In this document: positions 1-64,000 of the stretch, piece after piece
Numbering within the stretch: the first letter of the stretch is position 1
How the letters are laid out: each line of letters starts with the position of its first letter
Assembly: GCA_036556905.1 (NCBI GenBank)
Contig: DATBIM010000053.1
Coordinates: 63,118-127,117 of the forward strand
Length of the DNA stretch: 64,000 nt
Reading direction: 5' to 3'
Source: Candidatus Methylomirabilota bacterium
GTDB taxonomy: Bacteria > Methylomirabilota > Methylomirabilia > Rokubacteriales > CSP1-6
Program-made: the position numbers and the translations under genes
The notes under the pieces: model-generated
The model's input: the letters and a program-made list of their open reading frames with translations, nothing else
What the model was told of the DNA's origin: nothing
Databases searched by the model: none

Positions 1-388
1 AGGCTTTCACGGGTTGAGCAACAGGAAGCACGGTGGGTGCCAGGCAATCATGGCCTGCGGCGATCATAGGATACGATCGGTCGTCCAGCCGGCCGCCCTG
101 TGAGCGTAAAATTTTCTGTCGAATATCAGCGACGAAGCCCACTTGGCAGGAACATCAGTGTAAATTTTATGAAACGCAATAGGGTGAGGATCTTTCTTGC
201 GAGTCAGTCATACACGTCTCGAGGCATCGAGTTCGTCGGATTTGACAGTTCGGTCGTGAAGGCTGAAGCGATCGTCGCGCTTTCAGCACCTTAGTCGCGA
301 ATACTCGGCTGGCATATGGATTGCCAGACCCCTCCCCCATCGGTTCGCGAAGTAACTATCGCTTGTCAGGTGTACCGGGGAGAGGCCG

Positions 389-694
389 ATGAGACGAGCG
401 CTTGGCCTGGTGGTCCTGGTGTTGCTCCTTGCGTGGGCCAGCGCTGCCCTCGCGCAAGGACAACCATCTGATGGTGGTTCCCTCGTCGGGCTCGCGCCCA
501 GCGATGAAGTGGCCCAGGCCAGGATTGCCGGGCGAGAGGTCGCCCCCCCTACGGTACCTGAGCCATCCCGGGTCATCCTCTGGGACGACGAGCCTCCCAA
601 GGGCGGCAACCCTCCGACCCATTCCTGGGGGCCGCCTAGTGGATTCGGACAAACCGTACCGCATCTGCCGCGGCCTGACCGTTGGCGTCGCTGA
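389..694 (+). CDS. small secreted protein (hypothetical)
   Basis: The ATG at 389 follows GGGGAGAGG. The N-terminus is a clear signal peptide, MRRALGLVVLVLLLAWASAALA-QG, and the mature part is Pro-rich. GC3 is only about 66%, and the 3' end overlaps the convergent protease gene by 59 nt, so this call is tentative. Confidence 0.4.
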   Translation: MRRALGLVVLVLLLAWASAALAQGQPSDGGSLVGLAPSDEVAQARIAGREVAPPTVPEPSRVILWDDEPPKGGNPPTHSWGPPSGFGQTVPHLPRPDRWRR

Positions 695-3023
695 CGCTGA
701 CCGAGCCGGCCGTGCCGGCGCCGAACGTGTAGCGGCCGTGAAGCTGCCAGCGGCCGCCTTCCGTCCGCTGGTTGAATCTTCGGGTCGTGCTGCCCCCGGT
801 GTGGGTGACGGTGATCGGGACCTGACTGGAGCGGGTCTGGCTGGCCGTCCACCAGACGTACACGTCATAGGTGCCGGCGGCGGCGAGACGAGGGGTCCAC
901 CGGTAGGTGTCACGGCGGAATCCGCAGCTCTGAAGCGAGGTTCCCCCGAACGGCCCCGGGGCCGACGAGGTGCACCAGCGCCCGCTGAAGGTCCGGCCCC
1001 CGGCCGTATCCTGAGTGCCGGCCGGAGCGTTGTCCAGGATGAGCTCGCCTCCGGCACTGCTCGGGGTGACTGTGAGGGCGACGGCGGTGACATTGTTGCT
1101 CTCGCTGCTCTCGGCCATGCCCCCGGCAGCATCGGCCTGGGCCAGGACGTGGTAGCTGCCGGCGGTCGTCGTCGCGGGGACCGCCAGGTTGCTCGAGCCC
1201 GAGCTTGCCCCGCCGGCGGCGAGGGCTCCCACCGCCCGGTGGCCCAGGACGACGTCACCAGGGTCGAGGATGGTGTCTCGGGACAGGAAGAATCGGGTCG
1301 TCGAGGCGCCGGAGGCGGCGGTGCCCTGGTTGCGGGTGGTGTCGTTGACGGAGAATCCGGTTCCTACCGCCACCGATCCCGCTGCGGAGAGCGCACTCAC
1401 CACCAGGTCGGGCGCGCCGGCCGGCGACGGCTGGACCGCCAGCGAGGTCGCGGCCACGTTGTTCGTCTCGTTGCTTTCGGTCACCCCAGCCGCCTCGTCG
1501 GTCTGCACGATGATGAAGTGGGTCCCGGCGGCGGTTGAGGCCGGGATCGTCAGAGGTTGAGACAACGAGACGGTAGCGTTCGGCGCCAGCGGGGTGGACC
1601 GCGGCGCGGTCGTCATCAGGAGGATATCCGCAGCGTCGAGGGTCGTGTTGGTCGACAGGTAGATCCGCTCGCCATAGGTGCCGCTGACCGCGAGCGTGCC
1701 CCGATTGGCGACCGCATAGCTGACCGTGGCCCCGGCGCCGGGAGCGAGGCTGCTCGGGGACACCGCAAGGGCCTCGACCACGAGGTCGGAACCGCCTGCG
1801 GCGGCCCCTGGATAGACGAAGCGGAGGCCTGCGGAGTCGTCGGCCCGGAGGCTGGCACCCCGCCCGTCGAAGTGGGCCCGCGGGGCCATGGTGGCGTCGG
1901 AATCCGACGAGTGCCCGAGTCCGAGCACGTGGCCGAGCTCGTGCGTCACCACTTCGGCCAGATTGGCGAAGCGCTCGTAGAACCCGCAGCCGTCCCATCC
2001 TCGGTTCACCACGACGTCGCCCTCGACGATCCGGTTGAAGGTCTGGCCGTTGACCATCCGCCGCTGGGCGCTGGTGCTGAAGTAGCCACCCATCGCGAGC
2101 ACACCGCCGCAGTTCACGGGATCGTCCATCTGGCCCAGAGGATCGCCGAAGGAGACGGTGCTCACCCCATCCCGCCGGTGGCCCACGGTCGTCGTGGTCC
2201 CCCCGTCGTGATACCGGAAGCTGGAGCCGCTCACCGAGCTCCAGGCGGCATAGGCGGCTCCGACCTGATCGAATCCACGGCCCGGCGCCCGCGGCTCGCC
2301 CTCGGCGTTGAGCAACATCGTCACCGGCGCGCCGGTGTCGGGTTCGAACCAGCGCGACGGCGTGCCCAGGAAGGTGAAGGATTCCTGGGCCTCGGTGGTT
2401 CCCACCGGTGCGGGAGGCGTGAAGAGTGGTGCCGTTGCCCCGCGCAGACCGAGCCGCCCGCGCACGGCGCCCCGGATCCGGTCCCGGATGTCACGCAAGC
2501 GATGCAGCTCGTCAGTCGTGGGCCTGGCGCCCGAGCCGCGTGGGGTCGTGACCACCACGCCGGCCGGCGTCTGTCGGCGCGCGAACCGCTCGCCCGTGTG
2601 CAGGTCGGTCAGGATCGAGAACTTGCCGAGGTACAGGTGGGCGGTGCGCAGCGTTCCGTCACCGCGGGTCGTGAGGAAGAGCAGGACTCGCTCGCCCAGC
2701 CGAAACTCCGGGCTGCCCTCCACACGCGACTCGACGTCACCGACCTTGCCCCCCAGCTGGCGGATCGTCAGCTCGGGCGTGGGGATCGCCCCCTTGAGGA
2801 CCTCGTCGAGCCTGACCGTGATATCGGTGAGGATCTGGCCCTGCCCGGGATCCCAGTGGCTACTGATGTCGATGACCTCACCGATGACAATCAGCCGGGC
2901 CTGCTCGGTGAGGAGCCCCTCGGGCAGCACACCCACGACGGTCGCCTCCACGGACGGGGCCCCCGCGATCGCGATGATCAGGGCGGCCAGGCCCACCGGG
3001 AGCGGGCGGATTCGTCTCAGCAC
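636..3023 (-). CDS. secreted zinc metalloprotease (matrixin/metzincin-like) with two CARDB repeats and a golvesin-C-like C-terminal domain
   Basis: Zinc site HELGHVLGLGHSSDSDATM (HExxHxxGxxH plus Met-turn). Two about 110-aa repeats begin (S/P)DLVV and end ESNE(T/S)NN, which is CARDB-like. The C-terminus ends ...GQAAADAVRFVRIH. The likely start is GTG at 3023, 5 nt after GGAGGA, which gives the signal peptide VLRRIRPLPVGLAALIIAIAGAPSVEA. The ORF itself extends to 3113. Confidence 0.9.
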   Translation of the reverse strand: MLRRIRPLPVGLAALIIAIAGAPSVEATVVGVLPEGLLTEQARLIVIGEVIDISSHWDPGQGQILTDITVRLDEVLKGAIPTPELTIRQLGGKVGDVESRVEGSPEFRLGERVLLFLTTRGDGTLRTAHLYLGKFSILTDLHTGERFARRQTPAGVVVTTPRGSGARPTTDELHRLRDIRDRIRGAVRGRLGLRGATAPLFTPPAPVGTTEAQESFTFLGTPSRWFEPDTGAPVTMLLNAEGEPRAPGRGFDQVGAAYAAWSSVSGSSFRYHDGGTTTTVGHRRDGVSTVSFGDPLGQMDDPVNCGGVLAMGGYFSTSAQRRMVNGQTFNRIVEGDVVVNRGWDGCGFYERFANLAEVVTHELGHVLGLGHSSDSDATMAPRAHFDGRGASLRADDSAGLRFVYPGAAAGGSDLVVEALAVSPSSLAPGAGATVSYAVANRGTLAVSGTYGERIYLSTNTTLDAADILLMTTAPRSTPLAPNATVSLSQPLTIPASTAAGTHFIIVQTDEAAGVTESNETNNVAATSLAVQPSPAGAPDLVVSALSAAGSVAVGTGFSVNDTTRNQGTAASGASTTRFFLSRDTILDPGDVVLGHRAVGALAAGGASSGSSNLAVPATTTAGSYHVLAQADAAGGMAESSESNNVTAVALTVTPSSAGGELILDNAPAGTQDTAGGRTFSGRWCTSSAPGPFGGTSLQSCGFRRDTYRWTPRLAAAGTYDVYVWWTASQTRSSQVPITVTHTGGSTTRRFNQRTEGGRWQLHGRYTFGAGTAGSVSVSDANGQAAADAVRFVRIH

Positions 3024-3275
3024 CGGGCATCCTCCTCGTGCACAGGGCGCGGGTCGGGAGCTTCGCTGCCCGGGAGGAGCATCAAAGATCGCGCCAGAGG
3101 CGTGGCCGGCCAAACGTGCGACCCGGCACGGCGCGGCTGGGGCCGGTTGCCATTCCGCCCCTCACGCTGGCACCGCCCGTCAGCCCGCCAACACGGATGC
3201 GGACGCCGTGGCCTTCCGCGTTCGCAGTGGCAGCGTTACACTGGGGCGACCGTCGGACCGGGAGGACATGATCGG

Positions 3276-4490
3276 ATGCCAATCACGCTGCGACTGCCGA
3301 ACGCCCAGGGAGCGCTGGCCCCCTACACCCTGACCGGAAGGACCCCCCTCCCACCGCCCCCGGGTCCCATCACCAGCCGCGTGGCGTTCGCCGCCGTGCA
3401 CGTCGTCGCCGACCCGCTCGCCGACATCGATCCGACGCAGGACGTGGCCCTCGACTGGGAGGCCACGCTGGCGTATCGGCGCTACGTCTGGTCGCTGGGG
3501 CTCGCCGTCGCCGAGGCGATGGACACCGCCCAGCGCGGCATGGGCCTGCCCTGGGCCACGGCCCGGGAGCTGATCCGGCGCACCGTGGCCGAGGCCCGGA
3601 CGAACCCGGGGGCCGTGGTGTTCTCCGGCGCCGGCACCGACGACCTGCCGCCCTCGTCGCGGGTCAGCATCGCCGATGTCGACCGAGCCTACGAGGAATC
3701 GTGCAGCTTCATCGAGTCGGTGGGAGGCCGCATCATCCTGATGGCGAGTCGGGCCCTGGCCGCCTGCGCCAAGGGACCCGACGACTACGTGAAAGTCTAC
3801 GGCCGCATCCTGGCGCAGGTGCAGCAGCCGGTGATCATTCACTGGCTCGGCGACATGTTCGACCCTGCGCTGGCCGGGTACTGGGGCTCACGCGACCTGG
3901 ACCAGGCCGCCGCGACGCTGCTCGCCGTGATCGGCGAGCACGCCGCTCGGGTCGACGGCGTCAAGGTCTCCCTGCTCGACCAGCGCCGGGAGATCGCCCT
4001 GCGCCGCCGCTTGCCGGCCGGCGTGCGGATGTACACCGGGGACGATTTCGACTATCCCACCACCATCGCCGGCGACGAGCACGGCCACAGCGATGCCCTG
4101 CTGGGAATCTTCGACGTCATCGCGCCCCTGGCCTCGGCGGCGCTGCACGCGCTGGACGGTGGGGACCGCGCCCGCTTCGACGAGCTGCTGGCGCCGACCC
4201 TGCCGCTCTCGCGCCACGTGTTCGGCGCGCCCACCCGGTTCTACAAGACCGGGGTGGTGTTCGCCGCCTACCTCAACGGCCACCAGGCGCATTTCCGCAT
4301 GGTCGGTGGCCTGGAGAGCGCGCGCTCGGTCGTGCACCTGAGCCGGCAGTTCGTCCTGATGGACCAGGCGGGTCTGCTCCACGACCCCGCGTTAGCCGCC
4401 GCGCGGATGCGGAGTGTGCTGGCCACCGCCGGTATCGACGAGCCGCCTCAGAACCAGCGGGCCTTGTCGACCACGTTGCGCAAGGGCTGA
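3276..4490 (+). CDS. DUF993 family protein (TIM-barrel, DHDPS-like)
   Basis: ATG at 3276, in frame with ORF 1557..4490. The block VAFAAVHVVADPLADIDP...LDWEATLAYRRYVWSLGLAVAEAMDTAQRGMGLPW is what I recognise as DUF993. The ORF part upstream of 3276 is R/G/P-rich shadow on the antisense of the protease gene. Confidence 0.75.
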   Translation: MPITLRLPNAQGALAPYTLTGRTPLPPPPGPITSRVAFAAVHVVADPLADIDPTQDVALDWEATLAYRRYVWSLGLAVAEAMDTAQRGMGLPWATARELIRRTVAEARTNPGAVVFSGAGTDDLPPSSRVSIADVDRAYEESCSFIESVGGRIILMASRALAACAKGPDDYVKVYGRILAQVQQPVIIHWLGDMFDPALAGYWGSRDLDQAAATLLAVIGEHAARVDGVKVSLLDQRREIALRRRLPAGVRMYTGDDFDYPTTIAGDEHGHSDALLGIFDVIAPLASAALHALDGGDRARFDELLAPTLPLSRHVFGAPTRFYKTGVVFAAYLNGHQAHFRMVGGLESARSVVHLSRQFVLMDQAGLLHDPALAAARMRSVLATAGIDEPPQNQRALSTTLRKG

Positions 4491-4966
4491 CCGGCAAGGA
4501 AGCGGCGGCAGTTGTCGAGCAGGATCTCGAAGCGACGCTCGTCGAGGTACGGTCCGTACCCGGCGGTGTGCGGGGTGAGGAGCACGCCCGGCATCGTCCA
4601 CAGCGGATGATCCTCCGGTAGGGGTTCCTGCTCGAACACGTCGAGGCCCGCCCCCGCGATCTCATGGGCGCGCAGGGCTTCGACCAGGTCGTCGAGCCGG
4701 GTCGTCATGGCGATCAGCTCCGGATAATAGTACCCGGCGGGCGGCGCGGCCTGGGGCGCCTGGAGCCAACGGAGCCGTGCCGCCCGCTCGAGGAGGGCGG
4801 GCGGTAGCGTGCCGAACATCGCCTCGGCGTCGCCGACAACCTTCGCCGCCTGCGCCGTACCCTCGGCGACCACCACGGACAGCGCCGGCAGCGCGGCGGC
4901 GATCCGCGAGGCCCACGCGCGGGTGATGGGGGTGTGGGGCGGCAGCATCAGGAGCGTCGGGTTCAT
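4448..4966 (-). CDS. D-isomer 2-hydroxyacid dehydrogenase remnant lacking the NAD-binding domain
   Basis: The 172-aa ORF has an N-terminal substrate-domain start (MNPTLLMLPP...RLRWLQ) joined directly to the C-terminal catalytic end (GAGLDVFEQEPLPEDHPLWTMPGVLLTPHTAGY). No GxGxxG Rossmann segment is present. Confidence 0.6.
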   Translation of the reverse strand: MNPTLLMLPPHTPITRAWASRIAAALPALSVVVAEGTAQAAKVVGDAEAMFGTLPPALLERAARLRWLQAPQAAPPAGYYYPELIAMTTRLDDLVEALRAHEIAGAGLDVFEQEPLPEDHPLWTMPGVLLTPHTAGYGPYLDERRFEILLDNCRRFLAGQPLRNVVDKARWF

Positions 4967-5084
4967 GGTGCCGGACCTTACGCGACGCCGGGGTTCGTCG
5001 TCAACGCGCGCGGGAGGGCTGGCACTCGGCCCGGAAACGGTCTATAAACCGATGTCGCGGATTTTGTCGGCGAGGGAGGGCAAC

Positions 5085-6131
5085 GTGGCGAAGTACACGA
5101 TCGTCACACCAGCGGGCGCGAGCTTCTCGGTGCCGGGAGTCGGGTACAAGCTGGAAATGGAGGCCCTGGGGCCGCTCGACGCGGAGATCGTGGAGATTCC
5201 CGCCGGGACCGAGGACGAATTCGTGAGGGCCGCCCGGGACGCCGACGCCCTGTATGCCAAGGGGCGTCGGATCACGGGGCGGATGATCGATGGACTCGCC
5301 CGGTGCCGGGTGATCGCGCTGGGCAGCGTCGGGGTCGACTCGGTCGACGTCGCCGCCGCGACGGCGCGGGGGATCCCGGTCACCAACGTGCCCGATACGT
5401 TCATCGAGGAAGTCGCCGATCATGCCATGATGCTGATCCTGGCCACCTATCGGCGCCTGGTCACCATGGACCGGTTCGTCAGGGACGGCCGATGGACCCA
5501 GGGCCGCCCCTTGCTCTCGCAGTGGCCGCGGCTGATGGGCCTGACGCTGGGCTTCATCGCCTTCGGCCACGTGGCCCGGGCGGTGGCGGTGCGGGCCCGG
5601 GGGTTCGGCTTGCACATGATGGCCTACGACCCCTACCTGGAGGAGCTCGTCATGCCCCGCTACGGGGTCGAGCCGGTGGGGCTGCCCGAATTGCTGCAGC
5701 GGTCCGACATCGTCTCCATGCATGCGCCATCGACGCCGGGGGCCCACCACCTGCTCACCGAGCACCACTTCCGGTCGATGAAGCCAGAGGCGATCTTCAT
5801 CAACACCGGCCGGGGCCCCACGGTCGACGAGCCGGCGCTGATCCGCGCCCTGCGGGAGGGCTGGATCGCCGCCGCCGGCCTCGACGTCCTCGAGCAGGAG
5901 CCTCCCGATCCGACGAATCCCCTGCTGACGATGGAGAACGTCATCCTCACGCCCCACGTGGCGTCGGCTTCGGCCCGGTTCGATCCGGTGCGCAAACGCC
6001 GCGTCGGCGAGGAGATCGCGCTGGTGCTGAGCGGCCAGTGGCCGCGGAGCTGCGTGAACCCGTCGGTGCTGGAGAAGAGCGGGCTCCGGCGCTGGCAGCC
6101 CTACTCGATGGAGCGGGGGCCGGGCGCTTAG
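5085..6131 (+). CDS. D-isomer specific 2-hydroxyacid dehydrogenase (CtBP/PGDH-like)
   Basis: Full-length architecture: GSVGVDSVDV, NAD site LGFIAFGHVARAV, NTGRGPTVDE, and AGLDVLEQEPP...LTPHVAS. GTG at 5085 lies 4 nt after GAGGGAGGG. An alternative ATG start is at 5052. Confidence 0.9.
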   Translation: MAKYTIVTPAGASFSVPGVGYKLEMEALGPLDAEIVEIPAGTEDEFVRAARDADALYAKGRRITGRMIDGLARCRVIALGSVGVDSVDVAAATARGIPVTNVPDTFIEEVADHAMMLILATYRRLVTMDRFVRDGRWTQGRPLLSQWPRLMGLTLGFIAFGHVARAVAVRARGFGLHMMAYDPYLEELVMPRYGVEPVGLPELLQRSDIVSMHAPSTPGAHHLLTEHHFRSMKPEAIFINTGRGPTVDEPALIRALREGWIAAAGLDVLEQEPPDPTNPLLTMENVILTPHVASASARFDPVRKRRVGEEIALVLSGQWPRSCVNPSVLEKSGLRRWQPYSMERGPGA

Positions 6132-6139
6132 CCTCGCGG

Positions 6140-6676
6140 CTACAGCACGTAGAGCAGCCCGCGGGTGTGGAGGCTCCCTGGCGCCCAGAAGCCCGCGCTG
6201 GCGAACCACTCCACGGCCTGGGCCGCGTCGGCCGTGCGGCACAGCGCGAAGGTGTCGCCGTCGGGAAAGAACCCCCCGAAGGCCAGACGGCCCGCGCCCC
6301 GCAGCTCGATCAGCGCGAACTGGGCCATGTCGTGCTCCGCCGTCCGGCCCTCGACGACCGTCGCTCGCCGGGAGCCATCGAGCACGATGGGAGGCAGCTC
6401 CCAGGGCTCGATGAACTCGGCGAAGCTCCGCGGCGTGTAACGGGTCCAGGCCCCGGCCGCCCAGTAGGGGTCCTCCTCGACAAGGGCCGCGAGCTGATCG
6501 GGTTGCCCCAGCCGGTAGACGAGGTCGACACTGCGCCCGTCGGGCGCCGGCCCCCCGCCGATGACGACACCGCCGGCGCGCAGGCCGGCCAGCCGCTCGA
6601 TGTGCGCCCGGCGGTGCGGCTCGCGCTTGGCGACGTACTGCTCGGCGGCGGTGATGGCGACGTGGACCACGATCAC
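6140..6676 (-). CDS. YciI-like / dimeric alpha-beta barrel protein (two tandem halves)
   Basis: GTG at 6676 lies 7 nt after GGAGGAGG. The first half, VIVVHVAITAAEQYVAKREPHRRAHIERL...DPYWAAGAW, is YciI-like. The ORF part upstream of 6676 is antisense shadow of the helicase gene. Confidence 0.7.
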   Translation of the reverse strand: MIVVHVAITAAEQYVAKREPHRRAHIERLAGLRAGGVVIGGGPAPDGRSVDLVYRLGQPDQLAALVEEDPYWAAGAWTRYTPRSFAEFIEPWELPPIVLDGSRRATVVEGRTAEHDMAQFALIELRGAGRLAFGGFFPDGDTFALCRTADAAQAVEWFASAGFWAPGSLHTRGLLYVL

Positions 6677-6721
6677 GGGCGGCCTCCTCCACGGGATGAT
6701 CGCATGATAATGTGAACGACG

Positions 6722-9307
6722 ATGGACGTGCTCGCGCAGTTCCGCGCCCGCTATCCATTCGCGCTCGACGAGTTCCAGGTAGAAGCGTGCCAGGCCATCG
6801 CCGCCGGGTCGTCGGTGATCGTGGCCGCCCCCACCGGGGCCGGCAAGACGCTGGTGGCCGAGTTCGCCATCACGCTGGCGCTCGAGCGGGGCAAGCGGAT
6901 CGCCTACACCACCCCGCTGAAGGCGCTGTCCAACCAGAAGTTCGCCGACTTCACCCGGGCCTACGGCGAGGATCGCGTGGGCATCCTGACCGGCGACGTC
7001 AAGGTGAACCCCCAGGCCCGGATCCTCGTGATGACGACCGAGATCCTCCGCAACATGTTCTACACGGGGGGGCTCAGCGATCTGGGATGGGTCGTTCTCG
7101 ACGAATGCCACTACATGGGCGACGAGGGCCGGGGCACCGTCTGGGAGGAAATCATCGTCAACGCGCCCCCGGACGTCGCCCTGGTGGCGCTGTCAGCCAC
7201 CGTGGCCAACGTGCGGGAGATCGCCGACTGGATCTCCCTGGTGCATCGCCCGATCGTGCCGGTCTACCATCCCCACCGGCCGGTGCCGCTGTCCTATGCG
7301 CTGGCCGATCTGGCCGGCGAGGTTCACGACTTCGACAAGGTTCGCACCGGACAGGCCCGGATCGCCGGGGACGAGCGACACGGCCCCGACGAGCGGGGCC
7401 GATGGTTCACGCGTCGGGTCGTCGATCCGACCGTCCTCATCGAGGAGCTGGAAGCGCGAGGCTGGTTGCCCGCCATCTACTTCATTTTCAGCCGCGCGGG
7501 CTGTGAGCGGGCGATGGGCGACGTCCTCACCGAGGGCCGTGGCCTCCTCTCCCCCGAGCAGCGTCGGGAGGTCGACGTGGCCATCGGCGAGGCGCTGGCC
7601 GAGAGTCCCGGGATGGGGGATTCCGAGCTCAACCAGACGATCTTCCGCGCGCTGGGCCTGGGGGTCGGCGTCCACCACGCCGGTATCCTGCCCAGCCTCA
7701 AGCGCCTCACCGAGCGTCTGTTCGAGCGCGGCCTCTGCAAGGTGGTATTCGCCACCGAGACCATGAGCCTGGGCATCCACATGCCGGCCCGCGCAGTGGT
7801 GCTCCAGAGTCTCACCAAGCGCACGGAACGCGGCTTTCGATCCCTGTCCCACAACGAGCTGACTCAGATGGCCGGGCGGGCCGGACGGCGGGGGATCGAC
7901 ACCGAGGGCAAATGCGTCATCGCGCTGGACGCCCGGGACGGCGTCGACGACGTGATCCGCGTGGTGGACGGCTCGCCGGAGCCGATCGAGAGCCAGTTCA
8001 GGCTGGGCTATGGCTCGGTGGCGCTGCTGATCGCCTCCGGAGCCCCCCCCGAGACCCTGCGCCGCCGGGTGGAAGCGTCCTTCGGGCAGTACCAGAATCT
8101 CAAGCGCATGCGGGAGATGCAGGCCGAGGTGCAGCGGCTCGAGGCCGCGGCGGTCGAGGCCCGCGCGTTCGCCGCCCCCTGCGGAGACTTCGGGCGCATG
8201 GGCCGCTACCGCAAGCTGCGGGAGGAGGTGGAGGCCCGCCGCCGGGCCAGTGGCCGCGGTGGCCGGGGCGAGCGCGGCCCGATCGAGGCCGAGCCGGGGC
8301 GGCTGGCCATCGTCAAACGGCGGGGCGGGCCGAGCCTGGCCCTGGTCCTCGGTGTCCACGGGATCCGCGGTCACCGGGCCCTGGTGGATGCGCTGCTGCC
8401 CCACGGCGCCGTCGTCCGGCTCAAGGCGGGCGCCATCAAGCAGATCCTCTGGTCGACGCCGCCGCTCGTCGTTCCCCGTGACCGCGGTCGCGACCCGCGC
8501 GGCCTGCGTCACCTGGCCGGTCAGCTGACGGAGCTTGATGCGCGCGAGCTGCTCGAGCGCGAGCGCGCGCAACGGCCGGAGGCGGCGCTGGCCACCGTGG
8601 AGTGCCACCGCTGCCCGTGGGGCTCGACGGTCAGGTGCGAGGGCGCCTGGCGCGACGTGGCGCGGCTCGGCGAGCGGCTCGAGCAGCGCCGGCAGGCCCT
8701 GGAGGCCCTGCGGGGAGCTTACTGGCACGAGTTCCTGAGAGTGGTGGAGGTGCTCGAGCAGTTCGGAGCGGTACGCGCCGGCCGGCTCGAGGCCAAGGGG
8801 CGGCTCATCGCCGGCCTGCGCCACGACAACGAGCTGCTGGTGGCCGAGGTGATGGCCCGCGGCATCCTTGCCGATCTCACCCTGCCCGAAGCGGCGGCGC
8901 TCTGCTCCGCGCTCTCCGAGGAGGCGCGCTCGGGCGAGCCGGGGGTGGCCCGCGGGTTCCTCAAGTCGCGACCGAAGCTTCGCCGCAAGCTCGAGCAGAT
9001 CGCCGCCGTGGCCGAGACCGTGGGGGAGGCGCAGCGCCACCGGCGCCTGGGCATGCCGCTGAGCGTCCATGCCGGGTTCATGCCGGCGGTCTTTCGCTGG
9101 GCCTCCGGGGAGGACGACTGGGCGGCGATCGTGCAGGAGGCTTTCGGCGGCCACGAGGGCGACCTGATCCGCGCCATGCGGCGGCTTATCGATCTGCTCC
9201 GTCAGCTCGGTGAGAACGCGGAGGTCCCGCCGGCCACGGCTCGGCTCCTGCTCCAGGCGGCCCGGATCATCGACCGCGGCATCGTGCTGGAGTCCGCCCT
9301 GATCTGA
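6722..9307 (+). CDS. Ski2-like DEAD/DEAH-box helicase (HelY-type)
   Basis: Walker A AAPTGAGKT, DECH box (VLDECHYMGD), SAT, helicase C motifs (MAGRAGRRGID), and a long C-terminal DSHCT-like region. Confidence 0.95.
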   Translation: MDVLAQFRARYPFALDEFQVEACQAIAAGSSVIVAAPTGAGKTLVAEFAITLALERGKRIAYTTPLKALSNQKFADFTRAYGEDRVGILTGDVKVNPQARILVMTTEILRNMFYTGGLSDLGWVVLDECHYMGDEGRGTVWEEIIVNAPPDVALVALSATVANVREIADWISLVHRPIVPVYHPHRPVPLSYALADLAGEVHDFDKVRTGQARIAGDERHGPDERGRWFTRRVVDPTVLIEELEARGWLPAIYFIFSRAGCERAMGDVLTEGRGLLSPEQRREVDVAIGEALAESPGMGDSELNQTIFRALGLGVGVHHAGILPSLKRLTERLFERGLCKVVFATETMSLGIHMPARAVVLQSLTKRTERGFRSLSHNELTQMAGRAGRRGIDTEGKCVIALDARDGVDDVIRVVDGSPEPIESQFRLGYGSVALLIASGAPPETLRRRVEASFGQYQNLKRMREMQAEVQRLEAAAVEARAFAAPCGDFGRMGRYRKLREEVEARRRASGRGGRGERGPIEAEPGRLAIVKRRGGPSLALVLGVHGIRGHRALVDALLPHGAVVRLKAGAIKQILWSTPPLVVPRDRGRDPRGLRHLAGQLTELDARELLERERAQRPEAALATVECHRCPWGSTVRCEGAWRDVARLGERLEQRRQALEALRGAYWHEFLRVVEVLEQFGAVRAGRLEAKGRLIAGLRHDNELLVAEVMARGILADLTLPEAAALCSALSEEARSGEPGVARGFLKSRPKLRRKLEQIAAVAETVGEAQRHRRLGMPLSVHAGFMPAVFRWASGEDDWAAIVQEAFGGHEGDLIRAMRRLIDLLRQLGENAEVPPATARLLLQAARIIDRGIVLESALI

Positions 9308-9324
9308 TCTGCTATGCTCTCGTC

Positions 9325-9807
9325 GTGACGCGCCGACTCCTGGGTCTGGTGGCGCTTTCGCTGGTGCTGGCCGCGTGCGCCTCGGCCAGGGCAGTGGAGC
9401 AGCGGACGACCCAGGGGCCCACCGCCGAGCAGTTCTGGATGCTGCGCATGATCGAGGCCAATGGCCGGGAGCCGAACTTCGACGAACGCCGACACTGGCA
9501 GAACCAGATCGACGATGACATCGCGCGCTACCTGCGCAGCCATCCCGAGGCCGCCAGTAGCCTGGAGGTCTCCACGTTCCGATTCTTCCGTCGCACCACG
9601 GTGGGGATGACCAAGGAGCAGATCGTGATCCTGCTGGGTCCTCCCGAGACGACCACCACCGAACCCGCCGAGATGGAAAAGCTGGCCCGCCAGTACTGGC
9701 CGGCGGTCAAGGCGCGCGCCAAGGAGGCCTGGACCTATCCGCTGGGCTGGCGTTTCTACTTCGCCGGCGACCGGGTCGTCGATATCACGCAGTACCTGTC
9801 CCGCTGA
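9325..9807 (+). CDS. lipoprotein (hypothetical, BamE/SmpA-like C-terminus possible)
   Basis: GTG start. Signal peptide with lipobox: MTRRLLGLVALSLVLAAC. Confidence 0.8.
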   Translation: MTRRLLGLVALSLVLAACASARAVEQRTTQGPTAEQFWMLRMIEANGREPNFDERRHWQNQIDDDIARYLRSHPEAASSLEVSTFRFFRRTTVGMTKEQIVILLGPPETTTTEPAEMEKLARQYWPAVKARAKEAWTYPLGWRFYFAGDRVVDITQYLSR

Positions 9808-9824
9808 TGATCCAAGGAGGCCAT

Positions 9825-10085
9825 ATGCCGGAGCTGGAGGAGAAAGTCATCGCGAGCTGGACGTACCGGAAGGGCGCGCTCGATCCCAAGACGGCGTCGC
9901 TCTGCTATCTGGCCGCCAACCTGGCCGTCGGCAACACCCACTGAGCCAAGCGCGACCTGGCGGGCGCCAGGACAGCCGGAGCCACCGAGGCGGAATTGCG
10001 GGAAGCGATCAGCTTTGCCATCCGGGCCAACGCGGCCCGGGCCCACGCCGACATCCTGAAGGTGTGGACCGATGGCGGACGTTAG
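9825..10085 (+). CDS. carboxymuconolactone decarboxylase/AhpD-like protein with in-frame TGA at 9942..9944 (candidate selenocysteine)
   Basis: The ATG at 9825 lies 4 nt after AAGGAGG. The product is 39 aa + TGA + 46 aa = 86 aa, the size of one CMD domain. LDPKTASLCYLAANLAVGNTH-U-AKRDLAGARTAGATEAELREA aligns without gaps to my recollection of the CMD consensus (ldpktreLialavaaalgCpyClaaHtraalkaGateeei), placing TGA on the second Cys of CxxC. GC3 is about 92% before the TGA and about 83% after it. The stop at 10083 overlaps the next gene's ATG at 10072. Both halves are under 60 aa, so they are absent from the ORF track. Confidence 0.6.
9956..9971 (+). promoter_or_regulatory. SECIS-like hairpin 11 nt downstream of the in-frame TGA
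   Basis: CCTGGC-GGGC-GCCAGG: a 6-bp GC-rich stem with a G-rich 4-nt loop. The stem starts 11 nt after the TGA, and the apical loop starts 17 nt after it. Confidence 0.45.
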
Positions 10086-10383
10086 GCTGACGGCGGCATT
10101 CTCCACCGTCCCCACGGGCGAGCAAGAGGAGATCAAGCGCGTCCTGGTCGAGACCGTGGAGCAGCTGGCCCGTGACGATCGGACGTTCGCCACGGCCCGG
10201 ATCGTCTTCACCGAGTCCGACGAGCGGTGCGGTCTCACCGCCGAGCTCGACGGCGTGAAGCGGGAGGGCGTGCCGTTGCAGCTCGACATCGAGCAACTGG
10301 AAGACGCCAAAACCTCGGCCGGGGCCCGGGCCCAGCTCAAGGAGGCCCTGCGCCTGTACTTCCGCCGGGTGCTCGGCAAGTGA
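10072..10383 (+). CDS. hypothetical protein
   Basis: 103-aa ORF with high GC3 and balanced composition. The start overlaps the end of the AhpD-like ORF. The stop overlaps the GTG of the next gene (GTGA). Confidence 0.7.
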   Translation: MADVRLTAAFSTVPTGEQEEIKRVLVETVEQLARDDRTFATARIVFTESDERCGLTAELDGVKREGVPLQLDIEQLEDAKTSAGARAQLKEALRLYFRRVLGK

Positions 10384-11087
10384 CCGACGACGACGGCCAG
10401 CTCCTGTTCGCCTGGCGGGACTGTCTGTTCCGAGTCCCCGATCGGGTGCAGTCGCCCAAGGCCGGATCGCTGTTCTTCTGTCGCCACCTGACCGTGCGGC
10501 GCGGCGAGCGCGTGCTGGAGATCGGTGCCGGGCTGGGGCTGGCTGCGGTGATGGCGGCCCGTGCCGGCGCTCACGTCGTCGCCACCGATATCGTGCCGGA
10601 GGCGGTCGACGCGATCCGCGCCAACGCCGCCCTCAACGGGGTGACGGTGGATGCCCGCCTGGGCGACGGCTACGCGCCGGTGGCCGGTGAGCGCTTCGAT
10701 CTCGTCTGCACCAACGCCCCGCAGATGCCGACCCCGCCGGGCCGGGGTCGCCCGGATGCCCAGGCGGCGGCCGACAACGGTGGCCTCGACGGCTGGGAGA
10801 TCCTGGACCGTGTCATCGAGGGCGCCACCAGCCATCTGCGCCCGGGGGGCCGGCTCGTCTTCTCTCTGTTCGCGTTCCTGGGCCGCAAGACCGCGTTCGC
10901 CAAGCTGGAGAGACAGGGTCTCCTGCCGACGGTGGTGGCCAGCGAGACGCAGGCGTTCCCGCGTTTGGGTTACGAGCGCCTCGACCACCTGCGCAGTCTC
11001 GATGGCGAGGGGACGCTGCCGGCCGGCATGCCCGCGACCGTCGAGCGTCTCATCATCCAGGGTACCCGGCCATGCTCCGGCGGCTGA
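10380..11087 (+). CDS. class I SAM-dependent methyltransferase (HemK/small-MTase-like)
   Basis: SAM motif I VLEIGAGLGLAAVMAA, acidic loop VVATD, and a motif IV variant, CTNAPQMP. GTG at 10380 overlaps the upstream stop. Confidence 0.85.
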   Translation: MTDDDGQLLFAWRDCLFRVPDRVQSPKAGSLFFCRHLTVRRGERVLEIGAGLGLAAVMAARAGAHVVATDIVPEAVDAIRANAALNGVTVDARLGDGYAPVAGERFDLVCTNAPQMPTPPGRGRPDAQAAADNGGLDGWEILDRVIEGATSHLRPGGRLVFSLFAFLGRKTAFAKLERQGLLPTVVASETQAFPRLGYERLDHLRSLDGEGTLPAGMPATVERLIIQGTRPCSGG

Positions 11088-11815
11088 TCGTCAACGCCGA
11101 CGACTTCGGCATGACACCGGGCGTGAGCGCCGGGATCTTGCTCGCCCACCGCCACGGTATCGTCACGAGCACCACGGTGCTGGTGACGGCGGACGTCGAT
11201 CGCGACCAGCTCGCCGCCGCCCTCGATTCCGGCCTGGGGCTGGGCATCCACCTCAACCTCACGCTCGGGAAGCCGCTGACCCGCGCGCCCTCGCTGGTCG
11301 ACGCCGACGGCCGCTTCATTCGCGACGCGCGCCGGGCGGCGGCCCGAGCCGAGGCCAAGGAGGTCGAGGCCGAGATCGAGGCCCAGCTCGAGCGCTTCGT
11401 CGCGCTCACCCGGCGCGCGCCCACGCACCTGGACACCCACCATCACATCGGCCTCCTGGCGCCGGTGGACGAGATCTTGATATCGGCCGCCCGCCGGCAC
11501 GGCGTGGCCGTGCGCAGCCAGACGGACCTGGTCCGGGCGCGGGCCCGCACGGCGTCGCTCAAGACGCCCGATCACTTCTTTGGCGAGGCGGGCCCCGAGG
11601 CCTACTGGTCGGCGGCGCGGCTGCGCCGGGTGCTGCGTGCGTTACCCGCGGGCGTCTCCGAGTTCATGACGCATCCCGGCCAGTGCGACGGGCCGCTGAC
11701 GGCGAGCCGGTACGGCCGGCAGCGCGAGACCGAGCTGATCGGGCTGGGGAGCCTCGAGGCCCGGGCGGCCGTGGCCACCCTGGGCATCCAGCTCTGCCAC
11801 TTCGGTGACCTCTGA
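11072..11815 (+). CDS. ChbG/HpnK (YdjC) family carbohydrate deacetylase
   Basis: MLRRLIVNADDFGMTPGVSAGIL...HGIVTSTTVL is the hallmark N-terminus. HLDTHHH motif is present. Confidence 0.85.
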   Translation: MLRRLIVNADDFGMTPGVSAGILLAHRHGIVTSTTVLVTADVDRDQLAAALDSGLGLGIHLNLTLGKPLTRAPSLVDADGRFIRDARRAAARAEAKEVEAEIEAQLERFVALTRRAPTHLDTHHHIGLLAPVDEILISAARRHGVAVRSQTDLVRARARTASLKTPDHFFGEAGPEAYWSAARLRRVLRALPAGVSEFMTHPGQCDGPLTASRYGRQRETELIGLGSLEARAAVATLGIQLCHFGDL

Positions 11816-11822
11816 GACGACC

Positions 11823-12821
11823 ATGACGTCCGTCGTGGTTGGCGTCGACGTCGGGGGGACGACGACCGCGGCGGGCGCGGTGACCGGCGAAGGCGAGGTG
11901 CTGATCGACGAGCAGGCCCCTACGCACGGTGGCGGGCCCCGCACGGCCGGCCAGACCATCGTCGAGCTGGTGCAATCCGTCCTCGATCGCGCGGCGACCC
12001 GTGGGCTGCGCGTGAACGGCATCGGGGTGGGGGTCCCCGGTGTCGTGGATGCTGCGAGCGGGCTGATCGGCGAGGAGGCCGCCCACGTCCCGGATCTCCA
12101 GGGCCAGCCGTTGGCGGCCCGGCTCAGCGAGCGTTTCGGGCTCCCCGCCTTCGTCGACAATGATGTCAATGCCTTGGCCCTTGCCGAATACGCGTTTGGT
12201 CAAGGTCGCGGGGCTCGCTCGCTGGTGGTGTTGGCCCCGGGGACGGGCTTTGGGACCGGCATCATCCTCGACGGCCGCCTCGTCCGCGGTGCCCAGGGGT
12301 TCGGCGGCGAGTTCGGTCACGCGCCCGTGAAGTTCGACGGGCGTCCCTGCTGGTGTGGAGGGCGGGGCTGTCTGGCCGTGTATGCGAGCGGACGCGGGAT
12401 CGCCGAGGCGGCGCAGGAGCAGGCGAGCGGGGCACGGGGCAGCCAGTTGCTGCGCCTGGCGGGAGGCGATCGCGGTGCCATCACGGCGCCGGTCGTCTTC
12501 CAGGCGGCGTCGGCCGGCGATCCCCTCGCCATGGCCGTCGTCGAGGAGGCCTGTCGGGCGCTGGGCGCGGTCATCGCCGTCATCGTGAACGGGCTCAATC
12601 CGGAAGTCGTCGTGATCACCGGTGGCGTCGCTGCCGCCTACGCGCCCCTGGAGAAGCGGGTGCTCGCGGCCGCCGCCGAGCACGCGTTTGCCCGGGCCCT
12701 GGCCCTGACCAGGGTGAGCATCGTGCCCGCCGACAAGCGCCGGACTGTGCGCGGGGCGGCGGCTCTGGTGCTCTACGAGACTCAATGGCGGGGGGACACA
12801 GCTCAGGGAGGTCGGTCATGA
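11823..12821 (+). CDS. ROK family sugar kinase
   Basis: VGVDVGGTTT ATP motif and the ROK zinc motif CWCGGRGCLAVYASG. An alternative GTG start is at 11805. Confidence 0.9.
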   Translation: MTSVVVGVDVGGTTTAAGAVTGEGEVLIDEQAPTHGGGPRTAGQTIVELVQSVLDRAATRGLRVNGIGVGVPGVVDAASGLIGEEAAHVPDLQGQPLAARLSERFGLPAFVDNDVNALALAEYAFGQGRGARSLVVLAPGTGFGTGIILDGRLVRGAQGFGGEFGHAPVKFDGRPCWCGGRGCLAVYASGRGIAEAAQEQASGARGSQLLRLAGGDRGAITAPVVFQAASAGDPLAMAVVEEACRALGAVIAVIVNGLNPEVVVITGGVAAAYAPLEKRVLAAAAEHAFARALALTRVSIVPADKRRTVRGAAALVLYETQWRGDTAQGGRS

Positions 12822-13870
12822 AAGCGATCACGTTCCAAGGAGTGGGCGACGTTCGGGTCGAAGACGTGGCCGATCCCAAGGTTGTCGATTCTGCCGATGT
12901 GGTGTTGCGCATCACCACCAGCGCCGTGTGCGGCTCCGACCTCCACCAGTATCACGGCCGGGGCGGAGGCCTCGTCGCCCGGGGCGCGGTGATGGGCCAC
13001 GAGTTCATGGGGGTCGTGGAGGAGGTGGGGCCGGCCATCAAGGGCCTGCGTCTCGGTGATCGCGTCGTGGCGCCGTTCTCAGTTTCGTGCGGGCACTGCG
13101 AATGGTGCCAGCGCCGGCTGCCCACCCAGTGCACGACCACGGGCCGCGCCGTCTTCGGGGGCCGCTTCGGCACGGTCTTTCCCGGCGGTCAGGCCGAGCG
13201 CATCCGGGTTCCCTTCGCCGACTATCTCTGTGAAAAAGTCCCAGCCGGCATGTCAGACGAGGATGCGCTCTTCCTGGGCGACATCCTCTCCACCGGATAC
13301 TGCTGCGCCGAGAACGGCGGCATCCGCCCCCGCGACACCGTTGCCGTCTTCGGCGCTGGCCCGGTCGGCCTCCTGGCCATGCAATCCGCCCAGCTCTTCG
13401 GGCCGGCCCGAGTCTTCGCCGTCGACCGCGTCGATTACCGGCTGGCCCTGGCCCGGGAGCTCGGCGCCGAGCCGGTCGATCTCGAGCGCGGTGATCCGGC
13501 CGAGCAGCTCCGGGCGCTGACCGGGGGCCGGGGCCCCGACGTCGTCCTGGAGTGCGTGGGTCACGAGACGCCCTTCACCCAGGCCATCCAGGCCGTGCGG
13601 GCGGGCGGCGTCGTGTCGTCGGTCGGCGTTTATGTGGAGCCCACCATGGGCTTCCCCGCGCGAGAGGCGTTCTTCAAGGACCTGACGCTCAAGATGGGGA
13701 TCTGCAACGCACGCAACTACATCACGCCGCTCATGGAGCTGGTCCGGCTGGGAAAACTCCGGCCCGCCCGCATCATCACGCACACCATGGCCCTGAAAGA
13801 TGCACCCCGCGGCTACGCCATCTTCGACGGCAAGGAAGACCGCGCGGTGAAGGTGATGTTGAAGCCCTGA
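12818..13870 (+). CDS. zinc-dependent alcohol dehydrogenase family protein
   Basis: MKAITFQG..., CGSDLH, GHEFMGVV, structural-Zn cluster CGHCEWCQRRLPTQC, and GAGPVGL. The ATGA overlaps the ROK stop. Confidence 0.9.
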   Translation: MKAITFQGVGDVRVEDVADPKVVDSADVVLRITTSAVCGSDLHQYHGRGGGLVARGAVMGHEFMGVVEEVGPAIKGLRLGDRVVAPFSVSCGHCEWCQRRLPTQCTTTGRAVFGGRFGTVFPGGQAERIRVPFADYLCEKVPAGMSDEDALFLGDILSTGYCCAENGGIRPRDTVAVFGAGPVGLLAMQSAQLFGPARVFAVDRVDYRLALARELGAEPVDLERGDPAEQLRALTGGRGPDVVLECVGHETPFTQAIQAVRAGGVVSSVGVYVEPTMGFPAREAFFKDLTLKMGICNARNYITPLMELVRLGKLRPARIITHTMALKDAPRGYAIFDGKEDRAVKVMLKP

Positions 13871-13884
13871 CCGGGTGGGTTGCC

Positions 13885-14403
13885 TCACGGGCCCGGCGGG
13901 GCCTCGCGGAGCGCCTCGTCGAGGATCGCCGGCAAGCGTGTCACCGCGGACTCGCCATGGAGACGGGCCACCAGCTCGCCCTTGAGATCCATGACGACGG
14001 TGTACGGGGTGCCTTTGAAACCGAAGCGGTTGCCGATGGTGAGCTGGGGATCGAGCGCGATCGGATAGGCCACTTTCTGGGCCCGCATGAACTTGCGGGT
14101 GTCGGCCACCGTATCCTGCACGTGCAGCGCGACAAACTCCACGTTCTGACCGCGATAGCGGTCGACCAGGCGCCCGAACGCCCGTGATTCCTTGGCGCAG
14201 GGCCGGCAGTAGGAGGCCTGGAAGCGCACCACCAGCACCTTCTTGCCGGTGAGCTCACGGGAGTCGACGACACGGGAGAAGTTGAGGAGCTCGACGCGGA
14301 GACCCGGCGCATCCGGTGGGCTGTCCGCTCGACCGGGGCCGGGGGCGGTGCCCACCGCCAGCGCGAGCGCGACGGCCAGCACGAGCCGATGGCGCGGACC
14401 CAC
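13885..14403 (-). CDS. TlpA-like thiol:disulfide oxidoreductase (redoxin)
   Basis: Signal/anchor VGPRHRLVLAVALALAVGTAPG, thioredoxin motif FQASYCRPCAKE, and GTPYTVV. GTG start at 14403. Confidence 0.85.
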   Translation of the reverse strand: MGPRHRLVLAVALALAVGTAPGPGRADSPPDAPGLRVELLNFSRVVDSRELTGKKVLVVRFQASYCRPCAKESRAFGRLVDRYRGQNVEFVALHVQDTVADTRKFMRAQKVAYPIALDPQLTIGNRFGFKGTPYTVVMDLKGELVARLHGESAVTRLPAILDEALREAPPGP

Positions 14404-14408
14404 GCGCG

Positions 14409-14415
14409 TATAATA
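14409..14415. promoter_or_regulatory. shared AT-rich -10-like element (TATAATA / TATTATA) between divergent GTG starts
   Basis: This is the only AT-rich heptamer in the region. On the + strand, TATAAT is followed 7 nt later by GTG at 14422. On the - strand, TATTAT is followed 6 nt later by GTG at 14403. Neither GTG has an RBS. Confidence 0.3.
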
Positions 14416-14421
14416 AGCCCG

Positions 14422-17328
14422 GTGCGCGACCTCGAGCACGAACTTCGCAGAGTCATCGCCGGCGACGTCCGCTTCGACCGAACCTCCCGGCTCCTCTACG
14501 CCACCGACGCCTCGATGTACCAGGTCGAGCCGATCGGAGTGGTCATCCCCCGCGAGGCCGGTGACGTGCAGGCCGCCGTCGAGGTGGCCCGTACGTTCGG
14601 CGCGCCGCTCTTGCCTCGGGGCGGCGGCACCTCGCTCACCGGCCAGACCGTCAACCATGCCGTCGTGCTCGACTTCTCGGCTCACCTCAACCGCGTGCTG
14701 GAGGTCAACGCCGACGAACGGTGGGCTCGGGTGGGCCCCGGGCTGGTGCAGGATGAGCTGAATCACCACGTACGCCCGCTGGGCTTGCTCTTCGGGCCCG
14801 ACACGTCGACCTCCAACCGCGCGACCCTGGGCGGGATGATCGGCAACAATTCCGGAGGCTCCCACTCGATCGCCTATGGCCTCACCGTGGACCACGTGCT
14901 GGAGATCACGACACTCCTGGCCGATGGCACCCGGGTCGTCTTCGGCGAGCTCACCGCCGCCGAGTTCGAGGCCAAGTGTCGGCTCTCGGGCCGCGAAGGC
15001 GACATTTATCGGGCAGTCGCGAAGCTGCGGGACACGTATGCCGATGAGATTCGCGCCCGCTACCCCAGCCACTGGCGCCGCGTGGCCGGCTACAACCTCA
15101 ACGAGCTGGTCGGCGTCAGCATCAAGCCTGGCTCGCCCGCCGGCGGTGGAAACGGCGCGCCCCGGCCGCTCAGCATGGCCCGGCTCCTGGTCGGCTCCGA
15201 GGGAACGCTGGTGACGGTTGTGGACGCCAAGGTGCGGCTGATGCCCCGGCCCCGGGCCACCGCGCTCGACGTCATCCACTTCGCGGAGATGCAGGAAGCG
15301 CTGGAGGCCTCCCAGTCAATTCTAGAATCCGGGCCCTACGCGGTCGAGCTGACCGACAAGATGATCCTGGATCTGGCGCGCGAGAACATCGAGCAGCGGC
15401 AGCGCGCGGCGTTCATCCAGGGCAATCCCGCCGCCATCCTGATGGTGGAGTACGCGGGCGACAGCGAAGCCGAGGTCCGGGCCAAGGTCGAGGCCCTGGA
15501 GGCGCGTCGGCAGCGCGAGCGGTTCGGCTATGCCGCGCACATCACCTATGACGGAGCGGCCCAGCAGTCCATCTGGAAGCTCCGCAAGGCGGGGCTGGGG
15601 CTGCTCCTGGGCATGAAGGGTGACCGCAAGCCCATCGCCTTCGTGGAGGACACCGCCGTCGAGCCCCGCCACCTGGCCAAGTTCGTGGCAAGGTTCCGGG
15701 AGATTTTCGCGCGCCACGACACGGAGGGCGCCTATTACGGCCACTGTTCGGTGGGCTGCCTGCACATCCGCCCCGTCATCAATCTCAAGACCGCCCGGGG
15801 GCTCGAGCAGGTACGGGCCATCGCCGAGGAGATCAACGACCTCGTGCTCGAGTTCGGCGGGACGATCTCCAGCGAGCATGGTGACGGTCGGGCCCGCAGC
15901 CCCTTCCTGGAGCGCATGTACGGCCCGACCCTCATGCGGGCGTTTCGCGAGCTCAAGCAGGCCTTTGACCCCGACAACCGCATGAACCCCGGGAACCTCG
16001 TGCAGAGCCCCGGCATCACGGAGCACATGCGCTACGGGGCGCAGTACACGACCTGGCAGCCCACCACGCTGCTGGATTTCGGAGACCAGGGCGGCTTCGC
16101 TGCGGCCGTCGAGATGTGCAACGGCGTCGGGGTCTGTCGCAAGACGCTGGAGGGCACGATGTGCCCCTCGTACATGGCGACCCGGGACGAGGAGCACTCC
16201 ACCCGCGGCCGGGCCAATGCCCTGCGCGCTGTGCTCTCCGGGCAGATGCCGGCTACCGAGTTCACGGGCCAGCGCCTCTACGAAGTGATGGACCTCTGCC
16301 TGGAGTGCAAAGGCTGCAAGGCCGAGTGTCCGTCCAATGTGGACATGGCCAAGCTCAAGTACGAGTTTCTGCATCACTACTACCGGGCCAACGGCCTGCC
16401 CCTGCGCAACCGGCTCTTCGGTCACCTGGCCCGCCTGAACGCGCTGGGCGCCCTGGCCCCCGGGCTGGTGAACCGGCTCTCCCGTCTGGCTCCGAGCCGG
16501 TGGCTGCTGGAGAAGCTCGCAGGCATCGACCGCCGCCGGCCCCTGCCGCCCCTGGCCACCCAGACGTTCACCGACTGGTTCGCCCGCCGACCCCCGCCGG
16601 CCGCGGCGCCCCGGGGCGAGGTCGTCCTCTTCCACGACACGTTCGTGACCTACAATGCGCCCGAGATCGGACAGGCCGCCGTCGGCTTACTGGAGGCTGC
16701 CGGGCACCGTGTCGTGCTCGTCGACCGTAAGTGTTGCGGTCGCCCGCTCATCTCCAAGGGGCTGCTGGACCAGGCCCGTGAGCATGCGGCCTGGAACGTG
16801 GCGCGCCTGGCGCCGTACGCGAGCCGCGGCATTGCCGTCGTCGGGCTCGAGCCCTCGTGCCTGTTGACCCTCCGCGACGAGTCGGTGGATCTGCTTCGTA
16901 CGGCCGAAGCCCGAACCGTGGCTCGCCAGAGCTTCCTGCTCGAGGAGTTCCTCACCCGCGAGCGCAGTCGCGGCCTGCGCCTGCCGTTCAAGGGCAACGG
17001 ACGCCCGGCGCTCCTGCACGGCCACTGCCACCAGAAAGCGCTGGTCGGCACGGGCCCGACGGTGGCCGCGCTGCGCTGGGCTGGCTTCGAGGTCAGCGAG
17101 GTCGATTCGGGCTGCTGCGGCATGGCCGGATCGTTCGGGTTCGAGCGCGAGCACTACGACGTCTCGGTCTGGCTCGGAAATCGACGACTGGCGCCCGCGG
17201 TGAAGGCCACACCGGCCGACGCCGAGATCGTGGCGCCCGGCATCTCGTGCCGGCAGCAGATCGAGCACCTGGCCGGCCGGCGGGCCAAGCACCCCGCCGA
17301 AGTGCTGTGGGAGGCGCTCTCCGCCTGA
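14422..17328 (+). CDS. FAD-binding oxidase fused to (Fe-S)-binding CCG domains (YdiJ / GlcD-GlcF fusion type)
   Basis: FAD-PCMH domain (PRGGGTSLTGQ), ferredoxin-like clusters CNGVGVCRK...MCPSY and CLECKGCKAECPSN, and two CCG motifs (KCCGRP, GCCGMAGSFG). An alternative ATG at 14389 would overlap the divergent gene. Confidence 0.9.
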   Translation: MRDLEHELRRVIAGDVRFDRTSRLLYATDASMYQVEPIGVVIPREAGDVQAAVEVARTFGAPLLPRGGGTSLTGQTVNHAVVLDFSAHLNRVLEVNADERWARVGPGLVQDELNHHVRPLGLLFGPDTSTSNRATLGGMIGNNSGGSHSIAYGLTVDHVLEITTLLADGTRVVFGELTAAEFEAKCRLSGREGDIYRAVAKLRDTYADEIRARYPSHWRRVAGYNLNELVGVSIKPGSPAGGGNGAPRPLSMARLLVGSEGTLVTVVDAKVRLMPRPRATALDVIHFAEMQEALEASQSILESGPYAVELTDKMILDLARENIEQRQRAAFIQGNPAAILMVEYAGDSEAEVRAKVEALEARRQRERFGYAAHITYDGAAQQSIWKLRKAGLGLLLGMKGDRKPIAFVEDTAVEPRHLAKFVARFREIFARHDTEGAYYGHCSVGCLHIRPVINLKTARGLEQVRAIAEEINDLVLEFGGTISSEHGDGRARSPFLERMYGPTLMRAFRELKQAFDPDNRMNPGNLVQSPGITEHMRYGAQYTTWQPTTLLDFGDQGGFAAAVEMCNGVGVCRKTLEGTMCPSYMATRDEEHSTRGRANALRAVLSGQMPATEFTGQRLYEVMDLCLECKGCKAECPSNVDMAKLKYEFLHHYYRANGLPLRNRLFGHLARLNALGALAPGLVNRLSRLAPSRWLLEKLAGIDRRRPLPPLATQTFTDWFARRPPPAAAPRGEVVLFHDTFVTYNAPEIGQAAVGLLEAAGHRVVLVDRKCCGRPLISKGLLDQAREHAAWNVARLAPYASRGIAVVGLEPSCLLTLRDESVDLLRTAEARTVARQSFLLEEFLTRERSRGLRLPFKGNGRPALLHGHCHQKALVGTGPTVAALRWAGFEVSEVDSGCCGMAGSFGFEREHYDVSVWLGNRRLAPAVKATPADAEIVAPGISCRQQIEHLAGRRAKHPAEVLWEALSA

Positions 17329-17343
17329 GATAGTATCGGCCGC

Positions 17344-18081
17344 GTGTGGCCCGCTCCGCTCGTCGCGCTGGCCGTGCTCGTCTCGGGGTTCGTCAAGGGC
17401 ACGATCGGCATCGGCTTTCCCACGCTGGCCACCCCGCTACTCACGCTCGTCATCGACGTCAAGACGGCGGTCGTCCTGCTCATCCTGCCGAACATTGTGA
17501 TGGACGGCATCCAGTTCGCGCGGCAGGGGGTGCCCCTGGCCACGATGCGGCGGCTGACCGTGCTGATCGTCTTCGGGGCGGTGGGCACGGTGCTGGGGAC
17601 ACGCCTGCTCGTGGATTTACCCGCGTCGGTCGTGCTGTTGGTCCTGGGCATCTTCCTGCTCGTGTTCGTGGCGCTCGAGGTCGCGCGCCTGGCGCCCCGG
17701 ATTTCACCAGGCTGGGAGCCATGGATCGCTCCCGTGGCCGGCTTTGTGGCCGGGGTGCTGGGCGGGGTAACCAACGTCCCCGGCACGCCGCTGGCCGTGT
17801 ACTTCTACGCGCTGGGGATGGACAAGCGCGAGTTCATCCGCGCCGTGGCCTTCACCTTCATGCTCTACAAGCTCGTCCAGCTGGCCGCGGTCGCCTACTA
17901 CGGGCTGCTGAACTGGACGCTCCTGGTCGTCGCGGCCGGGCTCACGGTGGTGGCGGTGGCAGGGTTCACCGGCGGGCTCGCGGTCCAGGACCGGCTGGAG
18001 CAGCGCGCCTTCAACCGTCTCATCCTGATCTTCCTGGCCGGGCTCGGGCTGTGGCTGGTGCTGCGGGCTACACGCTGGTGA
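17344..18081 (+). CDS. TauE/SafE family sulfite/anion exporter
   Basis: Polytopic membrane protein. The FVKGTIGIGFPTLATPLL and GVLGGVTNVPGTPL repeats are typical of TauE/SafE. Confidence 0.85.
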   Translation: MWPAPLVALAVLVSGFVKGTIGIGFPTLATPLLTLVIDVKTAVVLLILPNIVMDGIQFARQGVPLATMRRLTVLIVFGAVGTVLGTRLLVDLPASVVLLVLGIFLLVFVALEVARLAPRISPGWEPWIAPVAGFVAGVLGGVTNVPGTPLAVYFYALGMDKREFIRAVAFTFMLYKLVQLAAVAYYGLLNWTLLVVAAGLTVVAVAGFTGGLAVQDRLEQRAFNRLILIFLAGLGLWLVLRATRW

Positions 18082-18556
18082 GCAGCCCCATGATGCGGTG
18101 CACCAGCTCCTCGTGGTCCGCGACGTTGTTGGGGAAGATTCGGAGCTCTTCGAGCTGGTCGAGGTCGAGCGTCTGGATGGGCTCGCCCAACTGGAGGCGA
18201 TCGAGGGGGATGGCCTGGAAGCACGAGCGCCCGGGCCCGGGGTGGTCGGTGACCAGGATGAAGTAGAGGGATGGCCACTGCCGGCGCGCCAGCAGGAACA
18301 CGGAGCGCTCGCCCCGCTGGTTCTCCACCGAGATGAACTGCTCGACGTAGGGCCGGTATTTCACCTCGACCAGGCGCTGGTACGGGCTGCCGTTCTCGCC
18401 GGGCATGGTGGCCGAGAAATCGGGCGAGAAATCCTCCCGGCCGAAGCGCAGGGGGACGTGCGCGGGTCGGTAGGGCTGGATCTCGTAACGGGCCCGCCGG
18501 AAGATCGACTCCACGAGGGCCTCGGCGATCCGGCTCTTGGCCTCGAGAAGGTCCAC
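18068..18556 (-). CDS. hypothetical protein with PD-(D/E)xK-like motif
   Basis: GTG at 18556 lies 5 nt after the response regulator's stop. The spacing in SPDF...(17 aa)...LVEVKYR resembles D...ExK nuclease-fold cores. The N-terminal part of ORF 18068..18919 is out-of-frame shadow of the regulator gene. Confidence 0.6.
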   Translation of the reverse strand: MDLLEAKSRIAEALVESIFRRARYEIQPYRPAHVPLRFGREDFSPDFSATMPGENGSPYQRLVEVKYRPYVEQFISVENQRGERSVFLLARRQWPSLYFILVTDHPGPGRSCFQAIPLDRLQLGEPIQTLDLDQLEELRIFPNNVADHEELVHRIMGLLTSV

Positions 18557-18561
18557 CGGGC

Positions 18562-19620
18562 TTAGGGCTGAAGGCTGGTGAGCCGGATCTCTGCCAGCAC
18601 GGCGTCGGGCACACGCAAGAACGACGCCACCACGGCGGGATCGAAGTGACTGCCGGCACAGCGGCGGATTTCCGCCTTGGCGGCCTCGAAGGAGATCGCC
18701 CGGGAGTACGGGCGGTCGAACGTCATCGCGTCGAAGGCGTCGACCACCATGAAGATGCGGGCCCCCAGGGGGATGGCCGCGCCCTTGAGCCCCTGTGGAT
18801 ACCCGGTGCCGTCCCAGCGCTCGTGGTGGCAGTACACGATGGGGACCGCGCCCTTGAGAAACGGGATGTTCTCGATGAGGCGTTTGCCGATCTCGGGATG
18901 CCGGCGCATGATCGCCCACTCCTCGGAGCTCAGCGAGCCGGGCTTGAGGAGGATGTTGTCGGGGATGCCGATCTTGCCGATGTCGTGCAGGAGCACCCCG
19001 TGGGCCAGATCGACGAGCTCCTCCTCCATCAGCCCGTGCATCCGCGCGGTCGCCAGCGCGTACCCGTGCACCCGCCGCGAGTGCGCCTCGGTGCCGACGT
19101 CACGGGAGTCCAGCGCCGCCCCCAGCGTTTCCAGCGTCGCCCGGTAGGTCTCCTGGAGCTGCCGATAGGCCAATTGGAGGCTGCGGGTGGCCTCCTCCAC
19201 GCGGTGCTCGAGCCGCGTCTGGTACTCGCGACGCTCGACGAGCAGCTGGCGGCGCTCCAGCGCCCGCTCGGCGGCGATGAGCAGCTCGTCCACGTTGACC
19301 GGCTTCATGATGAAGTCGTCGGCGCCCAGGCGGAGGCTGTCGATGGCGGTCTTCACGTCGGGGGCGCCGGTCAGGACCACGACAGCCGCGTCGGCATCCA
19401 GCTCGCGGATCGCGCTGAGCAGGGCGATGCCGTCGAGCCCGGGCATCCGTAGATCCGTCACCGTGAGGGGCGGCCGCGAGACCCGGAAGATGGCCGCGCC
19501 CTCGTGGCCATTACTGGCCGGCAGGCAGTCATACCCGGCCGACAGGAAGATCTGCTGGAGCATCTCACGCACGTGGGCGTCGTCGTCTACGACGAGGACC
19601 TGGGTCCGCTCGGCGCTCAG
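18562..19620 (-). CDS. response regulator with HD-GYP c-di-GMP phosphodiesterase domain
   Basis: REC domain (phospho-acceptor in LTVTDLRMPGLDG) plus HD-GYP (HSRRVH, LLHDIGKIGIP, HHERWDGTGYPQGL). The first canonical start is GTG at 19572, but the beta1 strand and acidic pocket (TQVLVVDDD) are encoded in frame upstream of it. I extend the call to CTG at 19620, which overlaps the upstream TGA. Confidence 0.85.
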   Translation of the reverse strand: MSAERTQVLVVDDDAHVREMLQQIFLSAGYDCLPASNGHEGAAIFRVSRPPLTVTDLRMPGLDGIALLSAIRELDADAAVVVLTGAPDVKTAIDSLRLGADDFIMKPVNVDELLIAAERALERRQLLVERREYQTRLEHRVEEATRSLQLAYRQLQETYRATLETLGAALDSRDVGTEAHSRRVHGYALATARMHGLMEEELVDLAHGVLLHDIGKIGIPDNILLKPGSLSSEEWAIMRRHPEIGKRLIENIPFLKGAVPIVYCHHERWDGTGYPQGLKGAAIPLGARIFMVVDAFDAMTFDRPYSRAISFEAAKAEIRRCAGSHFDPAVVASFLRVPDAVLAEIRLTSLQP

Positions 19621-20573
19621 AGGATCTTCTCCGGCGAATCCGTCGTCGCCACTTGATTCTTTCCTCCCCGCTTGGCCGAGTAGAGCGCCTCGTCGGCGGC
19701 TCGCACCAGCTCCTCGGCGGTGGCCGCGTCGTCGTCGGGCAGGCTGGCCAGCCCGAAACTGGCCGTGATGGGCTTGCCGTGGCTGAAGGGGTGGGTGGAG
19801 ATCACCTGGCGGATGCGGTCGGCGTAGAGACGAGCGCCGGCCCGCGACGTCTCCACGAGGAGGACGACGAACTCGTCGCCCCCGTAGCGGGCCACCACGT
19901 TGATGCCGCGGGAATGCTTGACGAGGATCTGGGCCACGTCGCGCAGGGACTCATCGCCCACCGCGTGCCCGAGCTCGTCGTTGACGGCCTTGAAGCCGTC
20001 CAGGTCCATCAGGACCACCGACACCGGATGGTTGAATCGCCGGTGCCGCTGCATCTCCTCCTCCAGGCGGATAGAGAAGAACCGGCGATTGTAGAGACCG
20101 GTCACCTCGTCCTTGAAGGACGTCTCCTTGAGGCGGGTGTTGGTATTCTCCAGCTCCTTGTAGGCGGCGTCGAGGCGAGAGGCGAAGCTGTTGATCTCGG
20201 CGGCCTGCTGCTCGATCGTCTCCAGCATCCGGCCGATGGTGTGCATGAGCGTGCCGGCCTCATCACGGCGCTGGACCAGATCGCCCAGGCGTTCCTCCTC
20301 CCCGAGCATTCGGGCCAGGCGCGCCACGGTGCGGCCCATGTCCCACAGCATGTAGCCGCCGGCGAAGATGGCCAACACGGTGAAGAGGAAGAGCCCCAGG
20401 AGCCCGAAGAAGCCGGCGCTGTCGAGCGGGCTCAGGTGGGGAAGCACGAAGCGGTGGGTGACGTAGCCGAGCACCAGCAGCGGGATGACCGCGGAGAGGC
20501 CGAGGGCGAGAAAGACCCTGTGACTGAGCCGCTGGCCTGCTTCCGTCACGCTGGATGCGGGTTTAGACGGCAT
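19617..20573 (-). CDS. membrane-anchored diguanylate cyclase (GGDEF)
   Basis: ATG at 20573. Two TM segments, a coiled coil, then the GGDEF domain (RYGGDEFVVLL, with an RxxD I-site-like region upstream). Confidence 0.9.
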   Translation of the reverse strand: MPSKPASSVTEAGQRLSHRVFLALGLSAVIPLLVLGYVTHRFVLPHLSPLDSAGFFGLLGLFLFTVLAIFAGGYMLWDMGRTVARLARMLGEEERLGDLVQRRDEAGTLMHTIGRMLETIEQQAAEINSFASRLDAAYKELENTNTRLKETSFKDEVTGLYNRRFFSIRLEEEMQRHRRFNHPVSVVLMDLDGFKAVNDELGHAVGDESLRDVAQILVKHSRGINVVARYGGDEFVVLLVETSRAGARLYADRIRQVISTHPFSHGKPITASFGLASLPDDDAATAEELVRAADEALYSAKRGGKNQVATTDSPEKIL

Positions 20574-20714
20574 ATCGGCATTATTTCGGGAGCCGCCGCA
20601 CCGTGTCAACGTCCCCGGCTCGGGGAGCCCAACCCCCCGGAAAGACTCGACAAGGCCCCCGGCGCCCTCCGGTTGCGCCGGGCCACGGGTCAGTGTCAGA
20701 ATCGCCTTCGAACG

Positions 20715-20951
20715 ATGCTCGTCACCCCTGACAAGAAGCTCGACTGCATCGGGCTGTTCTGTCCGATGCCCGTGCTCAAGGTTCGCGAGGCGGTCACGGC
20801 CATGGCCGTGGGCCAGGTGCTCGAGATGCTCGCCGATGACCCCGCCTCCGAGGCGGACCTCAAGAGCTGGTCCGCCCGCACGGGTCACCAGCTCATGGCG
20901 GTGGACAAAGATGGGCCCGTCTTCCGCTTTCTCGTCCGAAAGACCAGGTAG
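20715..20951 (+). CDS. tusA: sulfurtransferase TusA family protein
   Basis: 78 aa. The active-site motif LDCIGLFCPMPVLK (CPxP) is present. Confidence 0.85.
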   Translation: MLVTPDKKLDCIGLFCPMPVLKVREAVTAMAVGQVLEMLADDPASEADLKSWSARTGHQLMAVDKDGPVFRFLVRKTR

Positions 20952-22110
20952 CGGCGGCGCCGTCACTCGGGTCTACCTGGACTACGGCGGCTTCACGCCC
21001 GTCGATCCGCGAGTGGTTGCCGTCATGCGGCCCTTCCTGGAAGGGGGGGCCGGCAATCCGGCGGCGCCGCATTCGCTGGGCCTGGAGGCGCGGGCCTCGT
21101 TGGACGGCGCCCGGGCCAAGCTGGCCCGCCTCTTCGGTGGCGCGTCGGCCGGTGTGATCTTCACCGCCAGCGCCACCGAGGCGAACAATCTGGCCGTCAA
21201 GGGCATCGCCCAGCGTGGGCCGGCGCGGCACGTCGTCACCTCGGCCGTCGAGCACGTCTCCGTCCTGAACTGCTGCCGGGATCTCGAGAAGCACGGCTAC
21301 CCCGTGACCTACGTCGGCGTGGACGCCGAGGGTCGGGTCGACCCCGCTGCCGTCGACCGGGCCCTGCGGCCCGAAACGGCGCTGGTCTCGATCATGGCCG
21401 CCAACGGAGAGATCGGCGCCGTGCAGCCGTTGCGCGAGATCGGCCGGCTTACGCGGAACCGCGGCGTGCCTTTTCATGTCGACGCCGTTCACGCGGCCGG
21501 CCGGCTGCCGCTTTCCGTCGAGGAGTGTGGCATCGACCTGCTCACGCTCTCCTCCAACGATCTCTACGGGCCACCGGGCGCCGGCGCGCTGTGGGTACGG
21601 CCGGAGGTGAAGCTGACCCCGCTCATCCTCGGCGGCGGCCAGGAGCGGGGCTACCGCGCGGGGACGGAGAACCTGCCGGCCATCGTGGGCATGGGCGTGG
21701 CCGCCGAGCTGGCCCGGATCGAGCGCGCCGGTGAGGCGGGCCGGCTGGCCGGCTTGCGCGACCGCCTCCTCGAGGGTCTGCTGAACCGCGTGGCGGGCGC
21801 TCGCCTCACCGGACCACGCGGCCAGGCGCGCCTGCCCCACCACGCCAGCATCGTCGTCACCGGTGTCAAGGCCGAGGCGTTGCTCCTCGAGCTCGATCTC
21901 CGCGGAGTGGCGGTCTCCTCGGGCTCGGCCTGCACGACGATGACCGGCGAGCCCTCTCACGTGCTGCGGGCCATTGGCTGCGACCGCGAGGCCGCCGAAG
22001 GCTCGCTCTGCTTCACGCTGGGGCGGTGGACCACGGCGGCCGAGGTCGACTTCACGGTGGACATCCTGCCGGGCATCGTCGAGCGCCTGCGTCTTCTGGC
22101 CCCCGGATAG
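20911..22110 (+). CDS. cysteine desulfurase-like protein (IscS/NifS family) lacking the PLP-binding lysine
   Basis: VYLDYGGFTP, SAVEH, FHVDAVH, RAGTENLP and catalytic-loop SSGSACTT are conserved. The SxHK motif reads SSND (21550..21561). The only canonical in-frame start is ATG at 20911, which overlaps tusA by 41 nt. Confidence 0.85.
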   Translation: MGPSSAFSSERPGSGGAVTRVYLDYGGFTPVDPRVVAVMRPFLEGGAGNPAAPHSLGLEARASLDGARAKLARLFGGASAGVIFTASATEANNLAVKGIAQRGPARHVVTSAVEHVSVLNCCRDLEKHGYPVTYVGVDAEGRVDPAAVDRALRPETALVSIMAANGEIGAVQPLREIGRLTRNRGVPFHVDAVHAAGRLPLSVEECGIDLLTLSSNDLYGPPGAGALWVRPEVKLTPLILGGGQERGYRAGTENLPAIVGMGVAAELARIERAGEAGRLAGLRDRLLEGLLNRVAGARLTGPRGQARLPHHASIVVTGVKAEALLLELDLRGVAVSSGSACTTMTGEPSHVLRAIGCDREAAEGSLCFTLGRWTTAAEVDFTVDILPGIVERLRLLAPG

Positions 22111-22112
22111 CG

Positions 22113-22304
22113 ATGCCCCTGCAGCGCTCGCGCCGCCACCGCATGATTGCCGGCGTGTGCGGAGGCCTGGCCGAATGGCTCGGCTGGGATCCCACGGTTG
22201 TGCGGGTCCTCTACGTGCTGGTCTCGGTGCTCTCGGCGGCCTTCCCGGGCATCCTCGTGTACCTGCTGCTCTGGATCGTCATGCCCCGGGCCCCCGCGAC
22301 GTGA
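22113..22304 (+). CDS. PspC domain-containing membrane protein
   Basis: RSRRHRMIAGVCGGLAEWLGWDPTVVRVLYVL plus one TM segment. Confidence 0.8.
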   Translation: MPLQRSRRHRMIAGVCGGLAEWLGWDPTVVRVLYVLVSVLSAAFPGILVYLLLWIVMPRAPAT

Positions 22305-22990
22305 GACTGCTGTTGTTCGATGTGGACGGCACGCTGATCACCGCCAGGGGCGCGGGCCGTGAGGCCCTGGGCCGGGCGCTCCGGGCGGTGTACGGTACCG
22401 CTGGCTCCATCGACGGCTACGACTTCCGGGGCAAGACGGATCCTCAGATCGTGCACGATCTCATGCGGGGCGCCGGGCTCGAGGAGCACATCGTGCGCGC
22501 GGGCCTGCTCCGCGTGTTCGATGCGTACGTCACCGAGCTGGAGGCGCTCGTCCTGAACGGGGCGCGCGTGCAGCTCCTGCCGGGCGTGGGCGATGTCGTG
22601 CGGGAGCTGGGCCGCCAGCCCGACACCCTCGTGGGGCTGCTCACGGGCAACATCGAGCGGGGCGCCCAGACCAAGCTGCGCCCGACCGGGCTGCTGCCCT
22701 TCTTCCGTCTGGGGGCCTATGGCTCCGACGACGCGGATCGCCGCCGGCTGCCCGCCGTCGCCTGCGCGAGAGCCGAGACGCTCACGGGGCGGACGATCAC
22801 CTTCGATCGCGTGACGATCATCGGCGACACCCCGCTCGACGTGGAGTGTGCCCGGGCCTGTGGCGGGCGTGCCGTGGCCGTGGCCACCGGTCAGCATCCT
22901 GCCGAGGAGCTGGCGGCGTGCGGTCCCGATCTCCTGTTCCCGGACTTCACCGACGTGGCGGCCGTGCTCCGCGCGCTCGGCGGCCCATGA
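22301..22990 (+). CDS. HAD family hydrolase (phosphoglycolate phosphatase-like)
   Basis: Motif I LLFDVDGTL, motif II LLTGN, motif IV IGDTPLD. GTGA overlaps the upstream stop. Confidence 0.85.
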   Translation: MRLLLFDVDGTLITARGAGREALGRALRAVYGTAGSIDGYDFRGKTDPQIVHDLMRGAGLEEHIVRAGLLRVFDAYVTELEALVLNGARVQLLPGVGDVVRELGRQPDTLVGLLTGNIERGAQTKLRPTGLLPFFRLGAYGSDDADRRRLPAVACARAETLTGRTITFDRVTIIGDTPLDVECARACGGRAVAVATGQHPAEELAACGPDLLFPDFTDVAAVLRALGGP

Positions 22991-23436
22991 CTGTTGTGGC
23001 CGTCTGGCTGCACGTGCTGGGGGTGGTGGTCTGGATGGGTGGGCTCGTGTACCAGGCCCATGCGCTGGCGCCGATGGCGCGTCGTGAGGGCGCGGCGAGC
23101 TTCGCCGCGGCCGCGGCCCGTGGCCGTCCGGCGGCTTGGGCGGCCCTGGGATTGACTGTGCTGACAGGACTTTACAATGTCACGCGTTTGGGGCCACTCG
23201 AACGGGTGATGGAGAGCGGGGCGGCACTGGTCCTGGCCGGCAAGTTCGGACTCGTGCTCGTCATCGTCCTGCTCGCCGGGCAACGTGACTTCGCGCACCT
23301 GCCCCGGTTGCGCCGGGCCCTCGCGGCGGGCAGTGATCCGGGGCCGGCGCTGACGGCCATCAGCTGGCTCGACCGGATCGCCATCCTGCTTGGCGTGATC
23401 GTGATCTACCTGGGGTTGGCGATCTCCCGAAGCTGA
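22987..23436 (+). CDS. CopD-like membrane protein
   Basis: 149 aa with 4 TM segments. The pattern WLHVLGVVVWMGGL...NVTRL is as in CopD-domain proteins. ATGA overlap. Confidence 0.65.
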   Translation: MTVVAVWLHVLGVVVWMGGLVYQAHALAPMARREGAASFAAAAARGRPAAWAALGLTVLTGLYNVTRLGPLERVMESGAALVLAGKFGLVLVIVLLAGQRDFAHLPRLRRALAAGSDPGPALTAISWLDRIAILLGVIVIYLGLAISRS

Positions 23437-23439
23437 TCC

Positions 23440-24084
23440 TCAGAGTCCGGTGATCCGGATTCCGGCGCTCTTTTTCTTATAGCGGCGGTTGATCGTCGCC
23501 AGCAGGGCGGTGATCCCCTCCAGCGGTCCGGCATTCGAGAGCGGCCCGGCGTCGAGCCCCCGCAAGCCCATCGACACGCCCAGGTCCGCCACGGCCTGCT
23601 TGGCGGCGGCGTCGTCGCCGCAGATCAGCAGGTCGCAATCGATCGGTTGCTCGAGATCAGCCAGCTCGTGGGCGGCGATGTGCTGGAAGGCGGCCACCAC
23701 GCGGGCCCCCGGGAGCAGGGCGCTGACCTCTTCGGCCGAGGAGCCCGCGGTGGGCGGGGCGAAGAGGCGAGGCCCTTTGAAGGCCAGGGCCACGACGGTG
23801 CTGACCACGATCTTCCCGTGGCAGGCGTCCGCCAGCGGTGGCAGCGTGGCGGCCAGCCCGTCGGCGGGCAGCGCGACCACCACGAGCCCGCCCAGCGCGG
23901 CAGCCTCGGCGTTGGTGTGGCCGACGATGGGCAGCTTGTGCGTGAACTCGCGGAGCTCGAGCGCCTTGGCCTTCGCCCGCTCGGCGTCGCGTGAGCCGAT
24001 GATGATGCCGTGGCCAGCCAGCGCCCACCGGGCCGCCAGCCCCGCCCCTTCCTTGCCGGTCCCCCCGAGGATGGCGATGTTCAC
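23440..24084 (-). CDS. npdG: NADPH-dependent F420 reductase
   Basis: VNIAILGGTGKEGAGLA Rossmann start. About 214 aa. C-terminal ...LLATINRRYKK. It heads into the cof operon. Confidence 0.8.
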   Translation of the reverse strand: MNIAILGGTGKEGAGLAARWALAGHGIIIGSRDAERAKAKALELREFTHKLPIVGHTNAEAAALGGLVVVALPADGLAATLPPLADACHGKIVVSTVVALAFKGPRLFAPPTAGSSAEEVSALLPGARVVAAFQHIAAHELADLEQPIDCDLLICGDDAAAKQAVADLGVSMGLRGLDAGPLSNAGPLEGITALLATINRRYKKKSAGIRITGL

Positions 24085-24086
24085 GG

Positions 24087-24836
24087 TCAGCGGAAGAGGT
24101 CCCGGGCGGGATCGCGCAGCAGGGGCTTGGAGCCTTCCTCGCTGGACGCCACGGTCAGACCGCGCACGATGGCGACGGGAACACGGTCCAGCTTGCCCAT
24201 GACCAGCTCGGCCGCGCCAGCGATCTCGTCGGCCACGGCCAGGATCGTCGCCTGCAGCTCGCGTCCCGCCTCGTCTCGGCATCCCAGGTAGCTTCGCAGC
24301 GGAGCCATCCCGCTCACGCCGATGGCCACGTTGGTGAGCCCCTCGCGCCAGGGCCGGCCGAAGGTGTCGGCGACGATGACGCCCACGTCCACGGCGGCCC
24401 GCTCGCGAATGGCCTCGCGCAGGCGACGGGCCGAGCGGTCCGGGTCTTCGGGGAGCAGGGCCACGCAGTCACGTTCCACGTTGGACTGGTCCACCCCCGC
24501 GTTGGCGCACACCCAGCCGTGATGCGTCTCCGCGATGAGCACGCCGCGGTCCATCCGCACGATGCGGCGCGACTCGCGGAAGATGACCTCCACGAGGCGC
24601 GGATCGCGGCCGAGCTGGGCGGCCATCGTGGTGGCGGCCGGCGAGGGATGGACGTCGGCCAGCGCCACCAGACGGCCTTCCGCCTTGGACACGACCTTCT
24701 GGCCGACCACGATCAGGTCTCCCCCCCGCAGCGGCGTGCCCTGATGATCGGCGCACTCCACGATGAGCCGACTGAGATCGTCGCCGGGACGAACTTCCGG
24801 GATGCCGGTGACGCCGAGGACTTCGTACCGGATCAC
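24087..24836 (-). CDS. cofE: coenzyme F420-0:L-glutamate ligase
   Basis: PEVRPGDDL...GDLIVVGQKVVSKAEGR...ANAGVDQSN...IVADTFGRPWREG. No C-terminal nitroreductase-like (FbiB) domain. Confidence 0.9.
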   Translation of the reverse strand: MIRYEVLGVTGIPEVRPGDDLSRLIVECADHQGTPLRGGDLIVVGQKVVSKAEGRLVALADVHPSPAATTMAAQLGRDPRLVEVIFRESRRIVRMDRGVLIAETHHGWVCANAGVDQSNVERDCVALLPEDPDRSARRLREAIRERAAVDVGVIVADTFGRPWREGLTNVAIGVSGMAPLRSYLGCRDEAGRELQATILAVADEIAGAAELVMGKLDRVPVAIVRGLTVASSEEGSKPLLRDPARDLFR

Positions 24837-24839
24837 GGG

Positions 24840-25514
24840 TCAGCCCGAGGGCGCCATGACGGCCGCGCGCAGACGCGCATCCAGCCGCCAGCCGGCAACG
24901 AGACGGCCACTCTCGGTTCCGGCGCCTTCGGCGAGCAGGCACCGGAGATCATCGCGGTTATCCACGTCGAGCCCGAGCCCCCGCAGATGCAGGACGCGGG
25001 GCGCCAGCCCGTGCTGGCGGGCGACGTTCAGATGGTTGTCGAACGAGGGCTCACCGAAGACGAGTGGCATGACGTCGGGCGGAATCAGGGCCGCGCCGTT
25101 CGTGCCCCGTCCGGAGCGGGACGGCGTGAACACCACGGTGGGGGCGACCGACTCGGCCGCCTGGACGAGGAGGGCCAGCTCGCTGCTGGTGGTGCAGGGG
25201 ACGTCACCGGGCACAGTGAGGAAAAGCCTGGCGCGGCCACGCGCCGCCTGGGCCTGGGCCAGGGCCACCGCGGCGGTGTGTCCATGGCTCGCCGGCTCGC
25301 CGAGAACTTCGGCACCGGCCCGCCGGGCGATGGCGCTGACCTCGGCGTCTCGGGTGACGACCCAGATCGCGTCGAGGCCGACGCCGGCCAGAGCGCCAAG
25401 CACGTCGGTCAGCATCGCTCGGGCCAGCTCCACACGTTCGGCGGGTGTCAGCACCGTGATCAGGCGCTGCTTGGCGGCGGCGAGATCTTTGACGGGCACC
25501 GCGGCCACCCTCAT
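24840..25514 (-). CDS. cofC: 2-phospho-L-lactate (or related) guanylyltransferase
   Basis: MRVAAVPVKDLAAAKQRL...ML.DVL... and the PGDVP motif. ATGA coupling with cofD. Confidence 0.85.
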   Translation of the reverse strand: MRVAAVPVKDLAAAKQRLITVLTPAERVELARAMLTDVLGALAGVGLDAIWVVTRDAEVSAIARRAGAEVLGEPASHGHTAAVALAQAQAARGRARLFLTVPGDVPCTTSSELALLVQAAESVAPTVVFTPSRSGRGTNGAALIPPDVMPLVFGEPSFDNHLNVARQHGLAPRVLHLRGLGLDVDNRDDLRCLLAEGAGTESGRLVAGWRLDARLRAAVMAPSG

Positions 25515-26458
25515 ACCCCGGGGGCCTCCAGCACCCGGCGAGCCAGCGCCACTTCACGCTCGTGATCAGGCATCAGGATCTCGGTGAGGACCGGGGTGAC
25601 ACCCTGCGCGAGGAGGCCGGGGACGCAGGCCCGGTCGCCGGAATCGATCAGCAGCACGCCCAGCCAGGGCGCGTAGGCCTGGGCCACGCCCACCGGCGAC
25701 ACCGGCATGCCCCGCACGCGCATCAACTGAGCGGCCGGCCCACTCACCGCAGTGCCGCTGACGATCGGGCTCACGCCCACGATCGGCGCCCGGGCCGCCG
25801 TCAGCGCCGCCGGTATCCCGGGGACCGCGAGCACCGGGCCGATCGACGTCACCGGGTTCGATGGACAGATCACGATCAGCTCCGCCTCGGCGATCGCCTC
25901 CACGACGCCAGGTGCCGGCCGGGCCCGGGGCGCCCCCGCGTAGGCGACCTCGAGAACCTCTACGAGCGCTTTCTCACGCACGAAGTATTCCTGAAACGTG
26001 AGCCAGTCGTCTCCGGCGGCCGTGGCCCCCGCGACCCGGATTCGCGTCCGCACGGGATCGTCGCTCATGGGCAGGACGCGGGCGTCGACGCCGAGGCTCC
26101 GGGCGATGTCGGCGGTCACTATCGAGAGTGGCGCCCCCGCCCCCAGCGCCGCGGTCCGGGCGAGATGGGTGGCCAGATCCCGGTCGCCGAGATTGAACCA
26201 CGTCTCGGCTCCCAGCTCGGCCATGGCGCCCAGGCAGCGGAACGTGTCGCCGGCCAGCCCCCACCCGCGCGCCGTGTCGAGCCGTCCGGCCAGAGCGTAC
26301 GTGATGGTATCCAGGTCCGGTGAGACGTACAGGCCCCAGATCTCGGCGTCGTCGCCGGTGTTGCCGATCACCGTCAGATCGCGCGGCGCCAGGCACGCGG
26401 CCAGCCCGCGCAGGAGCTTGACCGCGCCGGTGCCACCGGCGATCGCCGTCACCTTCAC
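25511..26458 (-). CDS. cofD: 2-phospho-L-lactate transferase
   Basis: MKVTAIAGGTGAVKLLRGL...VIGNTGDD.EIWGLYVSPDLDT..Y.LAG. Confidence 0.9.
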   Translation of the reverse strand: MKVTAIAGGTGAVKLLRGLAACLAPRDLTVIGNTGDDAEIWGLYVSPDLDTITYALAGRLDTARGWGLAGDTFRCLGAMAELGAETWFNLGDRDLATHLARTAALGAGAPLSIVTADIARSLGVDARVLPMSDDPVRTRIRVAGATAAGDDWLTFQEYFVREKALVEVLEVAYAGAPRARPAPGVVEAIAEAELIVICPSNPVTSIGPVLAVPGIPAALTAARAPIVGVSPIVSGTAVSGPAAQLMRVRGMPVSPVGVAQAYAPWLGVLLIDSGDRACVPGLLAQGVTPVLTEILMPDHEREVALARRVLEAPGV

Positions 26459-26462
26459 CGGG

Positions 26463-27050
26463 TCACTCGCGGGGCGGCTCGCGCAGGGTCCAGAGCGCGC
26501 TGCCCCCGCGCCAGGCGTAGAGTCCTACCCCGGCCCGACCCGCGAGCGCAACCGGCAGCGTGCTCTCCGGCACAGGAATGAAGCCGAAGCGGATCCACAC
26601 GCGGTCCAGGCCCTGAGGGCGGGCGAAGATCACGTCGGCACCGAGCGCGCTACCGTGATCGAGGGCGGCCGTCACCAGCTGGGCCGCGATTTCCAGGGGC
26701 TCCTCCCCGGCGACGACGACGGGGCCGTGGAGGAACATCGCGCGTCCCTCGCACTCGGCAAGTATCGCGCCGACCAGGCGCTCGCCCTCCGCGGACGGGG
26801 CCGCGAACGCGCCCCAGGCCAGGGCCAGACGGGCCGGCTCGGGCCACGGGAGCGCGGCAAAGTCGAACAGCGGGCGCGCGGCCGCGCTATCCGACAGAGG
26901 GCGATAGCCGACCCCCTGCCAGACGCGGGGGACGGTTGCGTGAGCCAGTGATGGGGTCGGCGCCAGCGCGACCCCCGGAGCTCGAGCCGGTTCCGCTGTC
27001 GGCGCCGACCCGTTGCCGGGACGGCGCCGTCGCGGGCTACTTCTTCCCAA
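26463..27050 (-). CDS. GNAT-like acetyltransferase (hypothetical)
   Basis: The C-terminal 130 aa have a GNAT-like beta4-alpha3 region (MFLHGPVVVAGEEPLEIAAQLVTAALDHGSALGA) and end F.RFGF. TTG at 27050 is the only canonical start, and it overlaps the hup stop by 14 nt. Confidence 0.55.
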   Translation of the reverse strand: MGRSSPRRRRPGNGSAPTAEPARAPGVALAPTPSLAHATVPRVWQGVGYRPLSDSAAARPLFDFAALPWPEPARLALAWGAFAAPSAEGERLVGAILAECEGRAMFLHGPVVVAGEEPLEIAAQLVTAALDHGSALGADVIFARPQGLDRVWIRFGFIPVPESTLPVALAGRAGVGLYAWRGGSALWTLREPPRE

Positions 27051-27324
27051 GCACGGAGTCCTTCAGGCTCTTGGTCAGCCGGAACTTGCAGACGCGCTTG
27101 GCCGGGATCTTGATGGGCTCGCCGGTCTGGGGATTGCGTCCCATGCGCGCCTTGCGGTTGGAGAGAACGAGCTTCCCGAAGCCCGGGAGAACGAAGCCGT
27201 TCTTGGCCTCCTTGCACGCGAGCGTGACCAGCTCGTCGAAGAGTTCACCGACCTGCTTCTTCGAGAGGTTGCTCTTCTGCGCGAGGTGGGACATGGTCGC
27301 CGACTTCGTCATCATCTTCGCCAC
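27037..27324 (-). CDS. hup: HU family DNA-binding protein
   Basis: LSKKQVGELFDELVTL...GFGKLVLSNRKARMGRNPQTGEPIKIPAKRVCKFRLTKSLKD (HU arm and signature). The gene has noticeably lower GC. Confidence 0.9.
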   Translation of the reverse strand: MAKMMTKSATMSHLAQKSNLSKKQVGELFDELVTLACKEAKNGFVLPGFGKLVLSNRKARMGRNPQTGEPIKIPAKRVCKFRLTKSLKDSVLGKK

Positions 27325-27393
27325 GGGCGGCCTCCTGTTCGTCGGGTGAAAGTGAGAGTGACGTGAATTAATACCACAGGCCGCGAACTCCGG

Positions 27394-28636
<1,243 letters not shown>

Positions 28637-28659
<23 letters not shown>

Positions 28660-29779
28660 GGGACTCCTTGACGAGGCCGTCGGCGTCGATGAGATCCGCG
28701 ATCCGCGGCCGGAGTGGCTCGGCGACGAACTCGGGCCGCCGCGTGAACTCCGGATAGATCGCCAGGCGCTCGCGCAGGACGAAGCCTTCGCGCTCGGTCG
28801 CCCGGCGGAGCTCGGTGATGCGCGGCCACGGCTTCTCGGGATTGATGTGGTCGAGGGTGAGCGGCGAGATGCCGCCCCAGTCGTTCAGGCCCGCCGCCAG
28901 CAGGCGGGCGTAGGCGGCCGGCGAGAGATTGGGCGGCGCCTGGATGTTCACGTCCGGGCCCAAGACGAGCCGGGCCACCGCGACCGTGCCGAGCAGATCA
29001 TCGAACGACGGTTCCGGAGCGTCGCGCATGGGGATGGCGGGCTTGGCCCGGAAGTTCTGGATGATGACCTCCTGGATGTGGCCGTACCGCTCGTGGAGCT
29101 CGCGGATCGCCACCAGGGCATCGACCCGCTCCCGCGGCGTCTCCCCGATGCCGATGAGGATCCCGGTGGTGAAGGGGATCTGGAGCTTGCCGGCCAGCTC
29201 GATCGTCTTGAGGCGCCGCGCCGGCACCTTGTCGGGTGCCCGGTCGTGGGCCTGCCCGGGAGCGAGCAGGCGCTCGGCAACCGTTTCCACCATGAGCCCC
29301 ATGCTGACCGTGACCTCACGGAGCGCGGCCAGGTCGCGCTCGCTCATGAGCCCGGGGTTGACGTGGGGCAGGAGCGCCGAATCACGGAGGGTGAGCGCGC
29401 ACATCGACGTCAGATACTGCAGCGTCGTGCGGTGGCCGTGCCGCCGGAGAAATTGGCGGTGTTCGGCGAAGCGGGCCTCCGGCTTGTCACCCAGCGAGAA
29501 CAGCGCCTCCTTGGCGCCGAGCCGCGCCCCGGCCTGGACCAGCGCCAGCACCTCCTCCGGAGTCATGGTGTGGGCGCCGGGCTCGCCGGGGTCGCGGCGG
29601 AAGGTGCAATAGCGGCAGTAGTCCCGACACAACGTGGTGAGCGGGACGAAGACCTTTTTGGAGAAGGTGACGCGCCGACCGCGGCCCCGATCGCGCAACT
29701 CGCCGGCCCGGGCCAGCAGGTCGGGCAGCCCGTCGGCCGGGGTGTCGATCAGGGCGCAGGCCTCCGAATGGCTGATCAT
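28637..29779 (-). CDS. cofG: FO synthase subunit 1 (radical SAM)
   Basis: VTFSKKVFVPLTTLCRDYCRYCTFRR. 23-nt overlap with cofH. Confidence 0.9.
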
Positions 29780-29850
29780 TGTAGCGGGAGCCGCGAGGCC
29801 GGCTTGGACCGAGGGTGGGCTGCCCTGGGAGCGGCGCGGCTCCGTTTCTT

Positions 29851-30852
29851 TTACCGATTGATGGCCGTTGGACCAGGTGCAGGGCGGGCGCGTCCGGTCG
29901 CCAGTCTGGGGCGGACGTCGTGGGCGAAGCGTTCCATGCTGGCCAGGACTTTGCCCAGGTCGGGTCGCACCGGGTCGAAGATGAAGTGCGTGACGCCGAG
30001 GGCCTGGTAGCGCCGGATGTCAGCGGCAACCTCGGCCGCCGTCCCCTGGAACAATGGCCGCTCGCCGCCGGGCGTCCGATCCCGCGGCCCCCGCACCTCC
30101 ATGGGGGCACGGAAGCTCAGGGTGATGCTCTTGGGATTACGTCCGGCCTGCCGGGCATACACGTGCAATTGCCTCACCCGGGCCGCGAAGTCGTCGGGGT
30201 AGAGCAGGGCGGGGGGGCGCAGGCCGATGGGATGCCAGCCATCCCCGAGCCGGGCCACTCGCCGCAGCGCAGCATCAGTGTGGCCGCCGATCCAGATCGG
30301 GATCCCTCCGGGCTGCACCGGCTTGGGCAGGGCGTGAACCTCGCGGACCGTGTAATAGCGTCCCTCGAATGTCACGGGATCGGTCGTCCACATCCGGCGC
30401 ATCAGCCCCAGATACTCATCGGTCACCTGTCCGCGCTCACCGAACGGGGGCGCGGCCAGCGCCTCGAACTCCTCCCGCAGCCAGCCCGTCCCCGCGCCCA
30501 GGATCAGTCGCCCCCGCGAGAGGACGTCGAGCATGGCCAGCATCTTGCCAGTCAGCACCGGGTTCCGGTACGGGATGACCAGCACGCTCGTGCCCAGCCG
30601 GACGGTCCGGGTGGCACACGCCAGATAGCCCAACAGCGTCAGCGGTTCCAGGTAATCCTGTTGAGAGCCGCCCGGGAACTGTCCACTCGTCGCATACGGA
30701 TAGATCGAGGCCGACGTGGTCGCGGGGAGCACGACGTGGTCGGTGGCGAAGAGGGACGAGAAGCGCAGGGCCTCGGCCCGTGCCGCGATCTTGAGGGCGA
30801 CGTCGAGGCGAGCGAACGGTCCGCGGCCCGGCAACGAGAGGCCGAACTCCAT
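29851..30852 (-). CDS. LLM class F420-dependent oxidoreductase
   Basis: MEFGLSLPG..., LGTSVLVIPYRNPVLTGKMLAMLDVLSRGRLILGAGTGW, IPIWIGG. ATG at 30852. Confidence 0.85.
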   Translation of the reverse strand: MEFGLSLPGRGPFARLDVALKIAARAEALRFSSLFATDHVVLPATTSASIYPYATSGQFPGGSQQDYLEPLTLLGYLACATRTVRLGTSVLVIPYRNPVLTGKMLAMLDVLSRGRLILGAGTGWLREEFEALAAPPFGERGQVTDEYLGLMRRMWTTDPVTFEGRYYTVREVHALPKPVQPGGIPIWIGGHTDAALRRVARLGDGWHPIGLRPPALLYPDDFAARVRQLHVYARQAGRNPKSITLSFRAPMEVRGPRDRTPGGERPLFQGTAAEVAADIRRYQALGVTHFIFDPVRPDLGKVLASMERFAHDVRPRLATGRARPAPGPTAINR

Positions 30853-31062
30853 AGCGGCGGTAATGGTAGGCCACGCTCCGGGCCTTTGCAATCGCCGGTC
30901 CCCGCCGGGCGCGCCGTATCGGCTTCGGCCCGGTCCCGGGCGCACGGCGAACCCCCCGACGGCAAGGGGGACAAGCCTCCCCGGTTTCCGCTATCTTTGA
31001 AGGACGGGCATCCCGCTCGGGCCCATGACACCCAAACAAACGCCGCGGCTCGCGGATCGTGC

Positions 31063-32508
31063 ATGAAGCTCAGCGTCAAGCTGTTCCTGGCGTTCTCGCT
31101 CGTGCTCGGCGTCCTCTTCGTCGTCGGTGTCTTGAGCCTGCGGGCCCTGGACCGGCTGGTGGCCGTCAATCGGGACATCACGACCCGTACGCTGCCGGCG
31201 GTGCGACACGTCTCGGCCGCCCACGATGCGATGCCCGGTCTGGCCCGACTGGAAGCCCGCATGTTGATCCTCCGCGACGCCGCCTACGCCGCGGCCTGGA
31301 AGGAGCGAATGGCGCAGGTCCGGGAGGATCTCACCCGGCTGTCGCTGCTGGTCACCGCGCCGAGCCAGACGGTGTTGTTGAGCGAAGCCCGGCTCGCTTT
31401 CGACGCCTACGAGGAGGTGGTGGCCCGAGAGCAGGAGCTCACGGCCAGCGGCCAGCGCCAGCTCGCGCTGGAAGTGGCCCAGACGGAATCGAGCGTGCTC
31501 ATCGAGCAGGTCGAAGGCGCGTTGGGTCGACTCATCGAAGACATCCACAGCGCCGCCCGCGGCGCGCAGCGCGACGCGGCCCGTCTCGAGTCGCGGACGT
31601 GGACGGGCGTGCTCGTGGCCCTGGGCGCGGCGGTCGGCCTGGCCTTCCTGGCTGCCGCCCTGATCGTGCTCCGGCTCACGCGCTCGCTCCGGGCGTTGTC
31701 GGTGGCGACCTCAGCCCTGGCCACCGGATCCTTCCGCGAGCCGGTCAAGGTGGAGGGCCGCGATGAGGTGGCGGCCCTGGCCCTGGCCTTCAACCGGATG
31801 GCCGAGCGGCTGCAGCAGATCGATCGGCTCAAAGAGACGTTCCTGGCCGCCGTCTCTCACGAGCTGCGCTCGCCGCTCACCTCGATCCGCGAGGCCGGCC
31901 ACCTGCTGCACGATGGCGTGCCCGGCAGCCTCAATCCCAAGCAGGTGCGTCTGGTGGCGATCATCGAGAAGGGCGCCGACCGTCTGCTCAGGCTGGTGAA
32001 CCAGATCCTCGACCTGTCGCGTCTTCGGGCCGGCATGCTCACGGTCGCGCGCATGCCCCTGGCCCTCGACCGGGTGGTGGCCAAGGCGGTAGAGGAGCTG
32101 AGGCCCCAGGCCGAGGACGCGGGCCTGGTGCTGGCGCTGGAGCGGGTGGGCACGCGCTTCGACTTCCTGGGCGATGAGGATCGTCTGGTCCAGGTGGTGG
32201 TGAACCTCGTCTCCAATTCCATCCGCTTCACGCCGAGCGGGGGGAGGGTCACCGCGCGCGTGATCGACGCGGACCACGAGGTGGAGATCCAGGTGGAGGA
32301 CACCGGCGTGGGCATTCCCGCCGCGGCTCTGCCTCACATCTTCGGCTGGTACGAGCAGGCCCATCGTGATCGGGGTGGCACCGGCCTGGGGCTGCCGATC
32401 GTGCGGGGGCTGGTCGCCGCCCACGGCGGACGGGTGACGGTAGAATCGCAGGAGGGTAAGGGAAGCCGTTTCACGGTCCTGCTGCCCCGGGGAGGAACGG
32501 ACCAGTGA
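31063..32508 (+). CDS. sensor histidine kinase (4HB/MCP-like sensor, HAMP, HisKA, HATPase_c)
   Basis: N-terminal TM, a second TM, then HAMP (LSVATSALATGSFREPV), H-box SHELRSPLTSI, N box, and G boxes DTGVGIP / GTGLGL. Confidence 0.9.
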   Translation: MKLSVKLFLAFSLVLGVLFVVGVLSLRALDRLVAVNRDITTRTLPAVRHVSAAHDAMPGLARLEARMLILRDAAYAAAWKERMAQVREDLTRLSLLVTAPSQTVLLSEARLAFDAYEEVVAREQELTASGQRQLALEVAQTESSVLIEQVEGALGRLIEDIHSAARGAQRDAARLESRTWTGVLVALGAAVGLAFLAAALIVLRLTRSLRALSVATSALATGSFREPVKVEGRDEVAALALAFNRMAERLQQIDRLKETFLAAVSHELRSPLTSIREAGHLLHDGVPGSLNPKQVRLVAIIEKGADRLLRLVNQILDLSRLRAGMLTVARMPLALDRVVAKAVEELRPQAEDAGLVLALERVGTRFDFLGDEDRLVQVVVNLVSNSIRFTPSGGRVTARVIDADHEVEIQVEDTGVGIPAAALPHIFGWYEQAHRDRGGTGLGLPIVRGLVAAHGGRVTVESQEGKGSRFTVLLPRGGTDQ

Positions 32509-32903
32509 GGAGCGACCGGTTCCTGCTCGGGCTCGCGCTGGTGTCGCTGCTGGGAGGCTGCGCTACGGCGCCGCGCCCCTCGACGTCACTGCTCGAGCAC
32601 GCAGATCGCCTCCTGGAGCACGGACAGTACCAGGCCGCCCTCCGCGCCTACGACGAGCTGTTGGCCACCTACCCGAACGATCCCATGGCGCCCCGCGCCC
32701 AGGCGACTCGCGACACGCTGGGCACCCTGCTGGCCGCCCGCGCCGATGTCGTCCGCCTGAAGGAGGAACTGGCCGCCCGCGACACCGACCTGGGCCGTCT
32801 GAAGCAGGAGCTCCAGCGCCTGCAGACGGAGACCGAGAGCCTGCGCGCCGACCTCGAGGAGCTCAAGCGTATCGATCTCAAGCAGGAGCGCCGCCGGAGA
32901 TGA
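32505..32903 (+). CDS. lipoprotein with TPR-like helix pair and coiled coil
   Basis: GTG start overlaps the kinase stop (GTGA). Lipobox LLGGC. C-terminal heptad-rich segment LKEELAARDTDLGRLKQELQRLQTETESLRADLEELKR. Confidence 0.75.
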   Translation: MRSDRFLLGLALVSLLGGCATAPRPSTSLLEHADRLLEHGQYQAALRAYDELLATYPNDPMAPRAQATRDTLGTLLAARADVVRLKEELAARDTDLGRLKQELQRLQTETESLRADLEELKRIDLKQERRRR

Positions 32904-33006
32904 TGCAACCGGAGTCACCGCGCAGATCGGGTGATCGAAGGATCGCCGCGGGCGATCGCGGAGGGGCACGGGCGGGGCGACAGCCCGGGTGCCCGTGCCC
33001 GGTTCA

Positions 33007-34515
33007 ATGAAACGCCGCGTGCTCATCGTCGACGACGACGCGGCGATTCTCGAAGTGTTGGAAATGCGGCTGGCCGCCATGGGGTTCGAGGTCACCGCCA
33101 CCACCGAGGCCCGGCAGGCGGCCGAGCTGGTGGACAGGGCGCGCTTCGACGTGGCCCTCCTCGATCTCCGCATGGAACCGGTCGACGGCATCAAGCTCAT
33201 GGAGACGCTCCACACCCGGCAGCCCCGCCTGCCCGTGCTCATCATGACCGCCCACGGGACCATCGAGACCGCCGTCGAGGCCGTGCAACGCGGAGCCTTC
33301 GACTACCTCACCAAGCCGTTCGTGCGCGATGAGCTGCGGGCCAAGATCGGACGGGCGCTGGCCGTGCGCCGGTGGGCGCGGGACCGCGAGCGACTCCTCA
33401 TGATCGGGGAGACCTTCGCCTCGTCGGGCGTCATGACCCGCATCCTCGACGCCGTGACCCAGGCCGCGGTCGAAACCACGGAGGCCGAGCGCTCCGTCGT
33501 CTTCCAGCTGAGCCAGGGACGCCTCACGCCCATGGCCAGCGCGGGCTCCCCGCCGCCGTCCTGGGCTGCGCTCGAGAAGGCGGCCGGGCAAGCCATCGAC
33601 AAGGGTGCTCCCACGACGGCGCCGGGTACCGAGAGCCGCGTCATCGTCGCGGCTCCGCTGGTGGTGCAGCGGGGCCCCGTGGGCGCCCTGGTGATCGAGA
33701 CGCCCGCCCGGGTGGAGCCCACCGACGATGACCTCGAGCTGCTCGCCCTCTTCTCGTCGCAAGCGGCGATCGCCATCCGCAACACTCACGAGCTCGAGCG
33801 GCTGCGCAGCGGGGCGCTGGCCGCCCTGGGCCGCATGGCCACCCAGGTCGCCCACGAGCTGAAGAATCCGCTGGCCGGGTTGCGGCTCTACGCCCATCAC
33901 CTGGGGTCGCGGTTGGAGCGCAGCGGGGACGGCGACACCGCCGAGCTGGCTCGCAAGATCGGCTCCACCGTCGATCACCTGGCTGCGGTGGTCTCGGAGA
34001 TCACCGCCTTCGGGCGGCCGCCGGAGCTGCACCGCGCCCCCACGGCGCTGGCGCCGTTACTCGACGAATGCATCGTTCTGGCCCGGGCGCGCTGCCCCGA
34101 CGAGCGCATCGAGGTGGTCCGCGCCTACGACGCCCGCTGCCCGGAGGCTCAGGTGGACCCGCGGGAGCTCCGGAAGGCCTTGCTGAACCTGATGCTCAAC
34201 GGGCTGGAGGCGCTGAATGGCCGGGGTCGGCTCAACCTGGGCCTGACGTACGCGGCCGAGAACCAGACCATCACCGTGGGCATCGACGACACCGGCCCCG
34301 GCATGCCGGAGGAAGTGCTCGCCCGTGCCTTCGACCTCTTCTTCACCACCAAGCCCGAGGGGACCGGGCTGGGCATGGCCATCGCTCGCTCGGTCATCGA
34401 GCTGCACGGCGGCGAGCTCACCATCCAGAGCTCACCCGGCCACGGCACCCGCGTTCGCATCCGCCTGCCTGTGGGCGCGCCGCCGGCGCGGGGTGGGGCG
34501 GGGGAGGGTCGGTGA
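33007..34515 (+). CDS. hybrid REC-GAF-histidine kinase (cytoplasmic)
   Basis: REC (VLIVDDD...LDLRMEPVDG...KP), a GAF-like middle region, H-box AHELKNPLAGL, and HATPase (DDTGPGMP, GTGLGMAIA). ATG at 33007. Confidence 0.9.
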   Translation: MKRRVLIVDDDAAILEVLEMRLAAMGFEVTATTEARQAAELVDRARFDVALLDLRMEPVDGIKLMETLHTRQPRLPVLIMTAHGTIETAVEAVQRGAFDYLTKPFVRDELRAKIGRALAVRRWARDRERLLMIGETFASSGVMTRILDAVTQAAVETTEAERSVVFQLSQGRLTPMASAGSPPPSWAALEKAAGQAIDKGAPTTAPGTESRVIVAAPLVVQRGPVGALVIETPARVEPTDDDLELLALFSSQAAIAIRNTHELERLRSGALAALGRMATQVAHELKNPLAGLRLYAHHLGSRLERSGDGDTAELARKIGSTVDHLAAVVSEITAFGRPPELHRAPTALAPLLDECIVLARARCPDERIEVVRAYDARCPEAQVDPRELRKALLNLMLNGLEALNGRGRLNLGLTYAAENQTITVGIDDTGPGMPEEVLARAFDLFFTTKPEGTGLGMAIARSVIELHGGELTIQSSPGHGTRVRIRLPVGAPPARGGAGEGR

Positions 34516-35888
34516 AGCAAGGCCGGACAATCCTCGTCGTCGACGACGAGCCGACCATCGTCGACGGGCTACGCATGACGCTGGAGGCCGAGGGCTACGC
34601 GGTTCGCATCGCCGGCAGCGTGGACACGGCCCTGACCGCGCTGGCCCAGGTCGATGCCCAGGTGGCGATCGTCGACCTCATGCTCCCCGACGGTGACGGC
34701 ATCGCGCTCACCCGGGAGCTCAAGAAGCGCGATCCCGCCCTCGAGGTGATCATCATCACGGCCTACGGCTCGGTGCGACGGGCCATGGAAGCCACCAAGG
34801 GCGCCGGGGCCTTCCACGTCCTGGAAAAACCCTTCGACCCCGAGGAGGTGCTCGGGCTCGTCAGAAACGCCCTCGACCACCGCAAGCTCGTGGCCGAGAA
34901 CACCGATCTCCGACGGCGCCTGGGCGAGCAGACGACGGACAGCGAGATCCTGTTCACCGCGCCCTCCATGCAGCGGGTCATGGAGACGGTGGCGGCGGTC
35001 GCCGACGCCGACGCCAACGTGCTCCTGGTCGGAGAGAGCGGCACCGGGAAGGAGCTCATCGCCAACGCGCTGCACGATCGCAGCCGGCGGCGGGAGGGGC
35101 CGTGGATCAAGATCAACTGCGCGGCCCTCCCCAAAGACCTCATCGAGTCCGAGCTGTTCGGCCACACGCGGGGCTCGTTCACCGGGGCGACGGCCGAGAA
35201 GCCGGGCCTGCTCGAGGAGGCCCACCGGGGCTCGCTGCTGCTCGACGAGATCACCGAGATGCCCGTGGACCTGCAGGCCAAGCTCTTGCGGGTCCTCGAG
35301 GAGCGCATCGTGCGGCGCATCGGCGGCACCAAGGCCGTCAACGTGGACTTCCGCCTCATCTCGTCCACCAACCGCAACGCCGAGGCCGTGGTCAAAGAGG
35401 GCGGGCTGCGCCAGGATCTCTACTTCCGCATCAACACCGTCACCATCCTGGTACCTCCGTTGCGTGAACGCCGGGACGACATCCCCCTGCTGGTCCGCGC
35501 CTTCTTCGAGCGCTACGTTCGCAAGCACTCCAGAACCCTGGAGGCCATCGAGCCCGAGGCCTATCGCCGCCTCATCAACTACCCCTGGCCGGGCAACGTG
35601 CGCGAGCTCCAGCACGCCATCGAGCACGCGATTCTGGTGTCCCGGGGCCACCAGCTCACCCTGGCCGATCTCCCCGAGGCCGTTCAGCGCGCCGGCGCTG
35701 CCACCGCGGCCATCGCGCCCTCGGCGGTGCCGTCGGGGTCGCTGGAGGAGATCGAGCGCGCCTCGATCCTCAAGGCCCTGGAGACGACCCGCTGGAACAA
35801 GCAGGCGGCGGCGGCGCTGCTGGGGCTGCGGCGTCCGACCCTTTACTCGAAGATGCGCAAGCACGGTATCCCGCAGCGACCCGGCTAG
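34512..35888 (+). CDS. sigma-54-dependent response regulator (NtrC family)
   Basis: REC (ILVVDDE...VDLMLPDGDG), AAA+ (GESGTGKE, ESELFGHTRGSFTGA, R-finger region), and C-terminal Fis-type HTH (NKQAAAALLGLRRPTLYSKMRKHGI). GTGA overlap. Confidence 0.9.
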   Translation: MKQGRTILVVDDEPTIVDGLRMTLEAEGYAVRIAGSVDTALTALAQVDAQVAIVDLMLPDGDGIALTRELKKRDPALEVIIITAYGSVRRAMEATKGAGAFHVLEKPFDPEEVLGLVRNALDHRKLVAENTDLRRRLGEQTTDSEILFTAPSMQRVMETVAAVADADANVLLVGESGTGKELIANALHDRSRRREGPWIKINCAALPKDLIESELFGHTRGSFTGATAEKPGLLEEAHRGSLLLDEITEMPVDLQAKLLRVLEERIVRRIGGTKAVNVDFRLISSTNRNAEAVVKEGGLRQDLYFRINTVTILVPPLRERRDDIPLLVRAFFERYVRKHSRTLEAIEPEAYRRLINYPWPGNVRELQHAIEHAILVSRGHQLTLADLPEAVQRAGAATAAIAPSAVPSGSLEEIERASILKALETTRWNKQAAAALLGLRRPTLYSKMRKHGIPQRPG

Positions 35889-35932
35889 TCGGGGCCGCTC
35901 GAAACGCAGGCAGACGGCCGGGCCATGCCTAA

Positions 35933-36388
<456 letters not shown>

Positions 36389-36449
36389 CGACGAGATTGG
36401 CCGTCCGCCGGGCCGGACCCGACGGCGAGCCCAGAGGGAGGGGTTGACC

Positions 36450-37898
36450 GTGAGGCGATTGACGCTCGCGTTCGCAGTGGTCCTGGTTCTGATGGGGGCG
36501 GTTGCGGTGTCGGCCCAGCAGCCGGCGGCGCCGCCCGCGAGCCCGACGGCGCCGGCCGAGGCGCCCAAGGCCCCGGAGCCGCTCAAGATCGACAAGGGCG
36601 ACACCGCCTGGGTGCTGACGTCGTCCGCCCTCGTGCTGATGATGACGGCGCCAGGGCTGGCGCTGTTCTACGCGGGGATGGTCCGCCAGAAGAACGCCCT
36701 GGCGACCCTGATGCACAGCTTCATCATCGCCGCCCTCATCTCCGTGCAGTGGGTGCTGTGGGGCTATAGCCTGGCCTTCGGGCCTGACAAGGGGGGCATC
36801 GTCGGCGGACTGGAGTGGGTCGGGCTCCGTGGCGTGGGCCTGGAGCCCTTCGAGGCATACTCCAAGACCATCCCCCACCAGGTCTTCATGCTCTTTCAGA
36901 TGATGTTCGCCATCATCACCCCGGCGCTCATCACCGGCACCTTCGCCGAGCGCAAGAAGTTCTCGGCCTTCATCCTGTTCACGCTCCTGTGGGCCACGTT
37001 CGTCTACGACCCCCTGGCCCACTGGGTGTGGGGCGACGGCGGCTGGCTCAAGAAGCTCGGCGCGCTGGACTTCGCCGGCGGCACCGTGGTCCACATCTCC
37101 TCGGGTGTCTCAGCGCTCGTGTGCGCGATCATGATCGGCCGCCGCCGGGGCTTTGGCCACCAACCGATGCAACCCCACAACCTTCCGCTGACCGTGATGG
37201 GAGCCGGGTTCCTGTGGGTCGGCTGGTTCGGCTTCAACGCCGGGAGCGCGCTGGCCGCCGACGGCCTGGCCGCCAGCGCCTTCACGGCCACCAACACCGC
37301 GGCCGCGGCGGCCGCCCTGGGCTGGATGTTCACGGAGTGGATGACGCGGGGCAAGCCCACGGTGTTGGGGGCGGCCTCGGGGGCGGTGGCCGGCCTCGTC
37401 GCCATCACCCCGGCCTCGGGCTTCGTCGGGCCGATCGCTTCGATCATCATCGGCGGGCTGGCCGGCCTTCTCTGCTACAGCGCCTGCAACATCAAGGCTC
37501 GCCTGGGGTACGACGACTCGCTCGACGTCGTGGGTGTCCACGGCGTGGGGGGAACCTGGGGCGCCATCGCCACCGGGCTCTTCGCGTCCAAGGCCGTCAA
37601 CGAGGCCGGCGGCGATGGACTCTTCTACGGCAATCCCGGCCAGCTGTGGACCCAGATCGTGGCGGTGGTGGCCACCTACGCGCTGGCCATCGTGATGACC
37701 GCCATCATCCTCAAGGTCGTGGACATGATGGTCGGGCTTCGGGTCAGTGAGGAAGATGAGGTGGCGGGCCTGGACCTCTCCCAGCACTCGGAGACGGCCT
37801 ACACGCTGGGGGGCGGTTCGTACGGAGAGTTTTCGGGCGGCGGCGCCATGTCCGAGGCCATGCGGGCGGCCGAGGCCAAGGTGCGTACCGCCCACTGA
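36450..37898 (+). CDS. amt: ammonium transporter
   Basis: Signal peptide, then Amt signatures DFAGGTVVHISSG and GVHGVGGTWG. GTG at 36450 follows GAGGGAGGGG. Confidence 0.95.
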   Translation: MRRLTLAFAVVLVLMGAVAVSAQQPAAPPASPTAPAEAPKAPEPLKIDKGDTAWVLTSSALVLMMTAPGLALFYAGMVRQKNALATLMHSFIIAALISVQWVLWGYSLAFGPDKGGIVGGLEWVGLRGVGLEPFEAYSKTIPHQVFMLFQMMFAIITPALITGTFAERKKFSAFILFTLLWATFVYDPLAHWVWGDGGWLKKLGALDFAGGTVVHISSGVSALVCAIMIGRRRGFGHQPMQPHNLPLTVMGAGFLWVGWFGFNAGSALAADGLAASAFTATNTAAAAAALGWMFTEWMTRGKPTVLGAASGAVAGLVAITPASGFVGPIASIIIGGLAGLLCYSACNIKARLGYDDSLDVVGVHGVGGTWGAIATGLFASKAVNEAGGDGLFYGNPGQLWTQIVAVVATYALAIVMTAIILKVVDMMVGLRVSEEDEVAGLDLSQHSETAYTLGGGSYGEFSGGGAMSEAMRAAEAKVRTAH

Positions 37899-37945
37899 GG
37901 CCGGGTGCCTTGATTTTGCCCGGAGAGTTCACTAAGGTAACCGAA

Positions 37946-37971
37946 CCGGCGGCGCCCCACGGTGCCGCCGG
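37946..37971 (+). terminator. stem-loop between amt and glnA
   Basis: CCGGCGGC-N10-GCCGCCGG: a perfect 8-bp GC stem with no U-tract. Its function (attenuator or processing site) is unknown. Confidence 0.3.
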
Positions 37972-38010
37972 CTCGGCCTGGCCACAACTCACCGAGAAGA
38001 GAGGGATTGC

Positions 38011-39435
38011 ATGACCGCCAAGGATGTCCTCAAGCTGGCCAAGGAGAAAGGCGCCAAGATCGTCGATCTCCGCTTCATCGACCTGCCCGGGCTCTGGCAG
38101 CATTTCTCGATTCCCGTGTCCGAGCTCAGCGAGGGCATCTTCGAGGACGGACTCGGATTCGATGGCTCGTCGATCCGCGGCTTCCAGACGATCGATGAGT
38201 CGGACATGCTGCTGATGCCCGATCCGGCGTCGGCGACCATGGATCCGTTCACCGCGGCGCCCACGCTGGTGCTGATCTGCAACGTCAAGGATCCGGTGAC
38301 GGGCAAGCCCTACACGCGGGACCCGCGCTACGTGGCCCAGAAGGCCGAGGCCTATCTCAAGCGGAGCGGCGTGGCCGACACCGTGTACATCGGGCCGGAG
38401 CTGGAGTTCTTCTTCTTCGACGATGTCCGCTTCGACCAGAGCTACAACTGCGGCTTCTATTACATCGACTCCGAGGCCGGGTTCTGGAATGCCGGCAAGG
38501 AGGGCACGCCCGACCGGCCCAACCTCGGGTACAAGCCGCGGTACAAGCAGGGGTACTTCCCGGTGCCGCCCATGGACAAGTTCCAGGACATCCGCTCGGA
38601 CATGGTGCTGGCCCTGGAGAGCGTGGGCGTGCGCGTGGAGGTCCACCACCACGAGGTGGCCACCGCCGGCCAGACGGAAGTCGATATGCGGTACGACACG
38701 CTCACCAAGATGGCCGACAAGGTCATGTGGTACAAGTACTGCGCCAAAAACACCGCGCGGAAGTGGGGCAAGACGGCCACCTTCATGCCCAAGCCGCTGT
38801 TCCAGGACAACGGCTCGGGGATGCACACGCACCAGTCGCTCTGGAAGAACGGCAAGAACCTCTTCTACGAGCGGGGCGGGTACGCCGACATCTCCAAGAC
38901 CTGCCTCTATTACATCGGGGGCATCCTCAAGCACGCGCCGGCGCTGCTCGCGCTGATCGCTCCGTCGACGAACTCCTACAAGCGGCTGGTCCCGGGCTAC
39001 GAGGCGCCGATCAACCTCGTCTACAGCCAGCGCAACCGTTCGGCGTGCATCCGCATCCCGATGTACTCCAAGTCGGAAGGGGCCAAGCGCATCGAGTTCC
39101 GTACCCCCGACCCGACCTGCAATCCGTACCTCTCGTTCGCGGCCTGCGTGATGGCCGGGTTGGATGGCATCGCCAACAAGATCGATCCGGGCAAGCCGGT
39201 GGACAAAGACCTCTACGAGCTGCCGCCGGCCGAGCAGAAGAAGATCAAGCAGCTCCCGGGCGCGCTCGACACCGTGCTGGACAATCTCGAGAAGTCGCAC
39301 GACTGGTTGCTCAAGGGCGACGTGTTCACGCCCGACCTGATCGAGACGTGGATCGAGTACAAGCGCAAGAACGAGGTCGATCCCATCCGGCTGCGGCCGC
39401 ATCCCTGGGAGTTCGCGCTCTACTTCGACATTTAG
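38011..39435 (+). CDS. glnA: glutamine synthetase type I
   Basis: 474 aa. [28 protein letters not shown], and an adenylylation-loop-like KDLYELPP. Confidence 0.95.
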
Positions 39436-39457
39436 ATTGACCGCCGGGGGGCCCGAC

Positions 39458-39682
39458 ATGGCCCTCCACCCCCCCAGCCTTCGGAGCGGCCCGGCAACCC
39501 GGGCCGCTCCGCTATGTGGGCTCCACCGCGGCGACGTTCTTTTCGACCGCGATCCGGCCTGGCGTGCCGTCCAAATCGGCATCGGCGACGCGCCAGCGCT
39601 GATCGCGGCCATCGACGCCGCGTGGGCCGGCGCCCGCGCGGCCCTCGATGGCGCGCCGCCGCTCGCGCTGCGCAAGCTGTGA
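39458..39682 (+). CDS. possible small protein (hypothetical)
   Basis: ORF 39437..39682 has GC3 of about 84-89%. It has no recognisable motif, and its 5' part is the 13-bp hairpin. Low confidence. Confidence 0.3.
   Translation: MALHPPSLRSGPATRAAPLCGLHRGDVLFDRDPAWRAVQIGIGDAPALIAAIDAAWAGARAALDGAPPLALRKL
39482..39511 (+). terminator. strong hairpin downstream of glnA
   Basis: CGGAGCGGCCCGG-CAAC-CCGGGCCGCTCCG: a perfect 13-bp stem with a 4-nt loop, 47 nt after the glnA stop. No clear U-tract. Confidence 0.5.
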
Positions 39683-39735
39683 GCGCGAGGTAGCGGAGCG
39701 CCGACGGTTTCGGGTACACTCGACCCGGACCGGTC

Positions 39736-40353
39736 ATGTTCAATCTCTTCCCGCGGGAAGTCCGGTTCTACGATCTCTTCGAACAGCAGGCCCAGCACAT
39801 TCAGCACGCGGCTGGCCTCCTGCACGACCTCGTGCACAACTTCATGGATGCCCGGGTCAAGCTCCACGCCATCAAGGAGGTCGAGCACCAGGGCGACCAG
39901 ATCACCCACGAGGTCGTCCGCCGCCTCAACACCACCTTCATCACGCCCCTGGACCGCGAGGACATTCACGCCCTGGCCAGCCGGCTCGACGACGTCCTGG
40001 ACTACATCGAGGCCGCCGCCGAACGGCTGGTGGTGTACCGGATCAAGGAACCCACCGCGGCGTCCCGGGCCATGGCGCAGGTCATCGTGGATATCGCCCG
40101 CGCCACGGACCGCGCCGTCCGGTGCCTGCGCACCATGGACCCCGGCTTTCACGAGCAGGCGGTCGAGGTTAACCGCCTGGAGAACAGCGCCGACAACCTC
40201 TTGCGCGACAGCCTCGCCGAGCTCTTCGAGCAGCAGGCCGATCCCATCGAAGTCATCAAGTGGAAGGAGATCTACGAGACGATGGAGATCGTCACCGACC
40301 GCTGCGAGGACGTCGTGAACGTCATCGAGGGCATTATTCTCAAGATGGCCTGA
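39736..40353 (+). CDS. DUF47 family protein (PhoU-like, PiT-associated)
   Basis: MFNLFPRE..FYDLFEQQA... plus EHQGDQITHEV..L...FITPLDREDI..L...LDDV.D and EN.AD.L, typical of the DUF47 partner of PiT. Confidence 0.9.
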   Translation: MFNLFPREVRFYDLFEQQAQHIQHAAGLLHDLVHNFMDARVKLHAIKEVEHQGDQITHEVVRRLNTTFITPLDREDIHALASRLDDVLDYIEAAAERLVVYRIKEPTAASRAMAQVIVDIARATDRAVRCLRTMDPGFHEQAVEVNRLENSADNLLRDSLAELFEQQADPIEVIKWKEIYETMEIVTDRCEDVVNVIEGIILKMA

Positions 40354-41336
40354 TGGAGTCGTCTCTCGCCCTGGTCCTGCTGCTGGTCCTGGCCGCCGAG
40401 TTCGTGAATGGTTGGACCGACGCCCCCAACTCCATCGCCACCGTCGTCTCGACCCGCGTGCTCACTCCACTGCAGGCCCTGATCATGGCCAGCGTCCTCA
40501 ACATCGTTGGCGCCATGTCGGGCACGGCGGTCGCCGCCACCATCGGCAAGGGGATCATCGACCCCAGCGACGTCCATCTGGGCACGGTCGCGGCGGCCAT
40601 GGTGGCTATCGTGCTGTGGAGCACGCTGGCCTGGTACTACGGGCTGCCGACCAGCGAAAGCCACGCCCTGGTGGCCGGGCTCAGCGGCGCGGCGCTGGCT
40701 ACGGCCGGCGCCGGCGCCCTCATCTGGGACGGCTGGCAGAAAGTCCTCATCGGGCTGCTGTTCTCCACCTTCCTGGGGTTCGTGGCGGGCCTGGCCCTCA
40801 CTCTCGCCATCTACTGGACGTTCCGGCAGGCGCGGGCCGGCTCCGTACGCCGGATGTTCGGCCGGCTGCAGATCCTGTCCTCGGCCTTCATGGCCTTCAG
40901 CCACGGCTCCAACGACGGCCAGAAGTTTATTGGTGCCTTCACGCTTGCCCTGGTGCTGGGCGGCATGCTCCCCAGGTTCGAGGTTTCCCTGTGGGTCATC
41001 CTCCTCTGTGCGGTCACGATGGGAGTCGGCACGGCGATCGGCGGGTGGCGTATCGTCAAGACCATGGGCCTCAAAGTGACGAAGCTCGACCCGGTGCACG
41101 GCTTCGCCGCCGAGACGGCGGCGGCCAGCGTCATCGAGCTGGCCTCGCGGCTGGGAATCCCGGTGAGCACGACCCACACGATCAGCACCGCCATCATGGG
41201 AGTGGGCTCGACGCGCCGACTGTCCGCCGTCCGCTGGGGCGTCGGTCGGGAGATCGTCATCGCCTGGATCCTGACCTTCCCGGTATGCGGTTTCATCGCC
41301 TGGGCCGTGGCCAAGGCCTTCGCGCTTCTTCGCTGA
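40353..41336 (+). CDS. pit: inorganic phosphate transporter (PiT family)
   Basis: EFVNGWTDAPNSIATVVSTR and the second repeat FSHGSNDGQKFIG. The start codon shares 1 nt with the stop of the DUF47 gene. Confidence 0.9.
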   Translation: MESSLALVLLLVLAAEFVNGWTDAPNSIATVVSTRVLTPLQALIMASVLNIVGAMSGTAVAATIGKGIIDPSDVHLGTVAAAMVAIVLWSTLAWYYGLPTSESHALVAGLSGAALATAGAGALIWDGWQKVLIGLLFSTFLGFVAGLALTLAIYWTFRQARAGSVRRMFGRLQILSSAFMAFSHGSNDGQKFIGAFTLALVLGGMLPRFEVSLWVILLCAVTMGVGTAIGGWRIVKTMGLKVTKLDPVHGFAAETAAASVIELASRLGIPVSTTHTISTAIMGVGSTRRLSAVRWGVGREIVIAWILTFPVCGFIAWAVAKAFALLR

Positions 41337-41356
41337 CCGTGCGCTAGAGTTGCGGC

Positions 41357-42043
41357 ATGGCCCAGAACGTCCTGGTGGTCGAGGACGAGACCGACATTCG
41401 CAACCTCGTCGTCTTCCACCTCGCCCGGGAGGGCTACCGATGCCGGACCGCCGCCACCGGCACCCAGGCATTGCAGGAGGTGCGGGGGCAGCTGCCCGAT
41501 CTCATCGTGCTCGACCTCATGCTGCCCGAGACGGATGGCCTCGAAGTGTGCCGACGGGTACGCGCCGATCCCGTTTCGGCGGCAGTGCCGATCATCATGC
41601 TGACGGCCAAGGCCGATGAGGTCGACCGCGTGGTGGGGCTGGAGATGGGCGCCGACGACTATCTGGTCAAGCCCTTCTCGCCCAAGGAACTCGTCGCGCG
41701 CGTGCGGGCCGTGCTGCGCCGGGCCCGCGTGACGGTTCCCACCCCCACGCTCCGCGTCGGGGCCCTCGTGCTGGACGCGGCCCGCCACACGGTCGCCGTC
41801 GAGGGCCGAGCCGTCGTCCTGACCCCCAAAGAGTTCGACCTGTTGCAGGCGCTCATGGAGGCCGCCGGTCGGGTACTCTCGCGCGAGCATCTGCTCGACC
41901 GGGTATGGGGGTACGCTCGGGCCGACGAGATCGAATCGCGGACGGTCGACGTCCACGTGCGCCGCCTGCGGGCCAAGCTCGGGGATGAGGGCCGGCGCAT
42001 CGCCACCGTGAAGGGTGTCGGCTACCGTCTGGAGGCGGAGTAG
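41357..42043 (+). CDS. OmpR/PhoB family response regulator
   Basis: VLVVEDE...LDLMLPETDG...KPF, and the winged helix TVDVHVRRLRAKL...VKGVGYRL. Confidence 0.9.
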   Translation: MAQNVLVVEDETDIRNLVVFHLAREGYRCRTAATGTQALQEVRGQLPDLIVLDLMLPETDGLEVCRRVRADPVSAAVPIIMLTAKADEVDRVVGLEMGADDYLVKPFSPKELVARVRAVLRRARVTVPTPTLRVGALVLDAARHTVAVEGRAVVLTPKEFDLLQALMEAAGRVLSREHLLDRVWGYARADEIESRTVDVHVRRLRAKLGDEGRRIATVKGVGYRLEAE

Positions 42044-42047
42044 TCCC

Positions 42048-43856
42048 GTGTCGGTGAGCCTGATTCATCTCCTTCGCAAGCGCATCGCGGTCAAGCTGAC
42101 GCTCACTCTCGTCGGGTTCGTGGCCATCGCGCTCCTGATCGCCGGCCTCTACTTCAACCGGACGCTGCAGCGCCTGGCCGTCGAGGGGCTGGAGGCCCGC
42201 CTGACGACCGCGGCCCAGCTCCTCCACGACGAGGTCCGGGCCCTGCTGGCGCGGACGGCGCCGCCCGAGGAGATCCAGGCCTTCGCGGTTCAGGCCGGGC
42301 AGGCCAGCGACTTCAGAGTCACCGTGATCACACCCGACGGCCGGGTGGTGGCGGACTCCCAGCTCCGGCTTCGCGATCTGGCCTGGGTGGACAACCACCG
42401 TGGTCGGCCTGAGGTGGAAGCCGCCCTGGCGGGTCGCCGGGGTCGCGACCTCCGTCGCAGCGCCACGATCGACTCGCCGCTGCTCTACGTGGCGGTGCCC
42501 ATCCGCGACGACGGACGGATCATGGGCGTGGTGAGGACCGCTCTTCCCCTCGGCGTCGTCACCTCATCGCACGCGGCGATCCACCGGGCGCTGCTGCTGG
42601 GCGGCCTGGTCGCCCTGGGCGTGGCCTTCGGGATCGGGCTCTTCGTCGCGCACCGGGTGACCCGCCCGGTGATTCAGATGCAGTCGGTGGCCCGGGCCAT
42701 GAGCGAGGAGGACTTTTCGGTCCGGGCGCCCATCCGCTCGCCCGACGAGATCGGCCAGCTCGGCCGGGCCCTGAACGTGATGGCGACGAGCCTGCAAGAC
42801 AAGCTCGAGGACCTCCAGCACGAGCGGGCCAAGACCGCGGCGATCCTCGACAGCATGGTCGAAGGGGTCATCGCCGTCGACGGGCAGGATCATCTTCTGC
42901 TCAGCAACGAACGGGCCCGCGTCATCCTGGGAGTCGGGCGGGGGCGGGAGGAGGGCAAGCCGTTCCTCGAGGTCGTCCGCAACGTGGATCTGCACGGGCT
43001 GTTGCGCCAGGCCCGGGCGACCGGCCAGGGGGTACTGACGACCCGGGAGTTCATCATGCCCGGGTTCATGGAGCGGCGCCTTCAAGTGAACGCGGTGCCG
43101 CTGCGTCTGGGCGCCGACGAGATCGGTGTCGTGATCGTGCTCCACGACGTCACCGAGCTCAGGCGTCTCGAGCAGGTCCGCACCGAGTTCATCGCCAACG
43201 TCTCCCACGAGCTGCGGACCCCGCTCACGGCCATCCAGGGGTATCTGGAGACGCTGCTCAGCGGGGCCCTCGAGGATCGGGCACATGCCCGCCGGTTTCT
43301 GGAGATCGTGGCCCGGCACACCGAGCGGCTGGGCCGGCTGCTGAACGATCTCACCGATCTCTCCAACATCGAGCTGGGAAAGGTCAGCCTGCGGATCGAG
43401 CCGACGGTGCTCGGCGAGGTCGTGGACTCCGTGATCGGAATCATCCGGCCCCGCGCCCACAGCGGCGGCGTCAGGCTGGAGGCGGCGCTGCCGCCCGACG
43501 TCCCACCGGTGAAGGCCGATCGCGACCGGCTGGCCCAGATCCTCATCAACCTCGTCGACAACGCCGTGAAGTACACGCCGGCCGGCGGTCAGGTGACCGT
43601 GACGGCTGACGTCACGCCGGGAGAAATGGTAGAGATCGCGGTGCGTGACACCGGCGTGGGGATCCCGGCCGCGGACCTGCCCCGGATCACCGAGCGTTTT
43701 TATCGGGTGGACAAGGCCCGCTCGCGCGAGCTCGGGGGTACCGGGCTCGGGCTGGCCATCGTCAAGCACCTCGTCATCGCGCACGCCGGGGAGCTTCGCA
43801 TCACCAGCGAGGTCGACAAGGGAACGATCGTCCGCTTCACACTCCCCGCCGCCTGA
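42048..43856 (+). CDS. PhoR-like sensor histidine kinase (TM, periplasmic domain, HAMP, PAS, HisKA, HATPase_c)
   Basis: GTG at 42048 follows GGAGGCGGAG. H-box SHELRTPLTAIQGY. DTGVGIP, GTGLGLAIVKH. Confidence 0.9.
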   Translation: MSVSLIHLLRKRIAVKLTLTLVGFVAIALLIAGLYFNRTLQRLAVEGLEARLTTAAQLLHDEVRALLARTAPPEEIQAFAVQAGQASDFRVTVITPDGRVVADSQLRLRDLAWVDNHRGRPEVEAALAGRRGRDLRRSATIDSPLLYVAVPIRDDGRIMGVVRTALPLGVVTSSHAAIHRALLLGGLVALGVAFGIGLFVAHRVTRPVIQMQSVARAMSEEDFSVRAPIRSPDEIGQLGRALNVMATSLQDKLEDLQHERAKTAAILDSMVEGVIAVDGQDHLLLSNERARVILGVGRGREEGKPFLEVVRNVDLHGLLRQARATGQGVLTTREFIMPGFMERRLQVNAVPLRLGADEIGVVIVLHDVTELRRLEQVRTEFIANVSHELRTPLTAIQGYLETLLSGALEDRAHARRFLEIVARHTERLGRLLNDLTDLSNIELGKVSLRIEPTVLGEVVDSVIGIIRPRAHSGGVRLEAALPPDVPPVKADRDRLAQILINLVDNAVKYTPAGGQVTVTADVTPGEMVEIAVRDTGVGIPAADLPRITERFYRVDKARSRELGGTGLGLAIVKHLVIAHAGELRITSEVDKGTIVRFTLPAA

Positions 43857-43902
43857 ATGGGGTAGACTCTGGCGGCGCGGACCCGACTGCGAGGAGGAGC
43901 CC

Positions 43903-44316
43903 ATGGGTGAGACGGTTAGCCTGGTGAACTACTACTACGTGATGGCCCCGGACCGACCCGGCGAGGCCTCCCGGATGCTCGACCATCTCAGGAAGGCCGG
44001 GGTCAACCTGCTGGCCTTCACGGGGTTCCCCAAGGGCAAGCAGGCCCAGCTCGATTTCGTGCCGGCTGACGCCGCGGCCTTCCAAGCCGCGGCCAGGCAG
44101 GCGAAGTGGAAGCTGACCGGCCCCAAGAAGGGCTTCCTGATCCAGGGTGACGACCGCATCGGCGCGGTGGCCGATCTGCTGGGCAAGCTGGCCGCCGCCA
44201 AGATCAACGTCACCGCCACCGACGCCCTCTGTGCCGGCAGCGGCCGCTACGCGGTCCTGCTCTGGGTCAAGCCGCGCGACGTCAAGCGCGCGGCCCAGGC
44301 GCTGGGTGCCGGCTGA
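43903..44316 (+). CDS. hypothetical protein with two ACT-like half-domains
   Basis: ATG follows GAGGAGGAG. The beta-alpha units YYVMAPDRPGEASRMLDHLRKAGVNLLAF and FLIQGDDRIGAVADLLGKLAAAKINVTAT resemble ACT units. Confidence 0.7.
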   Translation: MGETVSLVNYYYVMAPDRPGEASRMLDHLRKAGVNLLAFTGFPKGKQAQLDFVPADAAAFQAAARQAKWKLTGPKKGFLIQGDDRIGAVADLLGKLAAAKINVTATDALCAGSGRYAVLLWVKPRDVKRAAQALGAG

Positions 44317-44320
44317 GTAG

Positions 44321-44349
44321 TTGGAGGGGGGTGAGACACCCCCCTCCAA
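44321..44349. terminator. bidirectional hairpin between convergent genes
   Basis: TTGGAGGGGGGTG-AGA-CACCCCCCTCCAA: a perfect 13-bp stem, 5 nt after the stop at 44316 and 43 nt from the stop at 44392. Confidence 0.7.
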
Positions 44350-44391
44350 CCCTCCCCCATTTCGCGCGGGGCGCGACCACCACGCCTCCCA

Positions 44392-44856
44392 TCACCAGCC
44401 GAAGAAGTCGCAGGCCCACGCGAAGCGTCCGATCCCCGCCAGCGCCGCTGCCTCCCGGTCCTTGTCGGAGTCACCGACGTGCAGGGACGCCGTCAGGTCC
44501 ACACCGTACCGGCGCGCCAGCTCGAGGAACATGCCGGGCTGGGGCTTGCGGCAGCGGCAGCCATCGGCGTCGACGTGAGGGCACACGCGCCAATCCGTGA
44601 AGGGTCGACCGAGCTGCTCGTTGGCCCAGACGAAGCGGCGTAAGACCTCCGCCTCGCTGATCTCGCGCCGCCCGATGCGCGCCTGGTTCGAGACGATGAA
44701 GCAGTGGTCGAAGCGGGACCGCTCCCGGGCCAGCACGGAGGCGACGCCAGGCATCAGGACCGGGTTGCCGGCGGCATCTACGACGGTTCGGTGGTCTCGG
44801 GCCCGGGCCAGGGTGCCGCCCCAATCGAGAAAGAGCGCCGGGGGCCCGGCTGTCAT
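44392..44856 (-). CDS. HAD-IIIA family phosphatase (GmhB/histidinol-phosphatase-like) with atypical motif I
   Basis: Motif I reads LFLDWGGTL rather than DxDGT. Zn-finger-like insert CPHVDADGCRCRKP, motif III KP..GM, motif IV VGDSDKD. ATGA overlaps the ATPase stop. Confidence 0.8.
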   Translation of the reverse strand: MTAGPPALFLDWGGTLARARDHRTVVDAAGNPVLMPGVASVLARERSRFDHCFIVSNQARIGRREISEAEVLRRFVWANEQLGRPFTDWRVCPHVDADGCRCRKPQPGMFLELARRYGVDLTASLHVGDSDKDREAAALAGIGRFAWACDFFGW

Positions 44857-47810
44857 CGGCCCCCCGCGGCCGCCGCCCCCTTCGGATGTTCTGGCTGGTG
44901 GCCCAGGCCGGCAATCGGGCCGGCGACGAGGGGCAGGGCGGCGCTGGCCGCTACCAGCGCCCAATCGCCAGGGCCGAGTGGCGTGAGACCCAGCAGGGCG
45001 CGCAAGGGGGGCACCGCCACCGCGGCGACCTGAAGGGCCAGGCTGCCGCCGATCACGGCGGCGAGCCGGGGGCTGCGATGAACGCCGGCCACTCCGGCGT
45101 CCGCGCTGGCCTGGCAGTTGAACGCGTGAACCAGTTGGGCAGCGGTCAGGGCGCAGAAGCCCACCGTTCCCGCCTGAGCGCCCGGCCCGTGGTGGGCCAG
45201 GGCCAGCGAGCGGGCACCGAGCGTCGACGCGGCCAGGACGGTCGCGTCTCTCGTGATGCCGCCCAGCGCGCTCCGGGAGAGCATCGTCGCGTAGGGCTCA
45301 CGCGGTGGCCGCGCCATGACATCGGGCCCGGGTGGCTCGACCGCGAGCGCGAGGGCGGGGAAGACATCGGAGAGGAGATTGATCCACAGGAGCTGGATGG
45401 CCGAGAGGGGGCGGGGACCGCCAACGGCGAGCGCGCCCAGCGTCACGAGGATTTCGCTGAAGTTGGTGGCCAGCAGATACCGGACGGACCGCTCGACGTT
45501 GTCGCGGATGCTCCGCCCTTGCTCGATGGCGTCTACGATGGCGCTGAAGTCGTCCTTGAGCAGCACGACATCGGCCACGTCGCGCGCCACATCCGTGCCT
45601 CGCTCGCCCATGGCCACGCCGACGACGGCCGCGCGCAGGGCGGCGGCATCGTTGATACCGTCGCCGGTCATCGCGACCACCTCACCCCCGGCCTGCAGGG
45701 CCTGCACGATCCGGTACTTGTGGGCGGGTGACACGCGGGCAAACACCTCGACCTCGCGGGCCAGCCCCAGCAGCTCCTCGCCGCTGAGGTCGGCGAGGGC
45801 GGAGGCCTCGGCCACCCGGACGTGGCCGTCGTGGCCGAGCCCGAGCTCCCGCGCGATGGCGGCCGCCGTGTGCGCCTGGTCGCCGGTGACCAGGACTGTC
45901 CGGATGCCCGCTCGCCGGCACGCCGCGATCGCCTCACGCACGCCCGTGCGCACGGGATCGGTCAGCGCCACCAGCGCAACCCACACCAGGTCGTCGTACG
46001 AGAGCTCCGCACCGGCCTCGACCTGCTTGTAGGCCAGCCCGAGGACGCGCATTCCACGGGCAGCGATGGCCGCGTTCGATTCCAGGATGTCGCGGCGTAT
46101 GTCGTCCGTGATCGGCTGCTCGAGGCCCGCCATCAGGCGGCGGCTGGCGTACCGCAGCACCTGCTCGGGAGCCCCTTTGACGGCGATGAGCCAGCGGGCC
46201 CCGTCGGCGTGAACTGTGGCCATCCAGCTGTCCCCGTCGTTCCGTGGGCGCACGGCGAGCAGGGGATAGCGACGGCGCAGGGCCAGATAGTCGAGGCCGG
46301 CCTGGACGGCCACGCGCAGGAGGGCTCCCTCCGTCGAGCTCCCCTGAACCTCCAGGCCGCCGTTGGCGAGGTCGGCCTCGTTACACAGGACCCCGACGGC
46401 GAGGGCGCGCATCAGGTCCTGGTCGGCGATGGCGATCCCGGCCAGGGGGGCGCGATACGACCGATCGGTCAACTGCCAGGAGTGCACCGACATGCGATTC
46501 TCGGTCACGGTGCCGGTCTTGTCGGCGCAGATCACGGTGGTGGCGCCCAGACTTTCCACCGTGGCCAGCCGGCGGACGATGGCCCCGCGCGCCATCATGC
46601 GGCGCATGCCGAGGGCCAAAGTCGTGGTGGCGACCGCGGGCAGCCCTTCCGGCACCGCCGCCACCGCCAGGGAGATCACCATCCGGGCCAGCTCGACCGC
46701 CGGCATGCCACGCAGCAGGCCGAGCACGAACGTGAGGCCGCAGAATCCCAGGGAGATGCCCACGAGCTGACGTCCCATGTGATCGAGCTGGCGTTCCAGC
46801 GGCGTCTGGGGGGCGGTGGACTCGGCCACCAGCGCCCTGACGCGGCCCAGCTCGGTGTGGCGGCCGGTGGCGGTGATGACGGCGAGCGCCGAGCCCTCGG
46901 CGACGAGGGTGCCAGCGAACACCATGTTTGTCCGCTCGGCGAGCGGGACCGGCCCCGGGCAGGCCGAGGCCGCCGCTTTGAGGACCGGTACGCTCTCACC
47001 GGTCAGTGACGCCTCGTCGACGGCCAGACCGTCGGTGTCCAGAAGGCGGGCGTCGGCGGGAACCTCGCTACCGGCTCTCAGGAGGATCACGTCGCCGGGC
47101 ACCAGGGCGGCGGCCGGCAGGGCGTGCTCTCGTCCGTCGCGACGGACCAGAGCCGGGGGGGCCCCGGCGGTCCGGAGCGATGTCAGGACACGTTCGACGC
47201 GACGCTCGGTGATGAAGCCAACCGTTGTGTTGATGCCCACGACGGCCAGGATCACAACGGCATCGATCAGGGCGCCGCTGAGCAGCGAGAGCATAGCAGC
47301 ACCGCCCAGAAGGAGGACGGGGAGCGTCGTCAGGTGACCGGCCACGATCGCTACCGCCGTCTTGGGCGTTGGTTCGGGCAACCCGTTGGCCCCGGACTCG
47401 GCCAGACGCACCGCGGCCTCGGTGCTCGACAATCCCTTCTCCGGCCTTGTGGCAAGCTGCTCGAGCACGGCGGGCACGGTCATCGCGTGCCAGGCCCCCT
47501 CCCTGGTCGGCCGCCCCGGCGCGAGCCCAGGGGGGATGCCCATCTCCGCACGGACGATCACGCCGGTAAGCGCCCGGAGGTCGAGCTGGCGGGGATCGAA
47601 GAGGACCAGGAGGTTGCCGGTGATGGTGCTGGCGCGGACTCGCTGAATGGCGCCGTGGGCGCCCAGGTGCTCGGTGAGCCGGGTGGCGACGTCGGAGCGG
47701 CCGCGCAGTCCTTCGACACGGAGGCGGGCACGCCCGGGCAACGCCACGAAGAGAGGGACTACACGAGGGGGGAGGGGTGAACCAGCGGGTACACGCAACG
47801 GCCGGCGCAC
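44853..47810 (-). CDS. P2-type cation-transporting P-type ATPase with N-terminal cysteine-less HMA-like domain
   Basis: LTGESVPV, ICADKTGTVTEN, TM4 VPEGLPAV, TGDQAHTA, MTGDGINDAAAL. The N-terminus reads LPGRARLRVEGLRG...ITGNLLVLFDP. The start is uncertain (GTG 47810, TTG 47798 or GTG 47747). The ORF part from 47811 to 48056 has low GC3 and is rejected. Confidence 0.9.
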   Translation of the reverse strand: MRRPLRVPAGSPLPPRVVPLFVALPGRARLRVEGLRGRSDVATRLTEHLGAHGAIQRVRASTITGNLLVLFDPRQLDLRALTGVIVRAEMGIPPGLAPGRPTREGAWHAMTVPAVLEQLATRPEKGLSSTEAAVRLAESGANGLPEPTPKTAVAIVAGHLTTLPVLLLGGAAMLSLLSGALIDAVVILAVVGINTTVGFITERRVERVLTSLRTAGAPPALVRRDGREHALPAAALVPGDVILLRAGSEVPADARLLDTDGLAVDEASLTGESVPVLKAAASACPGPVPLAERTNMVFAGTLVAEGSALAVITATGRHTELGRVRALVAESTAPQTPLERQLDHMGRQLVGISLGFCGLTFVLGLLRGMPAVELARMVISLAVAAVPEGLPAVATTTLALGMRRMMARGAIVRRLATVESLGATTVICADKTGTVTENRMSVHSWQLTDRSYRAPLAGIAIADQDLMRALAVGVLCNEADLANGGLEVQGSSTEGALLRVAVQAGLDYLALRRRYPLLAVRPRNDGDSWMATVHADGARWLIAVKGAPEQVLRYASRRLMAGLEQPITDDIRRDILESNAAIAARGMRVLGLAYKQVEAGAELSYDDLVWVALVALTDPVRTGVREAIAACRRAGIRTVLVTGDQAHTAAAIARELGLGHDGHVRVAEASALADLSGEELLGLAREVEVFARVSPAHKYRIVQALQAGGEVVAMTGDGINDAAALRAAVVGVAMGERGTDVARDVADVVLLKDDFSAIVDAIEQGRSIRDNVERSVRYLLATNFSEILVTLGALAVGGPRPLSAIQLLWINLLSDVFPALALAVEPPGPDVMARPPREPYATMLSRSALGGITRDATVLAASTLGARSLALAHHGPGAQAGTVGFCALTAAQLVHAFNCQASADAGVAGVHRSPRLAAVIGGSLALQVAAVAVPPLRALLGLTPLGPGDWALVAASAALPLVAGPIAGLGHQPEHPKGAAAAGGR

Positions 47811-47836
47811 GGAGGCGCCGGCGGGCCGCCGGCCGG

Positions 47837-47992
47837 CTAGCGGACGGGAGACTCCGTCGTTACGGGGCGGTTGGCGAAGCCGCGCTGTTCGAGGTACCGA
47901 TTCATCTCTGTCCCGAACAACCGATGCGCGGACGCCGCCCTGTCGAACACGATGTCCGCCAGAAGGACCACCATCCACTGGACGATCGCCAT
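47837..47992 (-). CDS. small protein between the two ATPase genes (hypothetical, 51 aa)
   Basis: The ATG at 47992 lies 7 nt after GGGAGGG. Sequence MAIVQWMVVLLADIVFDRAASAHRLFGTEMNRYLEQRGFANRPVTTESPVR. By hand count GC3 is about 86%, against about 55% for the overlapping ATPase-extension frame. Confidence 0.6.
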   Translation of the reverse strand: MAIVQWMVVLLADIVFDRAASAHRLFGTEMNRYLEQRGFANRPVTTESPVR

Positions 47993-48072
47993 CGGCCTGC
48001 CCTCCCTTCCCTGGTGGAGCACCCGACTTTCCGACTCCAGGGTACGGATCGAGCATGGCAGATCGATGACGA

Positions 48073-50196
48073 TTACCGAACGTTTTTGTGACGGCGACCC
48101 TGGTCGCCTGTCGGCCGGCCCTGGCGGCCGACGGCCGTCGCCAGGGCGGCCCCGACCGTCACGCCGTGGCTGATGAGGATGCTGGCCATGGGTCTGGCCA
48201 GGCCCAGGGAGGCCAGGCCGACGACGCCCAGGTTGGCGCCCGCCGCGATCTGCAGCGTGCGGCGGACGCCACCGATCGCCTCATGCGCCAGGTCCAGAGC
48301 CCGGACGACACGATCGAGCCCGCCGCTCAGGAGGACTACGTCGGCCGCCTCCGAGGCCACCTCCGCCCCGCCCGGGACCGCAATGCCCACGTCGGCTTCC
48401 TCGAGCGCGAGCGCGTCGTTCACACCATCGCCCACCATGGCGACCACCAGGCCCCGGCGGCGGAGTCGACGGATCAGGGCGGCCTTGTCTTCGGGCAGCA
48501 GCCCTGCGTAGTGATGGGGCAGCTTCAGGGTCTCGGCGATGACCCGACTGGGCTCGGGGTGATCGCCGGAGAGCAGGATGACGTCGCGCATACGGCGTGC
48601 CCGCAACGCCTCGACGGCGGTGCGGGCGTCCGGGCGGAGCTGATCGTGAAGCACCAGCAGCCCGGTGAGCCGATCGTCGACGGCGACGAAGGTGGTGGCG
48701 CCTCCCGCACGGTGCGCGGCGGCCTCATCGGTAGCGGCGCCCTCCAGGCTGACGCCGCGCTCGTTCATGAAGCGCCGGCTCCCCACGAGAACCTCGCGCT
48801 CACCCACGTTCAGAATGACGCCGAGACCCGCGCTCACCGCCGGGGCGGTCGATTTCGGAATGGTCAGGCGGCGCATGGTGGCGATGTGGGTGATGGCCCG
48901 CGCGATCGGGTGATGGAACCCGCGCTCGGCGGCGGCGGCCAGGCGAACCACCTCTTCCTCGTCGCGCGCCGGCCCGTAGGCCACCACCCGGCTCACCACG
49001 AGCGAACCGGACGTCAGCGTGCCGGTCTTGTCGAAGACGACCGTGTTGACCCGGGCCAGCGCCTCCAGGGCCCGCGGGCCCTTGATCAGAATGCCTTCTT
49101 CGGCCGCGCGGCGCAGGGACGTCACTACCACGGTCGGGATGCCGATCCGAGCGGCGGTTCCGTAGTCGGCGACCAGGATCGCCACGCCGGCGTCGACGCT
49201 GCGGGAGAGCGCCGCGCCGAGGCCGGCGAGGGTGAGCGTGCGCTTGACCTCACGGTCGGCCAGCGTCTCGGCGAAGACCTGGATGTCCGACTTCTGCCCC
49301 GCCGCGTCCTCGATGGCGCTGATGATCCGTCCCACCGCCGTGTCGAGTCCGACGCGGTCCACGCGCACGGCGATCTGGCCGTGCTCCACCCGGGTGGCTG
49401 CGAACACGGGGTCACCGACGTGGCGCTCCACCGGCATGGCCTCGCCGGTCATCGTCTGCTGGTTGACCAGCGCCTGGCCCTCGACGACCGTCCCGTCGAT
49501 CGGGAGCTGCTCGCCGGCGCCCAGGAGGATGACGTCACCGGCCCGCAGGGCGGTCACAGCCACCGCCCGCGCGGGATCGTCCGCGCGGCGGACGTGGCCC
49601 TTCCAGGAGGGCACCAGATCGCGGACAGAGCGGCGTGTGGTCACCACGCTGCGGGCCACGACAAGTTCTCCGAGTGCCCGCAGCCAGGTGAGCAGTGCCG
49701 CCGCCGTGAAGTTCCCGCGTAGCGCCAGGAGCGCCAACGTGGAGGCCTCCAGGACGTCGCCGTTGAGGCGCCGCCGTCCCAGGGCGCGCGCGGCGTGCGC
49801 CAGGGAGGGTAGCCCGGTGGCCAGGACCAGGCCTCCCAGCAGGGGAGCGGAGAGTGGCAGGAGGCTGAGCCCGAGCACGGCGCCAGTGCCGACGACGCTG
49901 AGCAGCGGGGCCTGGCGCGTCGTCAGGGGCTCCGGACGGCGCGCCGCCCCGGGCGCCGCCGAAGGGTCCAGCGCCCGCGTGAGTGCGTGCAGCTTCGTGA
50001 CGAGCGCAGTCTCGGCGACCCGGATGGGGTCGTAGTCGATCTGCACGCTGCCCGTCAACGGGCTGCCCTCGACCCGTCGGATGCCCGGCAGGGCCCGCAA
50101 CCCCGTCTCCACGTCCTTCCGACGCTCGAGCAGCCACCAGGGCGGGTAGCGGACACGGAGGCGCCCGCGCACCGCATGCGCGATGTGGTAGCGCAT
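48073..50196 (-). CDS. P1B-like P-type ATPase lacking the CPC metal motif, with N-terminal cysteine-less HMA-like domain
   Basis: MRYHIAHAVRGRLRVRY...LTGSVQIDYDP, TGEAMPV, VFDKTGTLT, SGDHPE, VGDGVNDALAL. The TM6 position of CPC reads ADYG (49159..49170). Confidence 0.9.
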   Translation of the reverse strand: MRYHIAHAVRGRLRVRYPPWWLLERRKDVETGLRALPGIRRVEGSPLTGSVQIDYDPIRVAETALVTKLHALTRALDPSAAPGAARRPEPLTTRQAPLLSVVGTGAVLGLSLLPLSAPLLGGLVLATGLPSLAHAARALGRRRLNGDVLEASTLALLALRGNFTAAALLTWLRALGELVVARSVVTTRRSVRDLVPSWKGHVRRADDPARAVAVTALRAGDVILLGAGEQLPIDGTVVEGQALVNQQTMTGEAMPVERHVGDPVFAATRVEHGQIAVRVDRVGLDTAVGRIISAIEDAAGQKSDIQVFAETLADREVKRTLTLAGLGAALSRSVDAGVAILVADYGTAARIGIPTVVVTSLRRAAEEGILIKGPRALEALARVNTVVFDKTGTLTSGSLVVSRVVAYGPARDEEEVVRLAAAAERGFHHPIARAITHIATMRRLTIPKSTAPAVSAGLGVILNVGEREVLVGSRRFMNERGVSLEGAATDEAAAHRAGGATTFVAVDDRLTGLLVLHDQLRPDARTAVEALRARRMRDVILLSGDHPEPSRVIAETLKLPHHYAGLLPEDKAALIRRLRRRGLVVAMVGDGVNDALALEEADVGIAVPGGAEVASEAADVVLLSGGLDRVVRALDLAHEAIGGVRRTLQIAAGANLGVVGLASLGLARPMASILISHGVTVGAALATAVGRQGRPTGDQGRRHKNVR

Positions 50197-50201
50197 CGCG
50201 C

Positions 50202-50708
50202 TCAGTCGGGGCCGGGTGTCAGGTTGTAGTCTCGGAAGAGCCCGTGGGCATACCACAGGGCCGTTGACCAGGGCAGCGCCCGCATCGGCCCCCGGGTGGC
50301 GTCGCGTATCGCCCACAGCGTGAGCGCGACGGGCACGAGCAAGCCCAGGGTCAGCGAGCCGCCCGTCGCGCGGGCTACCCGCCGGTTGAGCGACGCAAAG
50401 GTCTCGATCACCGCCCCGGCCACCACCGACGGGGCGCGCCCGCTGCCGTTCGTGGGGTGGGTCCTCACGACGGGAGCAAGATCCGTGTCGGCGTGAGTGG
50501 CGATGGACTCTACGAGGTCGTCGACGACGACCTCGTCAGGACGGTAGAGGGTCAGCAGGCTACGCGTCCGCGGCGACCAGCGACATGCCGCCACGCCGGG
50601 CAACCGGGAAACCGCGTCGGAGACACCCTCGGTTCTCGCCCCGGTGGGAAGACGGACGCGCAGGCGCCCGGGGATGTCGTGCAGGATCGCGAGCTGCGGC
50701 CGGTCCAT
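50202..50708 (-). CDS. HMA2-like domain protein with C-terminal TM segment
   Basis: ILHDIPGRLRVRLP...SRLPGVAACRWSPRTRSLLTLYRP (no CxxC). TM segment LTLGLLVPVALTLWAI. Its stop is 5 nt from the ATPase start. Confidence 0.7.
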   Translation of the reverse strand: MDRPQLAILHDIPGRLRVRLPTGARTEGVSDAVSRLPGVAACRWSPRTRSLLTLYRPDEVVVDDLVESIATHADTDLAPVVRTHPTNGSGRAPSVVAGAVIETFASLNRRVARATGGSLTLGLLVPVALTLWAIRDATRGPMRALPWSTALWYAHGLFRDYNLTPGPD

Positions 50709-50715
50709 GGGCTGC

Positions 50716-51054
50716 CTACGAGGCCTGGCGTCGGGCCGCCCCGTTGGCGCGTCGCCGACGGGCCGGAGCGGGCTCCGGCTCGGCCGCCGGCTCGGCACCG
50801 TTCGTTTCCGCACCGTTCAGCTCGGCGCCATTCATCTCGGCCGCCGCCAGCACCTGCTCCCGGCGCACCCGGGCTTCTGCGGCGATGTCCTCGAGGACCT
50901 CGATCTGCTCGGCGATGACGCGACGTGCCTCGTCGAAGAAACCCATGCCTGCGGCCGCCGCCTCGACCACCAGTGGACGAATGACGCGGGACAGGAGTGG
51001 CAGGGCGAACGCCGCTCCCAGCCCGATGATGAACGACGCCGGTTGGATGCGCAT
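50716..51054 (-). CDS. small membrane-anchored protein (DUF5132-like by recollection)
   Basis: N-terminal TM FIIGLGAAFALPLL, amphipathic helix EQIEVLEDIAAEARVRREQ, NGAE repeats, and a basic tail. Confidence 0.6.
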   Translation of the reverse strand: MRIQPASFIIGLGAAFALPLLSRVIRPLVVEAAAAGMGFFDEARRVIAEQIEVLEDIAAEARVRREQVLAAAEMNGAELNGAETNGAEPAAEPEPAPARRRRANGAARRQAS

Positions 51055-51056
51055 GG

Positions 51057-51584
51057 TCAGGCCGCCGCCTGCTCATCCTTGGCCCGGGCCCGCCGGCGCG
51101 TCCGCCGTGCCGCCGGTTGGGGCGGTTTTCGCAGATCGGTCGAGTGTGCTCGGGCCCGGGTCGTGGCCTCGCCGACGACACCCCGAACCGCGCGCGTCGC
51201 CGCCGAGGCGATCCGATCCGCGGCCTCGAGCGCGCCATCGGCGGCCTCGCTGGCCAGGCGTCCCACATCGCGCCCCACCTCGCGCCCGGCGGTGACCGCG
51301 CCGTTCACGACGTTCTTGGCCACCCGGCTCAGATCACCACTGATCTCCTCGGCGGCACGGATCGAGCCGCGAACGGCAACGACCGCCGTGGAGCCCAGCT
51401 CGCCGCCGATCTCCTGGATGCCACGGAGCGCCGAGACCACCGTGCCGGTCAGGACGTTCACCGCCCCGACCGACAGCGCTTCAACGCCGGCGAACGTCGA
51501 ACTGATGGCGTTGGGGATCCCGTCCGCGTCGAGCAATCCTCCTGAACGCCCGTTCATGCTTGGCTTCCTTGCTTTCCGTGCCAT
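51057..51584 (-). CDS. Ala/Gly/Val-rich helical repeat protein with basic termini (hypothetical)
   Basis: The ATG at 51584 lies 7 nt after AAGGAGG. Degenerate repeats follow (GAVNVLTGTVVSALRG..., VAVRGSIRAAEEISG..., VNGAVTAGREVGRDVG...). The C-terminal tail is RRTRRRARAKDEQAAA. Confidence 0.6.
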   Translation of the reverse strand: MARKARKPSMNGRSGGLLDADGIPNAISSTFAGVEALSVGAVNVLTGTVVSALRGIQEIGGELGSTAVVAVRGSIRAAEEISGDLSRVAKNVVNGAVTAGREVGRDVGRLASEAADGALEAADRIASAATRAVRGVVGEATTRARAHSTDLRKPPQPAARRTRRRARAKDEQAAA

Positions 51585-51616
51585 GGGTACGGCCTCCTTA
51601 TGCCGGCGCCCGCGTC

Positions 51617-51634
51617 CGTAACATAAACGTAACA
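51617..51634. repeat. direct repeat CGTAACA-N4-CGTAACA (11-bp phase) upstream of the ATPase operon
   Basis: Copies at 51617..51623 and 51628..51634, 33-50 nt upstream of the ATG at 51584, in the divergent intergenic region. Confidence 0.3.
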
Positions 51635-51794
51635 ATGGTCAGGCCAGGGGCAGCGAGGGCCACAGGGTGCAAGCAATGAACCGCAGAGTCAAGGGGTTCG
51701 CGCGTCGCAGAAACTTCACAGAGTCCGAGATACGGCGGTCACATCCGATCGGCACGCTCGAGGGCGTGGGCGATCCATTTGTGAGGAGGACTCT

Positions 51795-52586
51795 GTGAAC
51801 GACGACACGTATCCGCGATTTCGTTGGCTGGAGCGCGGTGAGGGCGAGCCGGTGGTGTTCCTGCACGGCCTCATGGGTCACATGCACTTCTGGGATACGA
51901 CGCTCGACATCCTGAGCGGCGGGTGTCGGGCGCTCGCGCCGACGCTTCCCGTCTTCGATGAGGATCTTCCCGAGGTGTCCATTGCCGAGCTGGCCCGCTG
52001 GGTGGTGCGTTTCCTCGACGCACTCAATCTGGGACGCGTCGTCCTGGGTGGCAACTCGCTGGGCGGTCACGTCGCCCTGGCCACCACCCTGGTCTTTCCC
52101 ACCCGAGTCGCGGGACTCGTCCTCACCGGTTCGTCGGGTCTCTTCGAGCGGGGCTTCACCCGCGAGGGCTCGCACCGCCCGTCCAGTGAGTACGTGCGGC
52201 GGAAGATGGAAGACGTGTTCTACGATCGGCGCCTGGTGACGCCCAATTGGGTGGAGGCCGTCCGCGGCACCCTCACGAACCGGGCGACCGCGCTCCGGGT
52301 GCTGCGCTTCGCCCGGGCGGCCAAGCGTGACAACGTGGGGCACGACCTGGGAGTGATCGACGTGCCGACGCTGCTGGTGTGGGGCGCCGAGGATCGCATC
52401 ACGCCGCCGGCCGTCGCCGGGCGCTTCGCCGCGCTCATCCCGAGTTCCCGGCTGGTGTTTTTGCGGCGGTGTGGCCACGCGCCCATGCTGGAGCAGCCGG
52501 AGGCGTTCGGCGCCGTGGTGCGGGCCTGGCTGGAGGATATGGCCCTCATCGGGAGCGGCGCTCTCCCTGACCACGGGCTTCGATGA
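51795..52586 (+). CDS. alpha/beta hydrolase
   Basis: VVFLHGL, nucleophile elbow GNSLGG, and C-terminal CGHAPMLEQPE. GTG follows GAGGAGGA. Confidence 0.9.
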   Translation: MNDDTYPRFRWLERGEGEPVVFLHGLMGHMHFWDTTLDILSGGCRALAPTLPVFDEDLPEVSIAELARWVVRFLDALNLGRVVLGGNSLGGHVALATTLVFPTRVAGLVLTGSSGLFERGFTREGSHRPSSEYVRRKMEDVFYDRRLVTPNWVEAVRGTLTNRATALRVLRFARAAKRDNVGHDLGVIDVPTLLVWGAEDRITPPAVAGRFAALIPSSRLVFLRRCGHAPMLEQPEAFGAVVRAWLEDMALIGSGALPDHGLR

Positions 52587-54082
52587 TTGCTCGGGCCGGG
52601 GGGGCGCTGCTCGAGCGGCTGGCCAGCCGGCGGCGGCGGACGCTGGAACACGCGTGGCGTGCTCCCGCCGATGTCCAGGAGGCGGCGCTTCACCGCCTCG
52701 TCGCCTGTGCCCGCGACACCGAGTTCGGCCGCGCCCACGATTTCGTCGGAATCCGTTCGGTGGCCGACTACCAGGCTCGTGTCCCTCTGCGTCGGTACCT
52801 GGATTTTCGGCGGTACTGGCAGCGCGCGCTCCAGGGTGTGCCAGACGTGACCTGGCCGGGGCGGCCTCGCCACTGGGTGAAGACGTCGGGCACCACCGCT
52901 GGGGACAAGCTCATCCCGGTCACGACTGACGCGCTGGCCTCTCACCGGCAAGGTGGTTGGGACGCGCTGTTCATGGCGGTCGAGCGCACGGGCGGGGCGC
53001 AGCTCCTGGGTGGGGCCATGCTCTTTCTCGGCGGTACCAGTCAGCTCACCCCGATCGGCGACGGCGCGCTGGTCGGCGACCTGTCGGGGCTGGCCGTCCG
53101 CCGGCTGCCCCCGGGCTTGCGTGGACGCTACTCACCGGGGCCCGATATCGCGGCGATTCCCGATTGGCCGACACGACTCGCCCGTATCGCCGAGCGGGTG
53201 GCCGGCCAGGACTTGCGGCTGCTCTCGGGGATGCCCTCCTGGATGCTGCTCGTCCTGGAGCACGTGGCCCGCCGCCGCAGCCTGAGGGCCTGCTGGCCGG
53301 ACCTCCGCGTCTTCATTCATGGCGGCGTGGCATTCGGGCCGTACCGTTCGGCCTTCGAGCAATGGTTGGACCGTCGCCTGGAGTACGTCGAGGTCTACCC
53401 CGCCTCCGAGGGCTTCGTGGCGGTACAGACGGAACGGACTGGCGGCCTCAGCGTGATGGTGGACCATGGCGTCTTCTACGAGTTCGTCCCCCTCGAGGAG
53501 CTCGAGGCACCCCGGCCGCGACGACTCACGGTGGCCGAGGTTGAGCTCGGCCCGGCCTATGCGGTGGTCTTGACGACTCCGGCCGGGCTCTGGTCGTACG
53601 TGCTCGGCGACACCGTGCGCTTCACCGGGCGCGACCCTCTGCGACTTCTCATCACCGGACGCATCCGGCACTTCGTCAATGCCTTCGGCGAGAACGTGAT
53701 CGTTGAAGAGGTGGAGAGGGCGCTGCTGGGAGCCTGCGCCAAGGCCGGTGGGGAGGTCGTGGAATTCACCGTGGCCCCGCGCTATCCGACGACCACCGAG
53801 GCTCGCGGGGGTCACGACTGGCTGGTGGAGTTCCGGGTGCCGCCGGGCGACGGGCCGGCGTTCGCGCGGGCGCTCGATGAGACCCTCATCACCCTGAACA
53901 CCGATTACCGCACCAAGCGAAGAGCCGATGTGGGGATGCTGCCGCCCCGCCTGATCGTCCTGCCTCCGGGCAGCTTCCACCACTGGCTGCAGCAGAGGGG
54001 CAAGCTCGGCGATCAGCACAAGGTGCCCCGGGTGACGAACGATCGCGCCGTGGCCGATGCGCTGCTCAGGAATCGCGGTTGA
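52583..54082 (+). CDS. GH3 family (acyl-acid amido synthetase-like) protein
   Basis: TSGTTAGDKLIPVT adenylation motif, YPASEG, and C-terminal ...GDQHKVPR. ATGA overlaps the hydrolase stop. Confidence 0.85.
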   Translation: MIARAGGALLERLASRRRRTLEHAWRAPADVQEAALHRLVACARDTEFGRAHDFVGIRSVADYQARVPLRRYLDFRRYWQRALQGVPDVTWPGRPRHWVKTSGTTAGDKLIPVTTDALASHRQGGWDALFMAVERTGGAQLLGGAMLFLGGTSQLTPIGDGALVGDLSGLAVRRLPPGLRGRYSPGPDIAAIPDWPTRLARIAERVAGQDLRLLSGMPSWMLLVLEHVARRRSLRACWPDLRVFIHGGVAFGPYRSAFEQWLDRRLEYVEVYPASEGFVAVQTERTGGLSVMVDHGVFYEFVPLEELEAPRPRRLTVAEVELGPAYAVVLTTPAGLWSYVLGDTVRFTGRDPLRLLITGRIRHFVNAFGENVIVEEVERALLGACAKAGGEVVEFTVAPRYPTTTEARGGHDWLVEFRVPPGDGPAFARALDETLITLNTDYRTKRRADVGMLPPRLIVLPPGSFHHWLQQRGKLGDQHKVPRVTNDRAVADALLRNRG

Positions 54083-54120
54083 GGATCCCGGCTGACGGCG
54101 CCGGATCGGTTCGAACCGGC

Positions 54121-54498
54121 ATGCGCACACTGGCGTTGATCGCGCACGACAACAAAAAGGTGGATCTTCTCGCCTGGGCGACCTTCAACCGCGAGACCCT
54201 TGGCCGCTTCGGCCTGGTGGCGACCCGCCACACGGCGCGCGTGCTCCGCGACAAGGTAGGGCTCGAGACCGCAGAGCTGTTGAGCGGTCCCGAGGGAGGT
54301 GACGCCCAGATAGCCGCCCTGATCGCCACCGGGCAGGTGGACGCCGTCTTCTTCTTCGTGGACCCGTTGAGCGCGCTCCCGCACGACCCTGACGTGCGGG
54401 CCCTGCTCCGGGTCTGCAACGTCCACTGTGTGCCACTGGCGACGAACGTAGCGACGGCGGATCACATCATCGCCGGGCTCGGCGCCGAATGCCGGTGA
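54121..54498 (+). CDS. mgsA: methylglyoxal synthase
   Basis: LALIAHDNKK, SGPEGGDAQI, DPLSALPHDPDVRALLR, and PLATNVATAD all align to E. coli MgsA. The phosphate loop reads ATRHTA instead of ATGTTG. Confidence 0.9.
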   Translation: MRTLALIAHDNKKVDLLAWATFNRETLGRFGLVATRHTARVLRDKVGLETAELLSGPEGGDAQIAALIATGQVDAVFFFVDPLSALPHDPDVRALLRVCNVHCVPLATNVATADHIIAGLGAECR

Positions 54499-54581
54499 CC
54501 GGGTCGAACGTCACGCGTTCGTCATCATCGCGTAACACCGCGGCGGCAGGATTCCGGCTGACAGTTGGCCAAGGGGGCCGT

Positions 54582-55289
54582 GTGATCGAAGTGCTCGGAA
54601 TCGGCATCGCCGACGGCGCGACCGACTGGCTGATGCGTCGCGTGTGTGCCCGCATCAGCCCGGGCGCCCTGACGCTGGTAGTGTCCCCACGAGCCCAGGG
54701 GCGGCGGGCGTTCCTGGACGCGCTGGCCGGCCGCCGGGTGCCTCAAGAGGGACGGGTCTGGGTGAACGGGATCCCGGTGACGCGGGAGACCGCGGGCTGG
54801 CTCCGCCGGAGGGTCGCCGAGGTGGAGTTGTCGGCGCCGCTGCTCGAGCACCGGTCGCTGCTCTGGAATACGCTGGCCGTCGCCCCCCGTGGGCTCCGCA
54901 CGATGCGGGGCTGCATCCGCCTTCCTCAGCCGGCCGCTCGACGAGCGGCCGCGGCGGCTCTCGAGAGCGTTGAGCTTGGGGGCGACGTCGGCCAGCCCGT
55001 GTCTGCTCTGCCCGGGTGGGGACGCATGCATGTGCGGATCGCGCGCGCGCTCGCGCGCCGCCCGGAATGCCTGCTGGCCCGAGAGGTGGACCTGGCCCTG
55101 CCCGCGGAGGAGGCGCAGGCCGTCCTGACCCTGCTCCGCGGCGTGGCGCGCCGCCTGTCGCTCATGGCCATCGCCAGCGTGGAGGACGAGTGGCTGGCCC
55201 ATTGTGCCGGTGACCACGTGGTCACGCTGGACGGATGTGGCCTGGCCTCCACGGCGTTTGATCGACGCGATTCGGAGATCGGGGCCTAG
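54582..55289 (+). CDS. degenerate ABC-ATPase-like protein (all catalytic motifs eroded)
   Basis: ABC order is retained. Walker A is SPRAQGRRAF, the signature is LPGWGRMHVRIARAL, Walker B is CLLAREVD, and the H-loop is ASVED. GTG follows AAGGGGG. Confidence 0.5.
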   Translation: MIEVLGIGIADGATDWLMRRVCARISPGALTLVVSPRAQGRRAFLDALAGRRVPQEGRVWVNGIPVTRETAGWLRRRVAEVELSAPLLEHRSLLWNTLAVAPRGLRTMRGCIRLPQPAARRAAAAALESVELGGDVGQPVSALPGWGRMHVRIARALARRPECLLAREVDLALPAEEAQAVLTLLRGVARRLSLMAIASVEDEWLAHCAGDHVVTLDGCGLASTAFDRRDSEIGA

Positions 55290-57346
55290 CCGGAGGCGCG
55301 GAGGCCGCCGGCCAACTCGTACAGCCGTTCCTGGGAGCGGAGCGTGGGCGCGCCGTCGGCTCGGCGACGCTGGGAACTGCCCTCGGCGGTGATGATCCGC
55401 GCCTTCACCGTGTCAGCCAGCTGGATGGCCAGGATCTCGTCGATCTGGCGCTGCAGATCGGTGTCGAGGATCGGAAAGGCAATCTCGACCCGGTGATCGA
55501 AGTTGCGGGGCATCCAGTCCGCCGAGGCCAGCCAGTACTCGGGAATCCCGGCGTTGAGGAAGTAGAAGACCCGAGCGTGCTCCAGATACCGGTCGACGAT
55601 GGAGATGACCCGGATACGCTCGGAGAGGCCGGCCAGGCCCGGGCGCAGACAGCAGATCCCGCGGACGATGAGGTCGATCGTCACGCCGGCCTGGCTCGCC
55701 GCGTAGAGCTCGACGATGATCTCGGCGTCGACCAGGCTGTTCATCTTGGCCACGATGCGGGCGGGCCGCCCATTCCGCGCATGCTCGGCCTCACGGCGGA
55801 TGCGGGCCACCAGGCCCTCCCGCAGCGCGATCGGGGCCACCATCAGGTGGTGGAACAGGCGGGGGCGCGTGTAGCCGGTGAGCAGGTTGAAGAGCTCGGT
55901 GAGGTCCTCGCCAATCGTCTCCCGACAGGTCAGCAGCCCGAGATCGCTGTAGATGCCGCTCGTGCGGAGGTTGTAATTACCGGTGGCCAGGTGACAGTAA
56001 CGGCGGAGCCCATCATGCTCCTGCCGGACCACCAGGCAGGCTTTGCAGTGCGTCTTGTAGCCCACCAGCCCATAGACCACGTGCGCGCCGACCTCCTCCA
56101 GCGCCCGCGCCCATCGGATGTTCGCCTCCTCGTCGAAGCGCGCCTGCAGCTCGACGAGCACCGCGACCTCCTTGCCCTGCTCGGCGGCCAGGGTAAGCGC
56201 CTGGGCGATGGGCGAGGTCGGGCTCACCCGGTAGAGCGTCATCTTGATGGCGAGGACCTTGGGATCCAGGGCCGCCTCTCGGACGAAGCGGGTCACGACC
56301 TCGAAGGAGTGGTAGGGGTGGTGGATCAGGATGTCGCCGGCCCGGATGGCGCCCCAGATGTCGGGGGCGGCCTCGAGGGCGGGCAGGGGGTGGGGCGGCT
56401 GCGGGACATCCTTCAGCCGCGGCAGGTCCACCGCGGCGTAGAGCTGAAAGAGATCGGAGAAGGCCGTGAAGCCCTGACCGGCGAACAGATCGTCCCGGGT
56501 CAGCTCCAGCTCTTCCACGAGCGTGGCCAGGATGGCCGGCGGCAGATCGGGCTCGTACTGCAGGCGGACCGCGGTGCCCATGCGCCGTTCGCGCAGGCTC
56601 TCCTCCACGCTGGTGAGCAGACTGTCGGCCCGGGCCCGCGGGAGCTGCAGGTCGCCATCGCGGGTCACCCGAATGGCCTGGCAGGCCACGATCTGATAGC
56701 CGTGATAGAGCCGCGACAGGTGCAGCCGGATGACGTCCTCGAGGAGCATGAAGGCGTACTGCCCCGGCGGGGCCGGCACGGCCACGAACCGCGGCACCCC
56801 CGTGGGGATGTGGACCACGGCGAGGGTTGTGTGGGGCAAGGGCGAAGGCTCGGCCGGCTGCATCGACGCGACGAGGCAGAGGGCGCGATTGCCCAGGTGC
56901 GGGAAGGGATGGCCGGGATCGATGGCCAGCGGCGTCACCACGGGGAGCAGCGTCTGCCGAAAATACGTTTCCAGAAACTGCTCCTGTTCCGCGGTGAGGT
57001 CTTTGGCCCGAAGCAGGCTCACGCCCTCCAGGGCCAGCAGCGGCTGCAGCTCGTCGAGGAAGCAGCGGTGCTGCTCCTCCACCAGCGTGTGCACCCGGGC
57101 CGAGACGGCAGCCAGCGTCTCCGCTGGAGTGAGACCGTCGGGACCGGAGGCGGTCTCGCCGGCGTGGATCAGGCGCTTGAGAGAGGCCACCCGGACCATG
57201 AAGAACTCGTCGAGGTTCGCGCTGAAGATGGCCAGAAACTTCACCCGCTCGAGCAGCGGCACCCGGGGATCCTGGGCTTCTTCGAGGACCCGGCGGTTGA
57301 ACTCCAGCCAGGAGAGCTCGCGATTGACGAACTGCTCGCGACTCAT
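55286..57346 (-). CDS. ppk1: polyphosphate kinase 1
   Basis: FVNRELSWLEFNRRVLEEA...RVKFLAIFSANLDEFFMVRV, two PLD-like HKD regions, 686 aa. Confidence 0.95.
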   Translation of the reverse strand: MSREQFVNRELSWLEFNRRVLEEAQDPRVPLLERVKFLAIFSANLDEFFMVRVASLKRLIHAGETASGPDGLTPAETLAAVSARVHTLVEEQHRCFLDELQPLLALEGVSLLRAKDLTAEQEQFLETYFRQTLLPVVTPLAIDPGHPFPHLGNRALCLVASMQPAEPSPLPHTTLAVVHIPTGVPRFVAVPAPPGQYAFMLLEDVIRLHLSRLYHGYQIVACQAIRVTRDGDLQLPRARADSLLTSVEESLRERRMGTAVRLQYEPDLPPAILATLVEELELTRDDLFAGQGFTAFSDLFQLYAAVDLPRLKDVPQPPHPLPALEAAPDIWGAIRAGDILIHHPYHSFEVVTRFVREAALDPKVLAIKMTLYRVSPTSPIAQALTLAAEQGKEVAVLVELQARFDEEANIRWARALEEVGAHVVYGLVGYKTHCKACLVVRQEHDGLRRYCHLATGNYNLRTSGIYSDLGLLTCRETIGEDLTELFNLLTGYTRPRLFHHLMVAPIALREGLVARIRREAEHARNGRPARIVAKMNSLVDAEIIVELYAASQAGVTIDLIVRGICCLRPGLAGLSERIRVISIVDRYLEHARVFYFLNAGIPEYWLASADWMPRNFDHRVEIAFPILDTDLQRQIDEILAIQLADTVKARIITAEGSSQRRRADGAPTLRSQERLYELAGGLRASG

Positions 57347-58257
57347 GAGACGGGCGCTCGCCCCGCCGCGACCAGGAGCAGGCCGTCGCGGACGCCGCGC
57401 ATGCAGACGGTGAGGGCGGGATAGTCTCCGGAGAGCATCAGCTCCTCGACGATCAGCGCGCCGGCCACGATGATGTCGGCGCGCTCGGCCTTGAGGCCAG
57501 GCACCCGCCGCCGCTTGCGCAGGGGCAGGGCTTCGAGCCGGGCCCGGATCCGGGTGATGTCGTGCCGGCTGAGCCTGAGACCGTGACGCTCCCGGCGATG
57601 CCGACCGCTGAGGTGGATCGCCGCCAGGGCCCGCACGGTGCCGCCAAGCCCGACCAGGGTGGACCCCGGCTCCACGGGCGGTGACGCGGCGGCGAGCTGC
57701 TGACGGATCTCGTCGCGCAGCCTGGTGAGCTCTTGCCGGCGGGGCGGGTCATGGCGGAGAAAACGTCTCGTCGTGCGGACGACCCCCAGGGGGAAGCTGA
57801 CGGCGGCGTGGGGAAGGCCGTCCCGCACGTGGGTGAGCTGCAGGCTGCCCCCGCCGAGATCCATGACGACTCCGGCCCGGAAGCGCAGGCTCTCGAGCGC
57901 TGCCAGCGCCCCGAGGCGGGCTTCTTCGCAGCCGCTGAGCACGGCGACTTCCACACCGTGGCGGCGGCGTAGCGGCTCGAGCAGCCGATCCCGATTGCCC
58001 GCGTCGCGCACCGCCGAGGTCGCAATCGCCAGAACGCGGAGGGGCTGCCCGTTGCGCACCACGCGCAGGAAGCGGCGCACGGCGTCGAGCGTGTCGGCGA
58101 TCGCTTGCCGCGGCAAGCGGCCGGATCGGCCACCGCCGAGCCGGGTCTGGGCTCGCGCCTCGCGCAATATGCGTATGTGGCGGCCGGGACCGAGCTCGGC
58201 GAGCAGAAGCCGGACGGCGTTGGAGCCTAGGTCGACGAGCGCGACCTGCCCGGGCAT
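57343..58257 (-). CDS. ppx: Ppx/GppA family exopolyphosphatase
   Basis: VALVDLGSNAVRLLL, DLGGGS. ATGA overlaps ppk1. An alternative TTG start is at 58293. Confidence 0.9.
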   Translation of the reverse strand: MPGQVALVDLGSNAVRLLLAELGPGRHIRILREARAQTRLGGGRSGRLPRQAIADTLDAVRRFLRVVRNGQPLRVLAIATSAVRDAGNRDRLLEPLRRRHGVEVAVLSGCEEARLGALAALESLRFRAGVVMDLGGGSLQLTHVRDGLPHAAVSFPLGVVRTTRRFLRHDPPRRQELTRLRDEIRQQLAAASPPVEPGSTLVGLGGTVRALAAIHLSGRHRRERHGLRLSRHDITRIRARLEALPLRKRRRVPGLKAERADIIVAGALIVEELMLSGDYPALTVCMRGVRDGLLLVAAGRAPVS

Positions 58258-58317
58258 GCCCCTGAGTGTCGGAGCCGGCTCGGGGGCGGTCAAATCACAA
58301 AGCTGTTACAGCCTTGA

Positions 58318-58356
58318 TATCCACCGCTATCCACAGGCTTATGCGCAGCTATCCCC
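58318..58356. promoter_or_regulatory. phased direct repeats TATCCAC / TATCCAC / TATCCCC in the ppx-PHP divergent control region
   Basis: Copies start at 58318, 58328 and 58350 (offsets of 10 and 22 bp). They sit inside the most AT-rich intergenic stretch of the window (58294..58517). Confidence 0.35.
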
Positions 58357-58517
58357 AGCAACACAATATTTGCGGTGTCGTAATGCTGGAGTAACAAGAT
58401 ATTGTGGTACAGTGCCGCAGAATACAGCTCAAACGGATTGCGCGTTGAATAGCAAAGAGTTGGGTCCGGTGAATTGCGGTGGAGGACCGTGGAAAGAAGC
58501 ATGAGAGGAGGCGCCGG

Positions 58518-59300
58518 TTGAGGCGGATCGATACCCATACGCACCCCAAGATGTCCAAACACTTTCTCTTCGACTCCCGATCGCTCGATCGTATGGAACA
58601 GATGGCGCTCAAGATCGGGCTCGACGGCGTGGCGGTGACCGAGCACTTCCACGGCGTGGGCTTCTGGACGATCTACGATCACTTGCAGGCGACCCATCCG
58701 TACGAATACGGGTTGTTCTGGACGGGCCGACTGGCCTTGATCCCCGGGGCCGAGATCAACATCCGGGAAGGCGCCCACATCATCGTGCTCGGCGATGTGA
58801 GTGAGCTGCGTCGGCTCGACCGGGCGTTTCCGACTCCCCTGTCCCACGGCTATGAGCCAACGCTTCGGGAGTTTCTCGACGTCACCGACGACTTCGACGT
58901 CGTGCGGGTGGGCGCCCACATGTTTCGTCTCGGCAAAGAGCTGGGGAAATTCACCGCTGCCGACCTGCGGCGACTGCACGCGTTGGAGGTCAATGGCAAG
59001 GACTTCGGCACCGAAGTGATGTTGCTCGCCCAAGCGCGCGCCCTCGGCCTGCCCATCGTCGCGGGAAGCGACGCTCACCACTGGCTCCAGCTCGGCGTCC
59101 GCCACACACTCGTCCACACCGACGAGCTCACTCTGCGCTCCGTGCTCAAGGGAGTGAGAGAGGGCTTGACGGGGTTTGCGACGCGCCCCTATACTCCGCC
59201 CCGCGTCAAGGCCGCCAAGACCCTGAAAACTATTACGAAAATGTTACGAAAGTATTACGGCGGTCGCGCGGTGTCGGCAGCCACGTCGCTCGGCCGGTAG
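58518..59300 (+). CDS. PHP domain phosphoesterase
   Basis: The TTG at 58518 lies 6 nt after GAGAGGAGG. RIDTHTH metal motif, TEH, and GSDAHH. The ORF start GTG at 58479 is an alternative. Confidence 0.85.
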   Translation: MRRIDTHTHPKMSKHFLFDSRSLDRMEQMALKIGLDGVAVTEHFHGVGFWTIYDHLQATHPYEYGLFWTGRLALIPGAEINIREGAHIIVLGDVSELRRLDRAFPTPLSHGYEPTLREFLDVTDDFDVVRVGAHMFRLGKELGKFTAADLRRLHALEVNGKDFGTEVMLLAQARALGLPIVAGSDAHHWLQLGVRHTLVHTDELTLRSVLKGVREGLTGFATRPYTPPRVKAAKTLKTITKMLRKYYGGRAVSAATSLGR

Positions 59301-59380
59301 CAAAGCCGACGCACTGATCCCGAGCGCATCGCCGGCGGGTCCTCCGTCGGGCGACGGCCTGCGCCATCGGCGCTAGGCGG

Positions 59381-59704
59381 GTGGAGGGACGGGTGACAGG
59401 CGGCATTCCAGTGCGGTTCCGCGGGCGAGCCCGCCGGGACGCTGCAGCGTTCTACCTCTCGCAGCTCGCCAAGGGAGTTCTGTCGGGAGAGTTGGCGGTG
59501 GTGTCGGGTGAACAGGCCACATCGCTGGTAACCACCGAGTATCTGCTGCTGGACATCGAGGTGAAACAGAAGAAGCGGGCGAACCACGTCGCGATGAAGC
59601 TCCGCTGGCCGCGCCGGCCGCTCATTCGGGCTGGCGGAAAGTTTCGCTCGTCTGAGGCGGCCGCCGGGAACACTCACGAAGGGGGAGGGGATGGGGAATC
59701 GTGA
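59381..59704 (+). CDS. amphi-Trp domain protein 1 (divergent, basic)
   Basis: Ends the domain with HVAMKLRWPRR, parallel to KIEIAIAWKR and KIELQIGWKR in the next two genes. GC3 is about 76%. The start is uncertain. Confidence 0.6.
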   Translation: MEGRVTGGIPVRFRGRARRDAAAFYLSQLAKGVLSGELAVVSGEQATSLVTTEYLLLDIEVKQKKRANHVAMKLRWPRRPLIRAGGKFRSSEAAAGNTHEGGGDGES

Positions 59705-59942
59705 CGCGTTCGAGTTCGAGGGCATGGCGACACCGGGCGAGGCGGCCGACGCGCTGAACAGGATCGCCGAGGGGATCCGGGCCCGGTCGCTGTCGCTCTC
59801 CATGGGGGACGACGACATCGTGGTCTATCCCGACGGGGATCTATCGATGGAGATCGAGGCCAGCGACAAGAAGGGCAAGGCCAAGATCGAGATCGCCATC
59901 GCCTGGAAGCGCCGCTCACAGGGTGATGACGAGGACGAGTGA
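59691..59942 (+). CDS. amphi-Trp domain protein 2 (acidic C-terminal tail DDEDE)
   Basis: 83 aa. A 70-residue gapless alignment with protein 3 (DAFEFEGMATPGEA... versus DRFEFARIASPEEV..., ...GKAKIEIAIAWKR versus ...RKGKIELQIGWKR). Confidence 0.8.
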   Translation: MGNRDAFEFEGMATPGEAADALNRIAEGIRARSLSLSMGDDDIVVYPDGDLSMEIEASDKKGKAKIEIAIAWKRRSQGDDEDE

Positions 59943-59958
59943 GCGCTGAGGAGGAGCC

Positions 59959-60291
59959 ATGGCCAAGGATCGCTTCGAATTCGCCCGTATCGCCTCCCCG
60001 GAGGAGGTCGCCGAATACCTCACCTCCCTGGCCGTCGGGCTCAAGCGCGGCGACGTGAGCCTGGAGTCTGGAGACCGGAGTTTGCGGCTCAATCCCGGCT
60101 CCGAGGTGAAGCTCGAGTTGAAGGTCGGCCAGAAGGACCGCAAGGGCAAGATCGAGCTTCAGATCGGCTGGAAACGGCCGGCCGGCGCCCGCGCGGGCGA
60201 CCTGCGGGTCGCTGTCGGCCCGCGCCCGACAGAATCACGCCCGACAGAACCCAGCCCGCCGTCTCGGCGCCCCGCCCGCCGCACCGCCTAG
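59959..60291 (+). CDS. amphi-Trp domain protein 3 (Pro/Arg-rich C-terminal tail)
   Basis: ATG follows GAGGAGGAG. Paralogue of protein 2, with a 40-aa tail ...PRPTESRPTEPSPPSRRPARRTA. Confidence 0.8.
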   Translation: MAKDRFEFARIASPEEVAEYLTSLAVGLKRGDVSLESGDRSLRLNPGSEVKLELKVGQKDRKGKIELQIGWKRPAGARAGDLRVAVGPRPTESRPTEPSPPSRRPARRTA

Positions 60292-60308
60292 ACAGCGGTT
60301 GCCGGACG

Positions 60309-61922
60309 ATGGGTACCGTCCTGTTCGAGGACCTCGGGTCGGATCTCGCCCGCATGGCGAGGCTGGTGCAGTCGCAGCTCGTCGCCGCGATGACCGCCTT
60401 CTTCCGGCGCGACACCGCCCTGGCCGGCAAGGTGATCGGCAAGGACGATCACGTCGACAATCTCTTCGGCTTCATCGAGGAAAAGTGCTTCGAGCGCATC
60501 GCCGGCGAGCCCCCGGATAGCGCGCGATCGCGACGGCTGCGGGGCGTCTTCCGGGCGGCCCTGAGCCTCGAGAAGCTGGGCGACTACGCCGTGAGCATCG
60601 CCGAGCAGGCGGTGCACGCCTCCCGCCTGCCGCCGCGGCCGGCGCCCTTCGACCTGACCGGCCCCACGCGGGTGGCCCTGGCCGCCCTCGACGAGGTCAT
60701 CACCGCCTTCACTGACGCCAGCGCCGAGAAAGCCAAGCACGCCTGTCGTTGCGAGGTGGAGCTCGATCGGCAGTACCGGACGGCCCTGGCCGAAGCCTTT
60801 CAGCGGCTCGGCCGCGGTGAGGATCCGGCGTTCGTCGTCACCCATCTCTTCGTCGCGAAATTTCTCGAGCGGGTCGGTGACTCCATCCTGAACATCGGCG
60901 AGACCACGCTCTTCATTCTCACCGGCCAGCGACTCAAGCTCCACCAATACCTGCATCTCGAGGAGATGGTGGGCCCGGTAATCGCGACCCCCCAGGACCC
61001 GGTCGCCCTCGACGTCCGCCACATCTGGGGCGGCATCAGCGGCGCGCTGGTCAGTCGCCTGTCAGTGGCCGGGAGCAGCCCGCTCATCTGGAAGGAGGGG
61101 AGCGAGGGGAAGATCGACGAGGAGATCCGCCAGCTGCGGGAGTGGGACCGCATCGTGCCCGGCGTCGTGCCTGCGGTCAAGGCGGAGTATCACCACGAGG
61201 GCCGCGAGTCGTTCCTGGGACAGTTCCTGGACGGCATCCTGCTCCGTGACATCTACCTCACGCGGCCCTGGAAAGACAAGCTGCGGGCCACCCGGGCCCT
61301 GCTGGAAACGGTCCGCGACGTGTGGCTGGCCACCGTGCGCGAGGAACGCCCTCGCGTGGACTACGTCCACCAGATTCGCGAGCGCCTGCCCGAGCTCTAC
61401 ACGATGCACCCCGAGCTGGCCGCGCTCCGCGGCGGCGAGACGCGGATCTTCGGCATCGCGCATCCCTCGCTGGAGGTGCTGCTGGAGCACATGAGCCAGG
61501 CCGAGGCCGACCTGGCCCCTCCCGTCACCGTCCGCGTGCACGGGGACTTCAACACCAATAACCTCGTGTGGAACGAGCACGACGAGCGTGTGCACTTCAT
61601 CGACGTCCACCGCAGCGGGGATGGCGACTATCTTCAAGATATTGGGGTGTTGCTGATGTCCAACACCCGTACCCCGATCGAGGACCCGCGTGTAGTCGGT
61701 GAGCTCGAGCGGGTGAACCGGCTGGTGGAGGACTTCGCCGGCGAGTTTGCCCGGCGGATTGGCGATGAGTGGTACGGCGCGCGGCTCACGCTCTCCCAGG
61801 CGCGATCCCACATCACGTCGGCGCGGCTCGTGACCGATCCCGCGTTTGCCCGTGATCTCTATCTCAAGGGCGTGCGGCTGCTCGAGCGGGCCGTCGAGCT
61901 GGGTGGATGCGTGTCGCGGTGA
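60309..61922 (+). CDS. PhoU-domain / aminoglycoside-phosphotransferase-like kinase fusion protein
   Basis: The N-terminal 210 aa or so hold two PhoU repeats (DDHVDNLF..., KLGDYAVSIAEQA, EVELDRQYR, ERVGDSILNIGE). The C-terminus has the kinase catalytic loop VHGDFNTNNLVW and the metal-binding FIDVHRSGDGDYLQDIG. Confidence 0.85.
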   Translation: MGTVLFEDLGSDLARMARLVQSQLVAAMTAFFRRDTALAGKVIGKDDHVDNLFGFIEEKCFERIAGEPPDSARSRRLRGVFRAALSLEKLGDYAVSIAEQAVHASRLPPRPAPFDLTGPTRVALAALDEVITAFTDASAEKAKHACRCEVELDRQYRTALAEAFQRLGRGEDPAFVVTHLFVAKFLERVGDSILNIGETTLFILTGQRLKLHQYLHLEEMVGPVIATPQDPVALDVRHIWGGISGALVSRLSVAGSSPLIWKEGSEGKIDEEIRQLREWDRIVPGVVPAVKAEYHHEGRESFLGQFLDGILLRDIYLTRPWKDKLRATRALLETVRDVWLATVREERPRVDYVHQIRERLPELYTMHPELAALRGGETRIFGIAHPSLEVLLEHMSQAEADLAPPVTVRVHGDFNTNNLVWNEHDERVHFIDVHRSGDGDYLQDIGVLLMSNTRTPIEDPRVVGELERVNRLVEDFAGEFARRIGDEWYGARLTLSQARSHITSARLVTDPAFARDLYLKGVRLLERAVELGGCVSR

Positions 61923-62800
61923 TCGGCGTGCCGGGAGCCTGGTCGACCGAGCGGTTGGCCAGCGCGCTCGGGCAGGCCGGCGCCGACCCGCTGGTGGTGG
62001 ATCTCGCCGCCTGCAGCCTGCGCCTGCCCGATCCCCGCCTCTTCCATCAGGGCCGACCCGTCGAGGGACTGGCCGGGGCCCTGGTGAAGAAGATCGGCGA
62101 CACGGCGGAGGGGCCAGGGGTGATCCAGCGTCTCAACCTGCTCCACCACCTGGAGCGGACCGGCGTACCGGTCCTGAGCCCGCCGGGTCGGCTGGAGGTC
62201 GCCGCCAACCGCTATCGGATGACGCTGGAGCTGGCCCGGGCGGGTGTTCCCCTTCCTGACACGCTGGTGACCGAGGATCCCGCCGAGGCCGAGGCTGCGG
62301 TGGAGCGGTTCGGGGCGGCCGTGGTGAAGCCGCTCTACACCTCCAAGGGCCGGGGGATGCAGCGGGTGGATCCCAGCCTCGATCTCCGGGCCTTCTTCGC
62401 GCGCTGGCGACACGAGACCGGTCCCATCTATCTCCAGCGCTTCATCAAGCATCCCGGCCGTGACCTCGGACTCGCCGTGCTCGAGGGCAAGTGCCTGGGG
62501 GCGTACTGGCGGGTTGCCCGTGACGATCAATGGATGACGACGATCCATTCGGGGGGCCGTTACGAGGCTGCGGAGCCGGGATCCGAAGCCATTGAGATCG
62601 CGCTCCGGGCGGCCGGGCACTTCGGCCTCCTCTTCACCGGCGTCGATCTGATGGAGACGCCCGAGGGCGGCTGGGTGGTGCTGGAGGTGAGCGCCTTCGG
62701 CGGGTTCCGCGGGCTCCTCGCGGCGCACGGAATCGACGCGGCGCCGGCTCTGGCGGGGGCTGCGCTCAACCGCTTCGGGCGCCGCCGCCCCTCGCCGTGA
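61907..62800 (+). CDS. RimK-like ATP-grasp ligase (GAK-system type)
   Basis: VVKPLYTSKGRGM, IYLQRFI, and GVDLMETPEGGWVVLEVSAFGGF. 16-nt overlap with the upstream gene. Confidence 0.9.
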   Translation: MRVAVIGVPGAWSTERLASALGQAGADPLVVDLAACSLRLPDPRLFHQGRPVEGLAGALVKKIGDTAEGPGVIQRLNLLHHLERTGVPVLSPPGRLEVAANRYRMTLELARAGVPLPDTLVTEDPAEAEAAVERFGAAVVKPLYTSKGRGMQRVDPSLDLRAFFARWRHETGPIYLQRFIKHPGRDLGLAVLEGKCLGAYWRVARDDQWMTTIHSGGRYEAAEPGSEAIEIALRAAGHFGLLFTGVDLMETPEGGWVVLEVSAFGGFRGLLAAHGIDAAPALAGAALNRFGRRRPSP

Positions 62801-63846
62801 CCGACCTCCACGCGCTCGGCCGCGGGGTGCCGACGCCCTACGTGCTCTCGCTCCGCTTCGTCGACGTTCCCCTGCGGGTTCGCACCAACGATGCCGACGT
62901 ATGGGCGAGTCTCGGACACTACTTCGAGCCCTGGGTGACGCCGGGCGATGCTGCTCCGGTGGCGGTGGTGACCCTCGTCCAGGGTCATCCGCGCCCGGAG
63001 GGAACGTTCGCCGACGTGGCCCGCCGCGACGGGAAGGCGGTGAAGGAAGCGGTGCGGCTCGAACCGCACGGGCGGCTCATCCTCAAGCGTCGCACCGGAG
63101 TGCTCATGGGGCTCGCGCCGGGTCGTGCCGTCGCCGTGGGGGACCTCCGGGCCAACCTGAATCAGGCGATCAACCTGGTCAACGCCTGTTACGCCAAGGC
63201 CGTGGTCGAGCGCGGCTACCTGCTGCTTCACGCCTCGGCGGTGGCGAAGGGCCAGGATGTCGTGGCCCTGGCCGGGGTGCCCGGCGCCGGCAAGTCTACG
63301 GCGGCGCTCCACCTCGTCGAGGCCGGCTTTCGCTTCGTGTCCAATGACCGCCTGCTCGTCCGCGCGACCCCCGGGGGCGTCGACGCGTTGGGCTACCCCA
63401 AGCAGCCGCGGGTCAACCCGGGAACCGTGCTTCACCATCCCCGGCTCGCGGCGCGACTCAAGCCCGAGGAGCGGCAGGCGCTGGCCGCGATGGAACCGGC
63501 GTCGCTCTGGGGCCTCGAGCGGAAATGCGACGTCGATCTCGATGCGCTCTACGGGCGGGGGACAGTGGTGTTGCGCGGCAGGCTGCGGGTCCTCGTGCTC
63601 CTGCGCTGGAGGCTGGGCGGCGACGGTTTCGCGGTGCGGCCGATCGCCGGCGCCGCCGCCCTGAGCCAGCTCGACCTCTTCGCCAAGGACCTTGGCGTGT
63701 TCGATCTGGACCAGGCGCCCGGCGCTCCCCGTGACGCGGAGGCCTCGGCCAGGTACGCGAGGCTACTCGACTGCCTGCACGTGCTCGACGTGACGGGCCG
63801 ACCCGATTTCCCGGCCCTGGTGGGCGTCGTGCGCGGATTGCTGTAA
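62797..63846 (+). CDS. HprK-related P-loop kinase (kinase B type)
   Basis: LLLHASAV followed by the P-loop LAGVPGAGKSTAAL and FVSNDRLLV, as in the HprK/P C-terminal domain. GTGA overlaps the ATP-grasp stop. Confidence 0.85.
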   Translation: MTDLHALGRGVPTPYVLSLRFVDVPLRVRTNDADVWASLGHYFEPWVTPGDAAPVAVVTLVQGHPRPEGTFADVARRDGKAVKEAVRLEPHGRLILKRRTGVLMGLAPGRAVAVGDLRANLNQAINLVNACYAKAVVERGYLLLHASAVAKGQDVVALAGVPGAGKSTAALHLVEAGFRFVSNDRLLVRATPGGVDALGYPKQPRVNPGTVLHHPRLAARLKPEERQALAAMEPASLWGLERKCDVDLDALYGRGTVVLRGRLRVLVLLRWRLGGDGFAVRPIAGAAALSQLDLFAKDLGVFDLDQAPGAPRDAEASARYARLLDCLHVLDVTGRPDFPALVGVVRGLL

Positions 63847-64000
63847 CCGGGCGGGGCCGAGGCCGCTCGTCCGGCTGGTAACGGAAGATTTACTCGCCCG
63901 TCATTGACTGTTAACGCTGGAGTCGGACTCTGGGTCCGTGGCGAAGACGACGGGAGAGGTGGGTCGGCAGCCCGGGCGGACGCCCGCTCCCCAGCGTCTC

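Follow-up and report, generated by a model that had tools for sequence, protein, structure and literature searches.

Selenoproteins of the AhpD/CMD type, and bacterial SECIS elements that lie inside the open reading frame (ORF), are both well established, and the locus described here does not overturn that understanding. The AhpD-like 1 (COG2128/TIGR01926) and AhpD-like 2/CMD (PF02627) selenoproteins of ocean metagenomes and the NF041238 family belong to the same superfamily as the protein considered below (PMC1088965, PMC2398784, PMC13188914), and the ocean-metagenome proteins resemble it in having a PF02627 domain, selenocysteine (Sec) in place of the second Cys, Cys-containing homologues, and a SECIS directly downstream, within the ORF. 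The GSU3128 family, a “distant AhpD homolog” of Geobacter (PMC13188914, PMC1794560), also resembles it, being a single AhpD-like domain of roughly 84 aa with Sec at the second CxxC-equivalent position. All catalogued AhpD-like/CMD selenoproteins, the GSU3128 family included (PMC13188914), are C-x-x-U, whereas the form described here lacks the first Cys, reads N-T-H-U and comes from Rokubacteria rather than Geobacter. The literature searched neither mentions GSU3128 by name nor links Rokubacteria with this protein. Rokubacteria/Methylomirabilota, an uncultured lineage abundant in soil and groundwater, had already been suspected of very large selenoproteomes; the phylum is reported to be selenoprotein-rich, and one Methylomirabilota MAG has 63 predicted selenoprotein genes (PMC13188914).

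Positions 9825-10085 (plus strand) of the window, that is, of the whole 64-kb stretch of DNA analysed, very probably constitute a functional selenoprotein gene of Candidatus Rokubacteria, in which UGA would be read as Sec by means of a SECIS hairpin at 9956-9971 and whose product would have the AhpD/CMD fold. This AhpD/CMD selenoprotein, put forward in a preliminary description of the same DNA, is supported by conservation of the TGA, by dN/dS, by the SECIS criteria and by other Sec genes of the lineage. The predicted coding sequence comprises 86 codons and a single CMD/AhpD-fold domain, as assigned from translation, Pfam and dN/dS. The Shine-Dalgarno sequence AAGGAGG reported earlier was read directly at 9814-9820 (plus strand), 4 nt ahead of the ATG at 9825, and the start sites of homologues fall at the matching M-[PA]-x-LEEK position. 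Translation gave the ATG and 38 sense codons, an in-frame TGA at 9942-9944 (plus strand; predicted Sec40, motif G-N-T-H-U-A-K-R-D, assigned from conservation and a PDB profile alignment), 46 sense codons and a TAG at 10083-10085, reproducing the 39 aa and 46 aa originally described on either side of the TGA. The high GC3 on both sides was likewise found (0.92 before the TGA and 0.83 after), and the ATG of the next gene, at 10072, overlaps the TAG by 14 nt, as had been claimed. An ORF of this kind is unusual: across the whole 64-kb window, only two TGAs had coding signal on both sides (9942 and 17326); the latter was rejected as a second selenoprotein candidate, as it separates an adjacent FAD-oxidase/Fe-S gene and TauE gene.

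The two sides of the TGA form one CMD domain, in agreement with the preliminary description: the joined 86 aa passed Pfam CMD PF02627 (E=2e-10, 40.9 bits for a cut-off of 23; residues 14-78 aligned with model positions 16-79), whereas the halves, taken singly, scored 16.2 and 13.7 bits, both below threshold. The AF2 model of a Cys homologue had a pLDDT of 86.8, and the PDB matches inspected with Foldseek were almost all CMD/AhpD proteins (TM about 0.6-0.68, probability about 1.0 for the best); the 86-aa product is thus predicted by modelling to have the all-helical CMD/AhpD fold. In a profile alignment to solved AhpD-core proteins, the TGA column coincided with the second Cys of C-S-Y-C in 2ouw and the Asn column with the first, and the earlier matching of G-N-T-H-U with G-C-x-x-C is therefore correct.

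The gene was compared across 80 species-representative genomes, nearly all of them Candidatus Rokubacteria/Methylomirabilota. The preliminary description had made its reading depend on homologues aligning across the TGA and on the codon not turning out to be TGC or TGT. Codon 40 was TGA in 79 of the 80 genomes, in addition to the window, and TGC in one, and the 45-46 codons after the TGA were open and conserved in every TGA-bearing genome compared. Many projects assembled this TGA independently, in some cases on multi-megabase contigs, and the few Cys forms are distinct genes. These forms, metagenomes included, have TGC (loci L040, L081/L082, L084 and L085) or TGT (L083) in the same column and are single uninterrupted genes; Cys was also found at this column in P0001-P0004 and in the distant P0048, and distant relatives have N-G-Y-C or a canonical C-x-x-C at the motif. 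The dN/dS ratio was 0.12 before the TGA and 0.16 after it (still 0.16 without the hairpin codons), indicating that both halves are under purifying selection. A nonsense pseudogene, or a sequencing or assembly error, would make of this codon a TGC-to-TGA change in an ordinary Cys CMD gene, and it is true that TGC and TGT forms exist, that TGA is one base away from TGC, and that gene callers give only a stub of 39-60 aa. Three observations speak against such an origin: this TGA recurs in 79 of 80 species genomes, obtained by many separate projects and with various assembly methods; selection is as strong downstream as upstream; and the TGA is followed by a conserved RNA element, which is broken in two of five Cys forms but in only one of 80 Sec forms (Fisher p=0.008). 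On these comparisons there is next to no chance that the gene is a pseudogene or an artefact, and we regard that explanation as effectively refuted.

The TGA might instead be a true stop, the locus then consisting of a 39-aa peptide followed by a regulatory RNA (an attenuator or coupler for the next gene, which encodes a protein of 103 aa) or by a second small ORF. The GC-rich hairpin lies between two annotated gene calls and the 103-aa gene begins near the end of the region, both of which would suit this arrangement. The 46 downstream codons, however, evolve like protein-coding sequence, with synonymous changes dominating, and their GC3 is 0.83 in frame but 0.67 and 0.59 out of frame. Together with the upstream codons they also make up a CMD domain, which neither stretch does singly; an independent downstream ORF would have neither a start codon nor an RBS; no T run follows the hairpin in the sequence; and the Cys forms run through the position without interruption. 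A true stop therefore seems very improbable, and the comparisons indicate that translation continues past the UGA into a frame under purifying selection, as expected of a selenoprotein gene.

The hairpin at 9956-9971 (plus strand; assigned from its fold, the SECIS criteria and conservation) has a 6-bp stem, CCUGGC/GCCAGG, and a 4-nt loop, GGGC (CCTGGC 9956-9961, GGGC 9962-9965, GCCAGG 9966-9971); it starts 11 nt after the UGA and its loop begins 17 nt after. The published bSECIS consensus has a loop of 3-9 nt, a stem of 4-16 bp, a G in the first two loop positions, a UGA-to-loop distance of 16-37 nt and an MFE of -7.5 kcal/mol or lower (PMC13188914 Fig. 2), and the hairpin of the window lies within every one of these limits, with an early-loop G and an MFE of -11.2 kcal/mol. 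The SECIS-like hairpin noted earlier at 11 nt is thus present with the expected properties, but it was not significant in the single sequence (z of -1.4; 18 of 200 shuffles folded as well). Folding of the window RNA was uninformative as a SECIS test (z-scores of -1.4 to +0.7), and in DNA of this high GC content chance often places a hairpin with a GGGC loop after an open-frame TGA. Rfam had no relevant match between 9700 and 10200, a chance lncRNA match (E=0.57) being all that appeared. The hairpin is convincing because it is conserved; alone, it is no better than chance.

The stem codons GAC, CTG, GCC and AGG showed zero synonymous variation in 78 Sec-form genomes, whereas the same amino acids vary synonymously elsewhere in the gene, and the frozen codons include some that are rare in the genes of the window (AGG is 5% of Arg codons and GCA 2.7% of Ala codons). 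Five stem pairs were invariant and one had a single exception; invariant pairs give no covariation support, and strictly they speak for a constraint at the nucleotide level rather than for a structure. The positions flanking the loop, 21 and 24, did covary (A-U 49, G-C 16, G-U 3, other 1), with a score reached by none of 500 shuffles. The loop is AGGU in the majority of the other genomes, the window carrying the minority GGGC, and G23 is invariant, with U24 present in most loci. Taken together, these data indicate that the UGA and its hairpin are conserved across the phylum. Among the Cys forms, L040 has CGC in place of the stem codon AGG, and the remnant hairpins lead to the prediction that the Cys forms are derived.

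Among known elements, the SECIS of E. coli fdhF (PMC8659212) is close to this RNA element. In both, a spacer of 11 nt follows the UGA; the upper hairpin spans nt 15-31 in E. coli and 15-30 in Rokubacteria, and G22, G23 and U24 stand in the apical loop under the same numbering (PMC8659212). Unlike the E. coli element, that of Rokubacteria has no bulged U17, which is predicted to pair with A28, and showed no conserved lower stem; a C-G pair closes its loop in place of A-U, and a minority of Rokubacteria genomes, the window included, have GGGC instead of AGGU.

Read-through of the UGA could also insert an amino acid other than Sec, namely Trp or Cys carried by a near-cognate, suppressor or mischarged tRNA-Sec-like tRNA, with the hairpin as a generic stimulator. 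The genes for Sec insertion are indeed absent from the window: SelA, SelB and SelD were not found by Pfam among its approximately 30 long ORFs, ARAGORN found no tRNA, tRNA-Sec included, in the 64 kb, and a tRNA scan found no tRNA-Sec in the fetched flanks of 60 related loci. The absence of sel genes carries little weight, because the window is only 64 kb long. Some pipelines also translate the codon as W, but these are alternative-code calls on TGA and not TGG codons. Of the 32 long ORFs of the window, 17 use TGA as their ordinary stop, more than use any other, so the codon has not been reassigned. Natural homologues that lack Sec have Cys here, in a redox-active CxxC position, and this is the classical Sec/Cys signature; the hairpin has the spacing and the G-G-U loop expected for SelB binding (PMC13188914; PMC8659212). 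Genes for FdhA and for DsbA-like, Prx-like and CxxU AhpD-like proteins, with TGA where Sec is known to occur in each, lie on contigs that carry this gene as well; the FdhA scores 656 bits to TIGR01591 and has TGA at the universal Sec site. The DsbA-like UxxC gene has another stem but an identical C-G-closed AGGU loop, and the lineage has its classical CxxU AhpD-like selenoprotein as a distinct gene (L037:752). Because these TGA-containing genes share contigs with the one described here, the Rokubacteria lineage evidently decodes Sec, and we infer that the Sec machinery is encoded in this genome. Insertion of another amino acid is accordingly improbable, and Sec is the strongly favoured reading of the UGA.

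The gene immediately downstream (10072-10383, plus strand), singled out by its tight coupling and conservation, encodes a 103-aa protein with an invariant block, ESDERCGLTAELDG, in which there is one invariant Cys, Cys53; of 64 aligned sequences, 63 have this residue and the other is gapped there. In most of 64 loci the gene begins within a range of -14 to +22 nt relative to the CMD stop, -14 being the commonest distance, and it stands directly 3' in 70 of the 71 loci having a match, making it a probable operon partner. The protein matched nothing in Pfam or NCBIfam, and its predicted structure gave weak HPF/YfiA-like matches (TM about 0.45, rmsd about 6 Å). It is represented by about 2,000 database clusters, several from Rokubacteria/Methylomirabilota MAGs, and the names among the matches listed were all “hypothetical protein”.

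The third gene of the conserved cluster (10380-11087, plus strand) encodes a SAM-dependent methyltransferase of the HemK2/MTQ2 family (Pfam MTS, E=8e-14; NCBIfam TIGR00537, 96.2 bits for a cut-off of 87). Its boundaries follow the gene calls of near-identical contigs; it begins with a GTG that overlaps the stop codon of the 103-aa ORF, and it is co-located downstream in 65 loci. We considered it as an unfused counterpart of the MduS/ArsM-AhpD fusions and rejected this, the enzyme being of the HemK2/MTQ2 type with only a generic SAM-fold match to the selenoprotein methyltransferases (about 23-25 bits). A nearby AhpC-TSA-family gene was also rejected as a partner: it has a TlpA-like CxxC and an apparent N-terminal signal sequence, and its link to the locus is weak because it lies on the opposite strand and is present in only 31 of 51 loci.

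At the active site, neither C-x-x-C nor C-x-x-U is present: the motif reads N-T-H-U, its Asn occupying the first-Cys column almost without variation among the genomes examined, and the His at -1 is conserved. In M. tuberculosis AhpD, the proton relay involves Glu118 and His137. In the 2ouw alignment, the Glu column is variable (S/F/Y/A) and the column of the His at +4 is occupied by an invariant Asp44. An AhpD-like catalytic cycle can serve only as an analogy, because the canonical first Cys, the Glu and the His(+4) are missing, and the N-x-x-U site, a single selenol without a neighbouring Cys, sets the protein apart from the classical CxxU AhpD-like selenoproteins. The product would most likely be a small oligomeric selenol-based oxidoreductase.

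In the proposed mechanism, UGA 9942-9944 would be decoded as selenocysteine during translation, the in-CDS hairpin at 9956-9971 acting as a bacterial SECIS that would recruit SelB-GTP-Sec-tRNA(Sec) to the ribosome, so that insertion would outcompete termination. Sec40 would then sit at a helix N-terminus, where the AhpD CxxC has its second and nucleophilic Cys; Asn stands in for the first Cys, giving N-T-H-U. The oxidised substrate attacked by Sec40 could be a peroxide, or else a partner protein bearing a sulfenate or disulfide. A thiol outside the motif would then resolve the selenenic acid or selenenyl-sulfide so formed; candidates for this thiol are the invariant Cys27 of the selenoprotein and the invariant Cys of the coupled 103-aa partner.

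The gene would add a conserved, lineage-specific member to the Rokubacteria/Methylomirabilota selenoproteome. It also illustrates how selenoproteins are lost in annotation: in public databases the Sec forms appear only as unnamed stubs of 39-60 aa or as alternative-code translations, while the neighbouring 103-aa gene has its roughly 2,000 clusters clean. A wider reading, that the locus represents the founding member of an uncatalogued, phylum-wide selenoprotein family in which an AhpD fold remodelled to a single selenol, lacking both a vicinal Cys and the Glu/His relay, a dedicated and translationally coupled 103-aa Cys partner and a HemK2/MTQ2-type protein methyltransferase form a conserved operon, is put forward tentatively and is rather unlikely to be correct; if true, a single-selenol family with operon partners would point to a new selenium-dependent pathway and not to another peroxide-defence thiol oxidoreductase. 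The N-x-x-U site and the conserved operon make the role of a single-selenol AhpD fold a tractable question, and the frozen SECIS, together with its decay in Cys forms, offers a natural dataset for the SelB-binding requirements of the lineage.

Compared with the curated selenoprotein models of NCBIfam, the 86-aa product scored under the cut-off of every one. The best match was NF041047 (GSU3128 family (seleno)protein; E=2e-13, 50.1 bits), aligned nearly end to end (residues 4-80 with model positions 3-78 of 84); against a curated cut-off of 110 this score falls far short, and the protein is therefore not a member of that family. MduS (NF045649, 38.1 bits for a cut-off of 380) and ArsM_AhpD_UU (NF041537, 39.7 bits for a cut-off of 510) were the second and third best matches, through the AhpD domain only and far from membership; both are methyltransferase-AhpD fusions, whereas the protein described here is unfused, 86 aa long and has no methyltransferase domain. 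TIGR01926 and NF041238 gave no match at E<=1. The closest solved structures were T. thermophilus TTHA0727 (2cwq), 3bey and RclX 7y4r (profile E=1e-4, fold TM about 0.67), which are Cys proteins of about 30% identity with poorly defined functions; of these, TTHA0727 is like the Rokubacteria protein in retaining only the second Cys, in the motif G-S-E-A-C.

The AhpD/CMD-family open reading frame at 9825-10085 (+) was very probably a genuine selenocysteine (Sec)-encoding gene, judging from the sequence comparisons made here. Its translation, read within 9600-10400, was MPELEEKVIASWTYRKGALDPKTASLCYLAANLAVGNTH-TGA-AKRDLAGARTAGATEAELREAISFAIRANAARAHADILKVWTDGGR-TAG, with the in-frame TGA at 9942-9944 (+) and the distal stop TAG at 10083-10085 (+), the latter overlapped by the next gene, whose ATG was at 10072; a Shine-Dalgarno sequence (AAGGAGG, 9814-9820, +) was read 4 nt before the ATG. 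GC3 stood at 0.92 up to the TGA and at 0.83 beyond it, with 0.67 and 0.59 for the two alternative frames of the second half. The joined 86-aa product, with Cys put in place of the TGA, scored 40.9 bits against Pfam CMD PF02627 (gathering score 23), and the separate halves 16.2 and 13.7 bits. In a profile alignment to solved structures, the TGA column fell on the second Cys of C-S-Y-C in the AhpD-core protein 2ouw, and the Asn of the motif on the first. A hairpin, CCTGGC (9956-9961), GGGC (9962-9965) and GCCAGG (9966-9971) (+), began exactly 11 nt after the TGA and folded at -11.2 kcal/mol. The preliminary description had claimed this ribosome binding site, the interrupted frame, a single CMD domain with TGA at the second Cys, the sustained GC3, the gene overlap and the hairpin spacing, and all of its factual statements were correct.

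Only one other TGA in a scan of the whole window (17326-17328, +) had coding-type composition on both sides; it was rejected as a recoding site, being the stop between two adjacent genes, a 979-aa FAD-oxidase/4Fe-4S/CCG-domain gene and a TauE/SafE sulfite-exporter gene in the same frame from 17344. An antisense frame across the whole locus (9756-10988, -, 410 aa, rich in Arg, Ser, Pro and Gly) was not considered a gene because it is typical of the spurious long frames of high-GC DNA.

Hits of the joined sequence in the protein database were of three kinds: a handful of full-length proteins (81-86 aa), about 25 gene calls ending exactly at GNTH and a few fragments starting past the TGA. A species-level scan (one genome per species, GTDB) gave 80 loci, nearly all from Candidatus Rokubacteria/Rokuibacteriota/Methylomirabilota metagenome-assembled genomes (MAGs) of many independent projects, some on contigs of 0.7-3.3 Mb. 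The homologue search proposed earlier bore out the read-through: the joined sequence aligned across the TGA, the homologous codon being TGA in the window and in 79 of the 80 loci and TGC in the remaining one (L040), and the 45-46 codons past it were open and highly conserved in every locus. Pairwise dN/dS (Nei-Gojobori, 600 random pairs) was 0.12 for the 34 codons upstream (dS 0.74) and 0.16 for the 41 codons downstream (dS 0.50), or 0.16 with the hairpin codons left out (dS 0.61), so that the downstream half evolves as translated protein, which rules out a pseudogene, an error of sequencing or a genuine stop codon. Reassignment of TGA in this organism was also discarded, since TGA is the commonest ordinary stop in the window (17 of 32 long ORFs). 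The comparison argues firmly that ribosomes translate through the UGA of this gene. Four database homologues (P0001-P0004) were real Cys forms, with TGC or TGT at the codon; database forms with W at this column were TGAs translated with an alternative code, as in the TGA-bearing locus L086, a short contig reported as not translating to the query. Single-nucleotide variants with GGA (Gly, L087) and AGA (Arg, L088), from one short metagenome contig each, were either sequencing errors or inactive alleles.

The hairpin agreed with the bacterial SECIS consensus (PMC13188914, Fig. 2 legend: apical loop 3-9 nt and upper stem 4-16 bp long, G in the first two loop positions, UGA-to-loop distance of 16-37 nt, minimum free energy of -7.5 kcal/mol or lower) on all four counts: a 4-nt loop on a 6-bp stem, a G in the first two loop positions, a loop starting 17 nt past the UGA and -11.2 kcal/mol. 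The loop was GGGC in the window and AGGU in most genomes. Like the E. coli fdhF element, whose upper stem-loop (nt 15-31, at 11 nt from the UGA) carries G23 and U24 in its apical loop (summarised in PMC8659212), the hairpin spanned nt 15-30 with G22 and G23 invariant and position 24 mostly U in the 80 aligned sequences; unlike it, the bulged U17 was lacking. By itself the hairpin is unremarkable in DNA of about 70% GC: in the single sequence its z-score was -1.4 and 18 of 200 shuffles folded as well, and hairpins with GGGC loops recurred past open-frame TGAs in junk frames.

Constraint at synonymous sites is the strongest evidence for this putative SECIS. Across 78 Sec-form genes the stem codons were GAC (78/78), CTG (78/78), GCC (78/78) and AGG (77/78), and the same residues elsewhere in the gene varied (Asp GAT/GAC 39:39; Leu, Ala and Arg codons all variable). 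Codon bias does not explain the frozen codons, because AGG (5% of Arg) and GCA, the majority loop codon (2.7% of Ala), are rare in the genes of the window. Five stem pairs were invariant in the 80 sequences (69 distinct) and one had a single exception; since the stem essentially never varies, the evidence within the gene is of nucleotide-level constraint, not of pairing as such. The loop-flanking positions 21/24 covaried (A-U 49, G-C 16, G-U 3, other 1), and none of 500 shuffles equalled this in covariation score or in percentage paired. In the same lineage, a DsbA-like selenoprotein gene (related loci L035 and L036) had a longer, different stem (GGUCCAGC/GCUGGACC), with the same closing C-G and the same AGGU loop. 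This hairpin, together with the loss of constraint in Cys forms, lends support to the stem-loop reading.

Five distinct Cys-form genes were compared (L040, L081/L082, L083, L084 and L085). The 3' arm was broken in L040 (AGG to CGC) and in L084 (GCC AGG to GCT CGG), L081/L082 had an A..C loop combination absent from all TGA forms, and a remnant hairpin was still intact in L083 and L085. The stem was thus broken in 2 of 5 Cys forms vs. 1 of 80 Sec forms (Fisher p=0.008), a pattern which indicates that a specific RNA element downstream is conserved along with the UGA and lost along with it. SECIS-like remnants that persist after a change from Sec to Cys are known from earlier work (PMC1794560). 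Two loci with a Cys form (L040, L081) kept a TGA in a Prx-like gene, and therefore Sec was lost in the present protein only.

The same filter for TGAs with coding sequence on both sides, run also on 1.1 Mb of Rokubacteria DNA around related loci, recovered FdhA (NIDSCNRT-U-HAPSVAG, L069:2630, +; NCBIfam Fdh-alpha, 656 bits), the DsbA/Rcas_1661-like gene (FSDYQ-U-PYC, L035:17220 and L036:19712, -; NCBIfam NF041057), the Prx-like gene (RAHW-U-PYC, L040:13803 and L081:3351, +; NCBIfam peroxiredoxin-type models) and a classical CxxU AhpD-like gene (VCEY-U-TVAH, L037:752, -; NCBIfam TIGR01926/NF041238), textbook cases with TGA at canonical Sec sites, all on contigs that also carry the gene described here. 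A 2026 review (PMC13188914) also reports one MAG of Methylomirabilota in which 63 selenoprotein genes were predicted. Together, these findings point clearly to a lineage that uses Sec. No tRNA gene was found within the 64-kb window, nor SelA, SelB or SelD by Pfam scans of about 30 long ORFs; this absence is uninformative, because 64 kb is a small part of a genome. By the established mechanism of bacterial Sec insertion, SelB carrying Sec-tRNA(Sec) would recognise the AGGU/GGGC-loop hairpin 11 nt past the UGA and deliver Sec.

A further TGA-split selenoprotein gene may lie at L081:2356-3353, where adjoining short gene calls (147, 122 and 48 aa) included a weak match to GRDB (glycine reductase selenoprotein B family). 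In the window, 20524-22110 (+) encoded a NifS/IscS-type cysteine desulfurase (TIGR03402, 412 bits vs. a cut-off of 531), which was rejected as a Sec lyase (distant match to selenocysteine lyase SclA, 98 bits vs. 525).

Gene order around the locus was conserved: helicase, 160-aa ORF (sub-threshold Pfam hints only, no confident family match), alpha/beta-hydrolase-like gene (an insertion in many genomes), selenoprotein gene, 103-aa ORF, methyltransferase, YdjC and ROK kinase. The 103-aa ORF (10072-10383, +) was directly 3' in 70 loci, the methyltransferase was present in 65 and YdjC in 66; of 69 loci whose downstream sequence was long enough, at least 56 had the first two both adjacent. The 103-aa ORF, translationally coupled to the selenoprotein gene, started at -14 to +22 nt of its stop codon in most loci, and its product is a candidate partner because of this conserved order and coupling. 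It had an invariant ESDERCGLTAELDG block and a single invariant Cys, no family match in Pfam or NCBIfam, and about 2,000 database clusters, in which the source-given names shown were all "hypothetical protein", several from Rokubacteria/Methylomirabilota MAGs; its AF2 model (pLDDT 77) was beta-alpha-beta-beta-beta-alpha, with weak likeness to HPF/YfiA. The methyltransferase (10380-11087, +) matched TIGR00537 (HemK2/MTQ2 family, 96 bits vs. a cut-off of 87), the model of archaeal/eukaryotic-type release-factor glutamine methyltransferases, here in a bacterium; it has N-A-P-Q at what is probably the N-P-P-Y motif position. In 31 of 51 loci the opposite strand encoded, 3.3-6 kb downstream, a TlpA-like protein of thioredoxin fold (about 13885-14382, -, in the window) with a YCRPC motif and, apparently, an N-terminal signal sequence; it is no obvious partner and looks more like part of the conserved neighbourhood. 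At 25511-29779 (-) lay genes for coenzyme F420 biosynthesis, a cluster with CofD (25511-26458) and two radical-SAM genes (27394-28659 and 28637-29779), one of CofH/MqnC type. The neighbourhood defined no function for the selenoprotein gene.

The Cys homologue P0002, modelled with AlphaFold2 (pLDDT 86.8), had a short beta hairpin and then three helices, with the Sec column at the N-terminus of the second helix. Almost all Foldseek PDB matches inspected were CMD/AhpD-fold proteins, among them 3bey, TTHA0727 (2cwq), RclX (7y4r), 2ouw and M. tuberculosis AhpD (best TM about 0.67, probability about 1.0), and the model strongly indicates a CMD/AhpD fold in which the recoded residue takes the place of the nucleophilic Cys. 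In the 2ouw alignment, the AhpD catalytic Glu column was variable (S/F/Y/A), the His four residues past the second Cys was replaced by an invariant Asp44, and the His at -1 of the Sec column was kept; in the M. tuberculosis enzyme, the Glu and His(+4) residues form the proton relay. Cys27, 13 residues before Sec40, was invariant. By analogy with AhpD-type proteins, Sec40 may be the redox nucleophile and, once oxidised, might be resolved by a distant thiol (Cys27, the Cys of the 103-aa candidate partner or a small-molecule thiol), an analogy weakened because the first Cys and the relay residues are missing.

An exhaustive HMM search gave only 60 relatives at E<=1e-3, including P0048 with N-G-Y-C, canonical G-C-x-x-C proteins and a sister clade (G-H-E-H-G) without any Cys; TTHA0727, the closest solved structure, has the second Cys only, in S-E-A-C. 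The best curated-family matches were selenoprotein-containing AhpD groups, all well under their cut-offs: NF041047, the GSU3128 family or "distant AhpD homolog" (50 bits vs. 110), ArsM_AhpD_UU (40 vs. 510) and MduS (38 vs. 380). The protein lies outside every curated selenoprotein family; it belongs to the small-CMD group, in a remodelled form specific to this lineage. Public databases show its Sec forms solely as truncated "hypothetical" stubs (in locus L091, a 39-aa call and then a gap of 127 nt), and the Cys form is named CMD family protein (MEX2223993.1).

Prior work covers AhpD/CMD-type selenoproteins, bacterial SECIS elements within the ORF, SECIS remnants in Cys forms and Methylomirabilota rich in selenoproteins. 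Modestly new are a conserved operon including this gene and a phylum-wide subfamily with an N-x-x-U site, captured by no curated model. All AhpD/CMD-type selenoproteins catalogued so far carry C-x-x-U (PMC13188914, PMC1088965, PMC2398784); the motif of the present family is N-T-H-U, and its Asn hardly varies.

Follow-up and report, generated by a model that had tools for sequence, protein, structure and literature searches.

What function would call for two P-type ATPases of different classes in one operon, together with small membrane and repeat proteins? The question is raised by a minus-strand run of seven close-packed genes (51584–44392) in the window, the whole 64,000-nucleotide stretch of DNA analysed here (Table 1). 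The host belongs to the soil Rokubacteria and is uncultured. The genes follow the order given by the initial annotation, with a divergent hydrolase gene as one border of the cluster and a convergent ACT-domain gene as the other; neither a terminator nor a sigma-70 consensus promoter was found in the operon interior. Packing is tight, although g4 and the 51-aa ORF are 80 nt apart and the next gap measures 26 or 89 nt, according to which g5 start is taken, so the upper limit of 29 nt given earlier is inexact.

Table 1. Features of the two-pump operon and its flanks, in window coordinates.
Feature	Position	Strand	Description
PhoB-like response regulator	41357-42043	+	Best NCBIfam match TIGR02154 (PhoB), 264 bits vs cut-off 296
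PhoR/PnpS-like HAMP-PAS histidine kinase	42015-43856	+	Best NCBIfam matches are PnpS/PhoR/WalK-type kinase models
ACT-domain gene	43645-44316	+	Convergent
g6	44392-44856	-	HAD-IIIA phosphatase-like; TIGR01662 64.2 bits vs cut-off 44.6
g5	44853-47747 (alternative start 47810)	-	CoBaHMA-P2A ATPase, ~964 aa; HMA_2 35.6 bits; PEGL
51-aa peptide gene	47837-47992	-	Strong Shine-Dalgarno sequence; candidate pump-bound micropeptide
g4	48073-50196	-	CoBaHMA-P1B-like ATPase, 707 aa; TIGR01525 422.6 bits vs cut-off 346
g3	50202-50708	-	Stand-alone CoBaHMA; HMA_2 30.4 bits vs cut-off 30, whole model covered
g2	50716-51054	-	DUF5132-like, 23.5 bits, just below cut-off 25
g1	51057-51584	-	Helical-repeat protein, 166-175 aa; start 51584 or 51557
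Promoter box	51618-51634	-	TGTTACG 7-bp direct repeat, 4-bp A/T spacer, 11-bp phase; candidate PhoB site (Pho box)
Hydrolase gene	51795-52586	+	Divergent

The two-pump operon is conserved and previously undescribed. All seven genes proposed earlier are present in order, but the conserved unit has six, encoding a 22-residue-repeat helical protein (g1), a DUF5132-like protein (g2), a CoBaHMA and membrane-hairpin protein (g3), a CoBaHMA-P1B-like ATPase (g4), a peptide of ~50 aa, and a CoBaHMA-P2A ATPase (g5). This core was found in 23 of 251 Methylomirabilota species genomes and was absent from all three same-genus relatives. Genes g2-g3-g4-g5 with g1-like genes recurred on four metagenome contigs and in each of 20 additional genomes, bearing out the view of a real close-packed unit that is syntenic elsewhere. 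The 51-aa peptide gene was detected in 12 of these 20 genomes. Paralogues of g1 flank nearly all clusters, and each cluster has one to three copies of this coat-like repeat protein. The seventh gene, g6, overlaps the g5 stop with its start (ATGA), and its motif I lacks the second Asp. A HAD gene at that position was found in no other cluster; a single homologue turned up (72% identity), ~5 kb beyond the G121 cluster on its downstream side. The g6 gene is a lineage-specific addition outside the core.

The N-terminal module shared by g3, g4, and g5 is the basic, CxxC-less HMA variant published as CoBaHMA (Pfam HMA_2, PF19991; Benzerara et al. 2022, PMC8890360; bioRxiv 10.1101/2024.07.07.602159), which it resembles in its HMA-like fold, extra beta0 strand, conserved His, and basic patch. 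The three modules align with one another around an invariant G-R-x-R-x-R; g4 itself scored 21.8 with HMA_2, under the cut-off, and PF19991 is present in many g4 orthologues. In g3, which has 421 homologues, the domain runs beta0-beta1-alpha1-beta2-beta3-alpha2 with invariant H10, G14, R15, R17, and R19, and is followed by three helices, one hydrophobic and the last bearing a block of consecutive invariant residues. The Pfam match, the g3 AF2 model (domain pLDDT ~95), and Foldseek matches to the HMA domains of MerP, ATP7B, CopZ, and Menkes (E 2e-3 to 2e-2) agree on the HMA-like ferredoxin folds lacking CxxC that were proposed at the outset. The accompanying label "cysteine-less" holds for CxxC in all three modules, but not strictly, because that of g3 contains a single cysteine.

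The suggested Pfam/NCBIfam scan, which returned HMA_2 in g3 and g5, placed g2 near the DUF5132 cut-off; DUF5132 matched six of seven g2 orthologues, and DUF1490 or DUF6110 matched none of the seven. The g2 protein has one N-terminal TM helix with invariant G11 and A15 (a GxxxA pattern), followed by an amphipathic helix rich in Glu and Ala; an acidic linker then leads to a basic C-terminus. The Ala/Gly/Val-rich g1 protein, whose start gene callers place at 51557 elsewhere, carries Arg-rich N- and C-terminal tails around a repeat that spans 22 residues, its acidic-Gly motif recurring at positions 49, 71, and 93. It had no match in Pfam or NCBIfam, and all 53 proteins of its family are annotated as hypothetical. 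Its AF2 model (pLDDT 67) consists of three long helices with weak phasin/LEA-like shape matches.

The DKTGT, TGE, and GDGxND motifs of g4 are all invariant, and the pump is predicted to be catalytically intact. Alignment to Legionella CopA put ADYGTAAR (49170-49147) of TM4 at the position of the classical CPC. Residues D344, R350, N655, and S672 are invariant, all Cys, His, and Met ligands of the CPx site are missing, and the motif table and tree place g4-type pumps, with TM4 variants ADYG(T/L)AAR, in a clade of their own. The ligand loss and this placement, of the kind advised earlier, make the initial heavy-metal assignment doubtful. Assignments to FezB (P1B-6) or CtpC were also considered and rejected because ADYG(T/L)AAR occupies the CPC position.

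Downstream of g4, third-position GC is high in the 51-aa ORF frame where the long ATPase frame is low, and gene calls on four other contigs have an ORF of 49–51 aa at this position; a version drawn to 48056 is an artefact. The peptide has a short hydrophobic N-terminus with an invariant Asp, then a helix. Complex prediction with g4 gave an ipSAE of 0.56 against 0.00 for the best control, rated weak support by the tool. In its calibration, 58 out of 80 solved complexes reached this mark, as did 2 out of 110 mismatched pairs; passing scores of 0.60 or less account for only 7 of those 80 solved complexes, yet for both passing mismatched pairs. Micropeptides of P-type ATPases include sarcolipin and phospholamban with SERCA, KdpF with KdpB, and MgtS with MgtA. 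The 51-aa gene likewise encodes a very small hydrophobic peptide together with a pump, but shares no sequence similarity with them, and its hydrophobic stretch is short and contains the Asp.

The second pump, g5, has the full P2A architecture, and among solved structures it best matches Listeria LMCA1 and human SPCA1 (E 1.6e-139), although it scores below every NCBIfam equivalog cut-off (583 vs 798 for the PMR1 type). As in LMCA1, SPCA1, and SERCA (PDB 9euq, 6zhf, 8iww, 1iwo), the calcium-type ligands are retained (PEGL, TM5 Asn/Glu, TM6 Asn..Ser-Asp), and they are conserved across orthologues, a paralogue, and fusion proteins. Unlike those pumps, g5 has an N-terminal CoBaHMA and Gln in place of SERCA Glu908, and it is obligately paired or fused with another pump. 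P1B-like::P2 fusions occur in other taxa; five representative proteins of 1628–1706 aa, each with two DKTGT motifs, are 37–40% identical to g5. These natural fusions reinforce the initial remark that such a pairing of P-type classes is not a textbook system.

The operon seems to sit in, and to be wired to, the phosphate-starvation regulon, as judged from sequence and gene neighbourhood. The promoter box ends ~33 nt ahead of the ATG at 51584. Allowing up to two mismatches, the window contains five matches against 0.29 expected; with at most one mismatch, the genome contains six and a reversed control none. Four of these six lie in a Pho super-locus: one at the two-pump operon, one at pstS, and two, which overlap, at the phosphate-linked kinase locus next door. 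Of the remaining two, one is found ahead of another CoBaHMA-P2 pump gene of this genome, and the other, in 16S rRNA, is a chance match. The phased repeat is conserved ahead of orthologous clusters and pstS in other genomes. Its orientation before g1 is opposite to that before g2 and pstS, and the box may be compatible with activation, repression, or another regulator. The PhoB-like regulator and PhoR/PnpS-like kinase encoded nearby are candidate regulators of the operon; kinase homologues (65% identity) or regulator homologues adjoin the cluster in several genomes.

Of 21 genomes, 9 (probably 11) carry pst, phoB/phoR, phoD, or ppk-ppx genes at most 9 kb from the cluster, in several arrangements; for about half of the clusters surveyed, that distance takes in no Pho gene. 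This half, like the patchy occurrence of the core and its absence from congeners, would fit an ordinary metal or calcium resistance operon whose phosphate position reflects hitch-hiking in an accessory island and whose repeat binds an unrelated regulator. We regard this as very improbable, since the linkage recurs in varied arrangements (pst upstream, pst downstream, ppk-ppx, phoD, phn with phoX) and extends to a distant organism of 47% GC, in which the fused pump adjoins pstS-pstCAB-phoU. Moreover, the box is common to the pstS promoters of three genomes, its genome-wide matches are nearly confined to phosphate loci and these pumps, and no metal sensor of the MerR, ArsR, or CsoR type was seen among the genes scanned beside the cluster.

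The explanation we tentatively prefer, at somewhat under an even chance, is a Pho-induced, two-pump platform for divalent-cation extrusion in the cell membrane. Low phosphate would activate a PhoR/PhoB-type system that binds the 11-bp-phased TGTTAC/GTAACA repeat and switches the operon on together with pstS, as the conserved boxes and gene neighbourhood suggest. Judging from its SERCA/LMCA1 ligands, g5 would export Ca2+ and possibly Mn2+; the bacterial P2A calcium pumps characterised so far work at the cell membrane and export across it. The g4 pump, presumably active, has a site that offers only Asp, Asn, Ser, and a buried Arg; it may move another hard cation, or else a proton or counter-ion, physically beside g5, a side-by-side arrangement that obligate co-occurrence and the gene fusions point to. 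By analogy, the basic CoBaHMA domains of both pumps and g3 could dock to an anionic partner such as acidic lipids or polyphosphate, and together with g1 and g2 these domains would gather the pumps and control them, in the way that PacL1 serves CtpC; the 51-aa peptide may bind g4. This explanation is supported by the conserved module, pump fusions, box distribution, phosphate neighbourhood, g5 calcium ligands, intact g4 catalysis, the PacL1-CtpC precedent, and the 51-aa/g4 score.

The closest known systems are the PacL-CtpC and ferrosome (fez) clusters, and by analogy with their proteins the scaffold or regulatory role first suggested for the small proteins is plausible. In the metal-efflux platforms of Mycobacterium tuberculosis, PacL1, with a TM and Glu/Ala repeats, scaffolds the P1B-6-like pump CtpC at the plasma membrane (Boudehen et al. 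2022, PMC9374683), and CtpC carries an R-rich motif (bioRxiv 10.1101/2020.01.10.902569). Similarly, g2 is a single-TM small protein with a Glu/Ala-rich cytoplasmic helix, encoded with an ATPase bearing an R-rich module, and by analogy may be a plasma-membrane scaffold. In contrast, g2 is not of the PacL type (DUF1490 or DUF6110), which counts against the extrusion platform, and lacks the C-terminal metal-binding motif; CtpC retains CPC and HN whereas g4 has neither, and PacL modules comprise one pump with no CoBaHMA-TM or repeat protein. Also against the platform are the opposite box orientations, the clusters lacking a nearby Pho gene, and four accessory proteins, one soluble and coat-like, which exceed the needs of any known efflux pump.

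A further objection is that where gene sets match most closely, in fez and the calcyanin neighbourhood, they serve mineral bodies inside the cell. The operon could serve an intracellular membrane-bounded storage body, ferrosome- or acidocalcisome-like, in which calcium, another divalent cation, or both are kept together with phosphate or polyphosphate; both pumps would face the lumen, g1, g2, and g3 would shape, coat, or organise the membrane, and Pho control would ready the cell to bank phosphate at resupply. The fez clusters encode FezB (a P1B-6 ATPase), FezC, FezA, and in some cases FezH, a second P1B (Grant et al., bioRxiv 10.1101/2020.01.10.902569). Judged by published descriptions, the gene sets mirror each other in a P1B-family ATPase whose N-terminal module is of the RxRxR type, an R-rich HMA and TM protein encoded separately (FezC vs g3), a small hydrophobic Gxxx(G/A) protein (FezA vs g2), and sometimes a second ATPase. 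Timing would also be parallel: iron starvation induces the fez genes and ferrosomes form once iron is back, while phosphate starvation would induce the operon. Ferrosomes are reported to store iron as a phosphate mineral (bioRxiv 10.64898/2026.06.16.732667). In Microcystis, a maker of intracellular calcium carbonate, DUF5132 and CoBaHMA-helical-hairpin genes at the calcyanin (ccyA) gene adjoin a Ca2+/H+ exchanger (bioRxiv 10.1101/2024.07.07.602159). The operon's calcium transporter is instead an ATP-driven pump, in another phylum and under other regulation, and no calcyanin or GlyZip protein was seen with it.

Acidocalcisomes, as a functional analogy only, likewise combine pumps for calcium and other cations with phosphate and polyphosphate metabolism (PMC4263762). 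The storage reading also draws on ppk-ppx, which directly adjoins the cluster in G242 and G243 and lies ~4 kb off at the present locus, on the long helices, basic tails, and shape matches of g1, and on a MetK-like paralogue in four clusters with its triphosphate motifs kept and other regions changed, presumably those that bind methionine in E. coli MetK. Nevertheless, it is unlikely. Failing the P1B-6 signature, g4 differs from FezB in TM4 (ADYGTAAR vs D(Y/F)SCA) and TM6 (S-H-G-x-T vs HNxxT), the second pump is of the P2A calcium type rather than P1B, and the operon adds the repeat protein and the 51-aa peptide. The neighbours are phosphate genes with no iron or Fur context, characterised P2A calcium pumps of bacteria work at the cell membrane, and no inclusion has been reported for these bacteria.

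The phosphatase neighbours suggest another role, in which the two pumps of phosphate-starved cells would supply the periplasm with Ca2+ and one other metal to metallate the secreted phosphatases PhoD and PhoX, both of which use calcium plus iron. A PhoD gene directly adjoins g5 in G013 and G112, another cluster contig carries a phn operon and PhoX, the latter ~2 kb downstream, and a calcium-type pump is paired under apparent Pho control with one related to the iron-linked P1B-6 group, paralleling the loading of secreted metalloproteins proposed for CtpC-type pumps. We consider this improbable: most clusters have neither phosphatase nearby, g4 lacks the Cys/His ligands expected of an Fe2+/Mn2+ site, periplasmic calcium is normally in equilibrium with the medium, and g1, g2, and g3 would be left unexplained.

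Should the extrusion platform prove correct, it would meet a need to clear Ca2+ and other divalent cations during phosphate acquisition and turnover. Neutral metal-phosphate complexes are taken up by Pit-type carriers, and such uptake, the dissolution of mineral phosphate, and the hydrolysis of polyphosphate would be the sources of these cations.

Third-position GC profiles and ribosome-binding sites bore out the seven minus-strand genes, in the order proposed by the initial annotation, within a window of ~70% GC. The description of neighbouring genes as overlapping or at most 29 nt apart holds for the first three gaps counted from g1 (2, 7, and 5 nt) and for the 4-nt overlap of g5 with g6, but not for the 80 nt between g4 and the 51-aa ORF, and the gap upstream of g5 is 26 or 89 nt depending on the start. 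A long ORF reaching 48056 was ruled out as the true g5 start by orthologue lengths and by third-position GC, which is low over the first 90 codons of this ORF and high in the overlapping 51-aa frame. A scan of the operon found no internal terminator and no consensus sigma-70 promoter. The unit is flanked by a divergent hydrolase gene on one side and a convergent ACT-domain gene on the other.

Coordinates of the operon genes and of other loci discussed in the text (window positions unless a contig or locus, C or L, is named)
Feature	Position	Strand	Called from
g1, repeat protein	51057-51584 (alternative start 51557)	minus	third-position GC, ribosome-binding sites
g2, DUF5132-like	50716-51054	minus	third-position GC, ribosome-binding sites
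g3, CoBaHMA plus TM	50202-50708	minus	third-position GC, ribosome-binding sites
g4, P1B-like ATPase	48073-50196	minus	third-position GC, ribosome-binding sites
51-aa ORF	47837-47992	minus	third-position GC, ribosome-binding sites
g5, P2A ATPase	44853 to 47747 or 47810	minus	third-position GC, ribosome-binding sites
g6, HAD-IIIA	44392-44856	minus	third-position GC, ribosome-binding sites
PhoB-like regulator beside operon	41357-42043
PhoB-like regulator before pstS	C53:127055-127825
ppx	57343-58293	minus
AT-richer interval	58294-58530
Weaker box	58304-58320	plus
Weaker box	58380-58396	minus
PHP-domain gene	58479-59300
Three tandem boxes	59231-59258	plus
Second module, source genome	C39:11459-16341
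Fused-pump gene	L022:7632-12680
Fused-pump gene	L023:8001-12932
Expected two-pump region	L019:10495-14774
g6 homologue	L111, near 19464

Both ATPases and the stand-alone protein g3 had been described as sharing an HMA-like N-terminal module without CxxC. Pfam and NCBIfam scans assigned g4 to P1B, found g2 DUF5132-like, and placed g5 (35.6 bits) and g3 (30.4 bits) above the HMA_2 (PF19991) gathering cut-off of 30; g4 itself scored below it (21.8 bits), and PF19991 is present on many g4 orthologues. Aligned with one another, the three modules share an invariant G-R-x-R-x-R, and g3 has invariant H10, R15, R17, and R19. The AF2 model of g3, with 39 homologues, traces beta0-beta1-alpha-beta-beta-alpha (pLDDT ~95; strands at residues 5-12 and 15-19, then alpha-beta-beta-alpha) followed by three helices. 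In a Foldseek comparison of g3 with the PDB, no match reached E 1e-3; the weaker ones were dominated by HMA domains (MerP, ATP7B, CopZ, Menkes) at only E 2e-3 to 2e-2, intermixed with other ferredoxin-like folds, and MerP reached a TM-score of 0.71. CoBaHMA, first described in calcyanin, belongs to the HMA superfamily, has a conserved His and a basic patch, and adds a beta0 strand to the fold (PMC8890360); it has been equated with Pfam HMA_2 (bioRxiv 10.1101/2024.07.07.602159). The N-terminal module of g3, g4, and g5 is this published CoBaHMA domain, and for that reason the initial observation is confirmed, with small corrections. The accompanying interpretation, a pairing of two pump types outside textbook transport systems with scaffolding or regulatory accessory proteins, is supported in part.

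Among solved structures, g5 is closest to Listeria LMCA1 and human SPCA1 (E 1.6e-139). TGES, PEGL, DKTGT, the TM5 Asn and Glu, and the TM6 Asn..Ser-Asp are kept in g5, five orthologues, and one paralogue, all of which carry Gln at the position of SERCA Glu908. Every NCBIfam equivalog cut-off was missed, the best being TIGR01522 (583.1 bits vs 798.3). Judged by its residues, the membrane site of g5 is of the calcium type, with Ca or Mn as possible substrates.

The second pump, g4, exceeds the cut-off of the P1B subfamily model TIGR01525 (422.6 bits, cut-off 346.25), and by its motifs it is catalytically intact, with DKTGT, TGE, and GDGxND invariant within its clade. In an alignment with Legionella CopA, Asp-Tyr-Gly of g4 aligns with Cys-Pro-Cys, and neither a CPx-type transmembrane metal site nor a CxxC/His-rich N-terminal domain is present, the N-terminus being CoBaHMA. 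A homologue search of 1.8 billion representatives, with matches then sorted by motif, returned just four 50%-identity representatives of the g4 clade (TM4, ADYG(T/L/M)AAR; TM6, S/G-H/R-G). Near it in sequence space lie a large uncharacterised D(Y/F)GTGIR group of 57 proteins, 34 true P1B-6 proteins with D(Y/F)SCA and HN, which form a separate group in the same alignment, and seven CPC/HN proteins, which are of the CtpC type as described in PMC9374683. Nearly all members of these three groups carry the RxR motif. In a FastTree phylogeny of 140-odd representatives, with groups named by motif only, the g4 clade is solidly monophyletic (support 1.0), and its branching among the DYGTG, DYSCA, and CPC/HN groups has a support of only 0.25. 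The only membrane-site residues invariant in the g4 clade are Asp344, Arg350, Asn655, and Ser672; such a site would probably suit a proton or a hard cation better than a soft metal.

Among the smaller proteins, g1 matched no family in Pfam or NCBIfam searches. It has Arg-rich tails, a near-neutral core, and a 22-residue period, and is predicted with moderate confidence to form three long helices; weak likenesses to the chlorosome envelope protein CsmC (0.76, language model) and to phasin and LEA proteins (TM-scores 0.41-0.66, shape search) serve as leads only. The g2 protein has one TM helix with invariant G11 and A15 (GxxxA), then a Glu/Ala-rich helix, and DUF5132 is matched by six of seven orthologues. 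The 51-aa peptide has a short hydrophobic N-terminus containing an invariant Asp. Its predicted complex with g4 reached an ipSAE of 0.56 against 0.00 for the best control, which was rated weak support. In the calibration, 58 of 80 solved complexes passed this mark, as did 2 of 110 mismatched pairs; scores of 0.60 or under accounted for only 7 of the 80 solved complexes and for both mismatched pairs. The runs agreed in at least 75% of contacts, with a partner pLDDT of at least 68. The last gene product, g6, matches HAD-IIIA (TIGR01662, 64.2 bits, cut-off 44.6), and its motif I reads D-W-G, the second Asp of DxD missing.

Of the phylum's 251 species-level genomes, 23 have a g4 orthologue; they include 9 of the 104 of high quality and represent 11 of 68 genera and two families only. 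None was found in the three same-genus relatives, G003 among them; apart from this use of G003, no claim draws on the two genomes flagged as unpublished, G003 and G012. These counts come from a phylum-wide search, used instead of a g4-alignment scan of the species genomes that was swamped by the generic P-type pattern (true orthologues at 2 of 80 loci). Synteny was surveyed at 20 of these loci, up to 9 kb on either side, and four metagenome contigs have the same gene order with called ORFs of 49-51 aa. All surveyed loci with enough contig carry g2-g3-g4-g5. At nearly all, g1-like genes are present in one to three copies, which are co-directional, divergent, or downstream; an ORF of ~50 aa is present at 12 of the 20. 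What recurs of the annotated seven-gene unit is a six-gene core: g6 was absent from its operon position in all other clusters examined, close relatives included. A single homologue turned up (72% identity), in genome G121, where it is ~5 kb downstream of the cluster. On a 1.4-Mb long-read contig (L019), the expected two-pump region consists of several short gene calls with no or partial Pfam matches and may be frameshifted or decayed. In-frame stops also occur in the g4 matches of several other genomes (G133, G142, G242, and G114).

Four genomes (G038, G243, G195, and G196) have a MetK-like gene after g5 in place of the HAD gene. Cluster MetK-like copies are extra paralogues. Compared with housekeeping copies (L107, L108), those of G038 (L105) and of contig C39 of the source genome (L106) keep the triphosphate-binding motifs, with the DEQS segment replaced and the GAGDQG loop altered or deleted, which suggests that methionine binding may have been lost and that a tripolyphosphatase-like role is possible. 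The C39 copy belongs to a second, smaller module in the source genome (L104, L106), consisting of a long g1 paralogue (239 aa), a box of the kind found before g1, a CoBaHMA-P2 ATPase (982 aa; 54% identity to g5), and the MetK-like paralogue, whose start overlaps the stop of the pump gene. DUF5132, CoBaHMA-TM, and P1B-like genes were not found in this module.

Five representatives of 1628-1706 aa (P0267, P0270, P0278, P0315, and P0344) combine a CoBaHMA-P1B-like ATPase and a P2 ATPase in one protein, with two DKTGT motifs each and 28-34% identity to g4 and 37-40% to g5. Such natural fusions are evidence, of the Rosetta-stone kind, for a joint action of the two pump types. The five P2 halves keep most of the motif and site positions of g5, with one TGEP for TGES, one Val for the TM5 Glu, and two Glu-Ser for Asp as exceptions, and the P1B halves have a variable TM4 motif (SPA, CPS, CPA, APT, or APA). 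The linkers are low-complexity basic/Pro stretches, which ruled out the 51-aa peptide as a linker of fused pumps. The fusion hosts are organisms of 47% and 57% GC. We know of no described tandem P-type ATPase, and a literature search returned no description of a conserved operon or single polypeptide coupling two P-type ATPases from different subfamilies.

The window also encodes PhoU_div, a PHO4/Pit carrier, ppk1, ppx, a PhoU-kinase locus, and a PhoB-like regulator with a PhoR/PnpS-like kinase, and the same contig runs on into phoB-pstSCAB-phoU. This contig holds two PhoB-like regulators, one paired with the kinase beside the operon and one directly before pstS; TIGR02154 is the best match of both, at scores below the equivalog cut-off. 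In 9 of 21 genomes, and probably in two others, the cluster has pst, phoB/R, phoD, or ppk-ppx genes no more than 9 kb away; related genomes in this count are non-independent samples. One further contig has a phn operon and PhoX near the cluster. With phoD and PhoX among the neighbours, the pumps might supply these enzymes with their cofactor, a role we consider improbable. The arrangements differ between genomes, and one fused pump adjoins pstS-pstCAB-phoU; the varied arrangements and this distant fused case argue against pure inheritance of the phosphate linkage, and it is highly improbable that the linkage is a coincidence.

A TGTTACG direct repeat, its two copies separated by 4 bp of A/T, is located 33-50 nt upstream of g1. 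The Pho box of E. coli is built in this way, from 7-bp direct repeats in an 11-bp phase. Allowing at most one mismatch, the pattern has six matches in the 4.37-Mb genome and the reversed control has none: one at the operon, two overlapping in the neighbouring phosphate-linked locus, one in the pstS promoter, one in 16S rRNA (chance), and one on C39, 33 nt upstream of the second CoBaHMA-P2 pump. The phased repeat also precedes g1 at three loci (G013, G112, and L020) and lies between divergent g1 and g2 at five more. Its reverse reading, CGTAACA-N4-CGTAACA, occurs before g2 in G154, G165, G153, and G242 and before pstS in G000 (the source genome) and G013, with a looser form before pstS of G020. 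The operon is apparently wired to phosphate starvation through this candidate Pho box; PhoB binding there, and the sign of regulation, are inferred. A literature search found no Pho-regulated bacterial P-type calcium pump.

Elsewhere in the window, the 3' end of a PHP-domain gene contains the box three times in tandem, in an 11-bp phase, upstream of the small genes in the neighbouring phosphate-linked kinase locus. The AT-richer interval between ppx and the divergent PHP gene contains two weaker boxes and several further short repeats.

Taking the pumps and the phosphate link together, we tentatively favour a Pho-induced platform that would extrude cations at the cell membrane. In Mycobacterium tuberculosis, PacL1, a TM protein with Glu/Ala repeats, is the scaffold of the P1B-6-like CtpC in efflux platforms of the plasma membrane (PMC9374683). 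The TM and Glu/Ala-rich helix of g2 resemble it in architecture, not in sequence: with E values up to 1 allowed, neither DUF1490 nor DUF6110 matched any of seven g2 orthologues, and g2 was ruled out as a PacL. The pumps differ as well, since CtpC-type enzymes have CPC in TM4 and HN in TM6, and g4 has neither.

Ferrosome (fez) clusters, which are induced by iron starvation, encode FezB (P1B-6, R-rich N-terminus), FezC (HMA and two TM, R-rich), GxxxG proteins, and sometimes a second P1B ATPase (bioRxiv 10.1101/2020.01.10.902569). Shared with them is RxRxR on the ATPase and on an accessory HMA-plus-TM protein (g3; FezC was compared by description only). The small hydrophobic fez protein has a GxxxG or Gxxx(A/S) motif; DUF5132-like g2 has GxxxA in its TM helix. 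In contrast to the shared RxRxR, the D(Y/F)SCA in TM4 and HNxxT in TM6 of FezB are absent from the g4 clade, and iron homeostasis genes there are replaced here by pst, phoB/R, phoD, phn, and ppk-ppx neighbours; no Fur, Feo, or ferritin gene was seen in the cluster neighbourhoods examined. Identity with fez was ruled out on these grounds, the lack of P1B-6 motifs in g4 and a phosphate rather than iron context. In Microcystis, genes for DUF5132 and CoBaHMA-hairpin proteins flank, and are co-expressed with, the calcyanin gene and a Ca2+/H+ exchanger (bioRxiv 10.1101/2024.07.07.602159). In architecture the operon resembles fez, PacL, and the calcyanin neighbourhood alike, but it fails the defining sequence tests of the fez and PacL modules. 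Among membrane modules centred on P-type ATPases it is distinguished by the coupling of two pumps from different subfamilies, by a new pump clade and a micropeptide, and by wiring to phosphate rather than iron or zinc.

The fez likeness also allows for a ferrosome-like Ca/phosphate storage body, which we regard as unlikely. The six-gene core would then encode an organelle not yet described in bacteria, bounded by a membrane and storing phosphate or polyphosphate together with calcium and a second divalent cation. Two P-type pumps, physically coupled, would load it, and its organisation would fall to CoBaHMA, DUF5132, and repeat-coat proteins; it would be induced by phosphate starvation, and phosphate would be banked on resupply. 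This account is likewise doubtful, and a literature search found no granule reported from Rokubacteria. If true, it would describe a new bacterial organelle, the phosphate counterpart of the ferrosome, that explains membrane-enclosed calcium-phosphate or polyphosphate granules and offers a genetic handle on acidocalcisome-like granules in bacteria.

The natural fusions of ~1650 aa would be a ready target for structures of pump-pump coupling. The apparent Pho-box wiring offers a first testable clue to three orphans, namely DUF5132, the CoBaHMA domain, and the P1B-6 relatives that lack cysteine. Rokubacteria are an abundant uncultured phylum of soils, relevant to soil phosphorus cycling, and the operon would tie their handling of divalent cations to phosphate starvation.

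What the first reader, a model, noticed from the sequence alone, without database searches (positions are those of the whole stretch)
58518..63846. Tightly coupled GAK-type locus of unknown function: PHP, three amphi-Trp proteins, PhoU-kinase fusion, ATP-grasp, HprK-related kinase
Seven co-directional genes are packed with overlaps of 14, 16 and 4 nt and with short gaps of 16-17 nt between some neighbours, so they look like one operon.

The combination of a RimK-like ATP-grasp enzyme, small amphi-Trp domain proteins and an HprK-related P-loop kinase matches what I recall as the 'GAK system'. That system was defined only by comparative genomics, through TIGRFAM-type models for the amphi-Trp domain, HprK-related kinase B, GAK ATP-grasp, GAK CofD-like and GAK XXXCH proteins (accessions roughly TIGR04354-TIGR04358, from memory). 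No biochemical function has been assigned to it.

Every recognisable domain here handles phosphate or ATP: PHP phosphoesterase, PhoU, an APH-like kinase, ATP-grasp, and an HprK-like kinase/phosphorylase. The locus is also divergent from ppx-ppk1.

Working hypothesis: the amphi-Trp proteins are substrates or carriers that get phosphorylated and/or C-terminally ligated, as part of a phosphate or polyphosphate status pathway. The CofD-like and XXXCH members are not visible and may lie beyond position 64000.
Basis: partly seen in the sequence, partly recalled or inferred. Interest (0 to 1): 0.9.

Follow-up and report, generated by a model that had tools for sequence, protein, structure and literature searches.

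The report
Phosphate-linked GAK-type small-protein modification locus
Seven tightly packed genes (three small "amphi-Trp" proteins, two kinases, an ATP-grasp ligase and a PHP metalloenzyme) form an undescribed variant of the uncharacterised "GAK system" that sits inside the phosphate-starvation gene neighbourhood of a Rokubacteria-like soil bacterium, which gives a first testable clue to what this system does.

Summary
Seven co-directional genes lie at 58518-63846 with exactly the stated overlaps and gaps.

HMM scans confirm:
- amphi-Trp x3 and HprK-related kinase B, above cut-off;
- GAK ATP-grasp, 281.5 bits against a cut-off of 300, but it keeps all the family's invariant residues;
- a PhoU+APH kinase fusion and a PHP-family protein.

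The locus is a variant of the GAK system.
- The PhoU-kinase -> ATP-grasp -> HprK-B core is conserved in 29 of 30 loci from five lineages.
- The CofD-like member is absent here. In 13 Rokubacteria and 2 Chloroflexi genomes a PHP enzyme takes its place, and no locus has both.
- CofD-like/XXXCH genes do not lie past position 64000. By synteny, a phoB-like regulator and pstSCAB-phoU follow.

New findings:
- Phased GT(A/T)AC repeats like Pho boxes precede PHP, the regulator gene and pstS.
- A second conserved promoter-like site is embedded in the 3' end of PHP.
- The three amphi-Trp paralogues (basic, acidic, mildly basic) occur naturally fused.
- PHP plus the three enzymes come and go as one module around a constant amphi-Trp trio-regulator-pst scaffold.
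- ppx/ppk1 recur upstream.

The biochemical mechanism is still inferred: covalent modification of the amphi-Trp trio, tied to phosphate status.

The parts
58318..58356 (+). Three T(A/G)TCC(A/C)C repeats: TATCCAC at 58318, TATCCAC at 58328 and CTATCCCC at 58349. They lie upstream of the PHP promoter.
   Evidence: The repeats are conserved in related loci. In loci that lack the enzyme genes they lie directly upstream of aT1. The factor that binds them is unknown.
58358..58413 (+). Pho-box-like element: four units phased at 11 bp (GCAAC-N6-TTTGC-N6-GTAAT-N6-GTAAC, 58358-58395), then 12 nt, then the -10-like hexamer TACAGT (58408-58413). Predicted promoter P1 for PHP.
   Evidence: A weight matrix trained only on sites upstream of the regulator gene and pstS ranks 58369-58395 fifth of 127,948 positions in the window, with a score of 16.85. 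Shuffled sequences give 0.03 sites at or above 16.8. The same architecture is conserved in 10 related loci, where it ranks 4th to 14th of about 40,000 positions. T109, A110 and T114 of the -10-like hexamer are invariant.
58469..58493 (-). Three GTG(A/G)A repeats at 10-nt spacing. This is the same motif as at 58318-58356 but on the opposite strand, between promoter P1 and the ribosome-binding site.
   Evidence: The repeats are conserved as GTGGAT(A/G)AC-GGTGGA in relatives.
58518..59300 (+). PHP-family metalloenzyme of 260 aa, with the HxH motif in IDTHTHP.
   Evidence: Pfam PHP_C scores 31.1 bits (cut-off 21.3); Pfam PHP scores 17.7, below its cut-off. The best solved relative is PsfC (7rty), E 5.8e-13 over residues 3-197. 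PHP is present with the PhoU-kinase in 44 of 44 metagenome loci informative on both sides, and absent where the enzymes are absent.
59166..59195 (+). Sigma-70-like promoter P2 (TTGACG-18 nt-TATACT) embedded in the 3' end of the PHP gene.
   Evidence: 10 of 12 matches. TTGAC and TA.ACT are invariant in 8 loci despite the rare codons they impose. The same GGCTTGACGGGC...TACACTCC sequence lies in intergenic DNA ahead of aT1 in L040 and L100, which have no PHP gene.
59232..59258 (.). Phased triple repeat ATTAC-N6-GTTAC-N6-ATTAC (GTAAT/GTAAC on the minus strand). It lies 37-63 nt downstream of the -10 of promoter P2 and 123 nt upstream of aT1.
   Evidence: This is the best-scoring site in the whole 64-kb window: 25.2, against a maximum of 18.7 in 30 shuffles. 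It is the top hit at the same relative position in 9 of 11 related loci. It uses codons that are rare in this high-GC sequence (TTA, CGA, ATT). L100 retains it without a PHP gene. Its role, activator site or roadblock, is unresolved.
59381..59704 (+). aT1: basic amphi-Trp paralogue (pI 10.4, charge about +7), with the conserved tail motif RWP.RPLIR. The likely start is 59393.
   Evidence: TIGR04354 scores 31.1 bits, right at the cut-off of 31. Orthologues are aligned and charges computed. It occurs naturally fused to aT2: P0242, P0244, P0246-P0249.
59691..59942 (+). aT2: acidic amphi-Trp paralogue (pI 4.4, charge about -9.5) with a poly-Asp/Glu C-terminal tail.
   Evidence: TIGR04354 scores 56.4 bits. 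Of 113 orthologues, 100 end in Asp or Glu. It occurs fused to aT3 (P0241, P0243) and in a triple fusion (P0274).
59959..60291 (+). aT3: the amphi-Trp paralogue closest to the single amphi-Trp protein of classical GAK loci. It carries the conserved ..GWKR..(D/E)L(R/H)V.. segment. The window copy has an extra Pro/Ser/Thr/Arg-rich tail: 110 aa against 91-93 aa in relatives.
   Evidence: TIGR04354 scores 58.8 bits. Alignment. The AlphaFold2 model (mean pLDDT 68.7) shows one helix packed on a four-stranded antiparallel sheet. Foldseek finds no PDB match with E below 1.
60309..61922 (+). Fusion of two PhoU repeats (residues about 7-220) with an APH/choline-kinase-type kinase (about 226-537). The catalytic motifs HGDFNTNN and FIDVHRSGDGDY are present.
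   Evidence: Pfam PhoU scores 106.6 bits in 2 stretches and APH scores 37.1. TIGR02135 scores 110.6, below its cut-off of 130.25. The PhoU part matches solved PhoU structures (1t72, E 3.9e-21). A profile of the kinase part matches APH(3') best (4feu, E 7.5e-8). The fusion is present in 29 of 30 GAK loci.
61907..62800 (+). GAK-type ATP-grasp ligase of the RimK/LysX/MptN clade.
   Evidence: TIGR04356 scores 281.5 bits (cut-off 300), MptN 178.7 and the RimK family 125.6. The nearest solved proteins are LysX/ArgX/RimK. All 49 columns invariant across seven GAK ATP-grasp proteins from Rokubacteria, Chloroflexi, Thermodesulfobacteriota, Myxococcales, Rhodobacteraceae and one unclassified Proteobacteria contig are kept, including the signature EVSAFGG.
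62797..63846 (+). HprK-related kinase B: a P-loop kinase with Walker A motif GVPGAGKS and the conserved SNDR segment.
   Evidence: TIGR04355 scores 257.7 bits (cut-off 200). A profile hits HPr kinase/phosphorylase 1jb1 at E 1.3e-4, over the P-loop region only. 302 homologues were found, many labelled HprK-related kinase B.
63878..63931 (+). Pho-box-like element ahead of the next gene: GTAAC-N6-TTTAC-N6-GTCAT-N6-TTAAC (63878-63915), then 10 nt, then GACTCT (63926-63931).
   Evidence: It is conserved as TTTAC-N6-GTCAT-N6-GTAAC...GACACT in 6 loci. It was used, together with the pstS sites, to train the matrix.
63938..64000 (+). Start of an OmpR/PhoB-type response regulator gene, which runs off the end of the window.
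   Evidence: Identical short contigs extend it to VAKTT...RVLVVEDEPDVAELL.... The orthologue in L007 hits TIGR02154 PhoB best, at 261.7 bits against a cut-off of 296.2, and is followed by pstS, pstC, pstA, pstB and phoU.

Best explanation
This is a PHP-type variant of the GAK system, built into the phosphate (Pho) gene neighbourhood of a Rokubacteria/Methylomirabilota-like bacterium.

**Hub.** The centre of the system is a trio of paralogous amphi-Trp small proteins: aT1 (basic), aT2 (acidic, with a poly-Asp/Glu tail) and aT3. They act together as one complex. Together with a phoB-like regulator and pstSCAB-phoU, they form a constant scaffold.

**Enzyme module.** Four enzymes come and go as one unit around this scaffold: PHP, the PhoU-domain-gated APH-type kinase, the RimK/LysX-type ATP-grasp ligase and the HprK-like kinase.

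Inferred mechanism: these enzymes covalently modify the trio.
- One or both kinases phosphorylate it. HprK-B would act as HPr kinase and the lasso-peptide kinases do, on a small protein's Ser.
- The PhoU module would tie the APH-type kinase to phosphate status.
- The ATP-grasp adds an amino acid, probably Glu, to a carboxylate.
- The PHP metalloenzyme removes or processes the modification.

**Regulation.** Transcription is predicted to be under PhoB-type control through phased GT(A/T)AC boxes.

**Shown versus inferred.** Shown: gene content, conservation, modularity, natural fusions and the DNA motifs. Inferred: which protein is the substrate, the chemistry, and the response to phosphate.
For: **Identity**
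- HMM scores.
- The core order PhoU-kinase -> ATP-grasp -> HprK-B is found in 29 of 30 loci from Rokubacteria, Chloroflexi, Thermodesulfobacteriota, Myxococcales and Rhodobacteraceae.

**Hub and complex**
- The order aT1-aT2-aT3 is invariant in 80 metagenome loci.
- Natural fusions exist: aT1-aT2, aT2-aT3 and a triple fusion.
- The charges are complementary.

**Amphi-Trp as the enzymes' partner or substrate**
- An amphi-Trp gene is found in nearly every GAK locus with enough flanking sequence.
- The GAK-type calcineurin-like phosphoesterase is fused to an amphi-Trp domain in P0345 and P0405. P0345 is 41% identical to the L032 protein.
- HPr-kinase homologues phosphorylate the C-terminal Ser of small peptides (PMC8498205). 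The classical GAK amphi-Trp proteins end in ...I-x-S.
- The nearest solved relatives of the ATP-grasp act on protein C-termini, those of S6 and LysW (PMC10375531, PMC12998189, both listed).
- Of 113 aT2 orthologues, 100 end in Asp or Glu.

**Module behaviour**
- PHP upstream together with PhoU-kinase downstream: 44 loci. Mixed cases: 0.
- The amphi-Trp trio is followed directly by the regulator in 5 metagenome loci, and also in L040-L042.

**Phosphate link**
- phoB-like regulator plus pstSCAB-phoU lie downstream in 11 of 13 genomes.
- ppx/ppk1 lie upstream in at least 10 loci.
- A phn C-P lyase operon lies upstream in L008 and L009.
- A matrix trained only on the regulator and pstS sites finds its best untrained hits in the window at 59232, 54510 and 58369. 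Five sites score at or above 16.8, against 0.03 expected.
Against: - No experiment exists for any GAK component. Literature searches found nothing.
- No Ser or Thr is conserved across all amphi-Trp proteins.
- The acidic tail is specific to aT2 of Rokubacteria. It is internal in the aT2-aT3 fusions. The ATP-grasp is 39-41% identical across variants whose amphi-Trp proteins have no such tail.
- The APH-type kinase matches small-molecule kinases best. The ATP-grasp scores higher against MptN than against RimK or LysX. The closest solved relative of PHP, PsfC, is an oxidase acting on a small phosphonate. The CofD-like member of classical loci belongs to a family of small-molecule enzymes.
- The amphi-Trp trio occurs without adjacent enzymes, so it has a role that does not need them in cis.
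- The Pho-box reading rests on analogy. No binding or expression data exist.
- The site at 59232 has no -10-like hexamer after it.
- The structure models are of modest confidence (pLDDT 68.7 and 49.7).
Confidence: 0.45

Rival explanations
1. Carrier-protein pathway of the LysW type. An amphi-Trp protein serves as a covalent carrier: the ATP-grasp ligates a small amino or carboxy compound to it, the kinases and the PHP enzyme transform that compound, and it is then released. The end product is a free metabolite made under phosphate stress, not a modified regulatory protein.
For: - The ATP-grasp is closest to LysX/ArgX among solved structures. In that system LysX loads the carrier LysW and a kinase acts next (PMC12998189, listed).
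- This model reconciles the small-molecule-type enzyme families (APH, PsfC-like PHP, CofD-like) with an obligatory small protein.
- aT2 has an acidic C-terminus, as LysW does.
- A phosphoesterase-amphi-Trp fusion exists.
Against: - No reductase, aminotransferase or releasing hydrolase of the kind seen in LysW pathways is present.
- The trio occurs without the enzymes next to pst.
- The aT2 tail is internal in aT2-aT3 fusions and absent in classical GAK loci.
- Three distinct paralogues forming a complex is unlike a simple carrier.
Confidence: 0.2
2. Free small-molecule pathway. The enzymes act on a soluble organophosphate, phosphonate or cofactor-like compound (phosphorylation, glutamylation, oxidative or hydrolytic processing). 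The amphi-Trp proteins are not substrates; they are binding, regulatory or scaffolding partners.
For: - The kinase domain matches APH(3') best, and Pfam also hits EcKL and choline kinase in relatives.
- The ATP-grasp scores 178.7 bits against MptN and also hits CofF.
- PHP is closest to PsfC of fosfomycin biosynthesis.
- Classical loci carry a CofD-like protein, a histidine phosphatase and a metallophosphoesterase.
- Chloroflexi loci add a phosphomannomutase-like gene.
- C-P lyase genes lie upstream in L008 and L009.
Against: - HprK-family kinases with known substrates act on proteins or peptides.
- Amphi-Trp genes accompany the enzymes in essentially every locus and are fused to one of the phosphoesterases.
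- No PEP mutase or other committed biosynthetic gene was noted among the genes annotated in these loci, but none was specifically searched for.
Confidence: 0.2
3. Signalling accessory of the Pst/PhoB circuit. The PhoU domain docks the kinase on PstB or on a PhoR-type sensor, as PhoU does. The system's real target would be the adjacent PhoB-like regulator, which has no neighbouring sensor kinase, or the transporter itself. The amphi-Trp proteins would serve as adaptors.
For: - The PhoU part is close to genuine PhoU: 110.6 bits against TIGR02135, and E 3.9e-21 against 1t72.
- The regulator next to the locus has no adjacent histidine kinase.
- An amphi-Trp + receiver-domain fusion exists (P0374).
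- The trio-regulator-pst adjacency is the most constant feature.
Against: - Classical GAK loci in Rhodobacteraceae, Myxococcales and Thermodesulfobacteriota have the same core with no pst or phoB genes nearby.
- In Rhodobacteraceae the PhoU part is barely recognisable.
- A separate complete phoU follows pstB.
- A pit-phoB-phoR set exists elsewhere in the window.
- This model leaves the ATP-grasp and PHP without a role.
Confidence: 0.1
4. The genes are merely neighbours and have no common function.
For: None beyond the lack of experimental data.
Against: The order is conserved across five lineages, in 13 species-level genomes and in dozens of metagenome contigs. Start and stop codons overlap. 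The genes are gained and lost as a module. Natural gene fusions link the members.
Confidence: 0.01

Closest known systems
GAK system (TIGR04354 amphi-Trp, TIGR04355 HprK-related kinase B, TIGR04356 GAK ATP-grasp, TIGR04357 GAK CofD-like). Defined by comparative genomics only.
   Same: The window has amphi-Trp proteins, HprK-related kinase B and the GAK-type ATP-grasp in the same order as classical loci. It also has the PhoU-APH kinase, which is present in 29 of 30 loci.
   Different: - No CofD-like protein, histidine phosphatase or calcineurin-like phosphoesterase. A PHP-family enzyme is present instead, and the two sets are mutually exclusive in 30 loci.
- Three specialised amphi-Trp paralogues rather than one or two.
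- Embedded between ppx-ppk1 and phoB-like-pstSCAB-phoU, with Pho-box-like sites.
- The ATP-grasp scores 18.5 bits below the model's cut-off.
RimK (S6 C-terminal glutamate ligase) and LysX/ArgX with the carrier protein LysW
   Same: The ATP-grasp fold and clade are the same. These are the nearest solved structures, with E 7.5e-18 to 8.5e-15. In both systems a small protein with an acidic C-terminus is encoded next to the ligase.
   Different: - Scores are far below the family cut-offs (RimK family 125.6 against 143.4; LysX 106.8 against 275.6).
- The Mg-site motif E-V-N reads E-V-S in all seven GAK ligases aligned, which represent both variants.
- Amphi-Trp is unrelated to S6 or to the zinc-ribbon protein LysW.
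- No downstream LysZ/Y/J/K-type enzymes are present.
HPr kinase/phosphorylase and the HPr-kinase homologues of lasso-peptide clusters
   Same: The P-loop kinase core is the same; HprK/P is the top PDB hit for the family profile (E 1.3e-4). These enzymes have small protein or peptide substrates. The lasso-peptide kinases modify a C-terminal Ser, and classical GAK amphi-Trp proteins end in I-x-S.
   Different: - Only about 47 residues around the P-loop align.
- TIGR00679 scores 21.6 bits against a cut-off of 240.
- The N- and C-terminal regions are unrelated to HprK/P.
- No HPr or lasso-peptide genes are present.
- The Rokubacteria amphi-Trp proteins lack the terminal Ser.
PhoU (phosphate signalling complex protein)
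   Same: Two PhoU repeats with the E/D-xxx-D and ER.GD...NI.E motifs. The domain matches solved PhoU structures. It lies in the neighbourhood of pstSCAB.
   Different: It is fused to an APH-type kinase. It scores below the equivalog cut-off (110.6 against 130.25). A separate genuine phoU follows pstB in relatives.
PsfC (PHP-fold dinuclear iron enzyme of fosfomycin biosynthesis, PDB 7rty)
   Same: It is the closest solved homologue of the PHP protein, E 5.8e-13 over about 195 residues, with the metal-ligand motifs aligned.
   Different: The match is only 52 bits. No PEP mutase or phosphonomethylmalate synthase was seen nearby, so an orthologous reaction is unlikely. The comparison mainly warns that 'phosphoesterase' is an assumption.

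Membership tests
GAK system | Amphi-Trp domain protein (TIGR04354, cut-off 31 bits) | tested here: met
   Scores are 31.1 bits (aT1, marginal), 56.4 (aT2) and 58.8 (aT3). Pfam PF20068 scores 40.2 and 45.6 for aT2 and aT3; aT1 scores 16.6, below the cut-off.
GAK system | HprK-related kinase B (TIGR04355, cut-off 200 bits) | tested here: met
   257.7 bits over residues 9-342.
GAK system | GAK ATP-grasp enzyme (TIGR04356, cut-off 300 bits) | tested here: inconclusive
   281.5 bits: the best hit by 100 bits, but below the cut-off. Orthology is supported by conserved position and by retention of all 49 invariant columns, including EVSAFGG. A classical-locus protein scores 426.5.
GAK system | GAK CofD-like protein (TIGR04357) | tested here: not met
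   tblastn finds no match anywhere in the 64-kb window. None lies within 10 kb in 13 Rokubacteria and 2 Chloroflexi loci, whereas 12 classical loci have it. A genuine one (373 bits) lies near an amphi-Trp trio in the enzyme-less locus L042.
   None of the window proteins or the classical-locus proteins scanned hit such a model. Whether the model is in the library used could not be checked.
GAK system | PhoU-like + APH-type kinase fusion directly upstream of the ATP-grasp. This is not part of the formal definition, but it was found here to be universal. | tested here: met
   Present in 29 of 30 loci in the same position. Pfam PhoU and APH hits are found in the window and in the Thermodesulfobacteriota, Chloroflexi and Rhodobacteraceae proteins.
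RimK family alpha-L-glutamate ligase | Score at or above the family cut-off (TIGR00768, 143.4 bits) and a demonstrated glutamate-ligase reaction | tested here: not met
   125.6 bits. The Pfam RimK domain is present at 57.9 bits. The reaction cannot be tested with these tools.
HPr kinase/phosphorylase | TIGR00679 at or above 240 bits, and HPr as substrate | tested here: not met
   21.6 bits. Only the P-loop region aligns to solved HprK/P.
PhoU (stand-alone phosphate signalling protein) | TIGR02135 at or above 130.25 bits; a protein of about 220 aa | tested here: not met
   110.6 bits, and the domain is fused to a kinase of about 310 aa. The domain itself is clearly present (Pfam 106.6 bits).
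Pho regulon member | PhoB-type binding site (direct repeats phased at 11 bp, placed at -35) upstream of the gene | tested here: met
   A site at 58358-58395 followed by a -10-like hexamer was found with a matrix trained on other promoters. It ranks 5th in the 64-kb window and is conserved in relatives. That these repeats are the PhoB site in this phylum is itself an inference, drawn from their position ahead of pstS and the phoB-like gene and their likeness to the E. coli CTGTCAT box (own knowledge).
Pho regulon member | Induction on phosphate limitation, dependent on the regulator | not testable with these tools
   This needs expression or binding data.

The most novel reading that the evidence does not exclude
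The amphi-Trp trio is a previously unrecognised protein component of bacterial phosphate homeostasis. It would be a charge-complementary small-protein complex that works with the Pst transporter, the PhoB circuit and polyphosphate enzymes. Its state would be written by a dedicated machine of two kinases, a ligase and a metalloenzyme. For example, reversible (poly)phosphorylation or glutamylation could store, buffer or report phosphate. The HprK-like enzyme could exchange phosphate with pyrophosphate, as HPr kinase/phosphorylase does. If so, the whole GAK family would be a new kind of protein-based phosphate-status switch.
Probability: 0.2. Interest if true: 0.85.

Novelty: new variant of a known kind. 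Interest (0 to 1): 0.65.

Why it matters
The GAK system and the amphi-Trp domain have existed only as database models with no assigned function. The paper searches run here found no functional study of them.

This locus supplies the first contextual handle.
- In an abundant but uncultured soil phylum, the system is wired into the phosphate-starvation gene set: polyphosphate enzymes on one side, a PhoB-like regulator and the high-affinity phosphate transporter on the other.
- It shares regulatory DNA motifs with those genes.
- The small proteins turn out to be the constant element, and the enzymes are an add-on module.

That turns 'unknown function' into concrete experiments: phosphate-dependent expression, mass changes on three small proteins, and binding of one regulator to three mapped sites.

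It also flags that the PhoU domain can be used as an input module for a kinase.

Tried and rejected
- **Rfam.** No known RNA family matched the conserved 5' region 58200-58600 (E up to 5) or the whole window at gathering thresholds. The CACAATAT/ATATTGTG inverted repeat at 58363-58405 was considered as an RNA stem or palindromic operator. It was set aside because relatives show mismatches without compensation, and the same bases are explained by the phased GT(A/T)AC units.\n- **tRNA scan.** No tRNA genes.\n- **Structure.** The aT2-aT3 fusion model was too poor to say how the domains pack (pLDDT 49.7). The aT3 model found no PDB fold match with E below 1, and the amphi-Trp profile found no solved homologue.\n- **TRTCCAC repeats as the Pho box.** Rejected because they are absent upstream of the regulator gene and pstS.\n- **Synonymous-site conservation at 59219-59261.** It is raised (0.75 against a gene mean of 0.60), but other stretches of the gene reach the same level, so it is not decisive on its own.\n- **Defence system.** No PADLOC hit for any of the seven proteins.\n- **Phosphonate biosynthesis.** Suggested by the PsfC hit, but considered unlikely because no PEP mutase was noted among the genes annotated in these loci. 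It was not specifically searched for.\n- **Exact-match contig look-up.** For the window's HprK-B this gave only contigs of 3.5 kb or less.\n- **Literature.** Searches for the GAK system, amphi-Trp, HprK-related kinase and the domain combination gave nothing functional.

Full report
**1. What is in the sequence**

On the + strand the ORF list gives seven co-directional genes:
- PHP, 58518-59300. The ORF opens at 58479, but GAGGAGG at 58505-58511 followed by TTG 58518 is conserved in relatives.
- aT1, 59381-59704. GTG 59393 is the more likely start.
- aT2, 59691-59942.
- aT3, 59959-60291.
- A 537-aa PhoU-kinase fusion, 60309-61922.
- An ATP-grasp, 61907-62800.
- An HprK-like kinase, 62797-63846.

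The only larger gap is 80 nt, between PHP and aT1. ppx (57343-58293) and ppk1 (55286-57346) are divergent from the locus.

**2. Domain identities**

NCBIfam and Pfam give the following.

| Protein | Result |
|---|---|
| aT1, aT2, aT3 | TIGR04354 amphi-Trp at 31.1, 56.4 and 58.8 bits (cut-off 31) |
| HprK-like kinase | TIGR04355 HprK-related kinase B at 257.7 bits (cut-off 200) |
| ATP-grasp | TIGR04356 GAK ATP-grasp at 281.5 bits (cut-off 300); next best MptN 178.7, RimK family 125.6, LysX 106.8 |
| PhoU-kinase fusion | Two PhoU repeats (Pfam 106.6 bits; TIGR02135 110.6 against 130.25) plus an APH-type kinase (37.1 bits) |
| PHP | PHP_C at 31.1 bits |

The ATP-grasp misses its cut-off. However, it keeps every column that is invariant across seven GAK ATP-grasp proteins from six lineage groups, including the signature EVSAFGG, in which the usual Mg-binding Asn is Ser.

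**3. Origin and what lies beyond the window**

Homologues of HprK-B are common in soil metagenomes and in MAGs named Rokubacteria, Rokuibacteriota or Methylomirabilota. The window, at about 69% G+C, most likely comes from that phylum.

Identical short contigs show that the gene starting at 63938 encodes an OmpR/PhoB-type response regulator. In longer related contigs the seven-gene set is followed by that regulator, pstS, pstC, pstA, pstB and phoU. The regulator's best NCBIfam hit is PhoB, at 261.7 bits against a cut-off of 296.2.

**4. Comparative anatomy**

One scan of species-representative genomes with an HprK-B alignment returned 30 loci. Searching their ORFs with the window proteins, and with proteins identified in the other loci, shows a universal core in fixed order in 29 of 30 loci: PhoU-APH kinase, ATP-grasp, HprK-B.

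Around that core there are two mutually exclusive accessory sets.
- **Classical loci** (Rhodobacteraceae, Myxococcales, Thermodesulfobacteriota). These have the GAK CofD-like protein (TIGR04357, 465-521 bits). Most also have a histidine phosphatase and a 438-aa calcineurin-like phosphoesterase. They carry one or two amphi-Trp genes.
- **The window type** (13 Rokubacteria and 2 Chloroflexi loci). These have a PHP protein instead and none of the other three. Rokubacteria have three amphi-Trp genes and Chloroflexi have one.

No locus has both PHP and CofD-like. The window itself has no CofD-like, histidine-phosphatase or metallophosphoesterase homologue anywhere in its 64 kb.

**5. The amphi-Trp trio**

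The three paralogues are each well conserved and distinct.
- **aT1** is basic (pI about 10.4) and carries RWP.RPLIR.
- **aT2** is acidic (pI 4.4) and carries a variable poly-Asp/Glu tail. Of 113 orthologues, 100 end in Asp or Glu.
- **aT3** resembles the single classical amphi-Trp protein and keeps a (D/E)L(R/H)V segment after the invariant Trp.

Natural fusions exist for aT1-aT2 (six proteins, one of which, P0245, looks like a frameshift artefact), for aT2-aT3 (two) and for all three in order (P0274). This argues that they work as one complex.

A profile search of 1.84 billion representative proteins found 1,456 amphi-Trp clusters, mostly stand-alone proteins of 80-130 aa. Two of the hits (P0345, P0405) are the GAK-type calcineurin-like phosphoesterase with a C-terminal amphi-Trp domain. 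P0345 is 41% identical to the Celeribacter protein. Another hit (P0374) is an amphi-Trp domain plus a receiver domain.

AlphaFold2 gives aT3 a helix packed on a four-stranded antiparallel sheet (pLDDT 68.7). The fusion model was poor. Neither Foldseek nor a sequence profile finds a solved relative. In the one paper that mentions the domain, an amphi-Trp protein is among the 20 most abundant proteins of Dissulfuribacter thermophilus (PMC13490349).

**6. Modularity**

Eighty metagenome loci were retrieved with aT2 alone. All show the order aT1-aT2-aT3.
- Where both flanks are informative, PHP lies upstream and the PhoU-kinase downstream in 44 loci.
- At least one locus has neither: the trio is followed directly by the regulator, with no PHP.
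- No locus is mixed.

Counting only the downstream side, the PhoU-kinase follows in 54 loci and the regulator follows directly in 5. Three further contigs (L040-L042) show an aT1-aT2 fusion, aT3, the regulator and pst with no enzymes. One of them has a genuine GAK CofD-like gene 2 kb away (373 bits).

So PHP plus the three enzymes behave as one four-gene module that is present or absent around a constant scaffold of trio, regulator and pst.

Upstream, ppx and/or ppk1 recur in at least 10 loci in either orientation. A degenerate ABC-ATPase-like gene recurs in 17 metagenome loci, and an OlsH-like gene in 5. L008 and L009 have C-P lyase genes there.

**7. Regulatory DNA**

Upstream of the regulator gene and of pstS, relatives share three or four units of consensus GT(A/T)AC phased at 11 bp. 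Examples are TTTAC-N6-GTCAT-N6-GTAAC and GTAAC-N6-GTTAT-N6-GCAAC. A -10-like hexamer follows 10-13 nt later. This is the architecture of a Pho box. From my own knowledge, the E. coli box is two CTGTCAT repeats 11 bp apart that replace the -35 element.

A weight matrix was built only from those regulator and pstS sites and then scanned over the window.
- It found five sites scoring at or above 16.8, where shuffled sequences give 0.03.
- Two of the five are the trained regulator site.
- The other three are 59232-59258 (25.2, the best in the 64 kb), 54510-54536, and 58369-58395 (16.85), which lies 149 nt before the PHP start.

The PHP-upstream site is really four phased units (58358-58395) followed by TACAGT (58408-58413). 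It is conserved in ten relatives.

The 59232 site lies inside the 3' end of PHP, 37-63 nt after the -10 of a near-consensus promoter-like site, TTGACG-18 nt-TATACT at 59166-59195. The hexamers of that site are invariant in eight loci despite unusual codons. The same promoter-like sequence, and in L100 also the repeats, occurs in non-coding DNA ahead of aT1 in loci that lack PHP.

I therefore read the locus as having two promoters.
- **P1** lies ahead of PHP, with a Pho-box layout. Induction by phosphate limitation is inferred.
- **P2** lies ahead of the amphi-Trp genes, with phased boxes in its early transcribed region. Their effect is unknown.

A second, unrelated repeat brackets P1: T(A/G)TCCAC at 58318-58356 and its complement at 58469-58493. 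It is conserved, also in the enzyme-less loci, but is absent from the regulator and pstS promoters. It remains unexplained.

**8. What the enzymes resemble**

- **HprK-B** shares only the P-loop region with HPr kinase/phosphorylase. HPr-kinase homologues in lasso-peptide clusters phosphorylate, even repeatedly, the C-terminal Ser of the precursor peptide (PMC8498205). The classical amphi-Trp proteins end in ...I-x-S, but the Rokubacteria ones do not.
- **The ATP-grasp** is closest among solved structures to LysX/ArgX and RimK, which act on the C-termini of LysW and S6. By HMM score, however, it is nearer to MptN, a small-molecule ligase.
- **The kinase domain** of the fusion matches APH(3') best (E 7.5e-8).
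- **PHP** matches PsfC best (7rty, E 5.8e-13). PsfC is a dinuclear iron enzyme that converts 2-phosphonomethylmalate to 3-oxo-4-phosphonobutanoate (PMC12871164). Calling PHP a phosphoesterase is therefore an assumption.
- None of the seven proteins matches a defence-system model.

**9. Interpretation**

- **Secure:** this is a conserved functional unit and a variant of the GAK system, physically integrated into phosphate-related genes.
- **Well supported:** the amphi-Trp trio is the hub and the four enzymes are a facultative module.
- **Supported by motif analysis only:** Pho-type regulation.
- **Inferred:** the enzymes covalently modify the trio.

For that inference:
- universal co-occurrence of amphi-Trp genes with the enzymes;
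- the phosphoesterase-amphi-Trp fusions;
- HprK and RimK/LysX precedents for small-protein substrates;
- the acidic tail of aT2.

Against it:
- the tail is lineage-specific and internal in the aT2-aT3 fusions;
- there is no universal Ser or Thr;
- several of the enzymes belong to small-molecule families;
- the trio occurs without the enzymes.

I give the modification-of-the-hub model 0.45. A LysW-like carrier pathway gets 0.2, a free small-molecule pathway 0.2, a pure signalling accessory 0.1, and chance adjacency about 0.01.

**10. Novelty and verdict**

The kind of system is already catalogued, as NCBIfam/TIGRFAM models, but it has never been characterised. No functional study turned up in the paper searches run here.

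The following appear to be undescribed:
- the window's PHP-type architecture;
- the triplicated, charge-complementary, fusion-linked amphi-Trp set;
- the finding that the PhoU-kinase fusion is a universal core gene;
- the modular relation to a trio-phoB-pst scaffold;
- the shared Pho-box-like motifs.

I rate it a new variant of a known kind, with interest 0.65. It is not a surprise in kind, but it makes an orphan system directly testable.

Noticed in passing
window 40260-43856 (+): A second phosphate set lies here: a PHO4/Pit-family phosphate transporter (40260-41336), a PhoB-like response regulator (41357-42043, 53% identical to the regulator next to pst in L007), and a HAMP-PAS histidine kinase (42015-43856). 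The window therefore encodes two PhoB-like regulators, one with a sensor kinase and one (from 63938) without.
   Followed up: partly
window 54489-55289 (+), site at 54510-54536: A degenerate ABC-ATPase-like ORF (best hit PhnC, only 50.7 bits) carries a high-scoring Pho-box-like site, GTCAC-N6-GTCAT-N6-GTAAC (20.4), at its annotated start, so the real start is probably further downstream. Homologues recur just upstream of PHP in 8 genome loci and 17 metagenome loci. In five of the genome loci they have a similar TTCAC-N6-GTCAT-N6-GTAAC site.
   Followed up: partly
window 52583-54498 (+): An OlsH-like GH3 protein (lyso-ornithine lipid synthetase model, 416.6 bits, cut-off 620) lies next to methylglyoxal synthase. 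OlsH-like genes recur upstream of the locus in 7 other loci. A phosphorus-free lipid enzyme next to Pho genes would fit phosphate sparing.
   Followed up: partly
window 58318-58356 and 58469-58493: T(A/G)TCCAC repeats on one strand and their complement on the other bracket the PHP promoter. They are conserved across Rokubacteria loci, including those without the enzymes, but are absent from the pstS and regulator promoters. The binding factor is unknown.
   Followed up: partly
window 60180-60291 (C-terminus of aT3): The window's aT3 has an extra Pro/Ser/Thr/Arg-rich tail of about 18 residues (…PRPTESRPTEPSPPSRRPARRTA) that the 91-93-aa orthologues lack. It could be a real extension or a shifted stop codon.
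   Followed up: no
P0345, P0405, P0374, P0274: Amphi-Trp domains occur fused to the GAK-type calcineurin-like phosphoesterase, to a response-regulator receiver domain, and to each other as a triple repeat. P0283 joins an amphi-Trp domain to UPF0758_N/Pvc16_N-like regions, though the amphi-Trp hit there is below Pfam's cut-off (23.7 bits against 27).
   Followed up: partly
L042 5641-6759 (-): A genuine GAK CofD-like gene (373 bits, cut-off 340) lies about 2 kb from an enzyme-less amphi-Trp trio, regulator and pst set, next to ANTAR and Ppx-GppA fragments and a PAS histidine kinase. CofD-like genes can therefore pair with amphi-Trp genes without the kinases or the ATP-grasp.
   Followed up: partly
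L021 10998-12455 and L022 (Chloroflexi): In the two Chloroflexi PHP-type loci the cassette is followed by a phosphomannomutase/phosphoglucomutase-like gene (405.6 bits against PgmG, below its cut-off). In L021 it is preceded by PstS-like and regulator genes.
   Followed up: no
L032 13607-17747 (Celeribacter halophilus): Downstream of the classical GAK locus are ORFs whose N-termini look like ATP-synthase subunits. This was judged by eye only and no HMM was run.
   Followed up: no
window 44853-48056 (-): A large P-type cation ATPase with an HMA_2 domain. A P-type ATPase also lies a few kb upstream of the cassette in the contig that carries P0003.
   Followed up: no
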